Part shown: in pieces, positions 1 through 64,000 of the stretch
Numbering within the stretch: the stretch's first letter is position 1
Layout: the number at the start of each line of letters is the position of its first letter
Made by a program: the position numbers and the translations under genes
DNA from: Pseudomonadota bacterium
GTDB taxonomy: Bacteria; Desulfobacterota; Binatia; UBA12015
Reading direction: 5' to 3'
NCBI GenBank assembly: GCA_005777805.1
Contig: SXLG01000013.1
Coordinates: 976-64,975 of the forward strand
DNA: 64,000 nt
Notes under the pieces: model-generated
Told to the model about the DNA's origin: nothing
Seen by the model: only the letters and a program-made list of their open reading frames with translations
The model's database searches: none

Positions 1-892
1 CGGCGGTGCGCTGACTCTGCGCTGCCTCGAGTCGGTGTACGCAAGCCGTAGCGTCGTGCCAGAGGTCGTGCTGGTCGACAACGCCTCGCGCGCCCCGGTG
101 CTCGACGCTGCCAAGCAACAGTTCCCTGCCCTGACGACGATCCGCAACCCGACCAACCTCGGCTACGCCGGCGGCAACAACATCGGCATCCGCCATCTCC
201 TCGAGCGCGGTGTCGAAGCCGTGCTGGTGCTGAACAACGACGCGCAACTCGCCCCCGAGGCGCTGGCGACGATGCTCGCTGCGGCGCGGGAGGCCGGGGA
301 GATCGCCGCGGTGGGGGGACTGATCCTCGAGCCGCGCATGCCGGGGCAACGCGATCGCATCTGGATGGCGTGGGGGCGTGTCACCTGGCGGCAGAGCCTG
401 GTCGGATTGCCCGGCCGAGGCGAGCCCGATGGGCCCCGCTGGCGCGGCCGGCGCGATGCCGAGTGGGTTTCGGGAGCAGCCCTGCTCTTGACACGGCGCG
501 GGCTCGAGCGGGTCGGTCTCTTCGACGAGGAGTTCTTTGCTTACCTCGAAGAGGTCGATTGGTGCGCCCGGGCCCGCGCCGCCGGTCTGCGCGTGGTCTG
601 GGCCGGCGACGCCGTGGTCGAACACCGCGGCGAAGCGAGCTCGGGCGGAGGGTCCTACATCAGTCGCAAGCAATATCTGGTGGCGCGCAACGCGGTGCTC
701 TTCGCGCGCCGCCATGGGTCGCTGGGCCAGAGACTGCGGTTCTTCACTTTCTTCTTCGGCTCGCTGCCCTTGCAATGGCTTCGGCGCTGGCCGCGAGGTG
801 AGGCCGCCGGCGTGTGGCTCAAGCTGCGTGGGGTGTGCGACGCGCTGCGGGGCCGCTCCTTGCCGCGGGCAGCGCTGGGGATCGACGCGTGA
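1..892 (+). CDS. GT2 family glycosyltransferase (5' end lies outside the window)
   Basis: Frame open from base 2 (..GGALTLRCLESVYASRSVVPEVVLVDNAS..). Has the DxD-containing GT-A motifs VVLVDNAS and LVLNNDA. C-terminal region typical of rhamnosyl/GT2 enzymes. Stop TGA at 890-892. Confidence 0.8.
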   Translation, partial: GGALTLRCLESVYASRSVVPEVVLVDNASRAPVLDAAKQQFPALTTIRNPTNLGYAGGNNIGIRHLLERGVEAVLVLNNDAQLAPEALATMLAAAREAGEIAAVGGLILEPRMPGQRDRIWMAWGRVTWRQSLVGLPGRGEPDGPRWRGRRDAEWVSGAALLLTRRGLERVGLFDEEFFAYLEEVDWCARARAAGLRVVWAGDAVVEHRGEASSGGGSYISRKQYLVARNAVLFARRHGSLGQRLRFFTFFFGSLPLQWLRRWPRGEAAGVWLKLRGVCDALRGRSLPRAALGIDA

Positions 893-2307
893 GTGCGGGG
901 GCGAGCCGGCTGGCCCGCGGTGGTGGCCTTTCGTTCGCCACCGTTCTCGTCGAGAAGGTCGGTTCGCTACTCGTGGTGTTGCTGCTGGCGCGGCTGCTGC
1001 CGGTCGCGGTCTACGGCGAATATGCCTTCGTCATCGCCTATCTCGGGATTTTTCAGATTGTCGCCGATGCGGGCCTCGAGACGGTTCTGGTGCAGCGGCT
1101 TGCCTCGGAGCCGGGCCGGCGCGAATTCTGGTTCCGCGGCGGGCTGGGCCTGCGGTTCGCGACGGCATCGGTGGCGGCACTCCTCGCAGTCGGGTTCGTG
1201 CCGTGGGCGGGTGGCACGGACGGGCTGCGGGCACCGGTCATGGCCGCAGCGGGTTTGCTGCTTGTGGCACAGCCGGTGGCGCGGGCTCTTCTGCGCACCG
1301 TCGGGGCGTTTCGCGGCGTGTTCCTGGCGGCACTCCTTTCTGCGAGCGTCGGCGTGATCGCGCCGGTCGTTGTCGCGCGGCAGGGTGGGTCGCTGGCGGG
1401 CGTGCTCGGCTGGGTCTCGTTCGGCCCGGTCGTGGGTCTGCTCGTGGCCGTCTGGCTGGTGGGCCGCCACCAGCGCGTGAGCCCCGTCTTCGAGTTTGAC
1501 GCTTGGCGGTCGTTGCTGGCCGAGTCTTGGCCGGTCGCGGCGAATCTGCTCGTCGTGGTGGCGGCGTTGCGGGTGGTTCCGCTCCTGCTGATGCGCACGG
1601 CCGGCCCATCCGCGGTTGGGTTCTTCACTTCGGCGGCGCGCATCGTGGAGGCCACCAACCTGGTGGCCGAGGCCGCGCTGCTGGTGCTCTACCCATCGCT
1701 GGTACGGAGGATCGCCGCCGGCCGGGCCGAGGGTGCCGAACTCGCACTGCTCACGGCGCGACTGCTCGCGACGGTTCAGATTGCGGTGGCGCTGGTGCTG
1801 TCGATCTCTGGTCGCGACTTGATGGGTCTTCTCTTCGGCGAGACCTTCGCGGCGTCCGGTCCGGTGCTCTCGATACTAGCTCTGACGATTCCCTTCTCGG
1901 CGCTCGGCACCCTCTACGTGAGCCTGCTCGTGGCGGTCGGCCGCCAGCGGCTGCTCCTCGGGCTGAACGCTCTCGCGGCAGTCGGCCAGATCCTCCTGCA
2001 ACTGGTGCTCGTGCCGCGTTACGGGTCGGTCGGTGCAGCGGCCGGTATCGTCGCTGGCGCGGTGATCAATCACGCCGTCCTGGCCGTGCTGCCGGCGACC
2101 CGGCCATGGATCTTGCCCTGCGTGCGTGCGGCGTTGGGTCCCGTCGCACTGGCGGCGGCGTTGGTGGGTGCGGCAACACTGCTGGGAGCCGGCTCGGGCA
2201 TCGGCACCGCTGCCTTTCTAGTGCTTGCGTTCGTGGTCACGAGCATTTTGACCGGTGCCGTACGCCCCGCGGACTTCCGGCGCCTTGCGGCGCTGCACGG
2301 CGCTTGA
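889..2307 (+). CDS. Polysaccharide/oligosaccharide flippase (Wzx-like, MOP/PST superfamily)
   Basis: GTG start at 889 overlaps the upstream TGA (GTGA). About 12 predicted TM helices. N-terminal signature LVEKVGSLLVVLLLARLLPVAVYGEYAFVIAYLGIFQIVADAGLETVLVQRLA is typical of the polysaccharide biosynthesis protein family. Confidence 0.75.
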   Translation: MSAGASRLARGGGLSFATVLVEKVGSLLVVLLLARLLPVAVYGEYAFVIAYLGIFQIVADAGLETVLVQRLASEPGRREFWFRGGLGLRFATASVAALLAVGFVPWAGGTDGLRAPVMAAAGLLLVAQPVARALLRTVGAFRGVFLAALLSASVGVIAPVVVARQGGSLAGVLGWVSFGPVVGLLVAVWLVGRHQRVSPVFEFDAWRSLLAESWPVAANLLVVVAALRVVPLLLMRTAGPSAVGFFTSAARIVEATNLVAEAALLVLYPSLVRRIAAGRAEGAELALLTARLLATVQIAVALVLSISGRDLMGLLFGETFAASGPVLSILALTIPFSALGTLYVSLLVAVGRQRLLLGLNALAAVGQILLQLVLVPRYGSVGAAAGIVAGAVINHAVLAVLPATRPWILPCVRAALGPVALAAALVGAATLLGAGSGIGTAAFLVLAFVVTSILTGAVRPADFRRLAALHGA

Positions 2308-2644
2308 CGCTCCTGATCGCGTTTTCCGCCGGGTGTGGTCCGCGCCGTCTGCCGCCGTCCACGCGGGCGGCGAAGTGAAGAATCGCTGAGTCTCCGGGAT
2401 GTCCGGTGCGGCGGCCACGAACGATGTCGGCTTGTCGATCTTCAGCCGGCTCTGCGCTCGGGGGTTGTGGTCCGGATGAGGGCGCCCTGGCGAGAGGAGT
2501 GAACCAGGAGTCTCCGAGGCTGTCGCGAAGCCACGATTCCCCTCGGTGTCGGTCCTCTGATAAGGCCCGCAGTCGTGCGCGGGCCGCGGGGGAGGACGTC
2601 CGGAGTGGGGACCGGCGCCGACGCGCGCGACCGGCTGTAGCCGC

Positions 2645-3808
2645 ATGAAGCTTCTGATGCTGAACGAGCGCGACGTCGCGCATCCGCTTGCCGGCGGCGT
2701 CGAAGTCCATCTCGAGGAGGTCGCCAGTCGGCTCGCGTCGCAGCACGCGATCGAGACCACCGTTCTCTGTTGCGGTTTCCCCGGCGCCCCAGCCGAGGAG
2801 GAACGCCGGGGGATCCGCTTCCGGCGGATCGGCAACCGCTACAGCTATTACGGCCTGCTGCCTCTGCACGCCCGTGCTGCGGCGGCGCGGCTTGGGCCCG
2901 ATCTCGTGGTCGAGAACCTCTCGCGGCTGCTCTTCTTCTCGCGTCTCTATCTGCCGCGGGTGCCGCGCCTTGGCCTCGTGCACCAACTCTTCGGCCTTGG
3001 CGCCTTTCGGCAACTCGGGTTTCCGCTCGCACCCTGGGTCGTCGCCAGCGAGGCTCTGCTGCCGCTTGCCTACGCCGATTGCCCCTTCGTCGCGGTGTCC
3101 CCCAGCACGCGCGAGGATCTGGTCCGTCGCGGCATCGCGGCCGAGCGGATCCGCGTCGTCCTGGGCGGCATCGATCACGGCCGCTACCGGCCCGATCCGG
3201 CGGTGGCGATCGATCCGGATCTGGTCGTCTTCCTCGGCCGGCTCGAAGTCCACAAGGGCATTGATCTTTTGCTCGATGCGTGGCACGCGGTGCGCGGCGC
3301 AAGGCCCGGTGCCCGGCTGGTCATCATCGGCACGGGCACGGCGGCGACTCGCATGCGCAGCCGTGCGGCGAGCCGTCACCACGGCGAGACCGTGCGTTTC
3401 CTCGGTTTCGTGCCCGACGACGAGAAAGTTTCCTGGCTCCGGCGGGCCGCCGTCGTCGTGCAGCCGAGTCACAAGGAAGGATTTGGATTGACCGTTCTCG
3501 AGGCCAACGCCTGTGGAACGCCGGTGGTGGCGAGCGACGTGCCGGGTCTGCGCGATTCCGTTCGCCACGACCAGACAGGCTTGCTCGTGCCGGTCGGCGA
3601 CGTGGTCGCTTTCGCGCGGGCGCTGGTGCGGTTGCTCGAGGATCCCGCGCTGCGCACGCAGCTCGGCACGGCGGGTGCGGTCTGGTCGCAGGCTTTCTCC
3701 TGGGATGCCGTGAGTGCCGCCGTGGCCGAGATTTGCCGTGCGGCGGCCGAGCGCCGACCGCTGCCCGAGACGCGCGATTTCCCCCCACAGGCGGAGCCGG
3801 CATCGTGA
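2645..3808 (+). CDS. GT4 family glycosyltransferase
   Basis: N-terminal MKLLMLNE..HPLAGGVEVHLEE and C-terminal EGFGLTVLEANACGTPVVASDVPGLRDSV (E-x7-E/GT1-GT4 motif). Confidence 0.8.
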   Translation: MKLLMLNERDVAHPLAGGVEVHLEEVASRLASQHAIETTVLCCGFPGAPAEEERRGIRFRRIGNRYSYYGLLPLHARAAAARLGPDLVVENLSRLLFFSRLYLPRVPRLGLVHQLFGLGAFRQLGFPLAPWVVASEALLPLAYADCPFVAVSPSTREDLVRRGIAAERIRVVLGGIDHGRYRPDPAVAIDPDLVVFLGRLEVHKGIDLLLDAWHAVRGARPGARLVIIGTGTAATRMRSRAASRHHGETVRFLGFVPDDEKVSWLRRAAVVVQPSHKEGFGLTVLEANACGTPVVASDVPGLRDSVRHDQTGLLVPVGDVVAFARALVRLLEDPALRTQLGTAGAVWSQAFSWDAVSAAVAEICRAAAERRPLPETRDFPPQAEPAS

Positions 3809-6789
3809 TCCGCCGCTCCGGCCCGGTGGCGAGGGGTGCGACCCTGCTGGTCGCTCTCGCCGCCGCCACTCTCTACGTCGGGTTCGCCGACTACGGCTTC
3901 AATCTCGATGACGAGGGCACCGTTCTATACCAGATTCTGCGCACCGCGCGCGGCGAGCGACCCTATCTCGACTTTCACACCGGTTACACGCCGGCGGGCT
4001 TCTACCTCAACGCCGCACTCTTCGATCTCTTCGGCGTGTCCGTGCGGCCGCTCCGACTCCTGCTCGCCGCTGTCAATACCGCTTCGGTGGTGATGATCCT
4101 GCGCCTGGCTCTGCGCCTGGCGCCACCGCTGGAGGCATCGCTCGCCGCCCTGTGCTGGGGACTCTTCCTGCCGTTCTTTGCGGGACAATTCGCGTCGTTC
4201 AATATTCCGTATCCGGCCTGGTACGCGACACTCGGCTGGCTCATGACCGAGTGGGCGTGCGTGCGGGCGGCCGAGGCTGCGCCGCACGTGGCGCGCTCGC
4301 GGGGTTGGATCCTGGTGGCCGGAGTGCTGGCCGGGCTCACCTTCTCGTTCAAGCCGAACACCGGAGTGATGGCGCTCGGCGCCGTGGTGCTGGCACGGCT
4401 GGCTACGGCGCCGCCGCTTCGTGGCCGGCTCGGCTCTCTGCTCGAAGGTCTGGTGCTTGGGATCGCCGTCCTCGGAGTGCCGGCGGTGCTCGCCTTCGAC
4501 CTCGCCACGAAACAATTTGCTTTATTGGGCCTTCCCGCGCTGGTCTTCCTCGTGGGCCTGGCATTGCGGGCGCGGCGGCTGCGGCGGCAGGGGAGCGACC
4601 GTCCGGTGGGGGCGGGCATTCTCGATCTGGTCGTGGTCGTCGTGGGCTTTGGTGCTCCCGTCGCGACCTGGCTCGGTCTCTTCCTGCCCCAGCTCGGATG
4701 GGCCGGGTTCGCGCGCGAGGTGTTGCTGCTCGGGGCGGGTGTCGAGGAGATCTACCTCCTCTACTTCCCGGATCTGAGCGCGTGGAGTGCGGCCGGCTTG
4801 CTCGTGCTCGGCTTTGTGGTCGCGCTGCCGTGGGTGATGGCTCGCGGCTGGCTTGGCGTGCGTGGCGCGATCGGGCTGCTCGGCGTGTCCGCTGCTCTCG
4901 GCATCGGCGCGCTCGCGGTCTTCGGTCTCGCCCCCGAAGGTCTCTTGCTCTCGGTCGGCATGCAGATCGAGAACCTGAGCTATTTTGTGGTGCCGCTGGT
5001 CCTCGTGGTGGCTGTGCTGATCTGGTTCGGACGCGCCGGCCGCCGCGACGAGGAGGCGGGCCGCGTGCTCGGGCTGCTCGGCGTGGCGCTGGCCTTCGGC
5101 GTGCTGCACTTTCTCCAGCTCTTCCCGCGCATAGACTTTATGCATGTCGTGATCAGCATGCCCTCGGCGCTGGTGGTGGCCGCGGGCGTGCTCTGGCAGG
5201 CCGAGCGCTGGGCCGTCGAGACGCTCGGCGCCGCCGGGATCGAGTCGCGGGTCGGCCGGGCGCGCCTGGTGCGGCTGGTCGCGGCGGCACCGATCGTCGT
5301 GGTTCTGCTGGCGCGCCTCGGTCCCTTCGTCGAGGCACGGTTTGACCTCGCCGGGGGCGTGCCCCATTTGCGCGAGCTGACGCCGATGGAGTTCCCGGCG
5401 CTCGCGGTCGGACTCGAGGCCGACCGCGACCACGACCTGCGCGAGCTGCGCGAGGTCGGCCGCTTCGTCGGCTCGCGGACCTCACCGGACGAGCCGATAT
5501 TTGCCTTTCCAGCGCTCGGGATCGTGCCCTTCATGACCGATCGCATAACCCCCGTGCCGCATGATTACTTCTTCGCGGGCCGGCCCTCGCACGCCGACGA
5601 GGCCGTGATGCGCGCGCAGATCGAGGCGGCGCGGCCGGCGTTGATCGTCACGCTCAACGATCGCCTGGGCTACTTCTCGGCGGCGCCGGCGTACTATTTC
5701 ATCCTGCGCGACTACTTCGAGCGCGGCTATCAGTTGGTCCGCCGGATCGGACGCTTCGATGTGCTGGCGCGCCGCGACCTGGTGGCGAACGGGCGCTTCG
5801 TGCCGGAGCCGGCCGGCGCCGCGTGGCGTGCTGCCGGCGAGGGCTCGGCCGGACGACGCCGCGAGGTGGTGCTCGTCACCGATCGGCTGGCGGCTCTCGG
5901 GAGTGCCGCCGAGCTCGCGTCAAGCTCCGAGCTGCTCGGCGATGTCGATCGCGAAAATCGCGGCTCGCTGATCCGGGCGGCCGTTGCGATCGCAGGGCGC
6001 ACGCCGGGGGGGATCGGTGCGGTGGCGGATGTCATGGCGCCGCGCGGGCGCGCCCGACTGCTCTTCGTGCGCACCCTCGGCGAGTACGCCGGCGCCGCAG
6101 CGCTGCCCTGGCTCGAGGGCGTTTTCCTCGAGTCGCCCGACGCGCGCCTGCGCTGGGAGGCCGCCCGCTCCATCAACTATATTCTCGCGCGTGGACTGGC
6201 GAGCCGATTCGATCTGCTCGATGCGCCGGCCCCCGACGCTTCACCCTTCGATTTGCCCGCGGGCCTCCAGCCCGAGCGCACGACGGCCCTGGTCGCGGAT
6301 TTCGAGGAACGCCAGCGAATCGGGCCGCTGGCCGCACTCGCCGCCGCCGATGCCGGGCGGCGCGACCTGGCACCGCGGCTCGACCATTTTGCGAGCGAGC
6401 GCGAGACTACGTGGTGGCGGATGCTTGCCGCCTGGGCGCTGCTGCGACTCGGGCAGGACGAACATGCGCGCACCTTCTACGAGGCGATCGATTCCGGCAC
6501 GCTCGGCGGCCAGTACGTGCCCTCGATCCTGCTCGATCCGGCACTGACCGAGCCCGTTACGGCAAGCCGACTGGTCGCGGCGATGCTTGTCACAGGCAGT
6601 GCCGAGGGCCGTGAGACGGCGGCCTGGATGGCGCCCTATCTGGTTGTGCCGGTGCCGGAGCCAGCCTTGCGTGCCGCGCTTGCCGACCCCGAGCCGGGCG
6701 TGCAGCGGGCCGCCCGCTGGGCGCTCGACGAGATCGCTCGCCGAGAGGGGACGGCGGGCCGCGTGCATGATAGGGGGGCCGGCTCGTGA
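3805..6789 (+). CDS. GT-C fold (PMT/ArnT-like, GT39/GT83-like) membrane glycosyltransferase fused to C-terminal HEAT (PBS-lyase-type) repeats
   Basis: GTG at 3805 overlaps the GT4 stop (GTGA). The 5' part of the track ORF (3280-3804) overlaps GT4 and is non-coding. At least 12 TM helices. DE motif in the first loop (FNLDDEGTVLYQILRTARGERPYLDF), paralogous to the 58162-60336 protein. C-terminal third has HEAT-like repeats (PDARLRWEAARSINYILARG; EPGVQRAARWALDEIARR). Confidence 0.6.
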   Translation: MIRRSGPVARGATLLVALAAATLYVGFADYGFNLDDEGTVLYQILRTARGERPYLDFHTGYTPAGFYLNAALFDLFGVSVRPLRLLLAAVNTASVVMILRLALRLAPPLEASLAALCWGLFLPFFAGQFASFNIPYPAWYATLGWLMTEWACVRAAEAAPHVARSRGWILVAGVLAGLTFSFKPNTGVMALGAVVLARLATAPPLRGRLGSLLEGLVLGIAVLGVPAVLAFDLATKQFALLGLPALVFLVGLALRARRLRRQGSDRPVGAGILDLVVVVVGFGAPVATWLGLFLPQLGWAGFAREVLLLGAGVEEIYLLYFPDLSAWSAAGLLVLGFVVALPWVMARGWLGVRGAIGLLGVSAALGIGALAVFGLAPEGLLLSVGMQIENLSYFVVPLVLVVAVLIWFGRAGRRDEEAGRVLGLLGVALAFGVLHFLQLFPRIDFMHVVISMPSALVVAAGVLWQAERWAVETLGAAGIESRVGRARLVRLVAAAPIVVVLLARLGPFVEARFDLAGGVPHLRELTPMEFPALAVGLEADRDHDLRELREVGRFVGSRTSPDEPIFAFPALGIVPFMTDRITPVPHDYFFAGRPSHADEAVMRAQIEAARPALIVTLNDRLGYFSAAPAYYFILRDYFERGYQLVRRIGRFDVLARRDLVANGRFVPEPAGAAWRAAGEGSAGRRREVVLVTDRLAALGSAAELASSSELLGDVDRENRGSLIRAAVAIAGRTPGGIGAVADVMAPRGRARLLFVRTLGEYAGAAALPWLEGVFLESPDARLRWEAARSINYILARGLASRFDLLDAPAPDASPFDLPAGLQPERTTALVADFEERQRIGPLAALAAADAGRRDLAPRLDHFASERETTWWRMLAAWALLRLGQDEHARTFYEAIDSGTLGGQYVPSILLDPALTEPVTASRLVAAMLVTGSAEGRETAAWMAPYLVVPVPEPALRAALADPEPGVQRAARWALDEIARREGTAGRVHDRGAGS

Positions 6790-7625
6790 CCACCGCGGGC
6801 AATGATCCGGACGTCGTCGGCCGCAACCCCGTCGATGCGCCGGCCGGGTACACCGGCGAACGCCTGGCGGCGGACGACCCGCGCTTCCGGCCGGACCTGG
6901 CGCGCCATCTTGCCGCCTACGACCTGGTTGGTCCTCTGGTCGCCGGCCAGCGCGTACTCGAAGCCGGTTGCGGCGAGGGCTACGGGGCGGCGATCCTCGC
7001 GCGTCACGCCGCGCACGTGGTGGGTGTCGATTACGACGAAACAGCGATCGGCCTGGCGCAGCTCCGGCATTCTGCCGCGCAGGTGGAGTTTCGCGCGATC
7101 GACCTGCGCGAGCTCGCCGCGCACGCGCCGGGCACCTTCGACGCAGTGACGAACTTCCAGGTCCTCGAACATCTCGCCGATCCGACGCCTTTCCTGAGCG
7201 CCGCGGCGGCCTGTTTGCGCCCCGGGGGACGGCTGATTCTGACCACACCGAACCGGCTCGCCAGCGTCTCCGAGAACCCCTTTCACGTCCACGAGTACGT
7301 CGCCGACGAATTGGCTGAGCTGGTCGGGCGCTTCTTTGCGCGGGTCGAACTGCACGGCATCGTCGGCACCGAGCGGGTCTACGCCTTCGAGGCGGCGCGC
7401 GGTGCCCGCGTGCGGCGCATCCTGCGATTCGATCCGCTGGGCCTGCGCCGTCTTCTGCCGCGCGGCGTCGTCGAGTTCGCGTTCTCGCGGCTGGCGTTGA
7501 TGGTGCGCAGCCAGGTGGCCCGCGACAGCGCCGAGGTCGTCGCGCTGGAGCCCGGCGATTTCTCGATCGCCGCTGCCGAGCCGCCGCAGTTCCTGGATCT
7601 TCTGGTCATCGCCCACCGGGACTGA
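6786..7625 (+). CDS. Class I SAM-dependent methyltransferase
   Basis: GTG start overlaps the upstream stop (GTGA). Motif I VLEAGCGEGYGAAIL. Post-I acidic VDYD. Motif II/III VTNFQVLEHLADPTPFLSAAAACLRPGGRLILTTPN. Confidence 0.75.
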   Translation: MTTAGNDPDVVGRNPVDAPAGYTGERLAADDPRFRPDLARHLAAYDLVGPLVAGQRVLEAGCGEGYGAAILARHAAHVVGVDYDETAIGLAQLRHSAAQVEFRAIDLRELAAHAPGTFDAVTNFQVLEHLADPTPFLSAAAACLRPGGRLILTTPNRLASVSENPFHVHEYVADELAELVGRFFARVELHGIVGTERVYAFEAARGARVRRILRFDPLGLRRLLPRGVVEFAFSRLALMVRSQVARDSAEVVALEPGDFSIAAAEPPQFLDLLVIAHRD

Positions 7626-7903
7626 ATGGGGCCGACAGCGCCGAACGGGCGGGGCCGCGCCGCGCCGACGCCAAAAGACTACTCCCCGGTGGCGTTCATC
7701 GCTGGGCCCGCTGCGGCGTGCCGACATGGCCGGCGGTTGCGCGGGCGCACGTTTCTCGGTCGACATCGCCGACGTCCGGACCGGCTCCGGGGTGCGCCGG
7801 GCCGGCCCGCTCGCGCCCCGCCTTGATCCGCGTTCCGAAACCGGTAACACTAATTCCGAATCGCCGTTCGGCTTTTCGAGGCGTGCTTTCGGGAGGGCAG
7901 ACC

Positions 7904-9073
7904 ATGGCAGAAACGACATTGATTTCGGCCGATTCCCACGTCGTGGAGTCGCCCGATTTGTGGACCAAATGGCTCGGTCGCGAGTTTCACGACCGCGCCC
8001 CGAAACTCGTCAAGGATAAGGAGGGCGGCGACGCCTGGCAGTACCGCCCCGGCACCCCGGCCGTACCGCTCGGGCTGGTGACGACCTATCCGGGACGTAC
8101 CTACGAAGCCTTCCGCTGGGAGGGGGCGCGCTACGACAAGGTCAACGCGGGGGCGTGGAACGGCGAGGCGCGGCTCAAGGAACAGGACATTGACGGAGTG
8201 CAGGCCGAGGTGCTCTATCCGTCGCAGCGCACCATGCGTCATTTTATGCTGGACGACGACGACGAGTTCCATCTCGCCGGCATCCAGGCGTACAACAACT
8301 GGATGGCAGGCGAGTTCTCGGCGGCGGATCCCGGGCGCTTGATCGGCTTGGCGCAGCTACCGAACCTCGGCGTCGAGGCGGCCATCGCCGAGATGCGGCG
8401 CTGCAAGGCGCTCGGCCTGCGTGGCGTGATCCTCTCCTCCTGGCCGGCGGGCGGCGAGGCGATCTCGAAGGTCGACGAGGCCTTCTGGAAGGTGGCGTGC
8501 GAGCTCGACATGCCGTGCAGCATCCACCTCGGCACCGTCTCGAAGAAGCAGGCGGGGAAGGCACAGGCCACGGCGACGGGTCAGGTCGCGGGCGAGCCCG
8601 AGGGGCTGCTCACCTCGGGCCAGAAGACGGTCGCGACCTACTCGACTGCCGGCGTGATCGACATGCCGCCGATCATCACACAGACGATCTTCTCCGGACT
8701 CTTCGATCGCTTCCCGACGCTCAAGTTCATCTCGGTCGAGTCGGGCTGCGGCTGGGTGCCCTACCTGCTCGAACAGATGGATGACCGCTGGTGGCGCAAC
8801 CGCCATTGGGCCAAGGTCGAGCTGCAGAAGCTTCCCAGCGAGTACTGGAAGTCAAACTGGTACCTGACGTTCGTGCAGGACTTCTACGGCGTGAAGAACC
8901 GCAACGCCGTCGGCATCGACAACATGATGTGGTCGACCGACTACCCGCATCACATCTGCGACTGGCCCTACTCGCGCAAGATCGCCAACGAGATGTTCCT
9001 CGGCGTGCCCGCCGATGAGCGCCAGCGCATCTGTGCCGGCAACGCGATCCGCCTCTACGGTCTCGACGTCTGA
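7904..9073 (+). CDS. Amidohydrolase-2 family metal-dependent hydrolase (ACMSD/LigY-like)
   Basis: ATG preceded by GGGAGGG. ISADSHVVESPDLW metal-binding start and C-terminal DYPHH..DWP are typical of PF04909. The longer track ORF from 7718 has no RBS and a low-complexity N-terminus. Confidence 0.7.
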   Translation: MAETTLISADSHVVESPDLWTKWLGREFHDRAPKLVKDKEGGDAWQYRPGTPAVPLGLVTTYPGRTYEAFRWEGARYDKVNAGAWNGEARLKEQDIDGVQAEVLYPSQRTMRHFMLDDDDEFHLAGIQAYNNWMAGEFSAADPGRLIGLAQLPNLGVEAAIAEMRRCKALGLRGVILSSWPAGGEAISKVDEAFWKVACELDMPCSIHLGTVSKKQAGKAQATATGQVAGEPEGLLTSGQKTVATYSTAGVIDMPPIITQTIFSGLFDRFPTLKFISVESGCGWVPYLLEQMDDRWWRNRHWAKVELQKLPSEYWKSNWYLTFVQDFYGVKNRNAVGIDNMMWSTDYPHHICDWPYSRKIANEMFLGVPADERQRICAGNAIRLYGLDV

Positions 9074-9082
9074 TCTGAACGG

Positions 9083-9115
9083 GGCGGTGGCGCGGCTTGC
9101 GGTCGCGCCACCGCC
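9083..9115 (+). terminator. Perfect 12 bp inverted repeat hairpin (GGCGGTGGCGCG-N9-CGCGCCACCGCC) 10 nt after the amidohydrolase stop
   Basis: Seen directly in the sequence. GC-rich stem. The 3' tail is C/T-rich rather than a U-tract, so it may be an attenuator or processing site rather than a classical intrinsic terminator. Confidence 0.45.
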
Positions 9116-9133
9116 GTCCTATCTCCCCCCGGG

Positions 9134-10696
9134 ATGGGCGCGAGCGGGAACGGCCAGGGGTTGGCCCCCTTGACGCTCAGCGTGGTGATGCCCGTCTACA
9201 ACGAGCGCGCCACGATTCGTGACATCCTTTGTCGCGTCGCCCGCCGCACCGAGGTCGACGAGCTGATCATCGTCGACGATTGTTCGAGTGACGGCACTTC
9301 CGACGTGCTGGCGACCGAGGCCGCAGACGGTTGGCCCTGTCTTGGCGGGCTTCGCCCGGGCGGGCCGCCGCGCGTGCTCTTGCTGCGTCACGAGGTGAAC
9401 CAGGGCAAGGGCGCAGCACTGCGTACGGGCTTTGCTGCCGTCACCGGCGACATCGTGCTCACGCAGGACGCCGACCTCGAATATGACCCGGCGGACTACC
9501 CGAAGCTGCTGGCGCCGATCCTCGATGGCCGCGCTGACGCCGTCTACGGCAGCCGGTTTGCCGGCTATCCGCGCCGCGTGCTGATGTTCTGGCACACGGT
9601 GGGGAACAAGCTTCTCACGACCCTCTCCAACATCCTCTGTAATTTGAACCTGACCGATATGGAAACCGGTTACAAGGCGATGCGGCGCGAGATGGTTCAG
9701 GCGATGGTGCTGCGTTCCAACCGTTTCGGCATCGAGCCGGAGATCACCGCCCGGCTCGCCCGGCTCCAGGCCCGGATCTACGAGGTGCCGATTTCCTACG
9801 CCGGCCGCTCCTACGTCGAGGGCAAGAAGATCGGCTGGAAGGATGCCATCTCGGCGGTCTGGACCATGCTGCGTTGCGCGCTGATCGACGACCGCGAGAC
9901 CGTCGATCCCCTGCACGCCACGCTGCGCCGCATGGCCGTGCTCGATCGCTACAACGCTTTCCTCTTCGAGCAGATCGCGCCCTTCGTCGGCCAGCGCGTG
10001 CTCGAGGTGGGGGCGGGCACGGGCACGTTGACCCGCTTCCTGCGCTCCCGTGATCGGGTACGGGCGACCGACGTCGATGCGCAGTACGTCCATCTCCTCG
10101 AGCGCCGCTTCGAGCACGATGGCAACGTCGCGGTATCCGCCTACGATCTGGCCGGCGAGCCCTCCGCGGACGTCGCCACGCAGCGCTACGACACGATCGT
10201 CTGTCTGAACGTTCTCGAGCATATTGCCGACGATGAGCGCGCGCTGCTGCGGCTGCACGACTTGCTCGAGCCGGCCGGTCAGCTCATCCTGCTCGTCCCG
10301 GCGCACCAGGCCCTCTTTGGCACCATGGACGAGGCGATCGGGCACTTCCGGCGCTACGAGCGAGCGTCGTTGCTGCGTCAGCTCCGCGAGGCGGGCTACC
10401 ATGTGCAGGCGAACTTTTTCGTCAACGCCACCTCGGTGGTGGGCTGGTGGCTCAACGGGCGTGTGCTGGGCCGCCGTGGCGTCCCGGGCGTGCAAGCCCG
10501 GCTGGCGAACCGCCTGGTGCCGCTCTTCCGCATCGAGCGCAAGCTGCGCTTGCCTTTCGGGATCTCGCTGGTTGCCGTGGCGCGGCGGCCCGCGGATGTC
10601 CTGGCTGCGGCTGCTTCGGGCGAGACGGCTGCGGCGGTGGCAGAGGCCGCAACCCCGGTGGACGCGACGGGTGTGGCCTCGCGCGGCCCGGGCTGA
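9134..10696 (+). CDS. Fusion protein: N-terminal GT2 polyprenyl-phosphate sugar synthase (DPM synthase-like), C-terminal class I SAM methyltransferase
   Basis: N-term LSVVMPVYNERATIRDIL..IIVDDCSSDGT..QDADLEYDP (DPM1/GtrB-like). C-term VLEVGAGTGTLTRFL ... CLNVLEHIADDERALLRLHDLLEPAGQLILLVPAH (MTase motifs I-III). Confidence 0.75.
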   Translation: MGASGNGQGLAPLTLSVVMPVYNERATIRDILCRVARRTEVDELIIVDDCSSDGTSDVLATEAADGWPCLGGLRPGGPPRVLLLRHEVNQGKGAALRTGFAAVTGDIVLTQDADLEYDPADYPKLLAPILDGRADAVYGSRFAGYPRRVLMFWHTVGNKLLTTLSNILCNLNLTDMETGYKAMRREMVQAMVLRSNRFGIEPEITARLARLQARIYEVPISYAGRSYVEGKKIGWKDAISAVWTMLRCALIDDRETVDPLHATLRRMAVLDRYNAFLFEQIAPFVGQRVLEVGAGTGTLTRFLRSRDRVRATDVDAQYVHLLERRFEHDGNVAVSAYDLAGEPSADVATQRYDTIVCLNVLEHIADDERALLRLHDLLEPAGQLILLVPAHQALFGTMDEAIGHFRRYERASLLRQLREAGYHVQANFFVNATSVVGWWLNGRVLGRRGVPGVQARLANRLVPLFRIERKLRLPFGISLVAVARRPADVLAAAASGETAAAVAEAATPVDATGVASRGPG

Positions 10697-10995
10697 TTTC
10701 CGCTTGATCTCGCCCGCCCGTGTGGCCGCGCCAGCGACAAGAGCCCGGCTTCGCCACGCGATACTGCGGCCTCTGACGGCGGCGATGGCGCCTCGGACCT
10801 GGACCAGCGACCGCTCAGGGGTGGCCGGAATCATCGTCTTGTCATGCTGTGCCGAGACGCTGGGTGGGCGCGGGCCAATGACAGCGCGAGGGGCGGCCGC
10901 GAGGTCCTGGGGCTTGCCGGGATCGGACCCTCGATGAGCAGGCATCATGACCCGCACCGGCGTGCCTCTCAGGCCAGCGGGGCGGAGGCCGGAGT

Positions 10996-11209
10996 GGACG
11001 AGCGATGATCCGGGTCGTCCTGGTGACGGCGGCGACGCTGGCGGGGACGTCGTGGGTGGCGATCTCGGTGGTCGAGGCCGATCGGCTCGCGGTCGCGCCG
11101 GCGGACGAGCGATGATCCGGGTCTTCCTGGCGACGGCGGCGGCGCTGGCCGGGACGTCGTGGGTGGCGATCACGCTGGTCGAGGCCAATCGGTTCGCGGT
11201 TGCGCCGGC
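10996..11209 (+). repeat. Two tandem copies of a 107 bp unit (about 90 % identical) spanning the start of the downstream membrane-protein gene
   Basis: Direct reading. Copy 1 is about 10996-11102 and copy 2 about 11103-11209. Both contain ATGATCCGGGTC..TGGGTGGCGATC..GTCGAGGCC..CGG(C/T)TCGCGGT(C/T)GCGCCGGC. Confidence 0.7.
11005..11115 (+). CDS. Possible 36-codon upstream ORF (MIRVVLVTAATLAGTSWVAISVVEADRLAVAPADER) that copies the N-terminus of the downstream membrane protein
   Basis: Created by the tandem duplication. GGAGG lies 15 nt upstream of its ATG. Its TGA overlaps the ATG of the main gene (ATGA). No separate homology evidence; it could be a duplication scar. Confidence 0.3.
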   Translation: MIRVVLVTAATLAGTSWVAISVVEADRLAVAPADER

Positions 11210-13175
11210 ACTTGCCGCGGGTGCGCTGACCGCGCTGTTCGCGGGCGCATGGGGCTCACGCCTGCATCTGCCGCGGGGCGGACTTTTGCTGGTCGGGGCG
11301 CTCGGCGGTGCGCTCTCGATGTTGCCGCCGATCGACACGACGCTTCTCTCGCAGGATGCGAGTCTGCACCGCGGCGCCGGCCTCTGGCTGGCACGCGAGG
11401 GCACCCTCGCGGTGGCCGACCCGGCCCTGGCGGCCCTGAATGCCGACGAGCGAGTGGCGCTCTTCGGCGGCGGCACGATCAGCGCGCGCCGCATGTCGCT
11501 TGTCCGACTGCCGGGTGGACTCGTGCTGCCCGATCTGGATACCGAGGTGGCCTACCCGAGCTTCTCGCATCTGCTCATGACCTGGGTCGGGCTAGCGGCG
11601 CGGGTCGCCGGCGCCGGTGCGGTTGGCTTCCTCGGCCCCCTGCTGGCCGCCCTCGCGCTCTGGGCCGTCGGCGTGACGGTGGCACTTGGCGTGGGCGGCC
11701 GGTCAGGTGCCGGGTGGGGGCTCGCGGCGGAGATCCTGCTCGCTCTGCTCCTGCCCGAGCACTGGTTCGGGCGCTTCCTGATGAGCGAGATCCTCGGGCA
11801 GGCGCTGGTGTGGTGTGCCGTTGCCGCCGCAGCGATCGCGGCCGAAGAGGCGCGCCGTCCGCTCGGCCGGCGCGCGGCGCGGGGAGTCGCGGGACTTCTG
11901 TGCGGCGCCTGTCTCGGGCTTGCGGGTTTCGCGCGCCTCGAGATGGTGTGGATCTTCGTGCCGGCTCTGCTGCTGGCGCGTGCCTTGCTGCCGGCCGGCC
12001 GCCGTCTGCTGCCGCCGCTCGCTCTCGCTGTTTTTCTCTTCGCCGCCGGACAGGCGGCGTTGCATCTCACGGCGATTCCAACCGACTACGGCAATCATAT
12101 TGTCCGACAATTGCTCGAGGCTTACGCGCGCCTGGTCTGGCTCGTCATCGCGCTCTGCCGTGGCGACGGCCATCTGGCGGGAACCCTCCTGCGGCTGGTC
12201 CTCCCGCTGGTAGCCTTCGGACTCCTTGCCGCCGGGTTCGTTTGGGTGCGTGCGGTCGAGCGTCGGCGGCCGGGGCAGGGCATCCGTGCAGCTTGTGCGC
12301 TTGCGGGGGGGCTGTGGCTGGCGCTTCTCTACCGCAAGGGAGTGACCCCCGGTTGGCCAGCGGCACGTGCGCTGGTGCTCTTCGTGCCGCCCGCACTGCT
12401 CGGAGCGCTGGCGCTGGCTGGCCGCAGGGCGTTGCCGCGGGGTGGGCTCGAAATCGCTCTCTGCCTGTTGGCGCTCGACCAGATCGCGGGCGGTCGCGTC
12501 GCCGACGAGCAGATCTGGGCGGCGCGCCGGCTCGTCCCGGTGGTGCTGCCCCTGGTGGTGGTGCTGGCCGTGCGCGGGGTCGGTGGATCCTGGCTTGATG
12601 GAAGGCGACCCCGCTCTGCCTGGCGGCTTGGGCTGGCGCGGGGCCTGCTGGTGGTGGCGCTGTTCGCTGCTGTGCGCATGGTGTGGCCCGTGCTGGGACG
12701 GCAATTGCAGGGCGGGGCCGCGGACCGCGTGCGCGAACTCGCCGCCGAGTTGCCGCCGGACGCTCTGGTCCTGCTGGCCCAACCGCTCGACTGGACGCAT
12801 CTTGCGGCCGCACTCTGGCTCGGCGAAGGCCGGCGCACGCTCGTGCTGCGCCAAGCCGGCGTCGCGGGCCACGGCGCGGCACTCCGGCGCTATCTCGATA
12901 CCGCGCCCGCGGCCGGGGTGTGGGTCGTGACCGGAGCGGCGGGCAGCGCGGCGGCCCCCGCGAGCGGCGACGAGGGCCTCTCTGGGTTCGAGGGATTGAC
13001 ACTCTCGGCGCCGTCGGCAGTCCGGCGCTGGCGCGCGGACTTTCTCGAGGTCACCCGCGGCCGGCGGCCACACGGACTGGTCGAGCGCGAAATCGCACTC
13101 CGCCTGCGCCGCGTCGGCCCGCCGCCGGCGCTACAGCCCCAGGGCGCGAGCACCGGGCGCCTTGGCCGCGACTGA
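11112..13175 (+). CDS. Polytopic integral membrane protein (possible GT-C-like glycosyltransferase), about 687 aa
   Basis: ATG at 11112, in frame with the long track ORF whose upstream part is non-coding. More than 12 hydrophobic helices, with a C-terminal soluble region. No confident motif assignment. Confidence 0.5.
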   Translation: MIRVFLATAAALAGTSWVAITLVEANRFAVAPALAAGALTALFAGAWGSRLHLPRGGLLLVGALGGALSMLPPIDTTLLSQDASLHRGAGLWLAREGTLAVADPALAALNADERVALFGGGTISARRMSLVRLPGGLVLPDLDTEVAYPSFSHLLMTWVGLAARVAGAGAVGFLGPLLAALALWAVGVTVALGVGGRSGAGWGLAAEILLALLLPEHWFGRFLMSEILGQALVWCAVAAAAIAAEEARRPLGRRAARGVAGLLCGACLGLAGFARLEMVWIFVPALLLARALLPAGRRLLPPLALAVFLFAAGQAALHLTAIPTDYGNHIVRQLLEAYARLVWLVIALCRGDGHLAGTLLRLVLPLVAFGLLAAGFVWVRAVERRRPGQGIRAACALAGGLWLALLYRKGVTPGWPAARALVLFVPPALLGALALAGRRALPRGGLEIALCLLALDQIAGGRVADEQIWAARRLVPVVLPLVVVLAVRGVGGSWLDGRRPRSAWRLGLARGLLVVALFAAVRMVWPVLGRQLQGGAADRVRELAAELPPDALVLLAQPLDWTHLAAALWLGEGRRTLVLRQAGVAGHGAALRRYLDTAPAAGVWVVTGAAGSAAAPASGDEGLSGFEGLTLSAPSAVRRWRADFLEVTRGRRPHGLVEREIALRLRRVGPPPALQPQGASTGRLGRD

Positions 13176-13280
13176 TCCCGGACCGCATGGCGCCGCGCAG
13201 AGGCGAGGGCTCGCGCCGACGACACCCTGGCAGAACGGCACAGGGCGCCCGGCGCGCCCCACGAGGCTCCGGGAGTGTGG

Positions 13281-14996
13281 CTATCCCCAGAGTTCGTTGC
13301 GCAGCACGCGTCCTGGGCGCGCGGCGGTGGGTGTGCCGTGGCGCATCAATATCTGGCCATTGACGAGGGTGGCGTCGTAGCCGCGGCCGGTTTGAGTCAG
13401 GTGGGGCGCGCCTCCGGGCATCTCGTGCCGTAGTTCGGGCAGGCCGATGTCGATACGGTCCAGGTCGATCACGTTGAGGTCGGCGTGGGCACCGTGGCGG
13501 ATCACGCCGCGGTCGCGCAGACCCCAGAGGCTCGCCGGATCGAAGGTGAGCTTGCGGATCGCCTGCTCGATCGTGAGGAGGCGGCGCTGGCGGACCCACC
13601 AGGAGAGCAGGAAGGTCGAGTAGCTCGCGTCCGAGGTCTGGGTGGTGTGGGCGCCCGAGTCGCCGAGGCCGATGCCGGTGAGAGGGTGCGACAGCATCGC
13701 CCCGACCGCGTCGAGGTCGGGATTGAAGAGTGGCACGATGAAGAAACCGCGCAGGTCGGTGCGGAGGATGTGCTCGAGGATGAGTTCGCCAAAGTTGCGC
13801 CCTTCGCGGCGCGCCCGCGCGCCGATGCTTTGCTCGGGCGTGAGTTCGTACGCCGCGGCACCTTCGCCCTCGAGAGCGAAAACCTGATCGACCGTCGCCA
13901 TGCCGCCGAGCACGGCGCCGTTCTCGTTGCGTACGCTCTCGAGCAGGCGCTGGCGGAGGTCGGCGTCGCGCAATGCCGCGCGGATCTCGTCCACGGGCCT
14001 CGAGGCCAGCTCACCCGCCGCGGGGAAGATCCAGAGCGGCGAGACCGAGATGCCGAAACCCATGAGCAGCCCGACGCTGCGCACCGCTACCTGGGGCACG
14101 ATCCGTGCGCCACGAAGCTGGGCCTCCTCGGTGGCGCGCAAAGCGTCGCGCCATGCATCCGGATAGGCCAGGCACTGAACCAGGCCGACGCTGAGCGGCC
14201 GAGCGGACTCGAGGCTGATCGGCAGCATCCACTCGTACTCGCGGCGCCAACCCTCGGCATCCTCGCCGGCACCACCGAGCGGGATGATCTCCAGCACACC
14301 CGTGCCCGTCGCGGCGAGGCCGCTGGCGAGAGCGTCGAGTTCGCGCCGGTCGGCGAAGGTGCCGGGGACGGGATCGCCCGAGGGCGTGCGGTGCATGGTG
14401 GTGCGTCCGGTGGAGACGCCGAGCGCCCCGGCGCGCATCGCCTCGACGACCGCCGTGCGCATGGCCACGAGTTCGTCGTCGTTGGCGGGTGCCGCCGTGG
14501 CGCCACGCTGGCCCATGGCGTGGATGCGCAGCGGAGCATGGCTCAGGTGCGCGCCGACGTTGAGGCCGAGGGGGCGCGCATCGAGGGAGTCGAGGTATTC
14601 GGGAAAACTCTGCCAGTTCCAGCCGATGCCGGCCGCCATCGCGCTGACCGGGATGTCCTCGACCCCCTGCATGAGGAACATCAGGTAGTCGCGATCTTCC
14701 GGCCGGCAGGGGGCGAAACCCACCCCGCAGTTGCCGACCACGACCGAGGTCACGCCATGCTGATTTGACGGCGAGCCGAGTGGATCCCAGATGAGCTGCG
14801 CGTCGAGATGGGTGTGGATGTCGACGAAACCTGGCGTGACGATGCGGTCGCGGGCGTCGATCTCCTCGCGGGCCGGGCCGTCGCAGCGTCCGATGCGTGT
14901 GATCCGCCCGCCCTCGATCGCGATGTCGGCCCGGTAGGCGGGACCTCCCGTGCCATCGACGATCGTACCGCCCCGAATCACCACATCTGCTGCCAT
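13281..14996 (-). CDS. D-aminoacylase / N-acyl-D-amino-acid deacylase family amidohydrolase
   Basis: Start MAADVVIRGGTIVDGTGG, preceded by GGGAGG. Contains DARDRIVTPGFVDIHTHLD (metal-binding HxH). About 571 aa. The upstream part of the 796 aa track ORF is low-complexity and non-coding. Confidence 0.75.
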   Translation of the reverse strand: MAADVVIRGGTIVDGTGGPAYRADIAIEGGRITRIGRCDGPAREEIDARDRIVTPGFVDIHTHLDAQLIWDPLGSPSNQHGVTSVVVGNCGVGFAPCRPEDRDYLMFLMQGVEDIPVSAMAAGIGWNWQSFPEYLDSLDARPLGLNVGAHLSHAPLRIHAMGQRGATAAPANDDELVAMRTAVVEAMRAGALGVSTGRTTMHRTPSGDPVPGTFADRRELDALASGLAATGTGVLEIIPLGGAGEDAEGWRREYEWMLPISLESARPLSVGLVQCLAYPDAWRDALRATEEAQLRGARIVPQVAVRSVGLLMGFGISVSPLWIFPAAGELASRPVDEIRAALRDADLRQRLLESVRNENGAVLGGMATVDQVFALEGEGAAAYELTPEQSIGARARREGRNFGELILEHILRTDLRGFFIVPLFNPDLDAVGAMLSHPLTGIGLGDSGAHTTQTSDASYSTFLLSWWVRQRRLLTIEQAIRKLTFDPASLWGLRDRGVIRHGAHADLNVIDLDRIDIGLPELRHEMPGGAPHLTQTGRGYDATLVNGQILMRHGTPTAARPGRVLRNELWG

Positions 14997-15255
14997 CGCG
15001 CTGTCCTCCCGGGTCCCTGCTTGGCCACCTCTCCCCGGACGGAGGTGGCCGCCGTCCCTGCTAGCTAAGCGAGGCCCCCGAGGCGAAGGGTCGGTGCCCC
15101 GCACGATCACCGCCCCGGTGCGGGTCCGCCGAGGTCGTCCCATTCCTCGGGACGAGGCACAGGTCGGCAGTTGACGGGGCCCGCAGCGGCGGCGAGAACA
15201 ACCGTGGCGGAGACGTCTCCGCCGACGCGATCTCAACGCTTGCCTGGAGTCCCGG

Positions 15256-17067
15256 ATGCCCCGTCTCGCGGTTCTTGCCTGCTTCGTCTTTGCCGCCATG
15301 GCTCTGGCGGGCCGAGCCGTGGCGTCGGAGTGCGGCGGCACGGTGGCGTGCGCTTGCGGCGATACCGTGGTGCGGGCGACGCTTCTCGAGGCGGATCTCC
15401 TGGACTGCACGCAGACCGGGCTCGTCGTCGGGCCGGGCGTGACGCTCGATTGCCGGGGGCACGCGATCCGCGGCCGCAGTTCGCGCGACGGCCTCCTGCT
15501 CGCCGAAGCCGAGGGGGCGCGGGTGCGGGGCTGCACGGTCGAGGGCTTCCGCATCGGCATCCGCGTGCGTGGTGGGCATGGGCAACTCGTCTCCGAGAAT
15601 CTGCTCGTGGGCAACCGGCGCGGTCTCGCGGCGACCGATGGCGCCAGCGATGTCCGCTTCGAGCGCAACACCGTCGAGGCCAGCGCCGAAATTGGTCTCT
15701 ACGTCGGCAACGGCACGGCCGATGTCTCGGCCGTGCGCAATGTGATCATGGATGCGGCCAAGGAGAATGTGGAGGTGGTCGAGAGCGCCCGCTTCCTCCT
15801 CGACGATAACGTCCTCGGCGGCGTCACGCGCTACGGGCTCCGGCTCACGGATTCGCCGAGTGCTCGCGTCCGCGGCAACGAGATCCAGAGCGGGCACATT
15901 CAGGTGCGCGGCAATTCGGATGGCGGGACTTTTCTCGACGATCTGGTGCTGGGGCGCGAGGGTTACGACTTTCGGGGCATCGAGGACCGCGACGGGAGCT
16001 GGCGATTTCCCGACCACAACGTGATTCGCGGCGGGGCGATCCCCAATGCGTCACGTTGCTTCCGTTTCTCTGGTGCGTCCTTCAATGAAATCGACAGCGT
16101 CGCCCTGGGTTCTTGCGCGACTCGCCCGGTCGAACTCAAGACGGTCGATGGTCAGGCCGCGGTCGGCAATACGATCGACGGCAACGCGACCGCGGGAGGT
16201 TCCGGTGGATCCGTCGCGGGCGTTTGCGGCGGTGACCGCCCCTGTACCTGTGGGGATACGCTGACGGCCTCGGCCGTACTCAGCGGCGACCTCGTCGGTT
16301 GTACCCGCACGGGTTTGCGGCTGGCCTCCGGTGTCACCTTGGACTGCGCGGGCTTTGCCATCCTCGGCCGCAGCTCGAGCGATGGCGTGTTGATCGACCA
16401 CGCCGACGGCGCGCGTGTCCGCAACTGTCGGATCGAGGGCTTTGCCGCGGGCCTGCGCGTGCGCGGCGGGGCCCGCCAGCAGCTTCAGGACCTGCTGGTG
16501 CGCGCCAACGAAGTCGGCATCCGCGTTGAGGAGGGGTCCGCCGGAACGCGGATCGAGCGTGCGGTGGTGGAGCAAAGTCGCGACAGCGGCATCCGGGCGG
16601 CCGCGGTCTCGGAGGTCGCGATTCTCGGCAGTTCTGTCTCTGGGTCGGGCAAGCAAAATATTGAGTTGGTGGGGGTCGATCGCGCCCTGGTGCAGGGCAA
16701 CGTGCTCGACGAGCGACCCCGCTGCGCACTGCGTCTCAGCGACACCACGCGCACCGAGGTGCGGGCGAACGAGATCCGGAGCGCCGGCATCGAACTGCGC
16801 GGCGCGAGCAACTCGAACCTCTTCGCGGACAACCGACTCCTCGATCTTGGATTCAGCCTGGCCGGCATCGAGGATCGAGAGGCCGGCTGGCGCTTTCCCG
16901 ATGGGAACACCTTCCGCGGCGGCGTGATTCCCACGGCCACGCATTGCTTCATCTTCGCGGGCGCCACCGACAATCTGGTCGAGGACGTCGACTTCGGCGC
17001 TTGCGCCGCAAACCCGGTCGAGCTCGACACGGTCGACGGCCACGCCGCCACGGGCAATCGCTGGTAG
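15256..17067 (+). CDS. Secreted right-handed parallel beta-helix repeat protein (NosD/pectin-lyase-fold-like) made of two tandem homologous halves
   Basis: Signal peptide MPRLAVLACFVFAAMALAGRAVA. Residues about 25-300 and 315-600 are homologous. The first half starts CGGTVACACGDTVVRATLLEADLLDCTQTGLVVGPGVTLDCRGHAIRGRSSRDGLLL, the second CGGDRPCTCGDTLTASAVLSGDLVGCTRTGLRLASGVTLDCAGFAILGRSSSDGVLI. Repeated ..NxIxxN.. beta-helix rungs. Confidence 0.65.
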   Translation: MPRLAVLACFVFAAMALAGRAVASECGGTVACACGDTVVRATLLEADLLDCTQTGLVVGPGVTLDCRGHAIRGRSSRDGLLLAEAEGARVRGCTVEGFRIGIRVRGGHGQLVSENLLVGNRRGLAATDGASDVRFERNTVEASAEIGLYVGNGTADVSAVRNVIMDAAKENVEVVESARFLLDDNVLGGVTRYGLRLTDSPSARVRGNEIQSGHIQVRGNSDGGTFLDDLVLGREGYDFRGIEDRDGSWRFPDHNVIRGGAIPNASRCFRFSGASFNEIDSVALGSCATRPVELKTVDGQAAVGNTIDGNATAGGSGGSVAGVCGGDRPCTCGDTLTASAVLSGDLVGCTRTGLRLASGVTLDCAGFAILGRSSSDGVLIDHADGARVRNCRIEGFAAGLRVRGGARQQLQDLLVRANEVGIRVEEGSAGTRIERAVVEQSRDSGIRAAAVSEVAILGSSVSGSGKQNIELVGVDRALVQGNVLDERPRCALRLSDTTRTEVRANEIRSAGIELRGASNSNLFADNRLLDLGFSLAGIEDREAGWRFPDGNTFRGGVIPTATHCFIFAGATDNLVEDVDFGACAANPVELDTVDGHAATGNRW

Positions 17068-17143
17068 CGCGGCTCCGCCGGGGCGCTTGCGCAGAGGTCC
17101 GCGCCCGCCTCGCGAGGTGATACCGGCCGCGTTGAGCGATGTC

Positions 17144-17587
17144 ATGGCGGTTACCTTCATCTGCAAACCGTTCAATGCTTTGACGACGCGCGAGCTGCAC
17201 GATCTGCTCTGGCTGCGCGAGCTGGTCTTCGTCGTCGGTCAGAAAATCACAGTCGAGAGCGAAATCGACGGTGAGGACCCCGCGCACGATCACGTCCTCG
17301 GGCGCGACGAGCGGGGCGCCGTGATCGCGACGGCGCGATTGCGCTTCGATAGCGAGCCCGTCAAGGTTGGGCGGATTGCGGTCCATCCCGAACAGCAACA
17401 CCGTGGCATCGGTCGGAGCCTGATGCGTGCCATCGACGACCTGCTGGGCGAGCGTGCCGCGGAGATGCACGCCCAGGCGCATCTCGAATCCTGGTACGCT
17501 TCGCTGGGCTGGCAGCGGGTTGGCGACATCTTTCTCGAGGCGGGCATCGAGCACCTGCGCATGATCCGCAGCGGGCGCCCCGGCTGA
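17144..17587 (+). CDS. GNAT family N-acetyltransferase (ElaA-like)
   Basis: VKVGRIAVHPEQQHRGIGRSLM acetyl-CoA binding motif. About 147 aa. Confidence 0.75.
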   Translation: MAVTFICKPFNALTTRELHDLLWLRELVFVVGQKITVESEIDGEDPAHDHVLGRDERGAVIATARLRFDSEPVKVGRIAVHPEQQHRGIGRSLMRAIDDLLGERAAEMHAQAHLESWYASLGWQRVGDIFLEAGIEHLRMIRSGRPG

Positions 17588-17715
17588 GGCCCGGGAGTTC
17601 TGGCCCCGACGCAGGCACGGTCACACCGCCGGTGTCGACGAGCGCCACCCCGACCGGCGCCGCTCCATGAGCGCCGGTTTGCTCCCGAGGGAGGGGAGGT
17701 GGCAGGCTGAACCCC

Positions 17716-20070
17716 ATGCGTGCGCATGGCCACGGCAGTCGGGGGGGGGTGGCCTTGATTTTCGCCACGACGGTGTGGGCTTGCAGCAGCGTACCCCCCG
17801 ACGCCGGCTTGCCGGCCGGAGAAGGCCCGGCGGCGCCGTGGCGGCGGACCGAGGAACGCGCACCCTGCGCGAGCTTCGAGCCGCTGCGCCAGCCTCTCTT
17901 CGGGGATCTGCACATCCACACGCGCTTCTCGGCCGACGCCTCGATCTTCGGCACGAAGGTGGGCCCGCGCGATGCCTATGCTTTCGCCCGGGGCGCGAGC
18001 ATCGGTCTCGTGGACGATGCCGAAGAGCTCACTCGTGGGGCCCGTATCGATCGGGTGCTCGACTTTGCCGCCGTCACTGACCACGCCGAATTCTTTGGCG
18101 AAGTCAGTCTGTGCCTGACGCCTGGTTCGCCGCTCTTCGACAGCGAGATGTGCCAGAACCTGCGGCGGCCGGACGAGGCCGACAACCGTTTCCTCACGGT
18201 GGTGCAGTGGCTCTTTCCCCTCGGCGTCCCCGATCCGCCCCACTCGCACGCTTTCTGCGACACGCCCGGCGTCGATTGCGACGCCGAGTCGGCGTCGGTG
18301 TGGCAGGAGATGCAGGCCGCCGCCGAGGAGGCCTACGATCGCAGTGGCGGCTGCGAGTTCACGAGCTTCATCGGTTACGAGCACACGTCCAGCCCGCTGG
18401 GGCGCCACCGCCACCGCAACGTGATCTTCCGCAACCACGTCGTGCCGGCGATCGCGGCGAGCCAGCTCGAGACGGCAACCGAGGGCTTTCCGCAGGGACT
18501 CTGGAACGCGATCGAGCGCGATTGTCTCGGCGCGGGGCAGGGCTGCGATGCGGTGATCATCCCGCACAACTCCAATTTGAGTGAGGGCCAGCAGTTCGAG
18601 GATCCGCTCGACGCGGCCGACGCCCAGCGGCGGCAGGACCGGGAGCCGCTGGTCGAGATCCACCAGATCAAGGGCAATTCGGAATGCCGCTACGACCGGC
18701 TGGCCGGCGCTGGCGTCGGCACCGAGGACGAACTCTGCGCTTTCGAGCAGATGGCGGTCGCGCACGAAGGTCCCGACAATCTGCCGGTTCCCGACCTCGC
18801 TGCCTGGCCGAGGCGCAATCTGGTCCGCAACGTCCTGAAGGACGGGTTGGCGCTCGAGGAGTCGATGGGCGCGAATCCCTTTCGCATGGGCTTTGTTGGT
18901 GCGACCGATACCCACAACGCCAACGCGGGCGACACGGCCGAGGCCGGCTGGGACGGCGCCCAGGGCAATTCCGACGCCAGTCCGGCGGGACGAATTCAGC
19001 GTGAGCTGCGCACGAACCCCGGCGGCCTCACGGTGGTCTGGGCCGAAGAGAACTCGCGCGACGCGATCTTCGCCGCGCTGGTCCGGCGCGAGACGTACGC
19101 CACCAGCGGCACCCGGCCGATCATTCGACTCTTTGCGGGCCGACTCGAGGGCGTGAGCTGCGACACCTCCGATCTGGTTGCTCGAGCGTACGCTTCGGCA
19201 ACGCCGATGGGCGGTGAGATCGGACCCGTCCGAGGTTCGGCGAGCCCACGCATTGTCGTGCTGGCGGCGGCCGATGCCGGTACGTCGGAGGCCCCGGGCA
19301 CGGCTCTGCAGCGCGTCCAGCTGGTCAAGGGCTGGGTGGACGAGTCCGGCGCGGTCCACGAGCGGGTCTTCGACGTCGCCGGCTCGGCCACAGGCGGGCT
19401 CGGGCTCGATCGCGACACCTGCACGCCGGCCCCCGGCGCGCGCGAACTCTGTGCGCTCTGGGAAGACCCGGAGTTCGATCCCGGACAGCGCGCCTTCTAC
19501 TCCGCGCGCGTGCGGGAGAACCCGAGCTGCCGCTGGAGCACGCTGACCTGCAAGGCGCAGGGGGTCGATCCCTTCGCGGCGGAATGCTCCGCGCAGGCGG
19601 CCACGCGTGGCGCGGCGTGGGCGGATTGTTGTCTGACGCAGGAGGACGACCTCTCGCTTGCGCCGGTTATCCAGGAACGCGCCTGGACCTCCCCGGTCTG
19701 GTACCGCCCAGACGCGATCGCCGAGGCCTCGGGGGCAATTCTCTGGCGTGGACGGCGGGGCGAGCTCGACGTGCGGATCGTCATCGCGCGTCTCCCCGAC
19801 GCGGTGGCGCAGGGCGAGTTGCCGCTCACCCTCATCGTCGAGGGTGCCGGCGAGTTGATGCGGTTGAGCTGGCCCGCAGGGGACGCTCCGCTCGAGAGGG
19901 ACCCGGAGGGACGCAGCGTCCTCCATGTGACCGCCGGCGGAATCGAACGCGAGATGCTGGGTTCGGGCGATCCGACGCTGCTCCTCCGCCTTGAATCTGG
20001 TCTCTACCGAGCCGAGCACCGCCGACGTTGGCACGCCCGGGAGGGCGGGCTGGTGCTGGATCCCGGGTGA
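17716..20070 (+). CDS. DUF3604 family exported protein / lipoprotein
   Basis: N-terminal signal with Cys (ALIFATTVWACSS). FGDLHIHTRFSADASIFGT and downstream conserved blocks are typical of DUF3604. Family assignment is from memory, with moderate confidence. Confidence 0.55.
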   Translation: MRAHGHGSRGGVALIFATTVWACSSVPPDAGLPAGEGPAAPWRRTEERAPCASFEPLRQPLFGDLHIHTRFSADASIFGTKVGPRDAYAFARGASIGLVDDAEELTRGARIDRVLDFAAVTDHAEFFGEVSLCLTPGSPLFDSEMCQNLRRPDEADNRFLTVVQWLFPLGVPDPPHSHAFCDTPGVDCDAESASVWQEMQAAAEEAYDRSGGCEFTSFIGYEHTSSPLGRHRHRNVIFRNHVVPAIAASQLETATEGFPQGLWNAIERDCLGAGQGCDAVIIPHNSNLSEGQQFEDPLDAADAQRRQDREPLVEIHQIKGNSECRYDRLAGAGVGTEDELCAFEQMAVAHEGPDNLPVPDLAAWPRRNLVRNVLKDGLALEESMGANPFRMGFVGATDTHNANAGDTAEAGWDGAQGNSDASPAGRIQRELRTNPGGLTVVWAEENSRDAIFAALVRRETYATSGTRPIIRLFAGRLEGVSCDTSDLVARAYASATPMGGEIGPVRGSASPRIVVLAAADAGTSEAPGTALQRVQLVKGWVDESGAVHERVFDVAGSATGGLGLDRDTCTPAPGARELCALWEDPEFDPGQRAFYSARVRENPSCRWSTLTCKAQGVDPFAAECSAQAATRGAAWADCCLTQEDDLSLAPVIQERAWTSPVWYRPDAIAEASGAILWRGRRGELDVRIVIARLPDAVAQGELPLTLIVEGAGELMRLSWPAGDAPLERDPEGRSVLHVTAGGIEREMLGSGDPTLLLRLESGLYRAEHRRRWHAREGGLVLDPG

Positions 20071-20147
20071 GTCTCACGCCAGCGGAACCGAGGGCCGGCG
20101 CGCGCGGAGCGGCGTTGCGCGCTGCGGCGCGGTCGCCGGCGCTGCGC

Positions 20148-21173
20148 ATGTTGCTGGCCGGCGGCATCCTCATGGTTTTGGTCCGGATGCTGCCCGCCGC
20201 AGCACCCGCGGGCGTGGCCGCAGTGCGTCCGTCAAGTCACACTGTCGGGGGCTCGGCGGACCCTGTGGCGAACGATCCCGAGCGTCTTCTCTGGCTTGCG
20301 GCGGCCGGAGTCGCCGCCGAGGACGCGGCGGTCAGGGGCCGGCTCCTGAAGCTTGCGCGTCACCTCGAACTCGGGCGTGGTGCGACGGACACGGACGCCG
20401 AGCTGATCGCGGCGGCCCGCGCGGCGGGGATCGCGGGCAACGACGTGGTGATCCGACGATACTTGACCGAACTCCTCCGGCTTGCCCTGGAGCGTCCGGG
20501 CGCCACGGACCGGCCGACCGAGGCCGAGCTGCGCGACTTCCACGAACGGAATACGGCGCGCTTTACGACGGCGGCCCGCGTCCGGGCGACGCAGGTGTAC
20601 GTGCGGGCATCGAGTCCCTGGACCGGGGCCGCCGGGGACGACAAGGCAGGTTGGGAAGAGCGCTTGTCCGGTGCGCAGACATCGAGACCCGCGACCGGGT
20701 ATGCCGGGGGCGGTAGGGCAGGTCCAAAAGCGCGCCTGCATGACGTGCGAACATCGAGTCTTGCGACCGGGGACACGGCTCGGGCGTTGGCGCTGCTCGA
20801 TCGGCTCCGGGTCGGAGCTGTGTCGCCGACCGAGGCCGGGTCGTATGGCGATCCTTTCGTGCGCGGCCCGCGCATCGAGGGCACGCTGGAGTCCATTACG
20901 CGGGCGTTCGGCCCCGAGTTCGCGCACGGCCTCGACCAATTGGCGCCCGGCCGATGGCAGGGGCCCCTGGCCTCGGCGCACGGGCTGCATCTGGTTTGGG
21001 TGGAGGAGCGGCTCTCGGCGCGTCGGACGCCGCTCGACGCGGTGCGGGGTCAGGTGGTGCACGGCCTCCTGCGCGAGCGTGGGCTGGCGCGGGCCGAGCA
21101 GCGGCTTGCAGCACTCGGGCGGACTACTCGAGACCCATCATTCGCGCGAAGCCGAAGCGGTGGCCCGCAGTAA
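20148..21173 (+). CDS. Membrane-anchored parvulin-like peptidyl-prolyl isomerase (PpiC/SurA-type domain), putative
   Basis: N-terminal TM (MLLAGGILMVLVRMLPAAAP). C-terminal ..GPLASAHGLHLVWVEERLSARRTPLDAVRGQV resembles the parvulin G-x-H-x-I-x-V block. The central region contains three 24-aa degenerate repeats. Confidence 0.45.
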   Translation: MLLAGGILMVLVRMLPAAAPAGVAAVRPSSHTVGGSADPVANDPERLLWLAAAGVAAEDAAVRGRLLKLARHLELGRGATDTDAELIAAARAAGIAGNDVVIRRYLTELLRLALERPGATDRPTEAELRDFHERNTARFTTAARVRATQVYVRASSPWTGAAGDDKAGWEERLSGAQTSRPATGYAGGGRAGPKARLHDVRTSSLATGDTARALALLDRLRVGAVSPTEAGSYGDPFVRGPRIEGTLESITRAFGPEFAHGLDQLAPGRWQGPLASAHGLHLVWVEERLSARRTPLDAVRGQVVHGLLRERGLARAEQRLAALGRTTRDPSFARSRSGGPQ

Positions 21174-21915
21174 ATCCACCATCGACAGCCAGCGCCTGTC
21201 CGGTGATGAAGGAAGCCTCCTCCGAGGCAAGGAAGAGCACAGCGTTGGCGATCTCCGAGGCCCGGCCGAAGCGGCCGAGCTGGTGGGCGTCACGAACCCG
21301 GGCCATCATCTCCTCCATGCCCGGATGCCCGAACACCTGGCGCAACATCGGTGTGTCGATGAAGCCGGGACAGACCGCGTTCACGCGGATTCCCTTGCGC
21401 GCGTAGTCCATCGCCATGTTGCGGGTCAGCAGCACGACGCCGCCCTTGGACGCGTTGTAAGCGCTGCCGCCCTCGGTGCCCTCGAGTCCCTCGATGCTTG
21501 CGATGTTGACGATGCTGCCGCCGCGGCGCGTGAGCATGGCCGCGATCGCCTGCTTGCAGACCAGAAACGTTCCTTTCAGGTTGCTGTCGATCACACGATC
21601 CCAGTCCGCGACCGGCACCAGATGCACCGGGCCACCACCGGCGACTCCCGCCGCGTTGACGACGATGTCGATGCCGCCGAAGCGCGCCAGGATCTGTGCG
21701 ACCGCCGCCTCGACCTGGGCCTCGTCGCGCACGTCGCAGGAATAGAGTTCCGTCTCGGTGAGCCGCGCCGCGGCTAGCCAGTCCTCCAGTGGTGTCGCGC
21801 CGATATCGAGCCCGGCGATCCGGGCGCCTTCTGCTGCAAAGCGCAGCGCGCAGGCCGCCCCGATGCCCGAACCGGCTCCGGTGATCAATGCGATCTTGCC
21901 CTCGAGATGTCCCAT
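21124..21915 (-). CDS. SDR family NAD(P)-dependent oxidoreductase (FabG-like)
   Basis: TGAGSGIGAA Rossmann motif, NAAG, catalytic S..YNASKGGV, and PGFIDTPM. Confidence 0.85.
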   Translation of the reverse strand: MGHLEGKIALITGAGSGIGAACALRFAAEGARIAGLDIGATPLEDWLAAARLTETELYSCDVRDEAQVEAAVAQILARFGGIDIVVNAAGVAGGGPVHLVPVADWDRVIDSNLKGTFLVCKQAIAAMLTRRGGSIVNIASIEGLEGTEGGSAYNASKGGVVLLTRNMAMDYARKGIRVNAVCPGFIDTPMLRQVFGHPGMEEMMARVRDAHQLGRFGRASEIANAVLFLASEEASFITGQALAVDGGFTAGHRFGFARMMGLE

Positions 21916-22156
21916 GGCGCAGCTCTCCCCTGGCGTGCTGCATACAGACTGGTGCCGCGGGTCGCTTGCCCGCGTGAGGGCGGGGGAGAGGGCGCAGCGG
22001 TGCGTGGAGGGACGGCCGGTCGCTCTTCCCGAGGCGGTCGCTCGCGCGGCGCAGGGCGGTTCACCTGTCCGCCGCTTCTTTCGTAGTCAAGACCAGCTCC
22101 AGCAAGGGCGAAGCCGGCGCCGCGCACGAGCGGCTTCGTCTGCTAGCAGCCCGCCG

Positions 22157-22954
22157 ATGATCGAGGCTCTCTTCGAGCGCGTCGCGCAGGATCGCGTCCT
22201 GCCCACACCCTTCTCGCGTGGGCCGTGGTCGGCAGGCGCGCTCCACGGGGGGGCGGTCGCGGCCCTCTTTGCCGGCGAACTCGAGGCGCTACCCGCTCCC
22301 GATGCGATGCAACCCGCGCGACTCACCGTCGAACTCGTCCGACCGGTGCCGCTCACCACGCTCGAGATCCGGACGCGCGTGGTGCGTCCGGGCCGCAAGA
22401 TCGACCTCGCCGAGGCTGAACTCTTGGCTGGTGGAAAGGTCGTCGCGCTGGCGCGCCTGCTGCGTATCCGTGTCCAGGCGCTCCCGCTGCCGCCCGGCGT
22501 GGCCGAACGCACGGCCGATCCGGTGCCGCCACCGCCCGAGGATGCGCCACCGTTGCCGGGGCCCCTCGGTGATCCCGGCCCCATCGCCTACCACTGGGCC
22601 GCCACCGAGCATCGTCAGGTTAAGGGTTCGTGGGATGGGCTCGGCCGGGCCACCGACTGGATCCGGCTGCGCGTGCCGGTGGTCGGCGGTGCCGAGATCT
22701 CGCCCTTTCAGCGTGTCGCCGCTGCTGCCGATTTCGCCAACGGCATCAGCGCCGAACTGCCCTTCACCGAGTGGCTCTTCCTCAATCCAGACTTGAGCAT
22801 TCACCTCCAGCGTCAGCCAGTGGATGAGTGGGTTTGTCTCGACGCCCGGACACTGCCGGGCGAGAGTGGCGCTGCCACCACCGAGAGTGCGCTCTTCGAC
22901 CGCAAGGGGCGCATCGGCCGGACGATGCAGAGCGTGCTGCTCGAGCAACGCTGA
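22157..22954 (+). CDS. Thioesterase-like superfamily protein (acyl-CoA thioesterase II / 4HBT_3-like double hotdog)
   Basis: MIEALFERV..PFSRGPWSAGALHGGAVAAL and C-terminal ..ESALFDRKGRIGRTMQSVLLE are typical of the TesB-like family. The upstream part of the track ORF overlaps the SDR gene. Confidence 0.6.
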   Translation: MIEALFERVAQDRVLPTPFSRGPWSAGALHGGAVAALFAGELEALPAPDAMQPARLTVELVRPVPLTTLEIRTRVVRPGRKIDLAEAELLAGGKVVALARLLRIRVQALPLPPGVAERTADPVPPPPEDAPPLPGPLGDPGPIAYHWAATEHRQVKGSWDGLGRATDWIRLRVPVVGGAEISPFQRVAAAADFANGISAELPFTEWLFLNPDLSIHLQRQPVDEWVCLDARTLPGESGAATTESALFDRKGRIGRTMQSVLLEQR

Positions 22955-23181
22955 GGTCCGGGTTCGCGCCCATCGGCGTCTTGGCGGGGGAACGCGGTGC
23001 TGCGCACGCGAGGCCGCGATCCGCGCGTGGCCCGCGCCGAGTGGTCCGGCCCGGCCCAAGGCGTTCGGCGCGGGGTGATCGAGACCGCCTCGGTGTTGCC
23101 TCGGGCGCGGCGCTGGCCTAACGCGGCTTGGTGTCGAACCGCCGCGGCCTGCCGCGGGCGGGGTACCGAGGGGAGCAAGCC

Positions 23182-25593
23182 ATGGAAATACGCGAGAGCC
23201 GAGCCGTCGATCCCTCCATCTCACGGCGCGGCGCGCCCTTCGCGGCGACGGCCCTCTCGACGGTGTGCGTGCTTTGCAGCCACAACTGCGGCGTGCGGGT
23301 CGACGTCGAGGCCGGGTGCATCACGAAGGTTCGCGCCGACCCCACGAGCCCGATTCGCGAGGGCTATTTCTGCAACAAGGGGGCGACGATCGGGCACTAC
23401 GTCGACCATGCGCAGCGTACGCGGGTGCCGCTGCGCCGACGGGCCGATGGCTCGTTCGAGGAGACCTCCTGGGACACGGCGATCGCCGAGATCGCCCACC
23501 GGCTTGGCGAACTCCGCCGCGAGCATGGCCCGCGTTCGATCGGGCTGGTCGGGGTTGGTGGTCAAGGAAATCATATGGATGCACCCTGGGCCCAGGGCTT
23601 CATGAAGGCGATCGGCTCGCGGCGGACCTTCAACGCCTACGCCCAGGAAAAGACGCAGCACCACCTGATCGACGCGTGGATGTTCGATGCGCCGCCCAAT
23701 GTCTTCTTTCATGCCGATCAGGAGCATTCCGAGTTCATCGTGCTGATGGGGACGAACCCGCGCATCTCGAACCGCGGTCATAACGCCACCGACTTCCTTC
23801 TCGCTCTCGCCCAGGATCCGGCACGGACGCTGGTCGCGATCGATCCGCGCGAGACCGAGACGACGCGCGGCGCCGACCGTCATCTCAAGATCAAGCCAGG
23901 GACGGATGCCCAGATCCTGCTCGGGCTCGCGGCAGCGATCGTGCAGAACGAACTCACCGACATGGCTTTTCTCGCCGAGCGGACCTCGGGTTTCGAGGAA
24001 GTGCGCGCGTTCCTCGGGCGGGTCGAGGTGTCGGTGATGGAGGAGCGGGCCGGCCTGGCCGCGGGCACGCTCGGGCAACTCGCCGGGGACATGGCCGGGG
24101 CGAAGTCGGCGAGCATCTTCTTCGATCTCGGCGTCGAGCAGCAGCCGTTCTCGACTCTGATTTCGTACCTGATTCGCCTGAACCTGGTGCTGACCGGCAA
24201 CGTCGGCAACCGTGGCGGCAATCTGTTCCTGGAGAACTTCACTCCGCCCACGCGCAGCGCGAATCGTTTCGAGGAGCCCGAGCGGGCGCTCGCCTCGGGG
24301 ATCCCGGCAATCCGGGCGCTCGGTCAGACGGGCCTCTTCTCGCCCACGCTGATTCCGGAGGAGATTCTCCTCGACCACCCCGAACGTCTGCGGGCGCTCA
24401 TCGTCGAGGGCGCCAACCCGCTGCTCTCCTACTCGGACACGGGACGCTGGCGCAAGGCGGTGGGCGCGCTCGATCTGCTGGTCGTGATCGACCCGGCATT
24501 CACCGAGACCGCGCGGCACGCCGACTACGTGCTGCCCACGCCGAGCGGCTACGAGAAGTGGGAGATTTCGCTCTTCCCGAAGCGCCACCCCGAGATCCAC
24601 GCCCAGCTCCGCCCGCCGGTCGTTCCGGTGCGGGGCAGTGGCCTACCGGAGGCCGAGATCTACGTCCGCTTGCTCGAGGCGATGGGGCTCGTGCTGCCGC
24701 CGCCCGACGAGCTGGTCCGCCTCGGCGACAAGCATGATGTCGATGCGCGGGCCGCGTTTCTGCCGACAGCCTTCGCGGCACTGACCCCGGTGCTGGAGCG
24801 CGGCCTCGACCCGGAGGCGCAGATCCTGGCCTGGGCCTATCGCACGATCGGCCGTCATTTCGATGCACCAACTCTGGTCGCGGTCTGGACCCTGTGTCAG
24901 CAGAACGCTCTGGGGCGTCGCAACTCGGTCGTGCGCACGCTCGGCGAGCAGTGGCGTGAGCGTCCGGCGGGAGAGATCGGCGAGGAGATTTTCGGACGGT
25001 TGCTGGCTCATCCCGAGGGAGTCGAAGTGGCGCGCGTGTCCGACACCGGCAACCTCGAAGACAACCTGGGTTGGGAGGACGGCCGGATCCGGCTCGCGAT
25101 CGAGCCGATGCTCGCCGAGATGCGCCGGGCACTGGAGACGACGAGTGCGACCACGCGCGAATTCCCGCTGGTCCTCGGCAGCGGGCTGCGCACGCGCTGG
25201 ACGGCCAACACGATCCAGCGCGACCGCGCCTGGCGCAAGGGCCGGGGGCCGCATTGCACGCTGGCCCTGCACGGCACGGACGCGGCATTGCTCGGCATCG
25301 GCGACGGCGAGCGGGTTCGGCTCACGACCCGTGCCGCGAGCGTCGAGCTGCCGGCGGTGATCGACGATCGTATGCAGCCGGGCTTCGTCTCGATGCCCAA
25401 CGGTTTCGGCATGCACTACGACACCGCCGCAGGTGGCATCGAGGTCGATGGCGTCAATATGAACGAGTTGACCTCGGTCGACGATCGCGACCCCTTCACC
25501 GGCTGCCCGTACCACCGCTGGCTGCCGTGCCGGGTCGAGCGGCTGACCGCCGCGGACAGCGTTCCTCTCGAGCCTGACACGCGCGGCGCGTGA
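23182..25593 (+). CDS. Molybdopterin (bis-MGD) oxidoreductase catalytic subunit (formate dehydrogenase/nitrate reductase superfamily)
   Basis: ATG preceded by GAGGGGAG. N-terminal 4Fe-4S Mo/W motif CVLCSHNCGVRVDVEAGCITKVRADPTSPIREGYFCNKG. About 803 aa. No partner Fe-S or cytochrome subunit genes nearby. Confidence 0.8.
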   Translation: MEIRESRAVDPSISRRGAPFAATALSTVCVLCSHNCGVRVDVEAGCITKVRADPTSPIREGYFCNKGATIGHYVDHAQRTRVPLRRRADGSFEETSWDTAIAEIAHRLGELRREHGPRSIGLVGVGGQGNHMDAPWAQGFMKAIGSRRTFNAYAQEKTQHHLIDAWMFDAPPNVFFHADQEHSEFIVLMGTNPRISNRGHNATDFLLALAQDPARTLVAIDPRETETTRGADRHLKIKPGTDAQILLGLAAAIVQNELTDMAFLAERTSGFEEVRAFLGRVEVSVMEERAGLAAGTLGQLAGDMAGAKSASIFFDLGVEQQPFSTLISYLIRLNLVLTGNVGNRGGNLFLENFTPPTRSANRFEEPERALASGIPAIRALGQTGLFSPTLIPEEILLDHPERLRALIVEGANPLLSYSDTGRWRKAVGALDLLVVIDPAFTETARHADYVLPTPSGYEKWEISLFPKRHPEIHAQLRPPVVPVRGSGLPEAEIYVRLLEAMGLVLPPPDELVRLGDKHDVDARAAFLPTAFAALTPVLERGLDPEAQILAWAYRTIGRHFDAPTLVAVWTLCQQNALGRRNSVVRTLGEQWRERPAGEIGEEIFGRLLAHPEGVEVARVSDTGNLEDNLGWEDGRIRLAIEPMLAEMRRALETTSATTREFPLVLGSGLRTRWTANTIQRDRAWRKGRGPHCTLALHGTDAALLGIGDGERVRLTTRAASVELPAVIDDRMQPGFVSMPNGFGMHYDTAAGGIEVDGVNMNELTSVDDRDPFTGCPYHRWLPCRVERLTAADSVPLEPDTRGA

Positions 25594-25762
25594 TGCCCGG
25601 CGTCCTGGGCGGCCGTGCGCGGAGCCGCTGCCAGGCGCCGGTGCTCGCGCGCGATCTGCGGCGTGTGCTTGGCACGCCGAGAGACCGTGGGTGAGGAAGC
25701 CCGATCACCCCACCCCGGGGCGACCCATCAGGTTATGATTCAGAGAGCCCCGGCGGATCCGG

Positions 25763-27283
25763 TCAAGCGGCCTGCGCGGGCGGTGCATGTGCTTGCGCCT
25801 GCGCGGCCGCCGACGCGCGGCGGCCCTTGAGCGACTTCCATGCCATGCGCAGCGTGACCTTGATGCCCTCGACTCCGAGGTAGGGGAAGGTCAGCGGGAT
25901 CAGCAGCACGTAGAGAATGAGGGCCAGCCGCTTCATGCGGTGGCGGATGATCCAGCGGATGGCGGGCTTCAGGAACTCGGGGCTCTTGGCGTAGACCGGC
26001 GTGATCTTGGCGAGGGTCTCGGCGAGTTCCTTGTGGGGGTGCCGCAGGATCGACTCGTGGTGGTAGCCCGAGATGCCCTGGCGCACTTTCTCCTCGCCCT
26101 CGGCGTCAAGGTAGCCGAGCCGGACCGAGTGTTCGTACATCTTGGTCCGCGGGAAGGGGTAGAACACGTAGGCCGAGGATTGAGTCGGCTTGATCTTGTC
26201 GACCATCTCGAGCGTCTTGAACATCTGCTCGGGCTGTTCGCCCGGGTTGCCGTAGATGCAGGACGCCTGGAGTCCGATGCCGCCGTCGAGGATGGTGCGC
26301 GCCGCCTTGTAGATCAGCTCGTCGGTCATCGGGCGGTCCATGAACTGCCGGCGCACCGTCTCGTCGCCCGAGTCGACGCCCATGAAGATCGTGTGGCAGT
26401 TGGCGGCCTTCATCGCCGCGACCAGTTTGGGCCGGATCGTCGTCGGGTAGCCGAAGCAGTACCAGGGCAGGTTGATTTCCTTGCGGTACGCCTCGCAGAA
26501 CTCCTCGACCCACTTCGGATTGGTCGTGAAGTTGTCGTCGTGGACGGAGACGTAGTGCGGGTCGTACTTCTGGAGGTTCTGCTTGAGTTCCGCGATCACG
26601 TTCGGGATGGAGCGCTTGCGCAGGAAATCGCCCGACCCCTTGAAGATCTCGCGCTGGTAGTGGATGTTGCAGAAGGTGCACTTGAAGGGGCAGCCCCGTC
26701 CGGTGAAGACCTCGAGGTTGTCCTTGAAGCAGCCGTAATCCCACCAGAGCTGCTTCTCCGGGAAGGGGAAGTTGTCGAGTTCGTTCTGGAGCGGGCCCAT
26801 CGGATTGCGGTGGATGAGCCCATGCTGCTTGACCCAGAGCGTCGGGATGTCGCTGTAATCCTCGCCGCGTGACATGCGCTCGGCCAGTTCGAGGATCGCG
26901 ATCTCGCCCTCGCCGGTGCACACCATGTCGATGTTGGGATCGTTGGTCAGGAGCCACTCGGGCAGGGCCTGGGCATGGTGGCCGCCCATCAGGATCGGCA
27001 CCTCGGGCATCGTCTGCTTGAGCATCTCGGCCATCTTCTTGGCGAAGGGGTAGAGGTTGGTCAGGCAGCCCATCGCGATGAGATCGGGCTTGAAGGCCTT
27101 GGCGCGCTCGAGCATCTCCTGATGGCGGTTCAGCCAGGCGAGCTGTGGGAACTTGATGAAGAGGTTGTCGTCGAGGCCGGGGTCGAAGATCAGGTCGATC
27201 TCGTGGCCGTGGGTCTTGAGCATCGACATGCAGTAGCCAACGCCCAGATTCTCGATCCCCCGGTAGTAGAACAGCACCCGCAT
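25763..27283 (-). CDS. B12-binding domain radical SAM protein (class B)
   Basis: N-terminal B12-binding region (MRVLFYYRGIENLGVGYCMSMLKTHGHEIDLIF). CxxxCxxC-type cluster TGRGCPFKCTFCNIHYQ. Lys/Phe/Tyr/Trp-rich composition and visibly lower GC than its neighbours. Confidence 0.8.
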   Translation of the reverse strand: MRVLFYYRGIENLGVGYCMSMLKTHGHEIDLIFDPGLDDNLFIKFPQLAWLNRHQEMLERAKAFKPDLIAMGCLTNLYPFAKKMAEMLKQTMPEVPILMGGHHAQALPEWLLTNDPNIDMVCTGEGEIAILELAERMSRGEDYSDIPTLWVKQHGLIHRNPMGPLQNELDNFPFPEKQLWWDYGCFKDNLEVFTGRGCPFKCTFCNIHYQREIFKGSGDFLRKRSIPNVIAELKQNLQKYDPHYVSVHDDNFTTNPKWVEEFCEAYRKEINLPWYCFGYPTTIRPKLVAAMKAANCHTIFMGVDSGDETVRRQFMDRPMTDELIYKAARTILDGGIGLQASCIYGNPGEQPEQMFKTLEMVDKIKPTQSSAYVFYPFPRTKMYEHSVRLGYLDAEGEEKVRQGISGYHHESILRHPHKELAETLAKITPVYAKSPEFLKPAIRWIIRHRMKRLALILYVLLIPLTFPYLGVEGIKVTLRMAWKSLKGRRASAAAQAQAHAPPAQAA

Positions 27284-27509
27284 CGCCCTCGAGGATCGGG
27301 GAACGGCTCGCTCTGGTCAAGGGAATATCCCCCCGGGAAGGGGGAATTACGAAGCGGAACCCGGGGTGCCCGGCGAACGCTGGGCCAGCACGTGCCAGGG
27401 CGCCGGGCGGGTGTCTCGATGAAGGGGGCAGCGCCCGCTCGAGGGACGCCGCACGTCGGGCGGGTGCCGCCGCACTGGGGCAGCGCGTGGTGGCGCTCCG
27501 AGCGCCCGC

Positions 27510-28244
27510 TCAGGCCGCGTCGCCGCCGAAGCCCGTGCCGCGCTCCCAGAACCCGAGGCGCATCTTCCACGGCGTCACCATCGAGCGGGCGATCTCGGCC
27601 TTGGAGATCTTGGACGCGCCCGCGCGGCGGTCGGTGAAGACGATCGGGACCTCGACGCCGCCGAGGCCGGCCTTTACGACCCGGTACTTGAGCTCGATCA
27701 GAAACGAGTAGCCGCTGGTCCCGATCGCCGCGAGGCCGATGCGATGCAGCGCGCGCCGGGTCAGGCACTGAAAACCGCTGGTGCAGTCGCGAAAGGGCAG
27801 GCCGGTGATGGTGCGCGCGTAGGTGTTGGCGATGGTGCTCAGGATGAGGCGCGAGAGTTCCCAGTTCACGACGCTGATGCCGTTCAGATAGCGCGAGCCG
27901 ATCACCAGGTCGGCTCGCGCTGCGGCCTCGACCAGCGCCGGCAGGTAGCCGGGGTCGTGCGACCAGTCACCGTCCATCGAGATCACGGCGTCGTAGCCCT
28001 GCTCGAGCGCCCAGGTGAAGGCCTCGCGGTAGGCCGTGCCCAGGCCGAGCTTGCCGGGCCGGTGGCGGACGTGCAGGCGGGGCTCCCGCGCGGCGATTTC
28101 ATCGGCGAGCCGGCCCGTGCCGTCGGGCGAGTTGTCGTCGACGATGAGATAATCCGCGCCGACGGGCGAGCCCAGCACCGCCGCGACCAGAGCCTCGAGG
28201 TTGTCGCGCTCGTTGTAGGTGGGCGTGACGACGAGGACGCGCAT
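27510..28244 (-). CDS. GT2 polyprenyl-phosphate hexose synthase (dolichyl-phosphate mannose synthase-like)
   Basis: MRVLVVTPTYNERDNLEALV..YLIVDDNSPDGT..ISMDGDWSHDP (DPM1 family). Confidence 0.8.
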   Translation of the reverse strand: MRVLVVTPTYNERDNLEALVAAVLGSPVGADYLIVDDNSPDGTGRLADEIAAREPRLHVRHRPGKLGLGTAYREAFTWALEQGYDAVISMDGDWSHDPGYLPALVEAAARADLVIGSRYLNGISVVNWELSRLILSTIANTYARTITGLPFRDCTSGFQCLTRRALHRIGLAAIGTSGYSFLIELKYRVVKAGLGGVEVPIVFTDRRAGASKISKAEIARSMVTPWKMRLGFWERGTGFGGDAA

Positions 28245-28534
28245 TGGTTCCGTCTACCCGAGTGCGCGAGGCCTGGCTATCGGTGCGACATCGGCCCGAC
28301 TCCTGACGCCCGGCCGCTGGCGATCCGCGGCGTCATGCCGCGCGACGGCAGCAACGGAATCGCAGCAGGTGCGGGCCGCCTCGACGCAAGCAGCAACGGT
28401 CGCGTTCCGGCGGTGACCCCGCCAAGCGCGGGGCACCCCTGAGCGCTGCCATCTGCCGATCCAGAGAGACGCTGGCGGGGGCCGGCTGTTGCCATCCACC
28501 AGCGCCGCAGTGACGTGCAGCTCCCCCGAGCCCG

Positions 28535-30421
28535 CTACCAGCCGATCCCGAAGCGCTGATGGCCCTGGTAGGTGCCACGCAATTGCTCCTTGGGGTAGGA
28601 GGCCGCGAAGCAGGAACCGCCTTCGCCTTGCAGCTGGACGTGCAGCACCGCGCCATCCCTGGCGGGTTCGAGCAGCGGGTCGGCGAAGCCGAAGCGGGCG
28701 CCCAGGATCGGCGCGCCCTGCGCCGTGACGATCAGGTCGTGCTCCCCGAGCTTGACGTAGTCGAAGCCATCCTGCCGCCCGCGCTGGTCGCGGTAGACGT
28801 ATGCGCCGCCGCGATCCTGCCAACTCGAGTTCCCCGGCAGGCGAAGATCGAGGATCGGCAGCTCGTCCCAGAAGGCGCAGAGGGCCAGGTCGTCGCCGCT
28901 TTGCGGGTTGAGTCCACCGAGGTCGACTCCATTCCGCCAGCGCCAGCTCAGGCGGGGGTGCCACTGGAATTCTGGATGTTCGACGGGCGCGCCGATCAGT
29001 TTCCAGCGCGCACCGGCGGCGCCGGGTCGCGCGCAGCTCGTGCGCGCGCCGATGGCGCAGACGCCCGCGTCGCCGCAGCGCTCGCAAAGATCGCATTGCG
29101 CGTCACTGGAGCAGCTGCCGCTGTTCCCGCTGAAGCGTGCCACCGCGACACGACGGTCGTGACTATCCCACGGGCCGACCTCGCTGAAACCCGCCACCAG
29201 CAGATCGCCGTCGGGTTCGGCCGCGACCGCGAGCCCGCCGCTCCAGCCATAGCCGGGGCCCGGATGAACCGCGGCCCGGCCACCCCAGCCGAAGCTTGGA
29301 TCTACTTCACCCTCGCTCGAGAGCCTTGCTGCGCCGATCGAGCCCCAGTGGCCCCACAGGAAGCCACCCGTGGCGACCGCGATCTGGTCCTCGGGGGCGG
29401 GTGCCAGATCGAAGACGACCCCGGGCGCGTCCGCGAGGCCGGCGATGCCGTAGCTGATGTCGAGGTGGCCATCGGGGTCGTAGCGCACCAGCTTGCCCAC
29501 GTAGTACTCGCCGTCGCCGACCGCGGCCGAGACGAGCAGGCGTTGATCGGCGAGGAGGATGAGATCGCTGGCTTGGTTCCGCCCCGGCCACTCCAGTTCG
29601 GCGAGTCCCCCGACCCCGAAGGTGCCGTCGACGCTGCCCTCGGCCAGCAGCCGCAGGAGCATCAGTTCGGGCGCTGCCGCCTCTCCGTGTCCGCCGGCCA
29701 ACAGGATACGATTACTGTCATCGACGGCGACCCCGTAGGCCCATTCGCGTCCGCCGAGATCGATCTCGACCATCCCGTCGTCGCCGAAGCTCGGGTCGAG
29801 TGTCCCGTCCACGAAGAATCGACCCGCGAGCGCGTCGACGGCGCCGGTAGTGGCTGCGGTGCTGTAGCCGGCGAGCACGATGCGCCCCGCGCTATCAAGC
29901 GCTGCATCAGTCGCGACGGCTCCGAGGTTGACGCCGCCGGAAGGGGACTCGGCCACGACGATTCCTCCGGTACCGAAGGTCGGATCGAGCGTGCCATCGC
30001 CGGATTGCCCGGTCAGAACCCAGCGCGCTGACGAACCCGCTCCCAGGGTGCCCACTGTGATGATGCGGCCATCCGGATGCAGCAGGACCCGTTCGAGGCG
30101 GGCAATCCCACCGACCTCCAACCTCGCGACACCCTCCTCGCCGAACGTGGTGTCCAACACTCCATCGGTGGTGAGACGGTAGAGGTCGAAGGTCGAGGAG
30201 TTCTCGCCACGGGCGCCCACGACGAGCTTGCCGTCATTCTGCAGAGCGGCGTCCATGGCGTAGCGGGGTCGGTCGTCTGCGGCGACGAAAATGCCGTCGG
30301 TGCCAAACGAGGGGTCGGGATCGCCCGCGGCGCCCAGGGCGGGGGAGGAGACGGCGAGCGTGGACGTGACCGCCAGCGCGCAGGCGCAGGCAAGCTGAAT
30401 TTGGCGGGCCAGAGCAGGCAT
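28535..30421 (-). CDS. Secreted delta-60 repeat domain protein (beta-propeller) with Cys-rich C-terminal region
   Basis: Signal peptide MPALARQIQLACACALAVTSTLAVSSPALGAAG, with GGAGG upstream. Repeated D-P/T-S-F-G-x-x-G-I/V blocks (SFGTDGI, TFGEEGV, TFGTGGI, SFGDDGM, TFGVGGL, SFGWGG). C-terminal CSSDAQCDLCERCGDAGVC. Confidence 0.65.
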   Translation of the reverse strand: MPALARQIQLACACALAVTSTLAVSSPALGAAGDPDPSFGTDGIFVAADDRPRYAMDAALQNDGKLVVGARGENSSTFDLYRLTTDGVLDTTFGEEGVARLEVGGIARLERVLLHPDGRIITVGTLGAGSSARWVLTGQSGDGTLDPTFGTGGIVVAESPSGGVNLGAVATDAALDSAGRIVLAGYSTAATTGAVDALAGRFFVDGTLDPSFGDDGMVEIDLGGREWAYGVAVDDSNRILLAGGHGEAAAPELMLLRLLAEGSVDGTFGVGGLAELEWPGRNQASDLILLADQRLLVSAAVGDGEYYVGKLVRYDPDGHLDISYGIAGLADAPGVVFDLAPAPEDQIAVATGGFLWGHWGSIGAARLSSEGEVDPSFGWGGRAAVHPGPGYGWSGGLAVAAEPDGDLLVAGFSEVGPWDSHDRRVAVARFSGNSGSCSSDAQCDLCERCGDAGVCAIGARTSCARPGAAGARWKLIGAPVEHPEFQWHPRLSWRWRNGVDLGGLNPQSGDDLALCAFWDELPILDLRLPGNSSWQDRGGAYVYRDQRGRQDGFDYVKLGEHDLIVTAQGAPILGARFGFADPLLEPARDGAVLHVQLQGEGGSCFAASYPKEQLRGTYQGHQRFGIGW

Positions 30422-30466
30422 GAGAGGCCTCCAGGCTTGATCGAACGTGTTTTCGGTCGGCTGGGG

Positions 30467-30563
30467 CGGCAGGTTGGCCAAGTTCCCCGGAGCTTCGAGT
30501 TTCCCGGAGAACGCCAGAGGGCCGTCCGCGGCTGGACATGCAGGTTAGCCAGGTTCCCCGGAC
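30467..30563 (-). promoter_or_regulatory. Two copies of a 26 bp motif (minus-strand sense GGGGAAC(T/C)TGGC(C/T)AACCTGC) spaced about 71 bp apart upstream of the delta-60 gene; GGAAC resembles an ECF-sigma -35 element
   Basis: Direct reading: plus-strand CAGGTTGGCCAAGTTCCCCGGA and CAGGTTAGCCAGGTTCCCCGGA. The ECF assignment is an inference from the GGAACTT resemblance only. Confidence 0.3.
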
Positions 30564-30717
30564 CCTGTCGAGGCCCGGCGGCGGAGGCCAAGCGGCGAAG
30601 GCCCGGAGGCAGAAGAGCGCGAACAGGCTCGGCTGCTGATCGGCGCCCCCCAGGGGGACTAGCCCGCCGTTCTCGCCCCCGCCCTCACCTCCCGGGGAGG
30701 CGCGCCGGATGGCCGGC

Positions 30718-31488
30718 TCAGGCGCGGCGTGCGCGCAGCATCAGCGTCGACCAGCGCGCCGAGGGCAGGAGTTTCGTGGCCGCTCGTTCGCAGCCGTCAA
30801 GGAACTTATCCATGAGGGCCAGCCGACCGAGTCGGGGCAGGCCGAGGTCTGGATGGAGCAGTGCCCGTTCGATCGGCAGCGGTGCCAGCACTCCCTGCTC
30901 GATGCTGGTGAGGGGCAGATCTGCGACCAGCGCGCGCAGGAAGGCGGCGTCGAGGCGGGCCGCGCCGCGCTCGGCGGGCACCAGCGCCATCTGCAAGCGG
31001 ATCAATGGATTGCGGGCGTTGGGTTCGAGCAGGACGAGCCGTCCGCCCGGTACCAGCACGCGCACGGCCTCGGCGACCGCCCGCGCCGGCTGGGGCAGGT
31101 GATGCAGGACGTCGCGGATCAGGACCGTGCGGAACGAAGCGTCGGCGAAGGGCAGGGCGCCGGCGTCAGCGCACGCGAAGCGCGCGCCCGCGAGCGCCCG
31201 CCGGGCCGAGCCGACCCGGGCAGGAAAGGCGTCGAGGCCGATCAGCGGCCCCGGGCCGCCGTCGCTGGGCAGCGCGAGTAGGTGGAAGAGGTTGCCGCCC
31301 TCGCCGCAGCCGATCTCGAGCAGCGGGCGGGTGACGGGTGCCAGTGCCAGTGCCAATAGGCGCGCCTCGCGCACCGCGAAGCCCGGGCCACGGGTTTGCC
31401 AGACGAAGTGGCGGTCGTCGGCGCGCTCGAAGTGCGCGCGCTGGACCCTCTCGAATTTGCTCCCAGCCACGCGCGCCCGGGTTACCAT
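30718..31488 (-). CDS. Class I SAM-dependent methyltransferase
   Basis: LLEIGCGEGGNLFHLL (motif I); VLIRDVLHHLPQPARAVAEAVRVLVPGGRLVLLEPN (motifs II-III). Start chosen at MVTRA; the longer track ORF is also possible. Confidence 0.7.
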   Translation of the reverse strand: MVTRARVAGSKFERVQRAHFERADDRHFVWQTRGPGFAVREARLLALALAPVTRPLLEIGCGEGGNLFHLLALPSDGGPGPLIGLDAFPARVGSARRALAGARFACADAGALPFADASFRTVLIRDVLHHLPQPARAVAEAVRVLVPGGRLVLLEPNARNPLIRLQMALVPAERGAARLDAAFLRALVADLPLTSIEQGVLAPLPIERALLHPDLGLPRLGRLALMDKFLDGCERAATKLLPSARWSTLMLRARRA

Positions 31489-31679
31489 GCGATCGCTCCG
31501 GGCCGAACCCGGGCGCGTGCACGCCGAGACCCGGCCCGCGTCTCGGGGATCGCCGGCGGAGCGGTTCGCGATCTTGTTTGCTCGTGCATTGTGGATCATC
31601 AACGCTGGGGACAGCCTGAGCGATGAGAGCCGCAGCGCCGTGGTGCGAGAGCACGGGCAGAGCGGCCGCGGGGGAGAGT

Positions 31680-32090
31680 ATGGCGATCGCTCTGGACACG
31701 CTTGTGTACGCGCGGAAACTGAGAGAAGTTGGCTTCAGCGTGGAGCAGGCCGAAGGGCAGGCAGTCGCGCTCGCGGCGGCGATGAGCGATTCCCTTTTGA
31801 CCAAGCAGGACCTGAGCAAGTTCGAGTTGCGCCTCGAGCCGCGCTTTTCCCGGATCGACATTCGTTTCGAGCAAATCGAGGCCGATCTCCGGCATTTGCG
31901 CGAGCACCTCGACACGCGCTTCGCAGAGCTGGAGAGACGGTTGGAGCTGCGCCTCGACCTTCATCTTGCCGAGCAGGACGCCCGCATCGAGGCACGGTTC
32001 GCCGATCTGGACCGCCGCCTCACCATCCGGCTGGGCACCATGATGATCGCGACGGCGGGGGCGGTCTCGGCTCTAGCCCGGCTGCTCTGA
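31680..32090 (+). CDS. DUF1640-like small coiled-coil protein
   Basis: ATG preceded by GGGGGAGAG. MAIALDTLVYARKLREVGFSVEQAEGQAVAL.. followed by heptad-rich coiled coil and a C-terminal hydrophobic helix, as in the DUF1640 family. Confidence 0.55.
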   Translation: MAIALDTLVYARKLREVGFSVEQAEGQAVALAAAMSDSLLTKQDLSKFELRLEPRFSRIDIRFEQIEADLRHLREHLDTRFAELERRLELRLDLHLAEQDARIEARFADLDRRLTIRLGTMMIATAGAVSALARLL

Positions 32091-32211
32091 GCCAGAGGCC
32101 TCGTCAGGCCGGCGCGCGCTGGGCACGGCACCCACGGGTGGTGATTCCGGTGGTGTGGCGCCGAGGCCGTGGCTTGCAACTCGTTCGCACCAGCACGTAA
32201 CGTGGCTGGAT

Positions 32212-33708
32212 ATGGCACGACGAGATGCAGAGTTCTTCCCGGTGCGATCGCTCGCGGCTTTATTGAGCGTGATGATCGCGGCTTCGTGTGGCTCGGTGGC
32301 GGACCGGGGGGCAGTGCTCGAGGCCGTCAATCCACTTGCCGAGGGGCCGATCGCGGGCACGCCCTGGTTGCAGTCGACGAGTTTCGATCTCGCCGAGGTC
32401 GGCTACCGGCAGAGCGAGTTCTTTCTCTCCGGAACCGCGAGCGGCTTCGTCAGTGATGCCCCGCTCGGCGTCGATGGCCGCTGGGCGGCGCGGCCCGAGG
32501 GGAGTGCTCCCTACCGCACCCGGGTCGTCGTGCGGCGCCCGATCGACCGGGCACGCTTCAACGGCACCGTGCTGGTCGAATGGTTCAACGTCAGTGGCGG
32601 CCTCGATGCCGCCCCCGACTGGACGTTGATGCACACCGAGTTCACGCGCGAGGGCTACGCCTGGGTCGGCGTTTCGGCGCAGTTCGTCGGCATCGAGGGT
32701 GGCGTCACGGCGATCCCCGGCGTCTCGGGCCTGCATCTCAAGGGCTACAACCCCGCGCGCTACGGCTCGCTGAGCCATCCCGGCGACAGCTTCTCCTACG
32801 ACATCTTCTCGCAGGCGGCCCAGGCCGTGCGTCAGCCACGCGGTGTCGATCTGCTCGATGGGCTTCGGCCGAGCCGGATGCTTGCCATCGGCGAATCACA
32901 GTCGGCCTTTCGCCTGGTCACCTATGTGAATGCGGTGCAGCCACTACTGCGCCTGTTCGACGGCTTCCTGATCCACAGCCGGGGGGGCACGGGAGCCTCT
33001 CTCTCGCAGGCGCCGCAGCAGGCGATCACGCCCCCGGCCGGTTCGCGCGTGCGCGATGATCTGAGCGAGCCGGTCCTCACGTTCGAGACCGAGACCGATT
33101 TGATCACGCTCGGTTTCCTTGCGGCACGCCAACCCGACTCCGATGGGTTTCGGCTCTGGGAGGTGGCGGGTACGGCGCACGCCGATACCTACCTGTTGCA
33201 GGTCGGCCCCCGTGATCGCGGCGACTCGCCCGATGCGGCAAATGTCATCATCAGTGCCGAGCCGATTCCGGGCATCATCCGCTGCGGGACGCCGATCAAC
33301 TCGGGCCCTCAGCATTTCGTGCTCGATGCAGCGATCACGGCCCTTGACCGCTGGGTACGGGGCGAGGGCGCGCCGACCCCGGCACCACGGCTCGAACTCG
33401 AGGGCACGCCGGCCGCCTACGTCACCGACGAGCACGGCAACGTGCGCGGCGGGATCCGGACCTCCTGGGTCGATGCGCCGGTCGCCATGCTCTCGGGCCT
33501 CGGTCAGACGGGGGTCGGGTTCTGTGGTATTTTTGGCACGACCGTTCCTTTCGACGAGGCGAAGCTGGCTGCGCTCTATCCGTCACATGCCGACTATGTC
33601 AGGGCGGTCGAGGTCTCGACCCGTGCCGCCGAGGCGGCAGGCTTCCTTCGTCCAGCGGATGCCGATCTGATCGAGGAGGCTGCGGCCCGATCGACCATCG
33701 GGGGCTGA
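32212..33708 (+). CDS. Putative lipoprotein alpha/beta-fold hydrolase (GESQS nucleophile elbow)
   Basis: Signal with Cys (LAALLSVMIAASCGS). GxSxG-type motif LAIGESQSAF. No confident family assignment. Confidence 0.5.
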   Translation: MARRDAEFFPVRSLAALLSVMIAASCGSVADRGAVLEAVNPLAEGPIAGTPWLQSTSFDLAEVGYRQSEFFLSGTASGFVSDAPLGVDGRWAARPEGSAPYRTRVVVRRPIDRARFNGTVLVEWFNVSGGLDAAPDWTLMHTEFTREGYAWVGVSAQFVGIEGGVTAIPGVSGLHLKGYNPARYGSLSHPGDSFSYDIFSQAAQAVRQPRGVDLLDGLRPSRMLAIGESQSAFRLVTYVNAVQPLLRLFDGFLIHSRGGTGASLSQAPQQAITPPAGSRVRDDLSEPVLTFETETDLITLGFLAARQPDSDGFRLWEVAGTAHADTYLLQVGPRDRGDSPDAANVIISAEPIPGIIRCGTPINSGPQHFVLDAAITALDRWVRGEGAPTPAPRLELEGTPAAYVTDEHGNVRGGIRTSWVDAPVAMLSGLGQTGVGFCGIFGTTVPFDEAKLAALYPSHADYVRAVEVSTRAAEAAGFLRPADADLIEEAAARSTIGG

Positions 33709-33764
33709 ATCCGCCCCCGCGGCGGCGCGCGGTCCGCCGTGGTGGCGCCCGAGGGCTGCTGGCC

Positions 33765-36700
33765 TCAATCGAGGTCAAATTCGAGAGGTGACACAGGGTC
33801 GGGGTCGTAGCAACAGAGGCGGCCCGTCGTGATCTGGCGTTGGAGATGGACTCCGAGCACCGGTGACACGACCGCGATGTCCCGCAGGGCGGAGCGGATC
33901 GTGCGTGTCACGTTGACGCGCGCACGCTCGTCGGCCGACGCCATGCCCCGTGTGCGGCCACCGAGACCGAGTGAGCGGGCGAGTTGTCCGACGAGAATCT
34001 CGCGTTCGGTCCGCAATGCTTCGGTACGACCGAGGTCGGCTGACTCCTCGCATGCGGCCAGGTCGGCACCCAGATCGCGGATCCGCTGGCGGAGGTTTGC
34101 GCGGGCCCGGTCGTCCAGCATGGGGTCGAACGACGGACTGGAATCCTCGCCGAGCCCCTCGCGCGCGCGACTCCCCTGGCCGGTGCCCGTGGTGGGCATC
34201 GTTTGACGGAACAAATCGAGCGCCAGATGGGATACGCCGGAGGTCTGCAGCAAGCGTAGGATCTGACTCATCCCGCGTGAGTCGCGCACGACCCCGCCTT
34301 GCCCCCGGAAGGCGATCTGCCAGGTGGCGCCGGTGCGGCGGAGGCTGACGGTGCGCTCCTCGCTCCGAGCGGGTGAGTCGGCGGCGATGGGGGTGAGGCG
34401 GGCCGCGGCAGTTGGTCCACGCGCGGCTTCTGCGAGGGCGATCAAGCCGATCAGCCGCGGCAGTGTATGTACCCGTCCGAATTCAGTGCACTCGAGCAGC
34501 ATTCGTTCGGCACGCCGTTCCTGCGCAGGCGAGCCCTCCTGGCGGAGTGCCTGGGCCAGCAGCACGCGGTCATGGGCCGCCCGCAAGAGGTTGCCGCTCC
34601 CCATATCCGCCACCAAGGCCTTCTCGAAGCTCGCTCTTGCATCCTGTGGGCGTCCGAGAGTGTTTTCGAGGAGGCCGAGAAAGCGGTGCACCGAGCCCCA
34701 GCAGTCGGCGCCGGAAATCGCGACGACGTGTTGTCGCGCATGCGGCGCGAGCAGGTCGTGGAGTTCGGCGGCCGCCGCGTAGGCACCCAATGCCGCGGCG
34801 ACCTCCGCCCACGCGGCCAGGGTGCCGAGCCAGGTGCCGTTCCTTGGCCGCCCGGCGAAACCCGTCGCGTGGACAAGCGCCAGTCCCTCGCGAGCTTCGT
34901 CGAGCCGGCCTTCATCGAGATGGAGGAGGGCATGGATGGGCCGCCAGAGAGAGGTCACCGGAACCCGCCCGGCCATGACGGCGACCTCGGTCTCGCGCTC
35001 GACGGTTCGTTGCCACTCGCGCAGGATGCCGAGGCGCTGCACGAGGAAGCTTTGCTCGCGAATCGTGGTATTGCCGTCAAGTATGCCTTCGAGTTCGAAC
35101 TCGGTCGCCGTGAGGCGGGCATCGGCGGTGTCGAGACGCGCCATCATGATGTCGCGAGTCCCCTCGGCAAGACGCAGCGCGCCGAGGCGGGTGGGGTGCA
35201 GCCCGGCGCCGGCTTCGGTCTGCCAGGCCTGCAAATTGGACGCGTAGTCAGCTTGTGATCCGGCACCGAGGGCGTCGGCGGCCTTCCAGATTCGGGCCTG
35301 ATTGACGAGAGCTGCACTTCGCGGAGCTGCGCTCGCGAGCTCGATCATCTCCGCGGACAGGCGCTCCTGGGCCGGAACATCATCGGGGCCCCAGAGGGCG
35401 AGCCGAAGCGCGGGCAGAACCGAACGAAGGTGGACGAGGTCTCCCAGCCGACGAGCCTCGGCCACTGCGGCATTTGCCAGCGCTCGGCAGCGCCTGGAAT
35501 CGGAGGAGAAGGAGAGCAGAGTCGAGGTTCGTGCGCGCAGGGACGAAGATAATTTAGTATTTGCTCCGTCGATCGCGCCCAGAGCTTCCGCGAGTAGATC
35601 CATATCTCCCCAGCGGACGGAGCCGTCGAGGGAGTGCGAAGGCACCATCGCGAGGGCAGCCTGCGCGAGGAGATTGAAGTCGCCGGCGGCACGGGCACGT
35701 TCAATCAGGGTGGCGCAGATCGCCATGCCCTGTCCGCGATCCCCCGCGTCGGTGCGGGCCCGCGCGAAGTCGAGCAGCAGGTCCGTGGGGCAGGCGGAGG
35801 CCTGTTCTCCGTGGCAATCGATCGCGGTCTGGAACCAGTCTGCGGCCTCGATCGGGTCACCACTCGCCTGTGCCGCCGCGCCGGCGCGGCGCGCCCAGCG
35901 CTCGAGCTGCATGGTTTCGGAGATCGGGAGCGCCTCGCGGAGATGGCGGGCGATCTCGATCGACGAGGCCCCGGGAGCGGGTTCCTCGTCTTCGGAGCCG
36001 AGTTGCTGCGCGGCCTGGAGGTGCAACCTCTCCTGCTCGGCGCGGGGGATGCGCGCGAGCATGGCCTCCCGGAGGAGGTCGTTGCTGAAGCTGTAGCGGA
36101 GGGTGATGCCGGGCAACGTGACGAGAAGCCGGTCGGCCACAGCGGCGTCGAGCGTTTGTCGAAGCAAGATTGTTTTGCCCGCGAAGTGCCCCTGGAGGCG
36201 CTCCAGTGGAACTTCTCGACCGAGAATGGCGAGGGTCGTCAACAGGGATTGTGTCTCGAGAGGGATGCCGTCGAGGCGGGCATCGAGAAAGAGCTTCCCG
36301 CCAAGGCTCGGGCCCGCGTGCCCGGCGAAATCGGAGGAGATCTCCCGCCGGAGGAGATCGGAGAGCAGAAACGGATTGCCGGCCGTCAGCGTCATCAGCC
36401 GATGCACGGTGGTGGCCGATGTGGGTCGGCCCAGGGCGGCGAGTAGCTGCTGCGCTTCGTCGTAGGTGAAGGGATCGAGGGCGATGGGCAAGACGTTGCG
36501 CAGCAGGCGCTGGAAGACGGGCCGGCGCGGTCCCGACGTCCAGATTTCGCTCTCGCGCGCCGTCGCGACAATCAACAGGGGCAACTCCGCGGCGACACGC
36601 AGGAGCCGCTCGAGGACAGCCAGCGAGGTGTGATCCGCCCAGTGGAGGTCGTCCAGTACGAGGAGTGTCGGGCCGCAGGCACGCGTCAGGGCCGCGATGG

Positions 36701-37103
36701 CTCGGCTGGCCCCGAAGCCCGCCGTCATCAGGTTCTGCCCCGTGAGTTCCGCCAGGCTCTTCCCGTCAGCTATTTCTTGAAGATCGTCGCGCAAGGGTGC
36801 GGGCAGGTTTGCCGCGCTTGCCACCTCGAGCATCTGGGCGACGATCTCGGGCCATGGCGCGTTGGCGGGGGAGGTGTCCTGCTCCGAGCAGGCGGCCCAG
36901 GCCACGCTCAGCGCGCCGCGCGCGCGTTCGGCGAGCTGGCGCGCCAGGAAGGTCTTGCCTACCCCCGCATCCCCCGTGATCAGAGCTGCCGCGCCACTCC
37001 CACTGCTCGCCAGATCGAGAAGATGGCCGAGGGTGCGCAGCGGTTCCTCGCGCCCGACCAGGATTGAGTTCGAGGGAAGGATTTCGGGCGGGCGCTCGGG
37101 CAT
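33765..37103 (-). CDS. Large ATP-binding regulator (AAA_16 NTPase plus TPR-like helical array plus possible C-terminal HTH; LAL/MalT-like or STAND-like)
   Basis: N-terminal Walker A ITGDAGVGKTFLARQLAERA within an AAA_16-like domain. About 700 aa of alpha-helical repeats. C-terminal ERARVNVTRTIRSALRDIA resembles a LuxR/sigma-region-4-type recognition helix (weak). Confidence 0.55.
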   Translation of the reverse strand: MPERPPEILPSNSILVGREEPLRTLGHLLDLASSGSGAAALITGDAGVGKTFLARQLAERARGALSVAWAACSEQDTSPANAPWPEIVAQMLEVASAANLPAPLRDDLQEIADGKSLAELTGQNLMTAGFGASRAIAALTRACGPTLLVLDDLHWADHTSLAVLERLLRVAAELPLLIVATARESEIWTSGPRRPVFQRLLRNVLPIALDPFTYDEAQQLLAALGRPTSATTVHRLMTLTAGNPFLLSDLLRREISSDFAGHAGPSLGGKLFLDARLDGIPLETQSLLTTLAILGREVPLERLQGHFAGKTILLRQTLDAAVADRLLVTLPGITLRYSFSNDLLREAMLARIPRAEQERLHLQAAQQLGSEDEEPAPGASSIEIARHLREALPISETMQLERWARRAGAAAQASGDPIEAADWFQTAIDCHGEQASACPTDLLLDFARARTDAGDRGQGMAICATLIERARAAGDFNLLAQAALAMVPSHSLDGSVRWGDMDLLAEALGAIDGANTKLSSSLRARTSTLLSFSSDSRRCRALANAAVAEARRLGDLVHLRSVLPALRLALWGPDDVPAQERLSAEMIELASAAPRSAALVNQARIWKAADALGAGSQADYASNLQAWQTEAGAGLHPTRLGALRLAEGTRDIMMARLDTADARLTATEFELEGILDGNTTIREQSFLVQRLGILREWQRTVERETEVAVMAGRVPVTSLWRPIHALLHLDEGRLDEAREGLALVHATGFAGRPRNGTWLGTLAAWAEVAAALGAYAAAAELHDLLAPHARQHVVAISGADCWGSVHRFLGLLENTLGRPQDARASFEKALVADMGSGNLLRAAHDRVLLAQALRQEGSPAQERRAERMLLECTEFGRVHTLPRLIGLIALAEAARGPTAAARLTPIAADSPARSEERTVSLRRTGATWQIAFRGQGGVVRDSRGMSQILRLLQTSGVSHLALDLFRQTMPTTGTGQGSRAREGLGEDSSPSFDPMLDDRARANLRQRIRDLGADLAACEESADLGRTEALRTEREILVGQLARSLGLGGRTRGMASADERARVNVTRTIRSALRDIAVVSPVLGVHLQRQITTGRLCCYDPDPVSPLEFDLD

Positions 37104-37418
37104 CTCGGTGACTTCCGCCGTAGCTACCTAGATCGGATCGCCCCAAATTCCAAGTGGACTGCTGGGTCGGCGGCAGGAATTTTGTGGTGGGTGCATTCCC
37201 GGTGGCGGGACGGGGGCCGTGTCCGGCTCCTGCGACACCGAGGCCTGCGGTCTGGCGGCGCCCCGCGGTGCGCCTGCATGTCGGGCTTGCGCCGCCGGCC
37301 GTGGCCGACTCGCCATGCCCCGGCAACCTCCGCGCGAACGTCATCGAAGCTCCGGGGAGAGAGCGACCGCTCGTGGCTGGCTCGCCTCGGCAGCTTGTCG
37401 GCGATTTGCTCGTTAGCC

Positions 37419-37438
37419 GCCGACCGCTCGTGGTCGGC
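37419..37438. promoter_or_regulatory. Perfect inverted repeat GCCGACC-N6-GGTCGGC in the 507 bp divergent region between the LAL-like regulator and the GST-like gene; part of a 22 bp direct repeat (also near 37364-37386)
   Basis: Direct reading: GACCGCTCGTGGCTGGCTCGCC and GACCGCTCGTGGTCGGCTCGCC, 58 bp apart. Confidence 0.3.
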
Positions 37439-37610
37439 TCGCCAGGACCGGCCGCCTTCGTCCTGCTGTCTTCCTCGTCCCGAAGTTTCAGCCTTCGCGC
37501 GAGAGGATCCGCGTCGCACTGGCCCCCGGTTGTCCGGAGCGGGCTTCGGAGGGGCGAGAACTTGGCAGAAGGGCTGCCGCGTGCGAACCGAGCCGCGGGA
37601 GGATTCGCAG

Positions 37611-38696
37611 ATGGTCACGGTCCCACGCCCCTACCTCGTCTACGGTCTCGAGCGATCCTACTTCACCCGCAAGATGACGGGCTACCTCGACTACAAGGGC
37701 ATCCCGTGGCGTTGGCGTCGCGCCGCGATGATGAACCCCGGTTTGTACGCCGCCGGCTGGACGGGCGGCATGCCCGCGATCGAATGCCCCGACGGGCAAT
37801 TCATGTGGGACACGACCGCGATGATCCTGCATCTCGAGGAGCGCTTCCCGGAGCGCAGCGTGCTTCCCGCCGATCCGGTGCAGCGGATGCTCTGCTGGTT
37901 GATCGAGGACATGTCGGATGAATGGCTCTACCGCGTCGCCGTGGGCTCGCGCTGGCACTATCCGGAGAACTCGCTTGCGGGAGGATTCGAGCTGGCGCGC
38001 GACTTCACCCACGAGGCGTCGGCGACGGCCGACGAGGCTCACCGCTTCCTCGGGGCCTATGTGCGCTCGAGTTGTCCGGGGCTCGGGGTCACGGCCTTCA
38101 CCATCGGGGCCTGGGTCGATGAAGTCCTGCGGCCCTGGACGCGCGTGCTGGGCGCGCACTTCGAGCATCACCCCTTTCTCTTCGGCGAGCGGCCGTCCTT
38201 GGCCGATTTCGCAATCTTCGGCGGTTCGATGGCCCATTTCGCGACCGACCCGGTGTGCCGGCGCTGGGCCGATACCGACGCCCCGGCCTACGTCAAGCAT
38301 CAGCAGCGACTGCTCGAGATCGACGCTTGCGAGATCGGCGACTGGCTCGAACCCGGTAACGTGTCCGAGACCCTGCTGCGCATCGCCGCGGATGCCGCCC
38401 GGCTCTACCTGCCGTGGGTGGTCGCGGCGACAGCACCCGGCACGGAGCAGGTCTTGGTTCCGTTCGCGAACGGGCCGGGCGCGCCGGTCACGGTGACGCC
38501 CTTCCTGCGCGAGTCGTGGGCGCTGCTGCTTGGCCGCTACGCGACCCTGCGCAGTCCGGCGGTGGACACCATCCTCGAGCAGGCCGGTGTGCTGCGTTTC
38601 TTTGCCGATCAAGTCGACCAGGCCCGGCCGGCGCCGAGCCCGAGCGAGCCGCCGCGCCCCGCGCTCAATCAGCCCTATCCGCCAGGGGTCATCTGA
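37611..38696 (+). CDS. Glutathione S-transferase-like protein (thioredoxin-like N-domain plus helical C-domain), putative
   Basis: ATG preceded by GGGAGGA. N-terminal YLVYGLERSYFTRKMTGYLDYKGIPW (GST_N-like beta-alpha-beta). C-terminal helical region ..PFLFGERPSLADFAIFG resembles the GST_C 'FLxGxxPSxADxxLF' block. About 361 aa, longer than canonical GSTs. Confidence 0.5.
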   Translation: MVTVPRPYLVYGLERSYFTRKMTGYLDYKGIPWRWRRAAMMNPGLYAAGWTGGMPAIECPDGQFMWDTTAMILHLEERFPERSVLPADPVQRMLCWLIEDMSDEWLYRVAVGSRWHYPENSLAGGFELARDFTHEASATADEAHRFLGAYVRSSCPGLGVTAFTIGAWVDEVLRPWTRVLGAHFEHHPFLFGERPSLADFAIFGGSMAHFATDPVCRRWADTDAPAYVKHQQRLLEIDACEIGDWLEPGNVSETLLRIAADAARLYLPWVVAATAPGTEQVLVPFANGPGAPVTVTPFLRESWALLLGRYATLRSPAVDTILEQAGVLRFFADQVDQARPAPSPSEPPRPALNQPYPPGVI

Positions 38697-38800
38697 TTTT
38701 AGGGCTTGTTGGCGGTGCGCGTCCGAGATCGCGCCAGCGGGGGCGGGGCGCGACGAAGCTCGCCGAGGCACAGGGTTGAGCGTATCTCGACGGTGGCGCC

Positions 38801-40126
38801 CTAGAGTGGCACGCCGAGCTTGCGCGCGGCACGCCACGAGGTCTCGAAGAGGAGCCGCCAGAGGATCTCCCCGCAGCTCCCGAGGCCGAGCCAGGGCGGC
38901 AGGAAGAACGGCACCCAGGCGATCGAGACGAAGATGAAGGCCATCGCGCGTGCGGCCGCGTGACGCAGGGGCGCGGCGACGCCGCGGAAGAGACCTGAGC
39001 GCGTGGGCGAGTCGTTCCACCAGCGCGCGGCGAGCACGCCGAGGCCGTTGGCCAGACCCCACAGGATGAAGCCGAGCCACGCCGAGGGCGGGTAGGTGCC
39101 GGGCCCGAGGACCTTGAGCGCCCCCCAGACGTGCCAGAGTCCACTCGCGACAAAGACCGCCAGCACGTTCAACGCGACGTGACGGCGATTACCGCCGAGC
39201 GGGATGTACACGTAGTTGCGCAGCCAGACGCCGAACGAGATGTGCCAGCGCCGCCAGAACTCGGCCACCGAGCGCGCGCGCCAGGGCCGGTCGAAGTTCT
39301 CCATCGTCGCGAAGCCGAGCAGGCGACCGAGCGCCACCGCGACGTCGGTCCAGCCCGAGAACACGATGTAGAACTGAAAATAGAGCTCGAAGACCCAGAG
39401 CCAGAGGCGTTCCACCGTGACGCCGCCACCGCCGGTGGCGAAGACGAGATCGCTGGCTCGGCCGAGATAGAAGCCGCCAATCATGACTTTGAGGCAGCCG
39501 AACAAGAGCCGTCCCACGAGCGGTCCCGCGGCGCGCAGCCAGTCGCGCAGATCCGCCCAGGTGTCGACCGCGGGACCGCTCCCGCGGCTTGCTGCCATCT
39601 GTTCGGTCGTCTCGATCGGGCCATTGACGAAAGTCGGGAAGAAGAGCGTGGCGAGGAGGAACTCGCGCAGCGTCCGCGGCGCCACGCCACGGCTCCTGCG
39701 GTCGACCAGATAGGCCACGCAGCGCAGCCACCAGACGTTGGTCGCAAACGCCCAGAACTCGCGGATGTGGCTCGTGTTGCCGGTGAACCAGGCCTCCGGC
39801 AAGAACGCGGGATAGAGGAGAAGCAGGAGGGCGAGCGCACTCGCGGCGAACGTTCCGGCGCGGCCGGGCACGCGCTCGATGCAGCCAAAGAAGGCCAGCG
39901 AGAAGGCCAGCGCGACCGCCGTCACGGGCAGCGAGCCGAGCAGAGCCAGGCTCGCCACCGAGAGCCCGACCAGCCCCCACTCGCGCCCCCGCCTCCCGAG
40001 CGGCGCCAGCGCGATGCCGAGTGCGCAGGCGAGCGCGCCGTAGAGGACGACCCGAGCGAAGAGGCTGTGACGGGCCTCGAAGATACCGACGCCGAGATCC
40101 CACAGCTCGCCGCCGATAAGATTCAT
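38801..40126 (-). CDS. MBOAT family membrane O-acyltransferase (AlgI/DltB/PatA-like)
   Basis: Start MNLIGGELW. Conserved MBOAT blocks FWRRWHISFGVWLRNYVYIPLGGNRRHVALNVLAVFVASGLWH (catalytic His region). The upstream 268 codons of the track ORF are Arg-rich and non-coding. Confidence 0.8.
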   Translation of the reverse strand: MNLIGGELWDLGVGIFEARHSLFARVVLYGALACALGIALAPLGRRGREWGLVGLSVASLALLGSLPVTAVALAFSLAFFGCIERVPGRAGTFAASALALLLLLYPAFLPEAWFTGNTSHIREFWAFATNVWWLRCVAYLVDRRSRGVAPRTLREFLLATLFFPTFVNGPIETTEQMAASRGSGPAVDTWADLRDWLRAAGPLVGRLLFGCLKVMIGGFYLGRASDLVFATGGGGVTVERLWLWVFELYFQFYIVFSGWTDVAVALGRLLGFATMENFDRPWRARSVAEFWRRWHISFGVWLRNYVYIPLGGNRRHVALNVLAVFVASGLWHVWGALKVLGPGTYPPSAWLGFILWGLANGLGVLAARWWNDSPTRSGLFRGVAAPLRHAAARAMAFIFVSIAWVPFFLPPWLGLGSCGEILWRLLFETSWRAARKLGVPL

Positions 40127-40140
40127 GACGCTGGCCCCGG

Positions 40141-41262
40141 TCACAGGCGGTGCCCGCGCACGACGCCTGCGGGCCAGAGGCCGCGTGCGTCGAGCAGATC
40201 CCAGACCGCGTGGCTCGCCAGGAAATGGGCGTCCCGGCCCCAGCGCCGCGTGCCCGGCACGCAGAGTTCGGTCGTGGCGACCGCCGCCGCATGTTCCGCG
40301 AAGGCCGGTGTCAAATCGGCGCAGGGCGCGATGCCAGCCAGGGCCGCGCAGAGATCGTCGTCGGGGGCCGTTTCCGCAAGCGGGCAGGGTGGTGCGATCA
40401 GGATCGCGAGTCGCGCGTCCTGTGCAGCGGCGGCACGGGCGAGTGACGTGATTTCGCGGGCGAGTTGCGCGCGGGCAGGCTTGCGCTCGGCCGGGGACAC
40501 GAGTGGTGCGGGCCGCTCGATGCGAACTGCGGTTGATCGCGCCGCGGTATCGTCGTCGCGCAGAGGCCCATGGCCGGCGAGATCGACCAGGCCGCTGGCC
40601 GGGGGCAGCAGGTCCTCGCCGTCGGCGGGTGCCGGCCGGGCTCGTGGTGGTGACACCGTGGCGGCGAGGTCGGCCTCCGGATCGACCAGCACGACGACCA
40701 GAGCGGGTGTGAAGCGCGGGCCGCGCGCTTCGAGCCAGCGTCGCTGCTGGGCCGTCGCATAACCGGGTAGCGTTGCGTTGATTCCGGCCACGCGGCGGCC
40801 GAGCGTCCGGTCGGCGAGGAGTGCGATGCGCGTCGAGAGCCGATCCTCGCGCGCCACCATCAAGCCATCGGCGGTCTCGTTGCCGAGCACGAGCACCCGC
40901 ACCTCGTCGGCCCGCGGTGTTGCTGGCCAAGGTTGGTCGGCCTGGCCCTCGGCGTTGATCCGCAGGGGCGTGGCGAAGCCGCCCGTGCAGGAGCGCACCT
41001 GTGCGGTGAGCCCAGGCGCGAAGGTCCAGCCCACGTCGTCGCTTGCGACCAGCAGAGCCGCGTCGTCACCGACGCAAAGCGGCCCACCTTCGATGCCCGA
41101 GCGGAGGCGCGCCAGCGCCAGCGCGGCGACGAGCCCGAGGGTGGCCGCGGCGAGGCGCGGGCCACGGCGACGGGCCCCCACGAGGCGAGGGCCGTCAAGC
41201 GAATAGGTGGAGTCGAGCGGCATCGGCTTCGGGTGGAATGTTTCCGCGATCGCGGCCCGCAA
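40141..41262 (-). CDS. Putative periplasmic SGNH-like partner of the MBOAT (AlgX/AlgJ/DltD-like), signal-anchored
   Basis: Immediately upstream of the MBOAT (15 bp gap). N-terminal hydrophobic anchor AATLGLVAALALARL. VLVLGNETADG resembles the SGNH block I / AlgX_N 'GN(S/E)' region. Weak and context-driven. Confidence 0.4.
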   Translation of the reverse strand: MRAAIAETFHPKPMPLDSTYSLDGPRLVGARRRGPRLAAATLGLVAALALARLRSGIEGGPLCVGDDAALLVASDDVGWTFAPGLTAQVRSCTGGFATPLRINAEGQADQPWPATPRADEVRVLVLGNETADGLMVAREDRLSTRIALLADRTLGRRVAGINATLPGYATAQQRRWLEARGPRFTPALVVVLVDPEADLAATVSPPRARPAPADGEDLLPPASGLVDLAGHGPLRDDDTAARSTAVRIERPAPLVSPAERKPARAQLAREITSLARAAAAQDARLAILIAPPCPLAETAPDDDLCAALAGIAPCADLTPAFAEHAAAVATTELCVPGTRRWGRDAHFLASHAVWDLLDARGLWPAGVVRGHRL

Positions 41263-41279
41263 GGCAACGCCGGCGAGGC

Positions 41280-43556
41280 TCAGTGGCTCCCGCTCGGCGG
41301 CGGGCCGATCTCCACCCCTGCGAACACCCGCGCCAGGGGTTGGTCGACGCCGACCTGCTCGAGCGCGATCTCGAGCCGCCAGCGGCCGTGCGCCGCCGGC
41401 GGTGGCAGCAGCAGCAGCGAGACCGGTTGACGGCTATGCGCCGGCACGTCGAAAGCGAGCCTCGATTCGAGCCGAGTCGGCACGATTCGCCCGTCGGGTC
41501 CGTGCCAGCGATGTCGCAGAACCACCAGGCCCTCGGGGCGTGCGTCGGCCCCCGGCAGGGCGCAATCACTATGATTGACGAGCATGAGAGGTACCCGCAC
41601 GGCCACCGGAATGAGGCTCAAGCGCTCGGGCACCACGACATCCACCAGGTCGATGTTGCGGCGGCAGGCTGCGGGCAGCGGCGCGCGTGGCGTGCCCTCC
41701 AGCGTGGTGTCGTGCAGCGCCGCCGAGCGTATGGCCAGCGCTGCCGCTAGGTCGGGCTCCGTCCCCGTCGCGTCGTCATCAACCCGCAGGATCCGGTCTC
41801 CAGCGAAGGTTTCGACCACGCTGAGCCGGCGCGGCAGAGGCATGGCCCAGCGCGCCAATTCGGGCGCGGTGAGAGCGTCCCCGCGCAGCAGGATCCAACG
41901 CAGATGAGTCAGCGCGACCAGCCGGTCGAGTGCCGTCGCGTCGGGCAGGTCGCGCACCGCGGCCGCGATCAGGCCGGCGGCCGGCGGCGGGTAGGCGGTG
42001 TAGCCGTTGAGCAAGGGCCAGAAGGCCTGCGTGCTGGCGACCATGGCCCGGGCGTTGCGCAAATTGCCGATTGGATCGTCGGCGCCGGTCGGTCCGGGGA
42101 TCTCGAGCACGGCTTCGCCCGCGGCGTGGTGCTCGAGCCAGCGATGCGCCGCCGCCGCCGACGCGCCGAGTCCCGAAGCTTCCACCGGGGCGGGGTGCGG
42201 GGCGGCAGTCCAGAGGCAGGCGAGCGCGAGGGCTGACGCCACGAGCAGGCGTGCCGCGGGTCGCATTCGATCGAGCAGCGGTGCGGCGAGGAGTCCCGCC
42301 AGCGCGGCGAGCATCGACGCGACAAGCAGCGAAAATCGGACGGGGCCGCGCATCGACGAAAAGCCCGGCACCCATGCGTACAGGAGTTTGTAGGGCAGGG
42401 GCATGACGCCCCCACCGGGGAGGACGAAATCCGGCCCCGCAGAGAGCACCACCCCGACCAGCGCCACGCTCGCCAGCCCCACGGCCGGCGAGAGCAACTG
42501 GGCACCGCTCGCCCTCCCCGTTGGTTGGGGCCGCCCGAACCTGCGTCCGACGAGGCCGATCGCCACCACCAGCAGTGTCACCGGGCCGGCCCGGCCGACG
42601 AACTCGAACGAGAAGTACTGCCAGGGCATCCACGAGAACGCCCGGATCCACTCCGGCGGGAAGGCCGGGATTCTCCCTTGACCACGACCTTCGAGGTAGG
42701 GCAGTGCCGCCGGCAGCAGGGCCAGCGAGGCCAGTGCCGTGGCGAGCAGTACGCCCACGCCGGCGCGCCAGCGGCGCGGAGCCCCGAGGAGGCGGGTTGC
42801 GGCGTAGACCGGCACGGCGATGAAAGTAAAAAAACCGAGATAGACGCACGACAACGCCTGGAGGGCGAGTGCGGCCCCGAGGCCAGGGAGCCAGCGCCGA
42901 CGGCCGCGCTCGAACCAGAGATCGACGGCGAGGAGGGCCAGCGGCAGCCAGGCGGTGCCGAGGTACTGCGGCTGCGGCAGCGTCTTCACGCGCAGGGGCG
43001 TGAAGGTGTAGGCGGCTCCGGCCAGCAATGCGGCGGTGAAGCTCCCGGTGTGGTGGCGCACGTAGAGGAACATGCCGAGTCCGGCGAGAGCGAAGCTTTC
43101 GACGAGAAAGCCCTCGAACATGGTTACGGCGTCGCCGCTCAGCGCCAGCAGGGGGGCGGTGAAGGGCAGATGAGCCAGCATATTTTCCGAGCCGAGGATC
43201 GCGCCCGGCAGCGGGTGGTAGATGTTGCCGTCGAGCAGATGTGACGGATCGTGCAGGGCGGCCCACGCGACCCAGGCGAGGATCCACAGGTTGAGCAGGA
43301 GGTCGGCGTTGGCCATGGCACCGATCGGGCCCGGCGAGTGCGGCAACAGGGCCGCGGAGCCGAACCAGGGTCGCAGCAGCCAGGGCACGGCGAGCGCGTA
43401 GAAGGCCAGGGCTACGAGCGCTTCGCCGACCCCGCGCAGACCGCCGGCGCGGGTCCGCCCGGGCGTGGCGTCGCTCGCGCAAATACCGGGTGTGCTGGAC
43501 TTCGGGGCGGGGCTGCCGCTGCCGGTCGGCGTGGCGCTCGTCTCAGTCGGTGACAT
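41280..43556 (-). CDS. Large polytopic membrane protein with C-terminal periplasmic domain (possible GT-C / YfhO-like glycosyltransferase)
   Basis: Start at MSPTETS (overlaps the 3' end of the sulfatase-like gene by about 14 nt). More than 10 TM helices (LVALAFYALAVPWLL.., ADLLLNLWILAWVAWAAL..). C-terminal about 250 aa soluble domain. Confidence 0.5.
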   Translation of the reverse strand: MSPTETSATPTGSGSPAPKSSTPGICASDATPGRTRAGGLRGVGEALVALAFYALAVPWLLRPWFGSAALLPHSPGPIGAMANADLLLNLWILAWVAWAALHDPSHLLDGNIYHPLPGAILGSENMLAHLPFTAPLLALSGDAVTMFEGFLVESFALAGLGMFLYVRHHTGSFTAALLAGAAYTFTPLRVKTLPQPQYLGTAWLPLALLAVDLWFERGRRRWLPGLGAALALQALSCVYLGFFTFIAVPVYAATRLLGAPRRWRAGVGVLLATALASLALLPAALPYLEGRGQGRIPAFPPEWIRAFSWMPWQYFSFEFVGRAGPVTLLVVAIGLVGRRFGRPQPTGRASGAQLLSPAVGLASVALVGVVLSAGPDFVLPGGGVMPLPYKLLYAWVPGFSSMRGPVRFSLLVASMLAALAGLLAAPLLDRMRPAARLLVASALALACLWTAAPHPAPVEASGLGASAAAAHRWLEHHAAGEAVLEIPGPTGADDPIGNLRNARAMVASTQAFWPLLNGYTAYPPPAAGLIAAAVRDLPDATALDRLVALTHLRWILLRGDALTAPELARWAMPLPRRLSVVETFAGDRILRVDDDATGTEPDLAAALAIRSAALHDTTLEGTPRAPLPAACRRNIDLVDVVVPERLSLIPVAVRVPLMLVNHSDCALPGADARPEGLVVLRHRWHGPDGRIVPTRLESRLAFDVPAHSRQPVSLLLLPPPAAHGRWRLEIALEQVGVDQPLARVFAGVEIGPPPSGSH

Positions 43557-45891
43557 AGCCGAGAGCCTCCAGCCTGCGGCGAACCTCGGGGTCGCCGATT
43601 CCGGGGCGGGCGAGGGGGGTATCGCCGCGTCCTCTCCAAAGACAGAGCTTGATGCCAACTTCCGGTGCCGGGCAGGTCGGCGCCTGGGTTGTCTCCAGGC
43701 GCGGGTCGCGGAGATCGACCTCGATCCCGCCAGCGGCGGCAGCCCCGGCAGTCGCGGGCGCCCGTTCGAGCCTGCCGGCGTCGGCGCCGAGTTCGACCAC
43801 CAGCGGCCCGGCCGTCGCGTCTGCGAGCGCGACGAGGATCAGGTCGCGCGGACTCTTGCCCGACGGATCGACGGTGCGATCGAAGCGGAACCCCGCCGTG
43901 GTGTCGGGGCTGGTTTCCGCACGCGCGTTCAGAGTGGTGCCATCGGGGGAGAGTGAGAGCCGGAGCGGCTGCGCACCGGGATGGCGATCGAGCGTGACGA
44001 AGCTGCCGCTGTGCGGCCGGCTGCGCAGGACAAGCGCCACGGGGCCCGACTTGGCGGCGACCCATCGGGCCTGCACGCCGCGCTCGCGCAGCGGGGCGCG
44101 AGCCTGTTCGAGGACCGCCGTGGCGCGGGCGGCGGCAGCAACCTCGTCGGCCGGTCGGGGGCGCTTTTCGGTGGGATCGGCGCGCAGGTCGAAGATTTCG
44201 CGCGTCGAGTGGTCGAGACCCTCGATCAATTTGAGATCGCCGATCCGACTCGCGAAGCGAGCCGGGTACTGGGCCTGCGTGGCGGTCGCGAGCAGTGGGT
44301 CGGCGGGCAGGGCGGGGTTTGCGAGGACCTGGGCCAGGGGGCGTCCCTCGAAGCCCGCCGGGATCGGAAGGCCAAGCCAGTCGAGGATCGACGGGGCGAG
44401 GTCGAGTGTCTGCACGGGACGCTCCACGACCCGATTCCTCGCCGTGGGGCCGGCACCGGGCAAGCGGATCACGAGTGGCACGTGCAGCAGTTCCTCGAAG
44501 AGACTCTGGCCGTGGAAGAAGCGGCCGTGCTCCCAGAATTCCTCGCCGTGGTCGGCGGTGATCACGATCAGGGTCTCTTCGAGCCGCTGGTGCAGGCGTA
44601 GCCAGTCGAGCAGACGGGCGAGCTGCGCATCGATCGAGCGGATCGCCGCATCGTAGAGCGCCACGATGTGGCGGCGGTCACGCGCGTCGTAGCGGCCGGC
44701 ATCGGCCCCCTCCACGTCGGAAAAGGGTACGGCTACGGGGCCTGAGTAGTCGGGCTCGGCGAAGGCCTTGATCCACTCGCGGGGGGGCGCGTAGGGCGTG
44801 TGGGCATCGAGGTAGTGCAGGTAGAGCGCGAAGCGGTCGTGCCCGTGCTCGTCAAGCCAGTGCAGGGCCGCGTCGGTGATCTGGCGGGCATCGAGCGTGC
44901 CGGAGAGGAGACGATCGAAAGTCCGCGGTGGTTTGCCGTGCAGATCGCTCGCGAGCCAGAGCGGGATCCAGGCGTTGTTGACGATGGCGGCGCTGGCGAT
45001 GCCCTGGCGCGCGATGGGCTCGGTCAGCGTTGGGTCGCGTGGCCCAGGGAGGAGACGCGAGGTGAAGAGCTGCGGGATCGAGGGCAGGGTCATGGGCGCG
45101 TTGGCGTGGGCGGCGGCGAAGCGGATGCCGTCGCGGGCCAGGGCGTCGATGACCGGTGTGGTGTCGCGCCCGTAGCCGTGGCTCCCGACATGGTCGGCGC
45201 GCAGGCAGTCGATTGTGATCAATAAAAGATTGTGCGCGGCGGAGCGGGTTTCCCCGGTGCGCAGGCGGGTGGCGCTCCACAGCAACGCGACCGGGTGTGC
45301 GGGCGCGGCCGCGCCGAGGTTGCGCGAGCGCAGGACGATGCGGCCACGGCGCCCGGCCAGCGCGCCGAGGTCGAGGCGTTCGTCCCACCAGCGCCGATCG
45401 CTCTCTTGGCGGCGCAGGTCGATGCGGCGCGCGAGCAGAAGGGTCTCGTCACCATCGTCCTCGGGGACGAAAACGATCTCGACCTCGAGCGGCTCGGCAA
45501 GCTGCGGCAGTTCGCTGAGGAAGACCATCGAGGACGCGGCGAAGCCGGTGTCGAGCCAGGCGTGCGCCGGCATCTCGAGCGCGGGCAGGCGGATCTCGGC
45601 CCCCACCGTCGTGGCAAGGACCGCGCGAGCTTCGCCGTGCGCGCCGCGAATCGCGAGTTCGCTCGCGCGCGGCAATGCGATCAGGTCATCGCCGGCCGCG
45701 ACGAGGAGATCGAGCGCTGGTGGCGCGGCGCGGGACTCTGCTGGCGCCGCCGGAGAGGGGTTGCGCGTCTCGGCGACGGGGGACGGCGGGGCTGGCCGTG
45801 GCGCGGCCGCGAGTGTCGGCCGGGAGGCGAGCGTGGCGGCGACGCCGAGGGCCAGGGCGCGTGCCAGCAATCGAACGGGGCGTGCCGACAT
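43543..45891 (-). CDS. Exported sulfatase-fold (alkaline phosphatase superfamily; LtaS/EptA/OpgB-like) hydrolase/transferase with an N-terminal accessory domain
   Basis: Signal peptide MSARPVRLLARALALGVAATLASRPTLAAA. Core motif LLLITIDCLRADHVGSHGY..PVIDALARDGIRF; later HHGEEFWEHGRFFHG (metal/His block). It lacks the C-x-P-x-R formylglycine motif, so it is probably not a true sulfatase. Confidence 0.65.
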   Translation of the reverse strand: MSARPVRLLARALALGVAATLASRPTLAAAPRPAPPSPVAETRNPSPAAPAESRAAPPALDLLVAAGDDLIALPRASELAIRGAHGEARAVLATTVGAEIRLPALEMPAHAWLDTGFAASSMVFLSELPQLAEPLEVEIVFVPEDDGDETLLLARRIDLRRQESDRRWWDERLDLGALAGRRGRIVLRSRNLGAAAPAHPVALLWSATRLRTGETRSAAHNLLLITIDCLRADHVGSHGYGRDTTPVIDALARDGIRFAAAHANAPMTLPSIPQLFTSRLLPGPRDPTLTEPIARQGIASAAIVNNAWIPLWLASDLHGKPPRTFDRLLSGTLDARQITDAALHWLDEHGHDRFALYLHYLDAHTPYAPPREWIKAFAEPDYSGPVAVPFSDVEGADAGRYDARDRRHIVALYDAAIRSIDAQLARLLDWLRLHQRLEETLIVITADHGEEFWEHGRFFHGQSLFEELLHVPLVIRLPGAGPTARNRVVERPVQTLDLAPSILDWLGLPIPAGFEGRPLAQVLANPALPADPLLATATQAQYPARFASRIGDLKLIEGLDHSTREIFDLRADPTEKRPRPADEVAAAARATAVLEQARAPLRERGVQARWVAAKSGPVALVLRSRPHSGSFVTLDRHPGAQPLRLSLSPDGTTLNARAETSPDTTAGFRFDRTVDPSGKSPRDLILVALADATAGPLVVELGADAGRLERAPATAGAAAAGGIEVDLRDPRLETTQAPTCPAPEVGIKLCLWRGRGDTPLARPGIGDPEVRRRLEALGYVTD

Positions 45892-45973
45892 CTCAAGATC
45901 CTATCGGGCCCGCGGCGGGGGCACTACGGCATGTCTCGCGCAGCCGTTTCGATCGATTGCCACGCGCACGATC

Positions 45974-48805
45974 CTATCGGGCCCGTGCCGAAGGGAGATC
46001 CAAAGTAGACTCTGCCGTGCCAGGGATCGGCTCGGGAAGCGCGCGGGCGGTACCGGGCACGGAGCTTTCCTCTGGCCCGCGCGTCGAGACGCTGGGTTCA
46101 CCATCGAGCGTCACGCCGGCCCCCGCGAGCATGACGCTCGGGTGCGCCGCCTCGACCAGCGCCACCAGATAGACGCCCGCGTTGAGTGGCGGGGCAAGCG
46201 CGCGAACCACGACCTGTTCATCTCCGGCTTCGAACTCTGGCGGGTCGAGGAGGGAGACTGTGCCCGCGAGCTCGCCCCTGCGGGTGATCCAGTGCAGCTC
46301 GAGCTGTCCCGGCATTCGGCCTAATTTTTTATTTCCGGCCGGAGTCGGCAGCAGCGGCAACGCGGCGCCCGAGCGTGGTAGAGGCGGGGCGCCGCGCGGC
46401 AAGATCTCGTCGGCGATGAAGGTCGCGTCGAGCAACACCAGCGTGCCGGTGGGGCCGAAGGCCTTCTCGTAGGGAAGGATGTCGACGAAGGCGCGTCCCA
46501 GGGGGCGGTCGCCGTCGCGCGTCAATAGATCGACGTCATGCGGTCCGTCGGCGAACGGTACGCGGGCGTCGAGCCACGTGCGCAGCCGGCCACCGGGCGC
46601 CACCGCGAGCGGCAGCAGGGCGTGGGTCTCCTCGGCGAGGACGATGCGGCCGCCGGGGGTACGCCACACGAGCCGTACCGCCTGGGGCGCGAGAGGCGTG
46701 CGCCGGGCCTCTGCCGCAGTGTCGGGCTCCCCGTGTGGCCCGGCCCCAGCGGAAAGAGACTCGACGTGCGTGTCGGGGGTTTTGTCGACGGTGTCGCGTC
46801 CGTCGGCGGGCTCGATTCCCGCGACGGGCGGTGTGGCGCGAGCGGCCAGCGCCGGGTGCACGAAGACCCGGGGCCGGCCGCTCTCCAGGTCTGTCGTGAA
46901 TTCGATGGGAATACGGCGCGGGTTGCCGGGAAGTAGACGCTTGCGCCCGGTGCTGCCGGGAGTGCGTGGCGCCGCGAGCGTCGCGATGTCGGAGGTGCGT
47001 GCGGGCGCCGGGCCGAGTGTCCAGGTTTCGACTCGTGCGGTCTGACCGAGTGGAGCGAGGCCGCCCGCCTGAACTGCCGCATCTGACCAGCGCGCGCCGA
47101 GGTCTGTGCCCGGGCTCGCCCCGGCGAGATCGCGCCGCAGCGCGACCGAGCGGAAACCGAGCGCACGGAGTGCTTGCGCGGCGGGTGCCGAGGGGAGTTC
47201 GCTCGCCAGCGTCTCGACTTGCTCGATCAGGGGCGAACTGAAGGAGTTGTAGCAACCGGCGAGCGGGTTCCGGGCCCACGCCGAGAGCAGCAGGTGCTCG
47301 GCCACGTCAAGTCGCTGGGCGCGGGGCTCGTGGACCGGAAGCGGCAGATCGACCACCGGACCCTCGGGTAATGCGCGCCACAGGGCGATCTCGTCGTCGG
47401 GCGGGCGAGCGTCCCAGGCGCGCAGGCGCAGCGTGCGGCCCCAGATCGGCCGGCCGAGCGTGCTCGAGAGGGCGAACGCCAGCAGGGCCAGTGCCGTGCC
47501 GATGGCGACCAGGCGGCGCGCTCGTCCGTGAAAAAATTCGAGCAGAACGAGAGTGCCGAATCCGGCCAGCGCGGCCAGCGCGAGATCAAAGCCCTGCCGC
47601 AGGTTCGCCAGGCCGCGCACGGCCGCGAGTCCCGGCACCAAGTGGGCGAGCGCCACCAGCGGCGAGGGCAGAGCCCATGCCGTGCCGGGGATCACGAGCG
47701 TGCGCATGGCACACCACAGGCAGAGCAGGCCGCCGGCGAACCAGGCAAGGCGCGGGTCGTCGCCGCCGCCCCAGGTGTGCGCGGCGTCGCCGTGCGCGCC
47801 GGTGCCAGCGCCGCACGTGCCTGTGTCATCGCCCGGGCGGCCTTCACCGCCGCAGGTGCGCCGGCCGCGAAGACGGTCGGCGAGGGCGACGAAGGCGAGC
47901 GTCAAGACGATGGGTCCGGGGAACCCTTCCGCGCCGGGCTGCAGGGTTGCCGGATCGAGCAGGATCGAGGCTCGTCGGCTCAGAATCGGCCACGTCGCGC
48001 CGGTCTCCAGGTAGGGCCCGTAGAGCCAGCCGGCTGCGGCGGCGACGGGGAGTCCCGCCAGCGCGAGCAGACCGAACGTGGTGGCGAGGCCGCGGCGGCG
48101 TCGGGGCAGGAGGAAGAGTGCGTACACGCCACCGAGCAGCAGGGTGGCCAGCACGGGGTAGAGACTCTCGCCCAGGGTCAACACAGAGACCGTGGCGAGC
48201 CCGAGAGCGTCGCGCAGCCGCGCTCGCACCACGCTGCGGTGCAGGAAGAGCAGGACGAGCGGTGCCCACAGGTCGCCGTGCACGAAGGGGTGGCTCGGGT
48301 CGGCCAGCCGGTCGGGCACGAGGAGGAAGGCCAGGGCCGCGACCAGCGCCGCCCCCAGCGATCCGGTGAAATGGATCGAGAGCGCCAGCATCGCCAGGCC
48401 GGCGATCCACAAGGCCGCCACGAAGGCCGTGTTGAAGGCGAGGATCGGCTCGGCGCCGAGGGCCCACGCGGGCGCGGCGAGCAGGCCGAATCCGAGCATA
48501 TGCTCGCCGAGCGTCCAGGCGCGCGGCATCGGAAAGCACGGGCCGTCCTCGTCGCGCACCGAAAATGGATCTTCCACGAGGAGACGCGCATTGCGCGCCA
48601 CCGTCGCGACGACCATCTGCTGGTCGAAGTGGTCGAGCCGGTCGAGGCCGGGCACGGCGTGCTCGGCCAGTCGCGCTGGCCAGGGCAAGAGCCGCAACGG
48701 ATCGGGCAGCACCTCGCGCACCACGAGCAGGGCCGCGGCCAGCAACACGAGCGCGGCCGCGGCCCAGCGCCACACCTGCGTGCCGCGAGCCGGGCGAGCG
48801 TTCAC
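45974..48805 (-). CDS. Very large (943 aa) polytopic membrane protein, putative GT-C-like glycosyltransferase, with a beta-rich C-terminal extracytoplasmic domain
   Basis: GTG start overlaps the stop of the upstream methyltransferase (GTGA). At least 12 TM helices over the first about 500 aa. C-terminal about 400 aa hydrophilic. Confidence 0.5.
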   Translation of the reverse strand: MNARPARGTQVWRWAAAALVLLAAALLVVREVLPDPLRLLPWPARLAEHAVPGLDRLDHFDQQMVVATVARNARLLVEDPFSVRDEDGPCFPMPRAWTLGEHMLGFGLLAAPAWALGAEPILAFNTAFVAALWIAGLAMLALSIHFTGSLGAALVAALAFLLVPDRLADPSHPFVHGDLWAPLVLLFLHRSVVRARLRDALGLATVSVLTLGESLYPVLATLLLGGVYALFLLPRRRRGLATTFGLLALAGLPVAAAAGWLYGPYLETGATWPILSRRASILLDPATLQPGAEGFPGPIVLTLAFVALADRLRGRRTCGGEGRPGDDTGTCGAGTGAHGDAAHTWGGGDDPRLAWFAGGLLCLWCAMRTLVIPGTAWALPSPLVALAHLVPGLAAVRGLANLRQGFDLALAALAGFGTLVLLEFFHGRARRLVAIGTALALLAFALSSTLGRPIWGRTLRLRAWDARPPDDEIALWRALPEGPVVDLPLPVHEPRAQRLDVAEHLLLSAWARNPLAGCYNSFSSPLIEQVETLASELPSAPAAQALRALGFRSVALRRDLAGASPGTDLGARWSDAAVQAGGLAPLGQTARVETWTLGPAPARTSDIATLAAPRTPGSTGRKRLLPGNPRRIPIEFTTDLESGRPRVFVHPALAARATPPVAGIEPADGRDTVDKTPDTHVESLSAGAGPHGEPDTAAEARRTPLAPQAVRLVWRTPGGRIVLAEETHALLPLAVAPGGRLRTWLDARVPFADGPHDVDLLTRDGDRPLGRAFVDILPYEKAFGPTGTLVLLDATFIADEILPRGAPPLPRSGAALPLLPTPAGNKKLGRMPGQLELHWITRRGELAGTVSLLDPPEFEAGDEQVVVRALAPPLNAGVYLVALVEAAHPSVMLAGAGVTLDGEPSVSTRGPEESSVPGTARALPEPIPGTAESTLDLPSARAR

Positions 48806-49452
48806 TCTTTCTCCGCGGCGGCGAGCTGCGAGATGCCGACCAGCGGCATGCGGTAGGGCAACCGATCCATCAGCCGCGCGAGGGCAAGCGGGGTCACGTT
48901 GGGGAAGAACAGGCCGCAGCGTTCATGACGGTCGAGTCGCCCGCACGCGGCCTGCATCAGGCGGCGCAGGTGACCCGGGCTGAAGCGCAACGTGCCGCGT
49001 TCCTCGGCCCGGGTCAGTGCCAGTATGAGATGACCGGGGTGGATGCGGTTGGGCTCGAACACGACGATGCGTCGCCGTGCCACGCGCCACATTTCGGCCA
49101 GTGCGGCACGCGGTTCGTCGAGGTGGTGCAGCAGCTCCCAGCAGGTCACGAGGTCGAAGGCCCCGCGCTCGAAGGGCAAGGCCGTTGCCTCGGCACGGAT
49201 ACGGCCCTTGACTGGATTCGCGGCGAGCATTCCGCCGGCATAGTCGCAGGCGACGACCTTGATGCCCGCCGGATAGAAGGCGCTGGAGAAGCCGCTGCCC
49301 GCACCGACGTCGAGTACGCGCCGCACGTCGCGCAGCAGGCCGTGCGCCGCCAGGTGTCGGATGCGCTGCCGGGCAAAAATCTCGACGACCGGATGCGCGG
49401 CCGGGCGGTAACGTCCGCCGGCTTCCCAGAATGGGCTCTGGGCGTCGCTCAT
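48802..49452 (-). CDS. Class I SAM-dependent methyltransferase
   Basis: Start MSDAQSPFWEAGGRY overlaps the DUF2304 stop (ATGA). VLDVGAGSGFSSAFYPAG (motif I); LVTCWELLHHLDEPRAALAEMWRVARRRIVVFEPN (motifs II-III). Confidence 0.7.
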   Translation of the reverse strand: MSDAQSPFWEAGGRYRPAAHPVVEIFARQRIRHLAAHGLLRDVRRVLDVGAGSGFSSAFYPAGIKVVACDYAGGMLAANPVKGRIRAEATALPFERGAFDLVTCWELLHHLDEPRAALAEMWRVARRRIVVFEPNRIHPGHLILALTRAEERGTLRFSPGHLRRLMQAACGRLDRHERCGLFFPNVTPLALARLMDRLPYRMPLVGISQLAAAEKE

Positions 49453-49874
49453 TCGTTCGCGTCGTCGCCGGGTTCTCTGCGGCCAGCGAGCTCGGCACGC
49501 AGGAGAGCGACTTCCTGCGCCAGCAGCTTCACCTGGAGACTCATGCCGGAGAGGCGGACGGCGTAGTTCAACGAGACCACGAGCAGGAAGAGCAGTCCGA
49601 AGAAGAAGAGGGTCGAACTCGGCGTCCACGCCCCGACCAGGTGGGTCAGAAACCGCACCGAGTCAAACCACGCGATCCCGACCATCATGGCGACGGCGAC
49701 GCCGGTCCAGATCGGGGTGTACTCCTCGCGCAGGCGTCCGCGTTGCACGAGCCACAGGACGGCGGCGAGGAAAGTCGCGCACACCACCAGGCCGACGATG
49801 CGGGTCGCCGCACCCTCGGGCTGGCTCAACGCGAGCGCGCGCAGGTTCTCCGGGCTGAGCAGAGTGGGCTTCAT
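49449..49874 (-). CDS. DUF2304-like small membrane protein (commonly partnered with GtrB-type GT2 enzymes)
   Basis: About 140 aa, 3-4 TM helices (IVGLVVCATFLAAVLWLV; IWTGVAVAMMVGIAWF; LFFFGLLFLLVVSLNYAV). C-terminal amphipathic helix. Sits 22 bp downstream of the GT2. Confidence 0.55.
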   Translation of the reverse strand: MKPTLLSPENLRALALSQPEGAATRIVGLVVCATFLAAVLWLVQRGRLREEYTPIWTGVAVAMMVGIAWFDSVRFLTHLVGAWTPSSTLFFFGLLFLLVVSLNYAVRLSGMSLQVKLLAQEVALLRAELAGRREPGDDANE

Positions 49875-49896
49875 GAACGGAGTCTCCCTTGCCCGG

Positions 49897-50631
49897 TCAC
49901 GAGCGCAGCGCGCTGGCGGTGAGCCGCCAGGCCCGCACCGTCGCGAGCAATATCTTGTAGGGATAGTACAGCGCCTTCAGGCCGGCGTGCATCGTCTTGC
50001 GGCCGGCCGGACTCGGGGCCATCGTGACCGGCACCTCGACCAGTCGGAAGCCGCGGCGATGCAGCACCAGCAGGACGTCGATGTCGGGAAAATCGCTCGG
50101 ATAAAAGTCGCGACAGCAGAACTCGATCACCGGGCGCCGTAGTGCCTGCAAGCCCGAAGTCGGGTCGGCGATCCGTGGTCCGCCGAAGGCACGCAGCAGG
50201 CGTTGCAGGAAGAGTCTCCCGGCATTGCGGGCGGCATCCATGCGGTAGCCGGAGTCGGTGAGGAAGCGCGAGCCGATCACGAGATCGGCCGTGCCCTGGT
50301 GCAGGGGTTCGAGCAGCCGAGGCAGGAACGCCGGGTCGTGCTGGCCGTCGGCGTCGAGCTGCACGACGTAGGAGTAGTCGTGCGCCAGAGCCCATTTGTA
50401 CCCGGTCTGGAGGGCTGCGCCGTAGCCAAGGTTAAAGGGGTGCGAGGCGACCTGGGCGCCGGCCTGCCGTGCCAGTGTCGCGGTCTCGTCGTGCGAGCCG
50501 TCGTCGATCACCAAGATGTCGAGTGCGCCGTCGGCGCCGCGCACCGCTTCGACGACGCGGGTGATCGAGCGGGCCTCGTTCAAGGCCGGGATGATCACCA
50601 AGGTGCGGCGGGACTGTGCGGACGCGAGCAT
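49897..50631 (-). CDS. GT2 polyprenyl-phosphate sugar synthase (GtrB/ArnC/DPM1-like)
   Basis: TLVIIPALNEARSI..ILVIDDGSHDET..VVQLDADGQHDP. About 244 aa soluble GtrB-type. Confidence 0.8.
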   Translation of the reverse strand: MLASAQSRRTLVIIPALNEARSITRVVEAVRGADGALDILVIDDGSHDETATLARQAGAQVASHPFNLGYGAALQTGYKWALAHDYSYVVQLDADGQHDPAFLPRLLEPLHQGTADLVIGSRFLTDSGYRMDAARNAGRLFLQRLLRAFGGPRIADPTSGLQALRRPVIEFCCRDFYPSDFPDIDVLLVLHRRGFRLVEVPVTMAPSPAGRKTMHAGLKALYYPYKILLATVRAWRLTASALRS

Positions 50632-50811
50632 GAAGGTGGAAGGGGCGAGGCCAACCTCCGTACCACGATCGGGGCGCGGGCCGAACCCGAAAGATCGCCA
50701 CGCCAGAGCCCCGGGTGCGACCCCACGCCGAGCCAGATCGAGCCATCGGGGTGGGTCGCGCCGGACCTCTCGGGTTGTTCGCGGCCCCCACCCCTGGCCA
50801 CACCGGACGAA

Positions 50812-51615
50812 TCAGCCTGGGCCGGGGCGCGCTGTCGGCCTCGGCCACGATCCGTCCGGTGCGGACGGCCGATCGGTCGGGGTTCCGTCGGGCAAGCGCG
50901 GCCGCTCGCCGATCCGTCGGGCTGGCGCCCCGCCCACGATGGACCAAGGCTCGGTATCGTGGGTGACGACCGCGCCGGCGCTCACCACGCAGCCATCGGC
51001 GATCCGCACCCCGGGCAGCACGACCGCGTTGGCGCCGATCCAGACGTCGCTGCCGATGGTCACCGGTGCTTCGGCGTGACCCAGGAACATCATCGGCACG
51101 CGCGGGTCGTCGAAGCGGTGCTGCGAGGTCACGATCACCGCCCCCGGGCCGATCATCACCCAGTCGCCGATGCGGAGGCCGCCGCGGCCGTAGACGAAAG
51201 CGCCGGCGTTGATCATCAGGTTGCGGCCGGCGGCGATGCCGTAGGCATGGGACAGGCGGGCGCCGGGGTAGAGGTAACAGAACCCGTCAAGCTGACGGAA
51301 AATGAGCTTGTAGAGCGCGTAGCGCAGCGCGAAGCCCTCGACGCCGGGCCACGAGCGCAGCAACGTGCCGAGGTACTCCTCGAGCAGCACCTTGACGATG
51401 CGACCGGGCGAGACCGAGCGGCGATAGTTCCGCAACAGTTGCCCGAAGCTCGCGCGCGGTGCTGGGGCGGGGGCGTCGGCCGGCACGGCGCGATGCTGGC
51501 ACGCCCGCGCCGGCGCGCGCAACGTGGCGGGGGAGTCGGTCGGGGAGTCGTTCGGGTGGGCTCCGCGGACCGAGCAGGCTGCGACGCTGGCCCTCTCTGG
51601 CAACGCGACGGGCAC
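50812..51615 (-). CDS. Hexapeptide-repeat (left-handed beta-helix) sugar O-acetyltransferase (WcaB/CysE/LacA-like)
   Basis: C-terminal hexapeptide repeats GANAVVLPGVRIADGCVVSAGAVVTHD. N-terminal helical region LRYALYKLIF.. as in the WcaB family. The true start may be downstream of 51615 (first about 55 codons are low-complexity). Confidence 0.6.
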   Translation of the reverse strand: MPVALPERASVAACSVRGAHPNDSPTDSPATLRAPARACQHRAVPADAPAPAPRASFGQLLRNYRRSVSPGRIVKVLLEEYLGTLLRSWPGVEGFALRYALYKLIFRQLDGFCYLYPGARLSHAYGIAAGRNLMINAGAFVYGRGGLRIGDWVMIGPGAVIVTSQHRFDDPRVPMMFLGHAEAPVTIGSDVWIGANAVVLPGVRIADGCVVSAGAVVTHDTEPWSIVGGAPARRIGERPRLPDGTPTDRPSAPDGSWPRPTARPGPG

Positions 51616-51743
51616 AGTGGTCGCCTGCGCCCGCGGTCGCCGCCGCGCGGCCCAGGGCGGTCTGGATCAACATGCCCGCAACGACCAACAGGCTGCCGCA
51701 GGATCATGCCGACGCGATCGCGCTGGTCCTGAGCGACCAAGCA

Positions 51744-51758
51744 GTGCACGAAATGCAC
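51744..51758. promoter_or_regulatory. Palindrome GTGCA-N5-TGCAC in the AT-richest patch of the 280 bp divergent region between the acetyltransferase operon and the hydrolase gene
   Basis: Direct reading (..AGCAGTGCACGAAATGCACCGA..). Confidence 0.25.
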
Positions 51759-51894
51759 CGACCCGCTCGCACAGCTTCGTTGAAAGGCTCCGGCTCCCGG
51801 GTGACCTCTGTCCTTACTCGTGCGGTTCTCTCGCCGGTGGGGTCGTCCGCACCGGTTTGCGTCACCGCAGCGGCCTCCGATAGCTAGCGCCGCT

Positions 51895-53994
51895 GTGCGG
51901 TGCGGATGTCGCCGGCGTCAGTCCGTGCGGGCGGTGCTGGGCGCCGTGGGGGCTCTCGTATTGTTCGGGCCGGTCGATGCACGATCTGCGGGCGTATCCG
52001 GGGCGTCCGTCGATCCGCCGCCTGGAACTTCTCCCGAGGCCGCGTTTGCCGCGGCGACCGAGGCGGCCGACAGGGCGCTCACGCTGGGCGCCCAGATCGG
52101 CTTGCCGGAGCCGGTGCGCGGTGCACTCACGAGCTGTCGCCTGCGCGGTGAAGCAGAAAATAATCGTGCGGCGCTCGAAACCTGCTCGGTCGCGCTCGCG
52201 CGGCTCTATGCGGAGACGGCGCGGGAGCGCACCGATCCGTTGCGGCGGGCGCTCGCCGGCCGCCTCGGCTCGCTCGCGGCCGACGCGGCGGCCCGCATCG
52301 GGCGGATCGCGCGGCGACGGGACGGGACGAGTCCGGTCGCCACCGCAGGCCGCATCGACGCACGCTTCGATCTGCTCCCGGACCGACGCACGCTGCGCGT
52401 GCAGCCGCTGGTGCCGCTCGTCGCCGGACGGCGTTACGGTCTTGTCGTCGAGCGAGGCGGACATCCGGCTGCGGTGAGCGAGGTCTTGCCGCGCGGCGAG
52501 ACCTCGCCCGAGGTGACGCGCGGAGCCTTCGCCGAGTTGCTGGCCGGGGCGCTCGTGGGCAACGAACTCGGCTTCGAGCCCGGCGCGGTGGCCGCACTCG
52601 CGGCCCGGCTCGAAGCCGAAGCCGATGGTGGACCCGGCTTCGACGTTTTTGCGGGGTTCGTCGTGCGCCTTGCCGAGCCTCTCGCCGCGAGCGAGATCGG
52701 CACGCTGGACGCGCGCTTCGTGCCGGCACGGGCGCTGCGCGCGGGCGAGGCCGCGCATGTCTTTCGCACCGTCGACTGGCCACGCCGTCTCGCGCCGGCG
52801 GCGAGGGCGGCGCGGCTGCTCGCGTGTGCCGAGGCGCCGTCGCGAGAGATCGGCGTCGACGGATTCTTTTGGCGACGAGAGCCGGGCGTGGCGAGGCTGG
52901 TCGAGGGCAGCTGGCTTGCGCCGGCGCCACCGGTCGATCCGGCGTTCGGGCCGGGGGGTGCGACGACCGTGACGGTCGATCGTCAGGACCTTCTCGACGT
53001 GCCATCCGATCCGGCGTTCGAGCCGGAGGGCAGAGCCGCGTCTGCGACGGCTCGCGCGCCGAGCCCCACGCCCGGTCTGGTCGAATTGCGCTGGCTCGTG
53101 GCCTTGCCCGAGAGTGCGGGCCCGGCGACGCCGGTCGTGCTGACGGTCGATGGTCATGCCGGACGCGCCGAGCGGATGCTGCGCCGCTTCGCTTCCGCCC
53201 TGACCACGCGCGGGATCGCGCTGGTCGCGATCGATCTGCCCGAGCACGGTGCGCGCGGCAGCGGCGGGGCCGGCTTCTTCGAGCCGCTCGATCCGGCGCG
53301 GCTCGGTGCCCATCTGCTCGAGTCGGTGGTCGATGTAGTGGCGGCGGTTCATGCCCTGCGCACCTGCGGAGTGCCGCTTGCGGCGGGAGAGCGCCTCCGT
53401 CCCGAGCGCGTGGGCTATCTCGGCTACTCGCTGGGGGCGATGGTTGGGGTGATGGCGCGGTCTGTCGAACCAGCGCTTGGCGCGATGGTGGCGCTGGCCC
53501 CCGGTGGCGACGTCACCGGTTGGCTCATGCTGCACATTTCCTCGCGTCTCGGAGCGTCCTTCATGACGTGTCTCGACGGCCCCGACCACGGCCACAGTTG
53601 CCAGATGGATGGGCGCTGTACCGCGCCCGGCCTCTGCGCGGTCGATCCCTTCCAGTGGGAATTCGCCTCCCGCGTGGCGCTGCCCTACGCGCTCGCCGGC
53701 GGTGGCGTCGATCCGCTGGCCTTCACAAGCCGGCGTACCGGCGCCACGAGCCACGGCCCGCTCCTCCTGATTGGCGGCGGGCGAGATTATGTAATTTACC
53801 CAGGCCTGATGGGCCATCTCACCGACGGCCTCGGGCTGCATCCGGTGGCCGAGGGTGTACGGCGCGGGCCCCGCGCACAGCAAGTGCAATGGCCTGATCT
53901 CGGCCACGACCTGATCGAGCAGCCCGCAGTCCGCGAGCAAGCCGCAGCGTTTCTCGCGGAGCGAATGCGCGCGCCCGTGCCGCGGGGCCGGTGA
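51895..53994 (+). CDS. Secreted alpha/beta-hydrolase fold protein (GYSLG nucleophile elbow) with a large N-terminal domain of unknown function
   Basis: Proposed GTG start gives the signal peptide RCGCRRRQSVRAVLGAVGALVLFGPVDARSAG. C-terminal third has ..VVLTVDGHAGRAE.., LGYSLGAMVG (GxSxG), GGGRDYV. Confidence 0.5.
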   Translation: MRCGCRRRQSVRAVLGAVGALVLFGPVDARSAGVSGASVDPPPGTSPEAAFAAATEAADRALTLGAQIGLPEPVRGALTSCRLRGEAENNRAALETCSVALARLYAETARERTDPLRRALAGRLGSLAADAAARIGRIARRRDGTSPVATAGRIDARFDLLPDRRTLRVQPLVPLVAGRRYGLVVERGGHPAAVSEVLPRGETSPEVTRGAFAELLAGALVGNELGFEPGAVAALAARLEAEADGGPGFDVFAGFVVRLAEPLAASEIGTLDARFVPARALRAGEAAHVFRTVDWPRRLAPAARAARLLACAEAPSREIGVDGFFWRREPGVARLVEGSWLAPAPPVDPAFGPGGATTVTVDRQDLLDVPSDPAFEPEGRAASATARAPSPTPGLVELRWLVALPESAGPATPVVLTVDGHAGRAERMLRRFASALTTRGIALVAIDLPEHGARGSGGAGFFEPLDPARLGAHLLESVVDVVAAVHALRTCGVPLAAGERLRPERVGYLGYSLGAMVGVMARSVEPALGAMVALAPGGDVTGWLMLHISSRLGASFMTCLDGPDHGHSCQMDGRCTAPGLCAVDPFQWEFASRVALPYALAGGGVDPLAFTSRRTGATSHGPLLLIGGGRDYVIYPGLMGHLTDGLGLHPVAEGVRRGPRAQQVQWPDLGHDLIEQPAVREQAAAFLAERMRAPVPRGR

Positions 53995-54288
53995 GGCACT
54001 GCTCGCGAGTCCCACGGACAGGATGCGCTGTCGGCGCTGGACGGCTGGCGAGGCCTCCACTCGCATCCGCAGGCGAGTTCTCCGGGCACGATTGGCGCGT
54101 CGGCGCGGGGCAGCGGGCGGGAGGCCGACGCGCGGATGCGGGCGAGTTCCGCAGATACGATCGATGCGCACCTCCGCGCGAGTCCCCTCGGGCGGGCCGT
54201 GCGCTGTGGCGCGGGTGAGCAGGAGTGCGGGCAGAGGTGTGGGCGAGTTGGACACTCGCGGCAGGGAAGGGTAGCTCCGCCGAGCCCG

Positions 54289-56676
54289 ATGCGCCGAGTC
54301 CAACTCGAAACCTTCCTGCTCGCCCTCGGCGTCATCCTGCTCGAGGTGAGCTACACCCGGGTCTTCTCGTTCAAGCTCGTCTACTACTTCACCTATCTGG
54401 TCATCGGTGTCGCCCTGCTCGGACTCGGCTCGGGAGGCGTGCTGGTCGCTCTTTCCGAGCGTTTGCGGCGTGCCTCTCTCGAGCAGGTCATCATTGTCTG
54501 CGCCGGGATCGCGAGCCTCGGCGCGCTGGCGAGCTATGCGCTGGCGGTCGCAGTCCCGCTCCACCTGCTGCACATGGTGATGTTCTTCGCGCGTGGCGAA
54601 CGACGCTTCCCCGCGCGCGAAGCGATCAAGCTCGCCGTCGTCGTGAGCGCGGTCTTCGTCCCCTTTCTGGCCGCCGGGATCGCGCTCGCCAAGATCTTCG
54701 CCAGTGAGACCGAACGCATCGCCAGGCTCTATTTCGCCGATCTCATCGGCGCAGCACTCGGCTGTGCGCTCGTGATTCCGGCCTTGATTTTTGTCACCCC
54801 TCCCGGAACGGTATTCCTCTCGGCGGCGATTCTCGGTGCTACGGGATTGCGCTTCGCTGCCCGGGCCGGCGCCTCGCGTCTGGTGCCGATCGCGGCCGTG
54901 GTCGCGCTCGCGAGTGGGGCCGTGTTCGTCGCGGATCAATTCCCGGATCCGGTGCGTGACCGGGTGAAGGGGGGGGCCAGGGTCGAGGCCGAGTTCTCGC
55001 GCTGGAGCCCGGTTTTCCGCGTCGATGTGGTGCCCGTCCCTTCGACGAATCCCGAGACGAAGTTCCTCGTGCACGACGGGCTGATCGGCTCGTCCATCCT
55101 CGCCTGGGACGGCGACGTCGCCTCGCTCGGCCGCTACGACCGAAGCGATCGCAGCTTTCCGTTCCGCCTGCTCGCGCCCGGACCCCGGGTCGCGATCGTG
55201 GGCTCGGCGGGGGGCAACGAAATCCTCGCGTCGCTGCGACTCGGGGCCTCGGAGATCACCGGCATCGAACTCAATCCGGTGACGATCTCGCTGCTCACCG
55301 ATCACTTCGCCGATTTCACCGGGCATCTCACCGAGAACCCGAAGGTGACGGTGGTCAACGCCGAGGGGCGCTCGTATCTCGAGGGTTCGGGCCGGGAGTT
55401 CGACCTGATCTGGTTCGTCGCGCCGGACAGCTATGCCGCGATGAACGCCGCCACCTCCGGCGCTTTCGTCCTCTCGGAGAGCTACCTCTACACGCAGGAG
55501 ATGATCGAGACCGCGCTCGAACACCTCTCACCCGAGGGCATTCTCGCGGCTCAGTTCGGTGAGATCGACTTCGACGTCAAGCCGAATCGCGTCGTGCGCT
55601 ACCTCGGTACCGCGCGCGAGGCTTTTGCCGATCTCGACATCGGCGACTTTGCCGGGCACGTCCTGGTGGCGGTGTCACCCGGCTTCGGCCGGCTCGAGAC
55701 CGCGACGATCCTGCTGCGCCGGACGCCCTTCGCACCGGCTACGGTCGATGCCTTCCGCAAGCTAGCGGGTGAGTTGCCGGGCACGCGCGTGAGCTGGGCC
55801 GGTCCGGGCGGTGCTGTGGGTGGCTTGATCGCCGACGCCATCACGCTGGAGGGGGCCGAGCGCGAGCAGTTCTACGCGCGTCAGCCCTATAAAGTGCATC
55901 CAATCACGGACGATGCGCCGTTCTTCTGGCATTTCGTGCGTTTCCAGGACGCCTTGCTGGGGGGCAGCGGGACGCAGCGCTACAACGTCGAAGAGGGCGT
56001 GGGCGAGCGCCTCCTGGTCGTGTTTCTGGTCCTGGCGGGCCTGCTGGCGGCGGCCTTCCTGCTGGCGCCGCTCATCCTGGCGCGCCGGTTGTGGTCGAGC
56101 GTGCCTTTTAAGCTCGAATCGGGCGTCTACTTCGCGGCGCTGGGCCTCGGCTTCATGTTCATCGAGGTTTGCCTGATCCAGAAGCTGACGCTCTTCCTGG
56201 GCTACCCGACGTATTCACTGACCGTCACACTCTTTTCGTTATTGATCTCGACCGGTCTCGGCAGCCTCTTCAGCGAACGCCTGGTGGCTGCGCGGAACCG
56301 GGCCTACGGGGCGCTCGGCCTCGCCCTCTGCGCGCTCGTCACCTTCTACGAATTCGGTCTTGACCCCCTGGTCGACCTCGGGATTGGCTGGCCGCTCGGG
56401 CTGCGCATCGTCGTCACGGTCGTGGTGCTGGCGCCGCTCGGGATCTGCCTGGGCACGCTCATGCCGCTCGGGCTGCGCAGCGTGTCGCGGCTGGGGCCCA
56501 ACGGCGAGGCCTATGTCGCCTGGTGCTGGGCCGTGAACGGCTTCTTCTCGGTCATGGCTTCGGTCCTCGCGACCATTCTCGCCATGGTCTTCGGCTTCGG
56601 CGTCGTGCTGGCCCTGGGGCTCGTGATCTACCTGATTGGCATCGCGGCGTTCTCGCGCGTGCCCGAGCCTGCCTGA
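54289..56676 (+). CDS. Membrane-embedded spermidine synthase-fold (PABS/aminopropyltransferase-like) protein flanked by N- and C-terminal polytopic TM domains
   Basis: N-terminal about 7 TM helices (MRRVQLETFLLALGVILLEVSYTRVFSFKLVYYFTYLVIG..). Central PABS-like Rossmann VAIVGSAGGNEILASLRLGASEITGIELNP..VVNAEGRSYLEGSGREFDLIWFVAPDS. C-terminal about 6 TM helices. Confidence 0.65.
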   Translation: MRRVQLETFLLALGVILLEVSYTRVFSFKLVYYFTYLVIGVALLGLGSGGVLVALSERLRRASLEQVIIVCAGIASLGALASYALAVAVPLHLLHMVMFFARGERRFPAREAIKLAVVVSAVFVPFLAAGIALAKIFASETERIARLYFADLIGAALGCALVIPALIFVTPPGTVFLSAAILGATGLRFAARAGASRLVPIAAVVALASGAVFVADQFPDPVRDRVKGGARVEAEFSRWSPVFRVDVVPVPSTNPETKFLVHDGLIGSSILAWDGDVASLGRYDRSDRSFPFRLLAPGPRVAIVGSAGGNEILASLRLGASEITGIELNPVTISLLTDHFADFTGHLTENPKVTVVNAEGRSYLEGSGREFDLIWFVAPDSYAAMNAATSGAFVLSESYLYTQEMIETALEHLSPEGILAAQFGEIDFDVKPNRVVRYLGTAREAFADLDIGDFAGHVLVAVSPGFGRLETATILLRRTPFAPATVDAFRKLAGELPGTRVSWAGPGGAVGGLIADAITLEGAEREQFYARQPYKVHPITDDAPFFWHFVRFQDALLGGSGTQRYNVEEGVGERLLVVFLVLAGLLAAAFLLAPLILARRLWSSVPFKLESGVYFAALGLGFMFIEVCLIQKLTLFLGYPTYSLTVTLFSLLISTGLGSLFSERLVAARNRAYGALGLALCALVTFYEFGLDPLVDLGIGWPLGLRIVVTVVVLAPLGICLGTLMPLGLRSVSRLGPNGEAYVAWCWAVNGFFSVMASVLATILAMVFGFGVVLALGLVIYLIGIAAFSRVPEPA

Positions 56677-56719
56677 GCGCGCCGCCGGCCGGCGATCTCG
56701 CGCAGCGCGGCGGCACGCT

Positions 56720-57472
56720 TCAATGCGGCGCGTGCTCTCCCCAGAGTTCGTGCAGGCGGTGGTCGCGGCCACAACTCGTGCGGTAGAAACGGTAGCTGAT
56801 CGGGTTTTTCGCCGCGTAGTCCTGGTGGTCTTCCTCGGCCGGGTAGAAGGTTGTCGCCGGCAGAATCTCGGTCGTGATCTTCCCGGGGAGTGTGGTCGAG
56901 CGCTCGAGCGTCTGCCGTGAGGCTTCGGCCGCGCGGCGCTGGCCCTCGTTATGCACAAAGATGGCGCTGCGGTACTGCGGACCCTTGTCGCAGAACTGAC
57001 CCGCGCCGTCGGTCGGATCGACGTTGTGCCACAGGACGTCGAGGAGCTTCTCGTAGGAGATCCGGCTCGGATCGAAGACGATCTGCACTGCCTCGAAATG
57101 GCCCGTCCCACCATCGGAGACAGCGTCGTAGGAGGGGTTCTTGACGTGTCCGCCGGTGTAGCCCGAGGTCACCGAATCGACGCCGTCGAGGGGTTCGAAG
57201 GCCTCCTCGACGCACCAGAAGCAGCCCCCGGCGACGGTGGCGAGGGCGCGGTCCGGGGCGGGGGCAGGCTCGGGCGCGACAGCGCCCGGTTGGGTGGCAG
57301 GGCCCGCGGTCGGCCGGTCCGAGGGCGACGCTGTGGCGAGTGAGGAAGGTCGCGTAAGACTATCCTTGACGGACGGCGTGTCGCCGGGCCCTGCTGCGGG
57401 GCGTGCTGTGGCGCCGGTCGCGAGGAGTGCGAGTGCGGCTGCGATCGCGGCAGTAGCAGGTCGATTGATCAT
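56720..57472 (-). CDS. msrA: Peptide-methionine (S)-S-oxide reductase MsrA, exported (Sec signal)
   Basis: Signal MINRPATAAIAAALALLATGATA. Catalytic GGCFWCVE. ..FCDKGPQYRSAIF... ATG overlaps the msrB stop (ATGA). GGGAGAAGGA RBS. Confidence 0.85.
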   Translation of the reverse strand: MINRPATAAIAAALALLATGATARPAAGPGDTPSVKDSLTRPSSLATASPSDRPTAGPATQPGAVAPEPAPAPDRALATVAGGCFWCVEEAFEPLDGVDSVTSGYTGGHVKNPSYDAVSDGGTGHFEAVQIVFDPSRISYEKLLDVLWHNVDPTDGAGQFCDKGPQYRSAIFVHNEGQRRAAEASRQTLERSTTLPGKITTEILPATTFYPAEEDHQDYAAKNPISYRFYRTSCGRDHRLHELWGEHAPH

Positions 57473-58044
57473 TCCTTCTCCCGTAGCGCGGGCAGGGCTT
57501 CGCCCGCAGGGACAAAGCGCAGCGCCACGCCGTTGATGCAGTAACGGAGCCCGGTCGGCGGCGGCCCGTCGTCGAAAACATGGCCCTGGTGTCCTCCGCA
57601 GCGTGCGCAATGGACCTCGGTGCGCGGCAGCAGAAGGGCCAGGTCGCGTCTGGTGCCGAGACTCCCCGGCAGGTGGTCATAGAAGCTCGGCCAGCCGGTG
57701 CCGCTTTCGAATTTTGTGGCCGCCGCGAAGAGCGGGAGGAAACAGGCCCCGCAGAGATAGCTGCCGGGACGCTTTTCTTCGTCGAGCGGGCTCGAGAACG
57801 GACGCTCGGTGTCCTCCTCGAAGAGGACGGCGTAGGCCGCGGGCGAGAGCAACTCGCGCCAGCGCGAGCGCGGCAGATCGAGGCGCTCGACGTCGCGGCG
57901 CGCCGCAGGGGCGGGGCCAGCTTGGGAGTGCTGTCGTACCCAGGTCAGCCCGAGGCCCGCGACCGTGAGCCCGGCGAGCCAGAACAGAGCCTCGCGCCGG
58001 CGCGAGCGCGCGTGACCGGGTGCTGCGGATTCCTCTTGGTTCAC
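57469..58044 (-). CDS. msrB: Peptide-methionine (R)-S-oxide reductase MsrB, exported (Tat-like signal)
   Basis: GTG start with GGGAGGG 4-5 nt upstream. SRRREALFWLAGLTVAGLGL twin-arginine-like signal. Zn-binding CxxC pairs (CGACFLPLF; CARCGGHQGHVF). RYCINGVAL catalytic-Cys block. Confidence 0.85.
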   Translation of the reverse strand: MNQEESAAPGHARSRRREALFWLAGLTVAGLGLTWVRQHSQAGPAPAARRDVERLDLPRSRWRELLSPAAYAVLFEEDTERPFSSPLDEEKRPGSYLCGACFLPLFAAATKFESGTGWPSFYDHLPGSLGTRRDLALLLPRTEVHCARCGGHQGHVFDDGPPPTGLRYCINGVALRFVPAGEALPALREKE

Positions 58045-58161
58045 CGTCCCTCCCGATACCTCTCTGCTCCCCGACCGGGCTCTTGTCCATCAACTCCGGA
58101 CGGCAATGCTCGCGTCGGAGTCGCTCCGCACGACGTTGCTTGCCGATCGATCCGCATGAAC

Positions 58162-60336
58162 TCAACTCGCCGGCGGCACCAGACGGGGCTCGCGCCAACC
58201 GGCCATGCCGAGCGGATCCTCCACGGCGGAAGCGGCGTCGATGCGCAGGACGAGTTCGACCTCGCCACCGGCCCAGCGCGCCAGGTCGATCCGGGCGGGC
58301 GTCCAGCGCCGGTCGTCGAGCACGCGCGAGGGATCGCTGGAGGTCTCGAGGAGGGCCACGCTCACGCCTCGCGCGCGATCGAGAGCCTCGATGCGGAAGG
58401 TGAAGGGGCCGGCATGGGCGGAGAGCCAGCGTTCGGGATTGACGCCCCACGCAAGCGTCAACGCGGCCCCCTCGGGCGGCACGTCGAGCACGATATTAGT
58501 CGTGCCACCGATCGGGGTCGCAAGCACGGTGCCGAAGGGCCACAGGCGCCACGCGGCGGGCTCGCGCAGGGCGCTCGCGGGCAGCGTGGGTTCGCCCGCG
58601 GCGTGGGGCTCGGCGCGTCGTGCCAGGGCGGTGATGAGAGGCCCATGCGGCTCGCGATCGAAGACCGCGTCGATCTCGTAGTCGCGGTTCAGGTAGCGCC
58701 AGAGTTCGGGCGCGTTGCGCGACACCGGGCCGAGATGCTGGAACTGGGAGAGACTGTAGATGAGACGCGGCGCCTGCGTAGTCTCGAGTTCGGCGACGAT
58801 CCGGGCGTCACGGTCACTTTCCTGCACCGGCCACAGCACGTGGAAGCCCGCCACCGGCCGGCGTCCGGCGAGGAAGGTGAGCATCGGTTGCACCGGCCAC
58901 ACCGCGAGTGTCTCGCGCGGCGGCTGGTGCGCGATATCCGCCAGCACGTCCTCGATGATCGGCCCGTTGCGCGCATCGACGAACACGCCGGCGCGCGGGC
59001 TGGCGAGCCTGAAGGAGGTCGCCCGCCGCAGGTCGCGGGCCAGCGTGCCGGCCGTGAGCAGAAGGACGAGCAGCACGCCGACGGCTGCGGCGGTCGCGAG
59101 GTGTCGCAGCCGTCGCGGCAATACGGCGAACGAAGCCCGCAGCAGCACGAGACCGAGCAGCAGTGCCGGCGGATAGATCATCATGAGATGCACCCAGTCG
59201 CGTGGGCGGTTGAAGGCGAGCAGGAAGCCCCCACTCCAGGCCAGCAGGAGGAGTCCGGCGAAGCCCCGGAAACGGTCTGGGGTCGCTGCGACGTCGGAGA
59301 CGGCCGCGCGGTTCGGCGCGAGATCCTGCCTCCGGCTGCGCACCAGCCAGAGTGCGCCAGCAAGCGGAAAAAGCACAAGAGGCGCCCAGTACAGAAGCTT
59401 GAGCCCCGCGTCCCAGAGCCAGCCCTCGCGCCAGAACGGGCTCGCGTTGATCCGGTCCCACCACAGCGTGGCGAGGATGGAGGGCAAGTAGCTCCCGATC
59501 TGGGCGCGCAGCTCGGGATCCTGGGTGAAGAGTGGCCACGGTGCGGGCAGGCGGGTGTAGTCGAAGCGGGCCGCGCCCGAGAGGGGCACGAACAGGGTCT
59601 GGCGGATGAGGGCCGGGAGCGCGCCCTGGGCCGCGTACCAGGCGAGTGCCGGCACGATCGGCGCCAGTGCACCCAGTCCGACCAGGAATGGCGGGCGGAG
59701 CCATGCGCGTGCACTGCGCGGATGATTCGGCTCGACCAGCGGCGCCAACAGCAGGGCCAGCCCGAGCGCGCCCACGATCGCAAGCCCGTAATCTTGCTTG
59801 CAGAGCACGCCCGCACCGGCGAGTATGCCAGCCAGCGCGAAGAGGCCGGGGCGGTCACGGCGCCACGCCCGCCCGGTGGTCGCGACGGCGCAGGTCACGA
59901 GCGTGGCTGCCACCAGCGAGTAGCTGTAGATGTGCCAGTGCGGGAAGGCGGCGATGCGGTAGACCGCCAGCAGGGCCGCGAAGCCGAGCGCCCACGACCG
60001 CGGCAGAGCCGCCCGCGCGATGGCCCACGCCGCCATCGCCCAGATCGCGAAGGCCCCCATGGCGAGCCAGCGCGAGGCGATGATCGAGGTGCCGGCGAAG
60101 CGAAACCACCAGGCCAGCAGGTGGAAGGCGCCCGGCAGCGGCGCATCGACGATCACGTCGCGGTAGAGAACACGACCATGATTGACGTCGTCGGCGATCG
60201 CCAGGATGTAGCCCTCGTCGAGCAGCGCGGCCCAGCGATCGTGGATCGGGAGCTGTAGAGCGATGGCCCCCAGACCGACGAGCACCATCAGCGCGAGATC
60301 ACGCCGATCGGGCGCGGTCGTGACGCGGGTGTTCAA
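58162..60336 (-). CDS. GT-C fold (GT39/GT83-like, PMT/ArnT family) membrane glycosyltransferase
   Basis: TTG start overlaps the stop of the upstream methyltransferase (TTGA); an internal ATG at 60288 is the alternative. DE motif in loop 1 (AALLDEGYILAIADDVNHGRVLYRDV), paralogous to the 3805-6789 protein. At least 11 TM helices plus a C-terminal periplasmic domain. Confidence 0.6.
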   Translation of the reverse strand: MNTRVTTAPDRRDLALMVLVGLGAIALQLPIHDRWAALLDEGYILAIADDVNHGRVLYRDVIVDAPLPGAFHLLAWWFRFAGTSIIASRWLAMGAFAIWAMAAWAIARAALPRSWALGFAALLAVYRIAAFPHWHIYSYSLVAATLVTCAVATTGRAWRRDRPGLFALAGILAGAGVLCKQDYGLAIVGALGLALLLAPLVEPNHPRSARAWLRPPFLVGLGALAPIVPALAWYAAQGALPALIRQTLFVPLSGAARFDYTRLPAPWPLFTQDPELRAQIGSYLPSILATLWWDRINASPFWREGWLWDAGLKLLYWAPLVLFPLAGALWLVRSRRQDLAPNRAAVSDVAATPDRFRGFAGLLLLAWSGGFLLAFNRPRDWVHLMMIYPPALLLGLVLLRASFAVLPRRLRHLATAAAVGVLLVLLLTAGTLARDLRRATSFRLASPRAGVFVDARNGPIIEDVLADIAHQPPRETLAVWPVQPMLTFLAGRRPVAGFHVLWPVQESDRDARIVAELETTQAPRLIYSLSQFQHLGPVSRNAPELWRYLNRDYEIDAVFDREPHGPLITALARRAEPHAAGEPTLPASALREPAAWRLWPFGTVLATPIGGTTNIVLDVPPEGAALTLAWGVNPERWLSAHAGPFTFRIEALDRARGVSVALLETSSDPSRVLDDRRWTPARIDLARWAGGEVELVLRIDAASAVEDPLGMAGWREPRLVPPAS

Positions 60337-61280
60337 GCGGTCGCCACCACGAGGATCTCGCCGACCGGGAAGTGGAGCGGGCGGCGGCGCAGGCCTTTGG
60401 GCAGCAGATGGCCGAGTGGCCCGATGACTCGGCCCAGCGCGGGGCTGAGCACTTGGAGCTGTTCGAGCGCGTAGTCGATGGTCAGGATCTTGGGCGAGGT
60501 CGCGATCGAGAGCGTATGAAGTCCGTGACGCGCGAGCATTCGTTCGATCGTGTCGCGGTCGAAGTAGGTGATGTGGACCGGGGGCGCGTAGTAGTGCCAG
60601 TGCCGGCCCATCAGCCGCGCGGCCGGGCTCGCGAGGTCAGGCACGGTGATCGCCAGGCGTCCTCCGGGAACGAGCCAGCCACGCAGGCGCGACAGGAACG
60701 CGCCCGGGTCAATCAGGTGTTCCACCAGATCGAACGCCGTCACGCAGGCGTAGCGGCGGGTCGGCTCGAAGGTGTCGGCCGAAGCGCACCTCGCGGCGAG
60801 GCCGCGCGCGCGCGCCTGGGCCACGGCCTCGCCCGAGAGTTCGATGCCCTCGGCCTCGAGTCCGACTTCGGTGAGGGCGGCGAGCAGAGCTCCGGTCGAG
60901 CAGCCGACGTCGAGCCACGGGCCCGGCGGAACGTGGGGCCGGATGGTGGCGACGCGCGCGTGTGCCGTCGCCATGCGCACATCGCTGGCGCGGGCGAAGC
61001 CGGCGTAAGCCCCGCTCGCATAGGAGGCGTCGTAGATTCGCGCCAGGGCCTCGGCTGAGGGTAGGGGATGGATCCGCACCAGCCGGCAGCCGGCGCAGCG
61101 CCGCAGATCGTAGTCATGCTTGCGGAAGAGGCGGCGTGATTTCGTCGAGGCGCAGAGCGGACAGGGCTCGCCCGGGGCGTTCGCCAGCGCGCCATGGGCA
61201 GCCGTCGCGCCACTCGGGGGCGCGGTAGCGGGCGCGGGTTCATGCGCGCTTGCCGGATCTTGGAAGGGATTCCGTGGCAC
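60333..61280 (-). CDS. Class I SAM-dependent methyltransferase with N-terminal zinc-ribbon (CPLC..CAGC)
   Basis: Proposed GTG start with AAGGA 10 nt upstream. The longer track ORF overlaps the divergent ABC gene. CPLCAS..RCAGCRLV zinc ribbon. LDVGCSTGALLAAL (motif I). AFDLVEHLIDPGAFLSRLRGWLVPGGRLAITVP (motifs II-III). Confidence 0.65.
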   Translation of the reverse strand: MPRNPFQDPASAHEPAPATAPPSGATAAHGALANAPGEPCPLCASTKSRRLFRKHDYDLRRCAGCRLVRIHPLPSAEALARIYDASYASGAYAGFARASDVRMATAHARVATIRPHVPPGPWLDVGCSTGALLAALTEVGLEAEGIELSGEAVAQARARGLAARCASADTFEPTRRYACVTAFDLVEHLIDPGAFLSRLRGWLVPGGRLAITVPDLASPAARLMGRHWHYYAPPVHITYFDRDTIERMLARHGLHTLSIATSPKILTIDYALEQLQVLSPALGRVIGPLGHLLPKGLRRRPLHFPVGEILVVATA

Positions 61281-61397
61281 CTTGCGTCGATCCTTGGCCG
61301 TGGACGACGGCGCCCGCAAGTCGCGGCGGGGTCGGGCCGGTGCGAATACCGGGGGCCTGAGCGGCAGGGGCGCGCTGGTCTGGTAGAGCCGCTCCAG

Positions 61398-63203
61398 ATG
61401 CGGCGAATCATGGCCCTTCTCGTGCGCCACCGCTGGTGGCTCTGGTTCGGGATCCTCGCTCTGCTCGCGACGGCGGCGCTGACCATGCTGATCCCCGCGC
61501 TGATGCGCACCGCAGTCGATGGCATCGCGACGGGTCGGGGCGACGCAGAGCGCACTCTGGTGCGCCACAGCGTGCTCGCCATCGCGGGCGTGGCACTGGT
61601 CGGGGCGCTGGTGCGGACGCTCTCGCGTGCCCTCATCTTCAACGTCGGCCGCGAAGTCGAGTATGAACTTCGCAATGAGCTTTTTGACCATCTTCTGCGC
61701 CTGCCGACCGCTTTCTATCAGCTCAGCCCGACCGGCGATCTGATGTCGCGTGCCGTCAATGACATCGCTGCGGTTCGGATGATGCTCGGGCCGGGGCTGC
61801 TCAATCTGGTCAATACGCCGGTGTACTATCTCTGGGCGCTCGGCTTCATGCTGGCGATCGATCCGGTGCTGACTGCGGCCTCGCTCGCGCCTTATCCGCT
61901 CGGTCTGCTCGCGATCAAGGCGGCGAGTCGCCGCCTGATGGAAGGGCAGCTTCGGGTGCAAGTCGGGCTGGCGGATCTCAGCACCGCCGTGCAGGAGAAC
62001 GTCGCCGGCATTCATGTCGTCAAGGCCTATGCGATGGAGGAGGCTCAGGTCCGGCGGTTTGCGGAACGCAACGACGATTTCCAGCGCGTGAGTCTCGAAC
62101 TGGCCCGCACGCGCGGGCTGATCGCACCGGTGGCGCGCGTTGTGAGTGCATTCGGGATTCTGGTCGTGCTCTGGCTCGGCGGCGCGCGCGTGATCGCCGG
62201 CGTGCTCACGCTCGGCGATCTGGTGGCCTTCATGGGTTACCTCCATCTGCTCGCGTGGCCGACCATGGCGCTCGGCTGGATGCTCTCGATCGTGCAGCGC
62301 GGACGTGCGGCGATGGGCCGGCTCGACGAGATCTTCGCGGTCGAGCCGGGGATCGCGGATTCTCTGGGTGCTGTGGCCCCGGCGGCGGTGCGTGGCGAGA
62401 TCGAGTTTCGCGGCGTCTCGTTCGCGTATCCCGATGCGCCCGAGCGGCCGATTCTCACCGGCATCGACCTGCGCATTCCGGCCGGCGCGACCGTCGCCCT
62501 GGTCGGTCGGGCCGGCTCGGGCAAGAGCACCCTGCTCTCGTTGGTGCCGCGTCTCTTTGATCCGACTGCGGGCGAGGTGCGGATCGACGGATGTCCGCTG
62601 CGTGGCTGGCCGCTCGATGCGCTGCGGCGGACGGTCGCGGTTGTGCCACAGGATCCCTTTCTGTTTTCGAACTCGCTCGCGCGCAACATCGCCTTTGCCC
62701 GGCCGGGCTTGCTGGACGGCGAGGGCGGAGATGCCAGGCCCGGCGCCTCCGCCGGGAACGGGGCGCTCGCGAGCGGAGCCGCGATCCGCGCTGCCGCCGG
62801 CTGGGCCGCTGTCGCCGACGACATCGAGCATTTCCCGCGCGGCTACGAGACCATGGTCGGCGAGCGGGGCATCACCCTTTCGGGTGGGCAAAAACAGCGC
62901 GTGACGTTGGCGCGAGCCTTGCTCGCCGACGCGCCGATCCTGATCCTCGACGACGCGCTCTCGAGTGTCGACACCCACACCGAGAAAGCCATCCTGGGCG
63001 CACTCGAGGAGCGCCGTCAGGGCCGCACCTGCCTGGTGGTGGCGCACCGGCTCTCGACGGTGGCGAATGCCGACCTGATCCTGGTTTTCGACGAGGGGCG
63101 CATCGTGGAGCGTGGCGATCACGCTAGCCTGGTGGCGCGCGGCGGACTCTATGCCGCGCTCTTCCGGCGCGAGCGTCTCGAGGCGGAGATCGAGGAGGCC
63201 TGA
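61398..63203 (+). CDS. ABC exporter, fused permease/ATPase (MsbA-like type I exporter half-transporter)
   Basis: Six N-terminal TM helices. Walker A LVGRAGSGKSTL, Q-loop, signature LSGGQKQRVTLARAL, Walker B ILILDDALSSVD, H-loop. Confidence 0.85.
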   Translation: MRRIMALLVRHRWWLWFGILALLATAALTMLIPALMRTAVDGIATGRGDAERTLVRHSVLAIAGVALVGALVRTLSRALIFNVGREVEYELRNELFDHLLRLPTAFYQLSPTGDLMSRAVNDIAAVRMMLGPGLLNLVNTPVYYLWALGFMLAIDPVLTAASLAPYPLGLLAIKAASRRLMEGQLRVQVGLADLSTAVQENVAGIHVVKAYAMEEAQVRRFAERNDDFQRVSLELARTRGLIAPVARVVSAFGILVVLWLGGARVIAGVLTLGDLVAFMGYLHLLAWPTMALGWMLSIVQRGRAAMGRLDEIFAVEPGIADSLGAVAPAAVRGEIEFRGVSFAYPDAPERPILTGIDLRIPAGATVALVGRAGSGKSTLLSLVPRLFDPTAGEVRIDGCPLRGWPLDALRRTVAVVPQDPFLFSNSLARNIAFARPGLLDGEGGDARPGASAGNGALASGAAIRAAAGWAAVADDIEHFPRGYETMVGERGITLSGGQKQRVTLARALLADAPILILDDALSSVDTHTEKAILGALEERRQGRTCLVVAHRLSTVANADLILVFDEGRIVERGDHASLVARGGLYAALFRRERLEAEIEEA

Positions 63204-64000
63204 TGGCGCGCGGCCTGGGATCACTCGTCGTGCGCGACGAGAGTGAGCACGACATTCACGCCGAAGTCTCGCTCGGTCGGGCCTACGACGCGCGCATCAT
63301 CCGCCGGCTCTGGCGCTGGGTGCGGCCCTACCGCGGCATGTTCGCGGCGTCCGCGATTCTGCTGCCCTGCATCTCGGGCCTGCTGATCCTGCAACCCTGG
63401 CTGCTCAAGATTGCAATCGACCAGTACATCGCACATGGCGACGTCGCGGGACTCACGCGAATCGCGGGATTCTTCGTGGCCGCGGTGACCGGTGAGTTCG
63501 TCTGTCTTTATCTGCAGTACTGGCTCACGATGCTGGTTTCGCAGCGTGCGCTGGCCGACCTCCGGGTCGAGCTCTTCCGCCATCTCGAGCGGCTGCCGCA
63601 GAGCTGGTTCGACCGCAACCCCACCGGCCGCGTCGTGACCCGACTGACCACCGACGTCGACGTCCTGAGCGAGGCTTTCGCCTCGGGTGCGATGACGATC
63701 TTCATGGACGCCATCACGCTTGTCGGTATTCTGGTAGTGATGCTCTTCATCGACTGGCGGCTGGCGCTGGTGGCCTTCGCGCTGGTGCCGGCCATGGGGG
63801 TGGTGATCGACGTCTTCCGGCGGCGCGCGCGGCTCACCTACCGGCTGATCCGCGAGCGCATCGCCCGGATCAACGGCTTCCTGCAAGAGGCGATCTCGGG
63901 GATGCGCGTGATTCAGCTCTTTGCCCACGAGGGCGAGAGCCGGGCCGAGTTTCGCGAACTGAATGCCGCCAATCGCGACGCCAACCAGCGCTCGAACATC
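63203..64000 (+). CDS. Second ABC exporter half-transporter (3' end lies outside the window); probable heterodimer partner
   Basis: ATG overlaps the upstream stop (TGATG), with GAGGAGG upstream. Translation MARGLGSLVVRDESEHD..RLWRWVRPYRGMFAASAILLPCISGLLILQPWLLKIAIDQYI.. shows the typical ABC exporter TMD start (..YxxxLxxxxxP..). Not in the ORF track because no stop is reached. Confidence 0.75.
   Translation, partial: MARGLGSLVVRDESEHDIHAEVSLGRAYDARIIRRLWRWVRPYRGMFAASAILLPCISGLLILQPWLLKIAIDQYIAHGDVAGLTRIAGFFVAAVTGEFVCLYLQYWLTMLVSQRALADLRVELFRHLERLPQSWFDRNPTGRVVTRLTTDVDVLSEAFASGAMTIFMDAITLVGILVVMLFIDWRLALVAFALVPAMGVVIDVFRRRARLTYRLIRERIARINGFLQEAISGMRVIQLFAHEGESRAEFRELNAANRDANQRSNI

Follow-up and report, generated by a model that had tools for sequence, protein, structure and literature searches.

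Why should three soluble methyltransferase (MTase) genes in a single stretch of DNA each adjoin the gene for a different large membrane glycosyltransferase? The question is raised by a 64,000-nucleotide window, by which we mean the whole stretch analyzed here, from an uncultured high-GC bacterium of the class Binatia. A first-pass annotation had read the three arrangements as a single MTase/GT-C module present in triplicate, with an O-methylated sugar or a methylated lipid-linked donor as its suggested product. All three pairs are real, with gene boundaries and four-nucleotide overlaps as originally described (Table 1), and alignments of homologues begin at the same N-termini as the open reading frames in the window. 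They are not, however, copies of one module: two unrelated GT-C families are combined with at least three MTase subfamilies, and in pairwise comparison MT1, MT2 and MT3 are either 27-28% identical or unrelated. On sequence grounds, the three pairs, two of which are kept in related genomes, suggest that these genes decorate envelope sugars with a previously undescribed methylation step.

Table 1. Genes of the window discussed in the text, with the basis of each assignment.
Feature	Positions	Strand	Basis and remarks
GT2	35-892	+	Pfam Glycos_transf_2; upstream part of conserved cluster
Wzx-type flippase	889-2307	+	Pfam Polysacc_synt; upstream part of conserved cluster
GT4 glycosyltransferase	2645-3808	+	Pfam Glycos_transf_1, E 7e-44; four-nucleotide GTGA overlap with GTC1
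GTC1, PMT_2-type GT-C	3805-6789	+	PMT_2, HEAT_2, AF2 and Foldseek
MT1, soluble class I SAM MTase	6786-7625	+	Methyltransf_11/23; no TM
GT2-MTase fusion, AglJ/ArnC/PpgS-like GT2 domain	9134-10696	+	Pfam, NCBIfam
unk687, polytopic membrane protein, ~12 TM	11112-13175	+	no Pfam match; TM scan
Small soluble GT2, AglJ/PpgS-like	27510-28244	-	homologue between Wzx and GT4 in canonical cluster
MT4, fourth stand-alone class I MTase	30718-31602	-	adjoins GT2 homologue in L001
MBOAT	38801-40144	-	Pfam; downstream gene of operon 2
373-aa protein, no family named	40141-41262	-	downstream gene of operon 2
YfhO-like GT-C, GTC2 paralogue	41280-43556 (or to 43658)	-	Pfam YfhO 23 bits, below 28.5 cut-off
Sulfatase/LtaS-like	43543-45870	-	Pfam; downstream gene of operon 2
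GTC2, YfhO-type GT-C, C-terminal beta-rich domains	45974-48805	-	AF2, Foldseek, hhalign
MT2, soluble class I MTase	48802-49452	-	Pfam; overlaps DUF2304 (ATGA) and GTC2 (GTGA)
DUF2304 small membrane protein	49449-49874	-	Pfam
PpgS/AglJ-like GT2	49897-50631	-	Pfam; NCBIfam best match PpgS
Hexapeptide acyltransferase	50812-51615	-	first gene of operon 2; same position in L005
~14-TM protein	54289-56676	+	central loop faintly like spermidine synthase
GTC3, PMT_2-type GT-C	58162-60336	-	PMT_2 27.1 bits vs cut-off 26.1 (marginal)
MT3, zinc-ribbon class I MTase	60333-61280	-	Methyltransf_23, E 2.5e-26

The membrane partners are GT-C proteins of two families

The expectation that all three membrane proteins adopt the GT-C fold was borne out, by modeling for GTC1 and GTC2, the two proteins for which AF2 models were made, and for GTC3 by its profile link to GTC1. 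GTC1 scores 35.2 bits against PMT_2 (PF13231; gathering cut-off 26.1) and contains some 15 TM helices together with a periplasmic domain (residues 513-650) and a C-terminal HEAT-repeat domain (~745-985) recognized both by Pfam HEAT_2 and by a HEAT/alphaRep match in the PDB (E 6e-35). Its AF2 model (pLDDT 81.9, pTM 0.85) matches AglB, STT3, ArnT and PglB in Foldseek, each with probability 1.00, with a target-normalized TM-score of 0.51 to ArnT. BLASTP among the three GT-Cs gave no significant match, so profile methods were needed; by hhalign, the GTC1 and GTC3 families are linked at 99.8% probability (E 6.8e-28, 519 columns), and the two proteins are thus paralogues, as had been proposed from a shared motif, although distant ones. 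That motif, L[LD]DEG[TY][IV]L, is indeed present in both, and its acidic D-E pair lies in the first extracytoplasmic loop after TM1. The D/E/G residues are invariant or nearly so in both families: D36 is at least 90% conserved and E37 and G38 are invariant in the GTC1 alignment, and D40 and E41 are invariant in the GTC3 family.

GTC2 is a YfhO-type GT-C, an identification that rests on its predicted structure and on a profile link. Searches with its sequence returned nothing in Pfam (including PF09586 YfhO, even at E 10), NCBIfam or the PDB, and hhalign was negative against both GTC1 and GTC3. Against the YfhO-like family encoded elsewhere in the window, hhalign gave 100% probability (E 3.5e-47, 668 columns). 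Of the 29 top PDB matches to the AF2 model (pLDDT 76.8), 28 are GT-C enzymes, among them AftA, STT3, DPY19, PglB, ArnT, EmbB, ALG9/12 and Pmt4; the fifth-ranked, 9n9j_I, is a translocon entry not named as a GT-C. The family has an invariant D61 in its first loop, and a syntenic 759-aa gene in locus L002 carries a precomputed YfhO match. We note in passing that unk687 and unk795 were considered as hidden GT-Cs and dropped, and are not claimed as such, because hhalign gives no link to GT-C families.

The methyltransferases are soluble, single-domain class I enzymes

MT1, MT2 and MT3 are single-domain class I MTases by Pfam (E 2e-20, 1e-15 and 2.5e-26, respectively), and a TM scan found no TM segments in them. 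As read from the translations, SAM motif I is intact in each (VLEAGCGEGYG, VLDVGAGSGF and WLDVGCSTGA), an acidic residue follows strand 2 (VGVD, VACD and EGIE), and MT3 has an N-terminal zinc ribbon, CPLC...CAGC. Every match to a named MTase equivalog (UbiG, MftM, BioC and others) fell under its NCBIfam cut-off, the best being UbiG for MT1 at 75 bits against a cut-off of 103.

These enzymes might methylate a nucleotide sugar before lipid loading, in the manner of known NDP-sugar C-, N- and O-MTs, with the GT2 and GT-C simply carrying the product. The zinc ribbon of MT3 points that way, as do PDB matches of MT3 to TylC3-type D-mycarose 3-C-MT and DesVI/TylM1-type dTDP-sugar N-MTs (E ~5e-5) and of MT1 to the D-glucose O-MT 6uv6 (2e-7). 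We nonetheless consider this route improbable: such matches are weak and of a kind common to class I enzymes in general, UbiG and PEAMT score higher for MT1, and the genes beside the pairs in the window include none for an NDP-sugar dehydratase, aminotransferase or epimerase.

Conservation differs among the three pairs

MTase/GT-C adjacency recurs outside this genome, strongly for pair 1, among true orthologues for pair 3, and in part for pair 2. The gene order GT2a-Wzx-GT2-GT4-GTC1-MT1 recurs across Binatia loci; GT4 and GTC1 are neighbors in L001-L003 and most other loci, and independent gene calls in L001-L003 give the identical four-nucleotide overlap at pair 1. Among comparative loci fetched by GT-C similarity, a design that gives no unbiased background rate, an MT1 orthologue lies directly downstream of the GTC1-family gene in 41 of 64 evaluable loci (Binatia MAGs, down to ~30% identity), a different MTase lies just upstream in a further 9, and no MTase was detected in the remaining 14 arrays. 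In L168, an outlier labelled Limnocylindrales, no MTase adjoins the GT-C gene. Nearly all of this conservation evidence comes from one class, Binatia, and the counts are inflated by shared ancestry within it.

For pair 3, the five closest orthologues of GTC3 (L088-L091 and L118) all have an MT3 orthologue directly upstream. Across the 54 GTC3-family genes, 22 have an adjacent MTase on the same strand and 7 more a divergent one, with none detected for 25; six loci hold GTC3->MTase->GT2 triads. An MT3-like MTase also precedes unk687 homologues in L001, L011, L012, L015, L016, L018 and L030.

Pair 2 behaves differently. The order in the window is GT2-DUF2304-MT2-GTC2, and the GT2-DUF2304-MT2 triad is kept in L005/L089, L091, L118 and L143; no MTase was detected in four of six GTC2-family contexts. 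The constant partners of MT2 are therefore the PpgS-like GT2 and DUF2304, and MT2/GTC2 does not stand as a fixed pair. L002 has a YfhO->Methyltransf_21 pair, the genes downstream in operon 2 (region 38801-45891) are also present in L005 and L002, and the position of the ~14-TM protein between the MT3-GTC3 and GT2-DUF2304-MT2 blocks is conserved.

Other genes of the window extend the association of MTases with GT2s. Pfam confirms the GT2-MTase fusion reported by the first-pass annotation, and the fusion is kept downstream of MT1 in many loci; in the gap that follows it (10697-11111), no MTase remnant was seen in the one reading frame translated. A further MTase (MT4) had been placed next to a GT2 (27510-28244), and the two are adjacent in L001, whereas in the window a propeller gene lies between them. 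For this GT2, for that of the fusion and for the one at 49897-50631, NCBIfam gives PpgS, AglJ, Dol-P-hexose transferase and ArnC as the best matches, each far below its cut-off, and AglJ/PpgS-like GT2 genes are present in the PMT_2-type GT-C clusters. What the analysis establishes directly is the identity of the genes, the folds of the proteins, their soluble or membrane character and the conservation of the pairs.

Gene overlaps do not argue for a stoichiometric partnership

The stop/start overlaps (GTGA at 6786-6789 for GTC1/MT1, GTGA at 48805-48802 for MT2/GTC2 and TTGA at 60336-60333 for MT3/GTC3) had been taken as a sign of a stoichiometric MTase/GT-C partnership. We do not find them to carry that meaning: four-nucleotide overlaps are found at 8 of the window's 28 same-strand junctions, including GT4/GTC1, DUF2304/MT2 and MsrA/MsrB, so that they are the usual operon junction here and do not argue for a specific partnership. 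Nor is proximity within the window decisive, as finding at least three of four GT-C genes adjoining an MTase has P ~0.03-0.10 under random gene order for the window alone, and significance thus rests on the comparative data.

A physical complex, in which the MTase would methylate or regulate either the GT-C itself or the lipid or protein on which the GT-C acts, could account for an NTGA overlap being possible at 25 of 42 GTC1/MT1 junctions, and one candidate fusion-like protein, P0328, joins a polytopic membrane domain to a C-terminal MT1-like domain. Such a complex appears very improbable to us. Overlaps are common at unrelated junctions, no MTase/GT-C fusion is present among the ~280 GT-C homologues listed, and a predicted periplasmic location separates the HEAT and other large domains from the MTase. 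Pfam, PDB and hhalign comparisons gave no match for the N-terminal region of P0328, so its identity as a GT-C is not supported and the protein is only a lead, although it may be a natural fusion, from an unrelated low-GC organism, in which an MTase is joined to an architecturally GT-C-like polytopic domain.

Methylation may precede flipping of a lipid-linked sugar

What is unusual about these loci is the repeated attachment of a soluble cytoplasmic SAM MTase to glycosylation units. It is close to an even call that part of an envelope-glycan gene system conserved in Binatia lies in the window, with several lipid-carrier-dependent extracytoplasmic glycosylation units. In each, a small GT2 would load a sugar onto polyprenyl phosphate, accompanied by a small membrane protein and/or Wzx and by a periplasm-facing GT-C. 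The MTase would methylate the sugar at the cytoplasmic face, most probably on the polyprenyl-phosphate carrier but possibly on its nucleotide-sugar precursor; the methylated lipid-linked sugar would then be flipped, and the neighboring GT-C would move it to a periplasmic acceptor recognized by its large C-terminal domain, made up of HEAT repeats for GTC1 and of beta-rich domains for GTC2. We infer the substrate of methylation, the order of the steps and the identities of donor and acceptor. That these are multi-component transmembrane glycosylation systems with cytoplasmic methylation, probably on the polyprenyl-phosphate sugar before flipping, is our tentative preference, held just short of even confidence.

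The topology is consistent with the suggestion, already made for this locus, that the lipid-linked donor is methylated. SAM is cytoplasmic, as soluble MTases would be; for the GT-C, helix parity in the AF2 model and the positive-inside rule put both the C-terminal domain and the conserved residues at the periplasmic face. The suggestion agrees, too, with the recurrent linkage between MTases and GT2s resembling polyprenyl-phosphate-sugar synthases, which takes the form of the GT2-MTase fusion, of GT2-DUF2304-MT2 with overlapping junctions, and of the GTC3->MTase->GT2 triads. No biochemical case of a polyprenyl-monophosphate sugar being methylated is known to us; literature searches focused on methylation found none, and searches on Binatota MTases and glycosyltransferases, and on GT-C with methyltransferase and polyprenyl, returned nothing relevant. 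Counting against methylation at the level of the donor, the GT2s match PpgS, AglJ and ArnC only below curated cut-offs.

It is also quite possible, though we are inclined to doubt it, that methylation here is of an ordinary kind: the MTases would O-methylate an Und-PP-linked oligosaccharide or polymer built by GT2 and GT4 enzymes in the cytoplasm, decorating or terminating chains like WsaE, WbdD and AglP, and adjacency to GT-C genes would reflect inherited operon order. MT1 shares a long operon with genes for GT2, Wzx and GT4; in P0417, P0353, P0406, P0383 and P0340, MT1-like domains are joined to GT2, GT4 and Capsule_synth; many GT-C paralogues lack an MTase; and the generic overlaps and weakly significant adjacency described above agree with such an origin. 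The fusions to cytoplasmic enzymes fit methylation of a growing chain equally well or better than methylation of the donor. Inherited operon order sits less easily with the way differing MTase subfamilies adjoin GT-Cs of two unrelated families, upstream in some cases and downstream in others, with compact GT-C-MTase-GT2 triads that contain no other glycosyltransferases, or with a GT2-DUF2304-MT2 triad centered on a monosaccharide-carrier synthase and not on chain-building enzymes.

Relationship to known systems

In three-component systems (GtrA/GtrB/GtrC, CsbB/GtcA/YfhO and GacI/GacJ/GacK/GacL), a cytoplasmic GT-A/GT2 enzyme, in some cases aided by a small membrane protein, makes a C55-P-sugar; a flippase of the GtrA type or Wzx carries it over the membrane, and a polytopic GT-C transfers the sugar outside the cytoplasm (PMC8035078, PMC7389260). 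Some variants employ Wzx and a membrane protein of its own (PMC8035078). The window has candidate counterparts in its AglJ/PpgS-like GT2s, DUF2304, Wzx and YfhO-type and PMT_2-type GT-Cs, but an MTase sits between GT2/DUF2304 and the GT-C, or beside the GT-C, and no GtrA-type flippase was detected. An MTase is not described as a component of such systems, and the word "methyl" is absent from a 2021 review of them (PMC8035078). In the mycobacterial PpgS (Rv3631)/Rv3632/Rv3779 galactosamine pathway, a small soluble GT2 makes polyprenyl-P-GalNAc with the assistance of a small membrane partner, and a GT-C uses the product (PMC3485146). The GT2 of operon 2 is likewise followed by a small membrane DUF2304 protein, but matches PpgS far below the cut-off (E 2e-27; 96 vs 370 bits), and the window differs in having an MTase and a YfhO-like GT-C. 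We take Rv3632 to be a member of DUF2304.

The closest logical precedent, by analogy, would be ArnC/ArnD/ArnEF/ArnT, in which donor tailoring is followed by GT-C transfer: ArnD deformylates Und-P-Ara4FN on the cytoplasmic face, before flipping and transfer by ArnT, a PMT_2-related GT-C. There the tailoring is deformylation and not methylation, and ArnT modifies lipid A; no Arn orthologues were found at NCBIfam cut-offs for the window proteins tested. The archaeal Agl pathway uses AglJ-type GT2s, AglP acting on the dolichol-phosphate-linked glycan, the Wzx-like AglR and the GT-C AglS, and the residue methylated by AglP is a hexuronic acid within the oligosaccharide and not the monosaccharide that serves the GT-C as donor. 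In Haloferax volcanii N-glycosylation, AglP is the methyltransferase, AglR is assigned to flipped mannose-charged dolichol phosphate and AglS is the final transferase (PMC3871713). AglJ is among the best matches of the window GT2s, but the Agl system is archaeal, with no gene-pair coupling described.

Other comparisons are looser. MTases of the WsaE/WbdD type are domains fused to, or working with, cytoplasmic glycosyltransferases on undecaprenyl-linked glycans, in systems that rely on Wzm/Wzt ABC transporters and lack a GT-C. They resemble the window's GT2-MTase fusion and the fusions of MT1-like domains in P0417 and P0353, but MT1-MT3 are not fused, the gene at 9134-10696 is the only GT-MTase fusion in the window, and the ABC genes at 61194-64000 encode half-transporters (ABC_membrane plus ABC_tran exporters), not Wzm/Wzt-type systems. 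Eukaryotic TMTC1-4 are PMT_2-like GT-Cs with C-terminal TPR repeats and no MTase partner; GTC1 similarly joins a PMT_2-type GT-C to an extracytoplasmic alpha-solenoid, of HEAT instead of TPR repeats, a hint of a protein or polymer acceptor. The mycobacterial MMP/MGLP polysaccharides, offered earlier as a parallel, fit poorly: they are cytoplasmic and polymethylated, and soluble glycosyltransferases and MTases make them without a lipid carrier or a GT-C, whereas the window loci are defined by GT-C together with Wzx and carrier-type GT2s.

Implications

To our knowledge, extracytoplasmic decorations made by GT-C enzymes use carrier-linked sugars that are unmodified, deformylated or deacetylated. 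Were the MTases to act on cytoplasmic chains, the window would hold an MTase-rich but ordinary polysaccharide cluster. A more specific proposal, which we regard as on balance unlikely, is that Binatia have independently assembled, several times and from differing MTase and GT-C families, a hitherto undescribed four-component unit of a carrier-loading GT2 (with DUF2304 or Wzx as helper), a dedicated MTase that O-methylates the polyprenyl-phosphate sugar before flipping, and a GT-C specific for the methylated donor; if true, such a unit would give a heavily methylated, hydrophobic envelope glycan. If methylation does precede flipping, these loci would represent a new route to methyl sugars outside the cytoplasm, where SAM is absent, and would offer a way into the function of the dozens of unannotated GT-C paralogues found in Binatia, an uncultured lineage that is widespread. 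The combination of GT2, MTase and GT-C would then offer a simple genomic signature for predicting methylated envelope glycans.

Methyltransferase/GT-C gene pairs in the window

Because the window has a GC content of ~70%, genes were called by codon-usage score, together with a Pfam check. Three soluble methyltransferases (MTases; MT1 to MT3) were each found to adjoin a large membrane glycosyltransferase (GTC1 to GTC3) across an overlapping junction, as the first-pass annotation had read from the sequence; the positions are collected in the table below. The starts used are also the longest-ORF starts, which are credible because homologue alignments start at identical N-termini, and because three related contigs, whose genes were called independently, show the 4-nt overlap of pair 1 (GTC1/MT1) as well. 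Such overlaps are not particular to MTase/GT-C pairs: they occur at 8 of the 28 same-strand junctions of the window, among them GT4/GTC1, DUF2304/MT2, MBOAT/next gene, and MsrA/MsrB. For the window alone, adjacency of at least three of the four GT-C genes to one of the five MTase genes has P ~0.03, or ~0.10 when shuffling is restricted to glycan genes.

Immediately after GTC3, and on its strand, come the methionine sulfoxide reductase genes MsrA and MsrB, which may be co-transcribed with MT3-GTC3.

Coordinates of the paired genes and of other features discussed
Feature	Sequence	Position	Strand	Junction within pair
GTC1 (pair 1)	window	3805-6789	+	GTGA
MT1 (pair 1)	window	6786-7625	+	GTGA
Gap before unk687	window	10697-11111
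unk687 (polytopic, unknown family)	window	11112-13175	+
B12-binding radical SAM enzyme	window	25763-27283	-
YfhO-like gene	window	41280-43556
MT2 (pair 2)	window	49452-48802	-	GTGA
GTC2 (pair 2)	window	48805-45974	-	GTGA
Membrane protein with central loop	window	54136-56676	+
MsrA and MsrB	window	56720-58044	-
MT3 (pair 3)	window	61280-60333	-	TTGA
GTC3 (pair 3)	window	60336-58162	-	TTGA
MT3-like MTase	L001	13544-14305
GTC1 tandem duplication	L003	5050-11192
STT3/AglB-type gene	L007	1-1161
STT3/AglB-type gene	L008	1-1940

GT-C enzymes of two families

Both GTC1 and GTC3 match PMT_2 above threshold in Pfam, and they have in common the loop motif L[LD]DEG[TY][IV]L, whose D-E-G is (nearly) invariant across both families. 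BLASTP finds no similarity between the two, but profile comparison aligns them over ~520 columns spanning the membrane domain and first soluble domain (99.8% probability, E 6.8e-28); the paralogy proposed earlier from the loop motif is therefore borne out, as an old relation invisible to BLASTP. The AF2 model of GTC1 (pLDDT 81.9) matches AglB, STT3, ArnT, and PglB, and residues ~745-985 form genuine HEAT repeats. Judging from helix parity and the positive-inside rule, we infer that its conserved motifs and whole C-terminal half are periplasmic.

GTC2 has zero sequence matches in Pfam, NCBIfam, and PDB, and its profile shows no similarity to that of GTC1 or GTC3. GT-C enzymes make up 28 of the first 29 PDB structure matches of its AF2 model (pLDDT 76.8, pTM 0.78); the match at rank 5 is 9n9j_I, a translocon entry not named as GT-C. 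The GTC2 family is also homologous to the YfhO-like gene of the window (hhalign 100%, E 3.5e-47). On the combined fold and profile evidence, the window thus encodes at least four GT-C enzymes of two families, three of them touching an MTase gene.

The homologue P0122 (80% identity to GTC2) is a 1605-aa product in which a GTC2 homologue is joined to a downstream sulfatase/LtaS-like domain, reflecting either a true fusion linking two functions or gene-call read-through.

Divergent methyltransferases

Pfam places all three MTases among the class I SAM methyltransferases; their glycine-rich motifs are intact, as read from the translations, and MT3 carries a zinc ribbon (CPLC...CAGC). None has a transmembrane segment, so they are soluble and hence cytoplasmic, where SAM is available. 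MT1 shares 27-28% identity with both MT2 and MT3, and MT2 and MT3 have no similarity detectable by direct comparison, so the pairs are three separate juxtapositions and not one module in triplicate. Given also that overlaps are generic in the window, the initial description of a single recurring module with a stoichiometric MTase partner was too strong. That MTase and GT-C form a physical complex strikes us as highly improbable.

Conservation of the pairs among relatives

Loci were ascertained via GT-C genes, with MTases detected by five query sequences only. Almost all homologues belong to MAGs of Candidatus Binatia and, with nearly all evidence from one class, the counts that follow are not independent events. 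For pair 1, a scan restricted to one genome per species gave 77 loci. Of the 64 GTC1-family genes or tandem arrays that could be evaluated, 41 are followed directly by an MT1 orthologue (E 1e-43 to 1e-146), whereas 9 have a different class I MTase directly upstream and at 14 no MTase was found (MTase neighbours were subjected to a Pfam check). An NTGA overlap is possible at 25 of 42 GTC1/MT1 junctions. The canonical cluster runs from GT2 and Wzx through a small GT2 and GT4 to GTC1, in one copy or two, and MT1, optionally followed by a GT2-MTase fusion, an MT3-like MTase, and unk687.

A subset of Binatia carries two GTC1/HEAT paralogues in a row ahead of MT1 (L003, and also L034, L036, L040, L046, L047, L057, L063, and L078). 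Where relatives such as L001 have the MT3-like MTase between the fusion and unk687, the corresponding interval of the window is a gap of just 415 nt, with no MTase remnant in the one frame translated. The MT1 representative search also returned P0328 (1039 aa, from a low-GC organism), with a polytopic domain of ~8 TM helices, a 350-aa loop, one more TM helix, and a full-length C-terminal MT1-like MTase domain (34% identity). Its N-terminal part has no match in Pfam, PDB sequences, or hhalign; P0328 may be a GT-C-MTase fusion.

For pair 3, an MT3 orthologue stands directly upstream of all five of the closest GTC3 orthologues (85% and ~50% identity); across 54 evaluable GTC3-family members, an adjacent MTase is on the same strand in 22, divergent in 7, and absent in 25. 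Six loci hold a compact triad of GTC3-like gene, MTase, and AglJ-like GT2, in this order. The conserved unit of pair 2 is PpgS-like GT2-DUF2304-MT2 (window, L005/L089, L091, L118, L143), which GTC2 homologues follow in the window and L005; in four other contexts, GTC2 homologues occur without any MTase. Several contigs, like the window, hold MT3-GTC3 and GT2-DUF2304-MT2 within one supercluster, and L002 has a YfhO gene followed by Methyltransf_21. The single outlier, labelled Limnocylindrales, has no adjacent MTase. The expectation that the pairing recurs outside the window holds for pair 1 and, among its closest orthologues, pair 3, and in part for pair 2. Evolution has thus kept two of the three pairings, and MT2 belongs primarily with the putative donor-synthase genes.

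Between the MT3-GTC3 and GT2-DUF2304-MT2 blocks, other contigs conserve the gene for a protein of ~14 TM helices whose 358-aa central loop faintly matches Spermine_synth, an MTase-like fold (E 0.016 in the window protein; 'weak' in the L005 orthologue). In the Binatia contigs L007 and L008, an STT3/AglB-type oligosaccharyltransferase gene (738-999 aa) adjoins a two-component system ~5 kb from a GTC3 paralogue, and Binatia may have an N-glycosylation-like OST.

A possible role in lipid-carrier-dependent glycosylation

The MTases are linked to GT-C genes and to small GT2 genes, including one GT2-MTase fusion. Best matches of the small GT2s, all below cut-offs, are PpgS, AglJ, Dol-P-hexose transferase, and ArnC; the clusters also hold a DUF2304 membrane protein and Wzx, and GTC1 to GTC3 are of GT-C kinds whose catalytic loop faces outward. 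Our tentative proposal is that each MTase would methylate a carrier-linked sugar ahead of flipping, and that the adjoining GT-C would then transfer the methyl sugar. As precedents, AglP acts on a dolichol-phosphate-linked glycan, and ArnD of the Arn pathway is a second case. AglP is a methyltransferase of the archaeal Agl N-glycosylation pathway (PMC3871713), and the wider framework comes from multi-component transmembrane glycosylation systems (PMC8035078) and the PpgS/Rv3632/Rv3779 pathway (PMC3485146).

The main rival, routine methylation of an Und-PP-linked oligosaccharide, is possible if somewhat doubtful; it is favoured by the occurrence elsewhere of MT1-like domains in fusions with cytoplasmic GT2, GT4, and Capsule_synth enzymes. 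A methylation step on the nucleotide sugar, hinted at solely by a weak likeness of MT3 to TylC3 and DesVI, seems unlikely.

The AglJ-like GT2 adjoins the gene for a B12-binding radical SAM enzyme that resembles HpnJ/PhpK/HpnR and may be a radical methylase; this gene may be of foreign origin, since its codon-position GC (GC1 0.59, GC3 0.92) is unlike that of its neighbours.

A characterised homologue was found for none of the six paired proteins, and the literature searched holds no description of methylation acting together with GT-C enzymes of this kind. We consider it plausible that methylation is coupled to lipid-carrier-dependent GT-C glycosylation.

Follow-up and report, generated by a model that had tools for sequence, protein, structure and literature searches.

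Tandem duplications are generally lost quickly. Regulatory leader or arrest peptides, of which SecM-secA, MifM-yidC2 and VemP-secDF2 are examples, are encoded upstream of membrane-biogenesis genes. In gene pairs that overlap by the four nucleotides ATGA, the overlap has been found experimentally to couple translation of the two genes in E. coli and Haloferax (PMC6728339; reviewed in PMC12548453). In the literature, we found no specific described case of a tandem duplication that spans a start codon and creates a bacterial upstream open reading frame (uORF). The locus analysed here lies at the start of a gene for a large membrane protein, in a window (the whole stretch of DNA that was analysed, 64 kb in length) with a G+C content of ~70%. 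Its features are:

9134 to 10696, plus strand: gene for a fusion of a GT2 domain similar to polyprenyl-phosphate glycosyltransferases with a class I methyltransferase, as judged by Pfam PF00535 and methyltransferase domains
10984 to 10994, plus strand: Shine-Dalgarno (SD)-like GGAGGCCGGAG 5′ of copy 1, outside the duplicated unit; it includes a GGAG (10991-10994) at a distance of 10 nt from the ATG (11005)
10996 to 11102, plus strand: copy 1, a probable decaying relic, with 9 nt of native 5′ leader and gene codons 1-32.7 (from TRF and pairwise comparison)
Copy 1/copy 2 boundary: duplication junction, where GCGCCGGC is followed by GGACGAGCGATG
11005 to 11115, plus strand: uORF of 36 codons from copy 1, consisting of a copy of TM helix 1 and then a tail that comes from the 9-nt leader of copy 2, read out of frame (ending in ADER and the stop)
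11103 to 11209, plus strand: copy 2, the putative functional 5′ end of the GT-C gene, which keeps the family-conserved F5, S16, W17, E24 and F28
11112 to 11115, plus strand: ATGA stop/start overlap of the uORF and the main ORF, with the TGA at 11113-11115 on the ATG at 11112-11114
11112 to 13175, plus strand: gene for a 687-aa multi-pass membrane protein with a predicted GT-C-fold glycosyltransferase structure (AlphaFold2 model and Foldseek; no Pfam or NCBIfam family)

Within the 64-kb window, TRF reports positions 10996-11209 as a tandem array with a period of 107, 2.0 copies, 91% matches, 0% indels and a score of 365, and this array is the sole sizeable tandem repeat. A base-by-base comparison of the copies gives 98 identical positions out of 107, with 9 mismatches and no indels, and pairwise comparison shows that the similarity breaks off sharply at both ends, without any extension into the flanks. 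The two copies are adjacent and head-to-tail, have no spacer, and resemble each other far more than expected by chance, which are the properties of a tandem duplication. A first-pass annotation of this DNA had proposed two tandem copies of 107 bp and ~90% identity at this position, and this description holds, in perfect register. (TRF reports one other tandem repeat in the window, at 48718-48764, with a period of 24 bp, 2.0 copies and 86% matches.)

The duplicated unit measures 107 nt, or 3x35+2. It begins with 9 nt of leader (GGACGAGCG), which are followed by the 98 nt at the 5′ end of the gene, encoding TM helix 1. Because the unit length is of the form 3n+2 and the native start has the CGATGATC context (CG-ATGA-TC), the uORF and its ATGA overlap are an arithmetic by-product of the duplication: the frame of copy 1 runs into the next unit as …GCG GAC GAG CGA TGA. 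The same ATGA also occurs at the start of copy 1 itself (11005-11008), where it ends a meaningless upstream ORF, and it is thus part of the duplicated unit. Since the unit includes the start codon, the downstream copy is an intact gene from 11112. ORF analysis agrees with the earlier observation that the ATG of copy 1 at 11005 opens a 36-codon ORF, and that the TGA of this ORF and the ATG (11112) of the 687-aa ORF overlap. The encoded peptide is MIRVVLVTAATLAGTSWVAISVVEADRLAVAPADER, and the uORF and main ORF have the co-directional 4-nt ATGA overlap that is the structural hallmark of a coupled pair. The high GC3 of the uORF, its hydrophobicity and its ATGA overlap are inherited by-products, rather than separately evolved features.

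We take 11112 to be the true start, and rejected a 742-aa ORF from the ATG at 10947, because the 5′ extension reads copy 1 out of frame, has a low GC3 (0.54, while the gene has 0.82 and the uORF frame 0.94) and has no counterpart in the family. A -1 frameshift that would fuse the uORF to the main ORF was rejected by reasoning alone, as the product would gain a further TM helix and have an inverted GT-C topology. There is also a 24-codon ATG…TGA ORF (10934-11008) that ends on the ATGA of the native start, so that the window shows a chain of three ATGA-linked ORFs (this ORF, the uORF and the main ORF). Such an ORF is also present in L009, a relative with 87% identity (positions 2055-2132); it measures 75 nt in the window and L009 alike, with a GC3 of only 0.75 and no conservation of the peptide. 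Its position on the ATGA is probably due to chance in DNA with 70% G+C, where stops occur at ~1.9% per codon.

The 687-aa protein has no Pfam match at E≤0.01 and no NCBIfam match at E≤0.1, and the curated GT-C families (PMT, PMT_2 and STT3) are unmatched. All 26 of its full-length homologues, with P0001 as the cluster representative, are unnamed or hypothetical. So far, they come only from metagenomic records and MAGs, and those with an organism name belong to ‘Candidatus Binatia’ or ‘Deltaproteobacteria’ MAGs. An AlphaFold2 model of the protein from 23 family members (pLDDT 87, pTM 0.90) was compared to the PDB with Foldseek, and the best 11 matches are all GT-C enzymes (DPY19, AglB, ArnT, ALG9 and PglB), with probability 1.00, E-values from 1.8e-5 to 1.7e-2 and TM-scores of 0.31-0.46. 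According to this model, the protein is predicted to be a GT-C-fold glycosyltransferase, in a family without a curated sequence-family match. The family alignment shows a motif that comes after the N-terminal helices, IDTTLLSQDAS, in which D82 is invariant and D75 near-invariant; these two are candidates for the catalytic acidic positions that GT-C enzymes such as ArnT and PglB have in their first extracytoplasmic loop. In TM helix 1, which is encoded by the duplicated segment and corresponds to helix 2-24 of the model, F5, S16, W17 and E24 are near-invariant in the family. The main gene encodes an intact protein of 687 aa that keeps every family-invariant residue, and its changes are mostly at third positions. 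Two relatives have peculiarities of their own. One homologue (P0020, 1022 aa) also has the GST domains PF13410, PF13417 and PF13409. Another GT-C relative, with 44% identity over the best tblastn segment, is located on a 132-kb contig titled ‘MAG: Klebsiella pneumoniae’ (L005, CAMBZJ010000006.1); the DNA is G+C-rich at the gene start, and the Klebsiella label is probably a result of mis-binning or mislabelling.

The GT2 part of the upstream gene has its best NCBIfam similarities to the polyprenyl-phosphate sugar synthases AglJ, ArnC and PpgS, all under cut-off. This order of a GT2 gene followed by a GT-C gene is syntenic in L001, L009 and L010, the relatives with nucleotide-level similarity. 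The spacer ahead of the GT-C start grows stepwise, from 44 nt in L001 to 137 nt in L009 and 308 nt here (10697-11004), to which the 107-nt duplication is added, and in distant loci the GT-C start is only 8-12 nt past an in-frame stop. We considered the extra ~163 nt relative to L009 (about 10728-10890) as a repeat element, and found no other copy of it in the window or the fetched loci. Further downstream are an Amidohydro_3 gene on the minus strand (13281-15671) and a gene for a beta-helix/NosD-domain protein (~15.4-16.2 kb), both of which are conserved with the 87% relative.

The earlier annotation had considered that the repeat could be an assembly artefact, which in this case would mean that the gene starts of two strain haplotypes had been joined in tandem. 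The source is a metagenome in which several strains and one related species occur together in a sample, and this could favour such an error, as could the existence of single-copy contigs (see below). However, the duplication is also found in L011 (ENA ERZ27257034, k141_1866935), a 200-kb metagenomic contig that is 99.9% identical to the window, with 8 differences that include one in copy 1, and in L012 (ENA ERZ27257033), which comes from a different sample and also shows 8 differences from the window, including three in the uORF. The junction occurs in three consensus sequences (the window, L011 and L012), which have SNPs of their own and represent at least two samples, whereas two short contigs are single-copy, and the copies differ from each other at 9 sites. 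Moreover, a de Bruijn assembler, which produced the k141_... contigs, outputs only junction k-mers that are present in the reads. The derived states of copy 1 are found in no single-copy orthologue haplotype except one chimeric contig (L013, discussed below), and haplotype chaining would not give a unit that starts exactly 9 nt 5′ of the ATG in perfect register. Since the junction recurs in several assemblies and de Bruijn contigs cannot hold junction k-mers that are absent from the reads, an artefact is very unlikely, and we reject this explanation.

In both L011 and L012, a public gene caller has called the uORF as a 36-aa gene. An exact look-up of the 36-aa peptide of the window found nothing on record, because the public contigs have a V22L variant. 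With regard to the rest of the contig, L011 is almost identical to the window except at 8437-8479, in an Amidohydro_2 gene (7718-9073), where there are six mismatches in 43 nt; this cluster could reflect either variation between strains or a local error in the consensus.

If the duplication is taken as genuine, the arrangement could be a selected leader-peptide device, in which the hydrophobic uORF is kept and the GT-C gene is translated obligatorily via reinitiation at the ATGA, with the uORF possibly sensing membrane insertion or targeting. The ATGA overlap and the lack of the distal GGAG in copy 2 are both in line with such a device, and ATGA coupling is real in bacteria (PMC6728339). A device of this kind might be expected in relatives, but no orthologue that we examined has the uORF. 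Our comparison covered L009, L010, L001, L002-L005 and L007 (L006 lacks the 5′ end of the gene and was left out). The 87% orthologue (L009/L010) is single-copy; L009 shares its ENA sample with L011, and the gene start in L009 is GGAG-N10-ATGATCCGG, the same context as that of copy 1. L001, the 64% orthologue, likewise has one copy and begins with GTGA, and the loci at about 42-44% (L002-L005 and L007) have no repeat at the gene start. Thus, as far as these sequences indicate, the duplication is lineage-specific and the uORF absent in every orthologue examined, and the pair of uORF and main ORF is not conserved among relatives at 87%, 64% or about 42-44%. The first-pass annotation had itself named single-copy relatives with a conventional ribosome-binding site (RBS) as evidence against its proposal, and the 87% relative, with GGAG-N10-ATG, is of this type. 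A 21-mer common to both copies (GGACGAGCGATGATCCGGGTC) had 0 matches in JGI metagenome contigs.

We used the outgroups L009 and L001 to set the polarity of change at the nine codons that differ between the copies. Both outgroups share F5, A7, GCC13 and F28 with copy 2, and S21 and GTC30 with copy 1. At codon 11, L009 shares A11 (GCG) with copy 2, while L001 has GTG; L009 also shares D26 with copy 1. The ancestral TTG22 is kept by copy 1 in L011 and L012. The derived states of copy 1 are therefore F5V, A11T, GCC13GCG and F28L, which are fixed, and A7V and L22V, which are polymorphic, while those of copy 2 are at codons 21 and 26, with silent changes at 22 and 30. Because the outgroups match copy 2 at some codons and copy 1 at others, both copies have changed after the duplication. 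Third-position change in the lineage of the window since the L009 split amounts to 7.9% (51/643), and lineage-specific change in copy 1 to roughly 4-6% (4 fixed and 2 polymorphic differences in 107 nt), which suggests that the duplication post-dates this split. Relative to the population of at least 99.7% identity (the window, L011, L012 and L013), on the other hand, the sequences suggest that it is old. Thus, when the earlier annotation offered a ‘recent duplication scar’ as an alternative, the word scar was apt, but the outgroups show too much divergence of both copies since the event for it to be very recent.

The changes in copy 1 resemble those expected without selection. Five are non-synonymous and one synonymous, which, at a ratio of non-synonymous to synonymous sites of 2.4, is compatible with neutrality, and changes fall on third positions in 1/6 cases, compared to 51/81 for the remaining part of the gene (Fisher p=0.037). 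Copy 1 has also lost the near-invariant F5, as well as F28. This neutral-like pattern, with loss of family-conserved residues, argues against a selected leader peptide, as does the restriction of the uORF peptide to one lineage, since arrest leaders are expected to show peptide conservation across species. Proponents of such a device could point to the persistence of the duplication through roughly 5% neutral divergence, and to the uORF being intact in three assemblies: its start, frame and stop are kept in 3/3 duplication-bearing assemblies, and the replacements in copy 1 are all hydrophobic or small. However, an open uORF is uninformative here, because the probability of no stop after 6 random substitutions is 0.88. 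We infer that copy 1 evolves like neutral DNA and is a non-functional relic, while copy 2 appears to be under the constraint of the protein family. Given so few substitutions, the uORF may nonetheless encode a weakly selected small membrane peptide.

Polymorphism in copy 1 is somewhat more complex. Between the window and L012, three of the 8 SNPs lie in the 111-nt uORF (11024, 11068 and 11108; p=5e-4), and all three are non-synonymous. The SNP density of copy 1, 2.7%, is higher than that of neutral sites elsewhere, and could reflect gene conversion, inter-copy consensus noise or diversifying selection, beyond drift alone. The T>C SNP at 11024 matches copy 2, and could be a case of gene conversion.

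We next consider translation of the two ORFs. The claim that copy 1 has a good GGAGG RBS does not survive closer inspection, in that 16 nt separate this GGAGG (10984-10988) from the ATG (11005), an excessive distance; the GGAG at 10991-10994, with a distance of 10 nt, is the element that could be used. The companion claim, that the 687-aa gene has no RBS of its own, is partly right: the distal GGAG is lost in copy 2, but the proximal 9 nt (GGACGAGCG) are retained. Predicted anti-SD pairing is -6.2 kcal/mol for copy 1 and -5.0 kcal/mol for copy 2, assuming a canonical 16S 3′ tail, which may not be that of the host. Among random 20-mers of window DNA, the median is -3.2 kcal/mol and 16% are at -6 or lower, so both SDs are weak. 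(We used random 20-mers as the background because long high-GC3 ORFs in the window gave only 13 starts, which are ambiguous and too few.) The predicted RNA fold of the leader (10960-11180) has a minimum free energy no better than that of shuffled sequences (z=0.35), with 125 of 200 shuffles folding at least as well, and within this region we saw no structure that would sequester an SD or mask a start, as would be expected of an arrest leader. SD strengths only 1.2 kcal/mol apart and the lack of sequestering or otherwise unusual RNA structure both speak against a dedicated device. So does the length of the peptide. The ribosomal exit tunnel holds about 30-40 residues, and a chain of 36 residues is thus almost wholly inside it at termination. 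Membrane sensing or SRP targeting of the TM helix during translation is therefore unlikely on general grounds, because the chain would still be in the tunnel. Considering all of these observations, together with the single-copy contigs described below, where the GGAG immediately precedes the gene, we regard a selected leader-peptide device as unlikely.

With regard to transcription, a scan of 10400-11400 found no sigma-70-like promoter, and a terminator scan of the same region found one terminator-like site, which is inside the gene and within chance expectation. These scans lend no support to a separate transcript for the GT-C gene, which is presumably co-transcribed with the GT2 gene.

Two short contigs of near-identical sequence carry a single copy of the unit. 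L013 (NCBI SYFE01000091.1, 5.8 kb) has the complete upstream flank of copy 1. Its codons 5, 7, 11 and 13 match copy 1 and its codons 21-30 match copy 2, and the switch point falls inside a 21-nt stretch that is identical between the copies. Three of the SNPs in L013 are shared with L012, which carries the duplication, and two others are private. L008 (NCBI SXGU01314145.1, 2.2 kb) starts 20 nt 5′ of the ATG with the flank of copy 1 and is like copy 2 from codon 7 on, so that its switch point differs from that of L013. In both contigs, the gene sits directly behind the native GGAG of copy 1. Because an ancestral position of L013 and L008 would need at least 8 exact convergences, given the outgroup polarity, these contigs must derive from the duplicated allele. 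They could be either secondary deletions, by recombination or slippage, or low-coverage assembly collapses. With regard to the quality of L008, T>G and A>C account for 11 of its 13 mismatches to the window, a pattern that resembles error and suggests very low coverage. Because this contig is error-laden, the cluster representative P0001 has spurious substitutions such as W17G.

If the single-copy contigs are real, the duplication could be polymorphic and unstable and act as a one-way switch, with a duplicated allele and deletion derivatives that alter both translation and TM helix 1. The different crossover points and hybrid N-termini of L013 and L008 agree with this idea, as do the three SNPs that L013 shares with L012 in addition to its own two, and the outgroup polarity, which makes the chimeras derivatives of the duplicated allele and not the reverse. 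However, the single-copy forms are known only from short contigs (5.8 and 2.2 kb), the errors in L008 are typical of very low coverage, and low-coverage de Bruijn assembly may drop the interior 107 bp by joining the copies through shared k-mers. Furthermore, deletion of a diverged repeat is irreversible, and would thus represent decay, as opposed to true phase variation. A switch of this kind is therefore improbable in our view. A combination of this idea with the selected device, in which the duplicated allele is maintained for obligatory coupling to the uORF and real deletions of the L013 and L008 type restore direct initiation and swap residues of TM helix 1, strikes us as decidedly improbable. 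If it were true, a diverged tandem repeat across a start codon would provide a stepwise natural polymorphism of both expression and N-terminus.

Taken together, these results favour a genuine lineage-specific duplication of 107 bp in which copy 1 is a decaying relic, that is, a scar and not a selected device, and we assign this reading a probability of roughly 0.78. On this reading, a duplication event would have doubled a segment made up of the final 9 nt of the 5′ leader and the initial 98 nt of the GT-C gene, with TM helix 1, after the split from the 87% relative and long before the present population diversified. Copy 2 would have stayed under family constraint, while copy 1 was left to drift. 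The mRNA would be read from the GT2-methyltransferase gene onward through the GT-C gene. Ribosomes that start at 11005, behind the weak native GGAG, would terminate on the ATGA, a fraction of them would reinitiate at 11112, and weak direct initiation at 11112 on the residual GGACGAGCG would occur alongside. Reinitiation and direct initiation together could keep the GT-C gene expressed enough for purifying selection to act. The chimeras would result from collapse of the repeat, either in the genome, via recombination or slippage in short identical stretches, or in low-coverage assembly.

Judging from the constraint on its sequence, the GT-C gene has evidently stayed expressed and functional behind the relic. 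By analogy with other ATGA overlaps, termination-reinitiation probably contributes to this expression, though we see no sign of selection for it. The proposal in the first-pass annotation that expression may depend on termination-reinitiation is therefore plausible as to the mechanism, given that ATGA overlaps do couple translation. Its mechanism is credible as a consequence of the duplication, because such coupling has been shown in E. coli and Haloferax, whereas the idea of a selected dependence is unsupported, with relatives that are single-copy and a copy 1 that changes neutrally.

The locus is most likely a moderately old, lineage-specific scar that mimics a leader-peptide arrangement, and as such is of low to modest interest. 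It is nonetheless a caution that an RBS, a hydrophobic leader and an ATGA overlap that seem designed can all fall out of one duplication of length 3n+2 that contains a start codon, and a caveat for annotation, in that gene callers report the relic as a 36-aa gene. It would also be a natural example of a uORF born from its own downstream gene, in which duplication, divergence and collapse can be placed in order by means of outgroups. Should the chimeras be real alleles, the locus would document the ongoing decay of an old tandem duplication in a wild Binatia-like population. Finally, the uncurated GT-C-fold family, paired with a GT2-methyltransferase, may interest research on envelope glycosylation.

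Comparison to the described systems reveals both similarities and differences. Like the SecM, MifM and VemP leaders, the uORF is short, has a hydrophobic N-terminal segment and precedes a gene for a membrane protein. However, it has no conserved arrest motif and no SD-sequestering hairpin (z=0.35), it is absent from orthologues, and its peptide is too short to leave the ribosome before termination. With termination-reinitiation pairs (Huber et al. 2019, PMC6728339; Brown & Wade 2025, PMC12548453), the locus shares the ATGA overlap and a weak downstream SD. Yet the members of coupled pairs are usually conserved, bona fide genes, often for subunits of one complex, while the upstream partner here is probably a 36-codon relic of the downstream gene that is not conserved in relatives.

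The encoded protein resembles GT-C enzymes (ArnT, PglB/AglB, DPY19 and ALG9) in its predicted fold, and its gene has an adjacent, co-directional GT2 gene, as in their partnership with polyprenyl-phosphate GT2 enzymes (ArnC, GtrB and AglJ). It differs from those systems in that it has no Pfam or NCBIfam membership and TM-scores of only 0.31-0.46, and in that the GT2 here is fused to a methyltransferase. A further parallel is with small bacterial tandem duplications, which are likewise head-to-tail, without a spacer and in exact register, in which one copy is selected while the other degenerates, and whose apparent collapse products cross over in short identical stretches. Unlike in those duplications, the copies here have survived to 8.4% divergence, which is unusual, and the unit spans the start codon, so that the duplication has created a pseudo-start and a uORF while leaving the gene undisrupted.

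Follow-up and report, generated by a model that had tools for sequence, protein, structure and literature searches.

The window, i.e., the whole stretch of 64,000 nucleotides analyzed here, contains between positions 38801 and 51615 a run of co-oriented genes on the minus strand. The gene layout of the window shows that this interval is filled by nine genes, and calling the genes of this metagenome contig independently gave the same nine, instead of the ten counted in an earlier reading of the letters alone (the sequence-only reading). These genes are:

50812..51615, minus strand, Hexa, hexapeptide-repeat acetyltransferase (Pfam Hexapep, 6.5e-16)
49897..50631, minus strand, GT2a, glycosyltransferase of the polyprenyl-phosphate type (Pfam Glycos_transf_2, 4e-25)
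49449..49874, minus strand, DUF2304 small membrane protein (Pfam DUF2304, 4.9e-20)
48802..49452, minus strand, MTase1, class-I SAM methyltransferase (Pfam Methyltransf_11, 1.2e-15)
45974..48805, minus strand, GTC1, 943-aa polytopic GT-C-fold glycosyltransferase
43543..45891, minus strand, Sulf, exported 782-aa sulfatase-fold enzyme (Pfam Sulfatase, 1.1e-38)
41280..43556, minus strand, GTC2, 758-aa paralogue of GTC1 (hhalign versus the GTC1 family)
40141..41223, minus strand, SGNH-like anchored periplasmic protein
38801..40144, minus strand, MBOAT membrane O-acyltransferase (Pfam MBOAT, 8e-16)

As described before, the genes overlap or nearly touch each other, with four overlapping junctions (ATGA for DUF2304/MTase1, GTGA for both MTase1/GTC1 and SGNH-like/MBOAT, and 14 nt for Sulf/GTC2) and gaps of 180, 22, 82, and 56 nt at the others. 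NCBIfam was used beside Pfam for family calls, and Pfam confirmed Hexapep, Glycos_transf_2, DUF2304, Methyltransf_11, Sulfatase, and MBOAT in the cluster; the host organism is uncultured and all assignments of function are homology-based.

At least 12 independent MAG loci of the Binatia type share the order GT2-DUF2304-MTase-[GT-C]-Sulf-[GT-C]-SGNH-MBOAT, with amino acid identities of 43-74%; some related loci do without GTC1 and some without GTC2. The nine-gene cluster is a real and evolutionarily conserved grouping, beyond chance, and the conservation of gene order which the sequence-only reading had proposed as a check was indeed found. Hexa is similar to maltose O-acetyltransferase and WcaF (NCBIfam maltose O-acetyltransferase, 1.4e-23), and its previous designation as a hexapeptide O-acetyltransferase holds at the family level in Pfam and NCBIfam. 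It does not hold as a member of the conserved core: outside the window, the gene is present in the closest relative, L002, alone (tblastn matches in L001 and L002 only), and it is a lineage-specific accessory.

GT2a (244 aa) has no TM helix, no hydrophobic segment being found in it, and is of the GacI/PpgS/DPMS/ArnC-like type. Its best NCBIfam matches were PpgS (2e-27) and AglJ (3e-26), both below cut-off, and its best PDB matches were Dol-P-Man synthase (DPMS; 4e-13) and ArnC (6e-13) over residues 4-213. The DUF2304 gene begins 22 nt after GT2a and its product exceeds the Pfam gathering score. GacJ and Rv3632 are DUF2304 proteins which stimulate GacI and PpgS, respectively, and by analogy the protein encoded here is most likely a GacJ/Rv3632-type activator of GT2a. 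The earlier proposal that a GtrB/DPM1-like GT2 and a DUF2304 protein supply a polyprenyl-phosphate sugar is backed at the family and fold level by Pfam, NCBIfam, and PDB matches. In Mycobacterium tuberculosis, PpgS (Rv3631)/Rv3632 and the GT-C protein Rv3779 function in the galactosamine decoration of arabinogalactan. The pairing of a GT2 with a DUF2304 activator is common to both systems, PpgS being the best NCBIfam match of GT2a at 96 bits versus a cut-off of 370. The two systems need not share a sugar or an acceptor, and in the mycobacterial system no sulfatase-fold gene or MBOAT is adjacent. MTase1 (216 aa) is cytoplasmic and translationally coupled on both sides by its ATGA and GTGA overlaps, in agreement with the ATGA-coupled SAM methyltransferase noticed earlier, and it directly follows DUF2304 in L002, L005, L007, L011, L014, L016, and L017.

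GTC1 has C-terminal periplasmic beta-sandwich domains and belongs to a large family without a Pfam model. As for mycobacterial GT-C enzymes, its best bacterial structural matches were AftD and AftA, with the highest identity at 15-16%. When the GTC1 and GTC2 families were compared by hhalign, a probability of 100% and an E value of 1.3e-52 over 658 columns were obtained, and BLASTP of the two proteins gave 31% identity across the N-terminal 230 aa. From these comparisons, GTC2 is a full-length paralogue of GTC1 and a predicted second membrane glycosyltransferase of the GT-C type. Its YfhO match is weak (23 bits, under the gathering score of 28.5), and Asp85 is invariant in GTC2. The claim of two GT-C-like membrane proteins, the 943-aa one being GTGA-coupled, is borne out at fold level; a placement outside GT-C was looked at, and both proteins were placed within it.

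[quoted passage not shown] Its metal-ligand motifs TID(228)CLRAD and TAD(447)H(448)GEE are invariant. Thr268 (codon 45088-45090) occupies the formylglycine position within the motif MTLPSI, which stands where sulfatases carry CxPxR, and in an alignment to sulfatase 4upl this Thr lies under the Cys. The stretch NAPMTLPSIPQ[LI]FTS does not vary among 12 orthologues, all orthologues have TxPS[ILV] in place of CxPxR, and a Thr stands at this position in every homologue with a locatable motif (107/107, of 120 listed). The Thr in place of the formylglycine residue rules out a formylglycine sulfatase, and we do not count Sulf among true arylsulfatases; the Pfam fold, the MTLPSI motif, and the signal-peptide-like N-terminus agree with the exported sulfatase-fold protein lacking CxPxR that had been described.

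In GacH and LtaS the nucleophile is a Thr. With LtaS, EptA (MCR), OpgB, and BcsG, Sulf shares the alkaline-phosphatase-superfamily fold, the Thr at the nucleophile position, and a D...DH metal site, and its ADHGE block aligns with MCR-1 and MCR-2. However, this similarity is limited to about 60 residues (E about 1e-8 versus MCR/EptA, DHG block only), whereas Sulf overall is nearer to arylsulfatases and phosphonate-monoester hydrolases (E about 1e-19). Furthermore, the multi-TM domain of the LtaS, EptA, and GacH kind is absent from Sulf. Because of this nearer relationship and the lack of a multi-TM domain, a role as transferase rather than hydrolase is only putative. Two independent fusions link Sulf to GT-C proteins, namely an in-frame GTC1-Sulf fusion in L002, from which the Sulf signal peptide is precisely removed, and a second GT-C::Sulfatase fusion, P0326. 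As in LtaS and EptA, a polytopic membrane domain is followed in these variants by an extracytoplasmic catalytic domain, but they carry a GT-C instead of a 5-TM lipid-binding domain and the Sulf of the window has no TM domain. In L004 a GTC1 homologue is flanked by sulfatase-fold genes, and an Armatimonadota genome has Thr-type sulfatase-fold genes within a polysaccharide cluster.

The matches of Sulf might suggest that the genes are mere neighbors without a shared pathway, Sulf being a periplasmic catabolic esterase for nutrient scavenging (a sulfatase, phosphodiesterase, or phosphonate-monoester hydrolase) among unrelated envelope genes. Arylsulfatases, phosphonate-monoester hydrolases, and choline sulfatases match Sulf best in sequence, its homologues are publicly annotated as 'arylsulfatase A-like enzyme', and in L025 a homologue lies amid unrelated genes. 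However, the replacement of CxPxR by TxPS[ILV], the constant place of Sulf in at least 12 loci, with MTase1/GTC1 on one side and the SGNH/MBOAT pair on the other, its 14-nt overlap with GTC2, and its fusion to GT-C in two independent proteins make this explanation highly improbable.

The MBOAT is of the AlgI/DltB/PatA type, with a WHIS catalytic-His motif at residue 300 and matches to DltB in NCBIfam (9e-22, below cut-off) and PDB (1e-17). The SGNH-like gene lies immediately upstream of it in 14/14 loci with both genes, and in the window the two are translationally coupled, as fits the O-acylation pair proposed earlier. The SGNH-like protein has an SGNH fold, an N-terminal membrane anchor, and the invariant features DAH (331-333), Ser130, Ser337/His338, and a C-terminal RGHRL. 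An AlgI/DltB-type MBOAT with an anchored SGNH-fold partner resembles PatA/PatB, AlgI/AlgJ/AlgX, DltB/DltD, and the C-terminal domain of OatA. Unlike in these two-component O-acyltransferases, the canonical block-I Ser is missing from all 23 family members, so that the protein possibly does not act as a conventional acyl-enzyme transferase, and its nearest structure is CgnD and not AlgX, AlgJ, or PatB. The label AlgX/AlgJ-like is thus retained for the SGNH fold and rejected as an identity: Pfam gave no ALGX or Lipase_GDSL match for the protein of the window, and the canonical Ser is lacking.

In related genomes the cluster runs on into another methyltransferase gene, another GT2, a gene for a B12-radical-SAM enzyme, and one more GT-C/MTase block. 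The window has the orthologues of these at 25.7-31.6 kb and 3.3-13.2 kb. These genes and a Wzx-like gene are:

30718..31602, minus strand, MTase2 (Pfam Methyltransf_11, 5.5e-19)
27510..28244, minus strand, GT2b, TM-less GT2 of 244 aa (Pfam Glycos_transf_2, 6.5e-26)
25763..27283, minus strand, B12-binding radical-SAM enzyme (Pfam B12-binding and Radical_SAM)
3280..13175, plus strand, five-gene block (Pfam), consisting of the following five genes
3280-6789, plus strand, PMT_2/HEAT GT-C (Pfam)
6786-7625, plus strand, block MTase (Pfam)
7718-9073, plus strand, Amidohydro_2 (Pfam)
9134-10696, plus strand, GT2+MTase fusion (Pfam)
10947-13175, plus strand, unknown 742-aa membrane protein
814..2307, plus strand, Wzx-like membrane protein, MOP family (Pfam Polysacc_synt, 2.5e-17)

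The counterpart of MTase2 directly follows MBOAT in 12 related loci (tblastn identities of 47-60% to the post-MBOAT gene in L005-L018), and the copy in the window is displaced by about 7 kb. GT2b, whose orthologue comes after MTase2 in related loci, is unusually conserved (74-81% identity across loci) and matches AglJ (3e-17) and PpgS (4e-10) in NCBIfam, both below cut-off. The B12-radical-SAM gene adjoins GT2b in the window and in L011, L012, and L017, with 82-86% identity in those three loci; its best NCBIfam match, HpnJ (2.4e-37), is far below cut-off. The five-gene block keeps its gene order in L005, L007, L009, L010, L012, L014, L017, and L018 (tblastn, 42-76% identity), and its counterpart abuts GT2b convergently in related loci. 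The Wzx-like protein is the sole candidate flippase within the window, 36 kb from the cluster, and its gene has no tblastn match in related loci. No flippase of the GtrA or Wzx type and no genes for acceptor-backbone synthesis or a ligase were found in the nine-gene cluster, and with MTase2, GT2b, the B12-radical-SAM gene, and the PMT_2/GT2-MTase block located elsewhere in the window, the cluster cannot be called the complete pathway that it had looked like.

If the acceptor were a membrane lipid, the product of the locus would be a lipoglycan or a complex glycolipid in the manner of PIM/LM/LAM or glycosylated hopanoids, with the GT-C enzymes elongating a glycan anchored to the lipid and the MBOAT acylating this glycan. 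The several GT2 genes resembling polyprenyl-phosphate-sugar synthases and the several GT-C genes per locus are consistent with this, as are HpnJ as best match of the radical-SAM enzyme and weak HpnB matches of both GT2 proteins. As these scores lie far below their cut-offs (129 versus 578 bits for HpnJ, 39 versus 379 bits for HpnB) and lipid-anchor synthesis genes are absent from the cluster, a lipid acceptor seems unlikely, although the data do not separate it from a polysaccharide.

In the N-glycosylation of Haloferax volcanii (AglJ/AglD, AglP, AglR, AglS/AglB), an archaeal system with a dolichol carrier and a protein acceptor, a GT2 charges polyprenyl phosphate with sugar, the lipid-linked glycan is the substrate of a SAM methyltransferase, and a Wzx-like flippase and GT-C enzymes outside the membrane take part; the system is not known to have sulfatase-fold or MBOAT components. 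By a similar logic the cluster might glycosylate an S-layer or other surface protein using an AglJ/AglD-type GT2, a methyltransferase of the AglP type for the lipid-linked sugar, and AglS/AglB-type GT-C enzymes, while Sulf would add phospho-forms like PptA/EptC and MBOAT/SGNH would O-acetylate the protein-bound glycan. GT2, methyltransferase, and GT-C logic are in common, both GT2a (3e-26) and GT2b (3e-17) match AglJ, and PMT_2-type GT-C genes are conserved neighbors. However, every NCBIfam match, including AglJ, is far below cut-off, the glycan-acting AftD and AftA score equally well for GTC1 (top identity 15-16%), no WWDxG-type oligosaccharyltransferase motif was seen when the GTC1 and GTC2 sequences were read by eye, and the loci have no conserved candidate acceptor protein, so we regard a protein acceptor as improbable.

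We consider the chances slightly better than even that the cluster serves this uncultured Binatia bacterium as a module for extracytoplasmic glycan decoration. On the cytoplasmic face, GT2a and its DUF2304 partner would charge polyprenyl phosphate with a sugar from a nucleotide sugar, as do GacI/GacJ and PpgS/Rv3632. The sugar, free or lipid-linked, would probably be O-methylated by MTase1, and in the lineage of the window the hexapeptide acetyltransferase may add an acetyl group. After flipping by an enzyme encoded outside the cluster, GTC1 and GTC2 would, judging from their fold, act on the periplasmic side and move the sugar onto an acceptor glycan. Exported Sulf, possibly in physical association with GTC1, might then, by means of Thr268 and a bound metal, transfer to the same glycan, or perhaps cleave from it, a phosphodiester-linked substituent, for example glycerol-phosphate or phosphoethanolamine, in parallel to GacH acting after GacL. 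An acyl group, probably acetyl, would cross the membrane by way of the MBOAT, and, by analogy with PatA/PatB or AlgI/AlgJ/AlgX, the anchored SGNH-fold partner would place it on the glycan, by a chemistry that is uncertain without the Ser nucleophile. The cluster most likely produces a lipid-linked sugar and adds it, outside the cytoplasm, to an envelope glycan, which it probably also acylates and phospho-modifies. The functional categories of the sequence-only reading (lipid-linked donor, GT-C pair, Thr-type sulfatase-fold exoenzyme, acylation pair, and methyltransferase) are all backed at the family or fold level.

The same reading did not recognize a described pathway, but the succession of GT2 and DUF2304, GT-C, and sulfatase-fold phosphotransferase is that of GacI/J-GacL-GacH. 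In the side-chain module of the streptococcal group A and serotype c carbohydrates (GacI-GacJ-GacK-GacL with GacH; SccN/M/P/Q with SccH), a TM-less GT2 and its DUF2304 partner make a polyprenyl-phosphate sugar, a GT-C moves the sugar onto the glycan outside the membrane, and the next step, addition of a phospho-substituent, falls to a metal-dependent sulfatase-fold enzyme with a Thr nucleophile whose gene is in the same cluster. In contrast to GacH, which is LtaS-like with 11 TM helices, Sulf is soluble, exported, of an arylsulfatase-like branch, and joined to a GT-C in fusion variants only. The Binatia cluster also differs in lacking a Wzx-type GacK equivalent and rhamnan genes, in having extra methyltransferases and the MBOAT/SGNH pair, and in its host, which belongs to Binatota and not to Firmicutes. 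The logic of the cluster is known from streptococci, mycobacteria, and archaea, and three components are unusual here.

Gene placement by codon-position G+C and ORF analysis at 38801-51615 of the window, in which overall G+C is 70%, gave nine genes:

50812-51615, minus strand, Hexa, hexapeptide acetyltransferase
49897-50631, minus strand, GT2a, GT2 glycosyltransferase
49449-49874, minus strand, DUF2304 protein
48802-49452, minus strand, MTase1, SAM methyltransferase
45974-48805, minus strand, GTC1, GT-C-type membrane protein
43543-45891, minus strand, Sulf, exported sulfatase-fold protein
41280-43556, minus strand, GTC2, second GT-C-type membrane protein
40141-41223, minus strand, SGNH-like, anchored SGNH-fold protein, partner of MBOAT
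38801-40144, minus strand, MBOAT

Several metagenome contigs encode an identical Sulf product; the annotation deposited with the one examined (ENA ERZ27257033 k141_450713), made independently, has these nine genes as well. The sequence-only reading had described ten co-oriented genes; the common orientation stands and the count is corrected to nine. The overlapping or closely spaced junctions that it had reported are real, with an ATGA overlap between DUF2304 and MTase1, GTGA overlaps between MTase1 and GTC1 and between SGNH-like and MBOAT, and a 14-nt overlap of Sulf and GTC2; the remaining gaps measure 180, 22, 82, and 56 nt. Matches of the cluster proteins to Hexapep, Glycos_transf_2, DUF2304, Methyltransf_11, Sulfatase, and MBOAT all exceed the Pfam gathering thresholds. 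Among the labels of MAG homologues of the window proteins are "Candidatus Binatia bacterium" and "Deltaproteobacteria bacterium", Binatia being a class within the candidate phylum Binatota. Scans of 38.3-52.3 kb for sigma-70 promoters and intrinsic terminators showed no excess over shuffled sequence and therefore carry no information on transcript structure, and Rfam and tRNA scans of the whole 64-kb window returned no matches and no tRNA genes. Taken as a whole, the cluster is as it had been observed, and its interpretation as a glycan-decoration pathway is supported in part.

The first part of this interpretation concerns the supply of a lipid-linked sugar. GT2a (244 aa) lacks a hydrophobic segment and matches Pfam GT2 at 4e-25. 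Its top curated-family (NCBIfam) matches are PpgS, a polyprenyl-P-GalNAc synthase (2e-27), and AglJ (3e-26), both well under their equivalog cut-offs, and its nearest solved structures, dolichol-P-mannose synthase (4e-13) and ArnC (6e-13), cover the whole catalytic domain. The DUF2304 protein is likewise above its gathering score (4.9e-20), and the two genes, 22 nt apart and kept as a pair in 7 loci, show the arrangement of GacI/GacJ and PpgS/Rv3632, in which a GT2 without transmembrane (TM) segments adjoins a small DUF2304 membrane protein. GacJ, a DUF2304 protein, associates in a complex with the GT2 GacI, whose GlcNAc-P-undecaprenol synthase activity it boosts, its Mycobacterium tuberculosis homologue Rv3632 stimulates PpgS, and GT2-DUF2304 fusions exist (Rush et al.). 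By this precedent, GT2a and the DUF2304 protein are recognisable as a predicted polyprenyl-phosphate sugar synthase pair, in agreement with the type originally proposed for the GT2. A literature search for DUF2304 returned only streptococcal and lactococcal papers. MTase1 is a generic class-I SAM methyltransferase with weak top matches that include the mycofactocin oligosaccharide methyltransferase MftM. Hexa had been counted in the gene set of the pathway; tblastn across related loci detected it nowhere but in the window contig and its closest relative, L002, and it is therefore an accessory gene outside the conserved core.

Neither Pfam nor NCBIfam has a match for GTC1 (943 aa). The AlphaFold2 model of this protein (pLDDT 80, pTM 0.82) has as structural neighbours STT3B (score 20.1), AftD (19.7; 16% identity, 493 residues aligned), AglB (19.0), AftA (18.9), Pmt4/Pmt2 (17.9), ArnT (16.9), and PglB (16.1), and the predicted fold is unambiguously GT-C, as in STT3/PglB, ArnT, PMT, and Aft/Emb, which bears out the GT-C-like description of this protein. 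In the model, C-terminal beta-sandwich domains, presumably periplasmic, follow the membrane domain. GTC2 (758 aa) is paralogous to GTC1 over its full length, the comparison of the two family profiles giving a probability of 100% and an E of 1.3e-52 over 658 columns. Asp61, in the first loop of GTC1 and nearly invariant in the alignment of 31 homologues, aligns with Asp85 in the first loop of GTC2, which is invariant in 8 sequences. Of the earlier label "GT-C/YfhO-like" for GTC2, the GT-C part is upheld by this paralogy, whereas YfhO (PF09586) is rejected at 23.0 bits against a gathering score of 28.5, over just 140 residues. Weak YfhO matches occur in 3/8 GTC2 orthologues, and GTC1 has none; PTPS_related is weakly matched by 10/31 GTC1 relatives, among which DUF2079 is also weakly matched, and all three families are members of the Pfam GT-C clan. 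The GTC2-family profile found only chance caspase matches among PDB sequences. A word-indexed search with 41 matches had made GTC1 appear to belong to a tiny or lineage-restricted family, a view overturned by an exhaustive HMMER search, which found 14,617 clusters (50% identity) at E<=1e-3 and at least 2,458 at E<=1e-30. As sampled members likewise lack Pfam coverage, GTC1 is part of a large, unmodelled GT-C family rather than a lineage-specific oddity, and this family, having no Pfam model, constitutes an annotation gap.

Sulf matches Pfam Sulfatase at 1.1e-38, and its sequence matches those of arylsulfatases and phosphonate-monoester hydrolases better (about 1e-19) than those of MCR/EptA (about 1e-8, over the ADHGE block only, which aligns to MCR-1/2 and EptA). 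Identity as a true arylsulfatase of the formylglycine (S1) type is nevertheless rejected, since C/S-x-P-x-R is absent and replaced by T-L-P-S-I. Thr268, within NAPM-T-LPSIPQLFTS, occupies the position of the formylglycine Cys and lies under the Cys of sulfatase 4upl in the alignment, so that the reported lack of CxPxR was correct. The T-L-P-S-I motif is unchanged across 12 orthologues from related loci, and Thr holds this position in all 107 homologues with a locatable motif (of 120 listed), including those from other phyla. With the D228 and D447/H448 blocks conserved as well, it is evident that Sulf cannot be a formylglycine sulfatase, and the label "arylsulfatase A-like" on about 100 Sulf homologue clusters is almost certainly a mis-annotation. 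LtaS and GacH use a Thr nucleophile and a metal site and form a covalent glycerol-phosphate intermediate. Like LtaS, EptA, and GacH, Sulf combines the Thr with metal-site residues in an extracytoplasmic sulfatase-fold domain; unlike them, it has no TM segments, just an N-terminus that resembles a signal peptide, the lipid-donor membrane domain being absent, and about 200 uncharacterised residues flank the catalytic domain on either side. With the NCBIfam models of LtaS/EptA/GacH-type families it scores 17-33 bits, where the cut-offs are about 500-1250. The description "LtaS/EptA-like" transferase thus fits the Thr and the metal residues but not the multi-helix membrane domain or the family cut-offs. 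Sulf may act as a transferase or as a hydrolase, and any donor assigned to it is putative. In an Armatimonadota genome, two Thr-type homologues belong to a polysaccharide cluster that also encodes an ABC-2 exporter, GT4 enzymes, and a pyruvyl transferase; the genomic context of a distant homologue in L025 was uninformative.

In L002, at about 80-90% identity, GTC1 and Sulf form a single 1605-aa ORF in which the end of the last GTC1 beta-sandwich (...AGAGVTL) passes directly into the mature N-terminus of Sulf (AAP...). The fusion has lost the disordered tail of GTC1, the spacer between the two genes, and precisely the signal peptide of Sulf, as would be expected of two cooperating periplasmic parts. 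The exhaustive GTC1-family search also recovered a much more divergent protein encoded outside the window (P0326, 983 aa), with a GTC1-type membrane domain at residues 9-532 and Sulfatase plus SGSH_C at 578-963. Its motif is C-R-P-S-L, in which the Cys is retained and the Arg of CxPxR is lost, and it is a second GT-C::sulfatase-fold fusion, independent of that in L002. In L004, two sulfatase-fold genes flank the GTC1 homologue.

The MBOAT protein scores 58.7 bits in Pfam against a threshold of 27, which places it in the AlgI/DltB/PatA group, and DltB structures match at 1e-17; with the conserved His motif WHIS at residues 300-303, its identification as an MBOAT is secure. It falls under the DltB equivalog cut-off of NCBIfam (78 vs 375 bits). 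Upstream of it, the SGNH-like protein (360 aa) has no Pfam or NCBIfam profile match, and its model (pLDDT 84) has an SGNH/GDSL fold after an N-terminal helix. This fold is all that it shares with AlgX/AlgJ, to which it had been likened: there is no ALGX profile match, AlgX and AlgJ are absent among the listed structural matches of the model and from its top neighbours, and the Ser is missing. In 23/23 family members G-[NGD]-[EHQ] stands in place of the block-I "GDS", and the canonical Ser nucleophile is therefore absent from the family, in which D331-x-H333, Ser130, Ser337/His338, four Cys, and a C-terminal RGHRL are invariant. The pairing of SGNH-like and MBOAT genes is constant across related loci, and the Ser-less protein may take part in acylation. 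In several related loci a second SGNH/GT-C pairing is found upstream of GT2a, consisting of Lipase_GDSL_2 (canonical SGNH) followed by a GTC2-like GT-C of 700-710 aa (L005, 2651-5856; L007, 1-3060); Hexa holds that position in the window.

A scan with the SGNH-like family, limited to one genome per species, detected 11 true loci, 2 labelled Candidatus Binatia and the others "Deltaproteobacteria bacterium", "Thermodesulfobacteriota bacterium", or "bacterium", and weaker, partial matches in Bacteroidota and Myxococcota; exact-protein look-ups added six further genomic contexts. When the nine window proteins were used in tblastn, the order GT2a-DUF2304-MTase1-[GTC1]-Sulf-[GTC2]-SGNH-like-MBOAT recurred in the related loci, with 43-74% identity in distant loci and 79-94% in L002, and so the conservation of gene order on which the sequence-only reading had made its proposal depend was found. 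GTC1 and GTC2 are each optional, and in seven loci Sulf directly adjoins the SGNH-like gene. In 12 related loci the genes after MBOAT encode a further methyltransferase and another TM-less GT2, and 3 of these loci then have a B12-binding radical-SAM gene. A convergent abutting block encodes a 684-742-aa membrane protein, (MTase), a GT2+MTase fusion, (Amidohydro_2), MTase, and a PMT_2/HEAT GT-C. Orthologues of all these partner genes are present in the window in scattered positions:

30718-31602, MTase2, second methyltransferase, 47-60% identity to related loci
27510-28244, minus strand, GT2b, second GT2, 74-81% identity to related loci
25763-27283, minus strand, B12-rSAM, B12-binding radical-SAM protein, 82-86% identity to related loci
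3280-13175, plus strand, block from PMT_2 to the 742-aa membrane protein, 42-76% identity to related loci

Between MBOAT and MTase2 the window has an unrelated GST-like gene, a 1112-aa AAA_16 regulator, and an Abhydrolase_10 gene. Given this scattering, 38801-51615 is the operon that is best preserved within a larger glycan locus and not the "complete" pathway it had been taken for. It also contains no flippase gene: no GtrA or Polysacc_synt match was found among the nine cluster proteins, which therefore do not make up a three-component transmembrane glycosylation system of GT-A, dedicated flippase, and GT-C, and the sole candidate in the window, a Wzx-like Polysacc_synt gene at 814-2307, lies 36 kb off and was not found in related loci.

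The best-supported model is a five-step scheme of glycan decoration. GT2a/DUF2304 would load a sugar onto polyprenyl phosphate, MTase1 (with Hexa in the window lineage) would tailor that sugar at the cytoplasmic face, GTC1 and GTC2 would move it after flipping to an envelope glycan, Sulf, in association with GTC1, would add or process a phosphodiester-linked substituent, and the MBOAT/SGNH pair would O-acylate the glycan. Family and fold evidence argues strongly for polyprenyl-P-sugar formation and GT-C transfer as the predicted first and third steps, while the methylation target and the acceptor are what we infer; less probably, the acceptor may be a protein or a lipid rather than the envelope glycan to which the scheme assigns this part. 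The streptococcal sequence GacI/J, GacL, GacH follows the same logic, and mycobacterial and archaeal precedents match it as well. The cluster differs from these systems in the branch and architecture of its sulfatase-fold enzyme, in the coupling of this enzyme to GT-C, and in the added methylation and acylation functions. It is a tentative and rather unlikely proposal that Binatia build a new methylated, acylated, and phospho-substituted envelope glycopolymer or lipoglycan, assembled in the periplasm by an uncharacterised GT-C family in physical complex with a new class of soluble Thr-nucleophile transferases of the sulfatase family; this pair of GT-C and alkaline-phosphatase-fold enzyme, in some cases one polypeptide, could even install sugar-1-phosphate decorations with the polyprenyl-P-sugar phosphodiester as donor. 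A search among Binatota papers that mention glycosyltransferases returned nothing relevant and no description of such a locus. With this cluster, the envelope glycobiology of Binatota, a widespread and still uncultured phylum, gains a defined and conserved set of genes, which raises the questions of what activity a sulfatase-family enzyme has with Thr in place of formylglycine, why a sulfatase-fold enzyme is repeatedly coupled to GT-C, twice as a fusion, and how an MBOAT partner works without the SGNH catalytic Ser. Most worth following are the "arylsulfatase-like" enzymes of the Thr type, together with the repeated fusions that join them to GT-C glycosyltransferases.

Several neighbouring genes deserve mention. 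The GT2b and B12-rSAM genes (25763-28244, minus) have a GC3 of 0.92-0.93 with GC1/GC2 below those of their neighbours, and their products are 74-86% identical across loci, compared with just 43-74% for other proteins there, which reflects either much stronger constraint than in the rest of the locus or recent exchange. The top match of B12-rSAM is the hopanoid enzyme HpnJ, far under its cut-off. MTase2 and GT2b, which are neighbours in all related loci, are separated in the window by an inserted gene for a 648-aa delta-60-repeat/DUF5122 beta-propeller protein (28535-30481, minus). The membrane protein of 742 aa (10947-13175, plus) has 42-46% identity in 8 related loci, no Pfam/NCBIfam match, and no detectable relationship to the GTC1 family (hhalign probability 1.2%). 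Unrelated metabolic genes occupy 13281-25593 (Amidohydro_3, beta-helix/NosD, GNAT, DUF3604, SDR, acyl-CoA thioesterase, molybdopterin oxidoreductase). At 33765-38696, the AAA_16 ATPase-type regulator (minus) and the GST-like gene (plus, convergent on MBOAT) part the cluster from its usual downstream partners, and the GST-like gene follows MBOAT in L002 and L008 too. At 58162-63928 (minus) are encoded a 235-aa protein without family match, a 963-aa protein, and a 724-aa PMT_2-type GT-C; residues 751-905 of the 963-aa protein are a SAM methyltransferase, and because this C-terminal part matches a separate 300-aa gene of L005, the ORF may represent a fusion or have been called too long. Divergent to the cluster (51820-56676, plus) lie two genes. 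The product of one, of 724 aa, has no match beyond a weak VolA/Pla-1 phospholipase-like one; that of the other, of 846 aa and polytopic, weakly resembles polyamine aminopropyltransferases in its central domain. The two are followed by msrA and msrB (56720-58044), and both divergent genes adjoin the cluster in L002 too.
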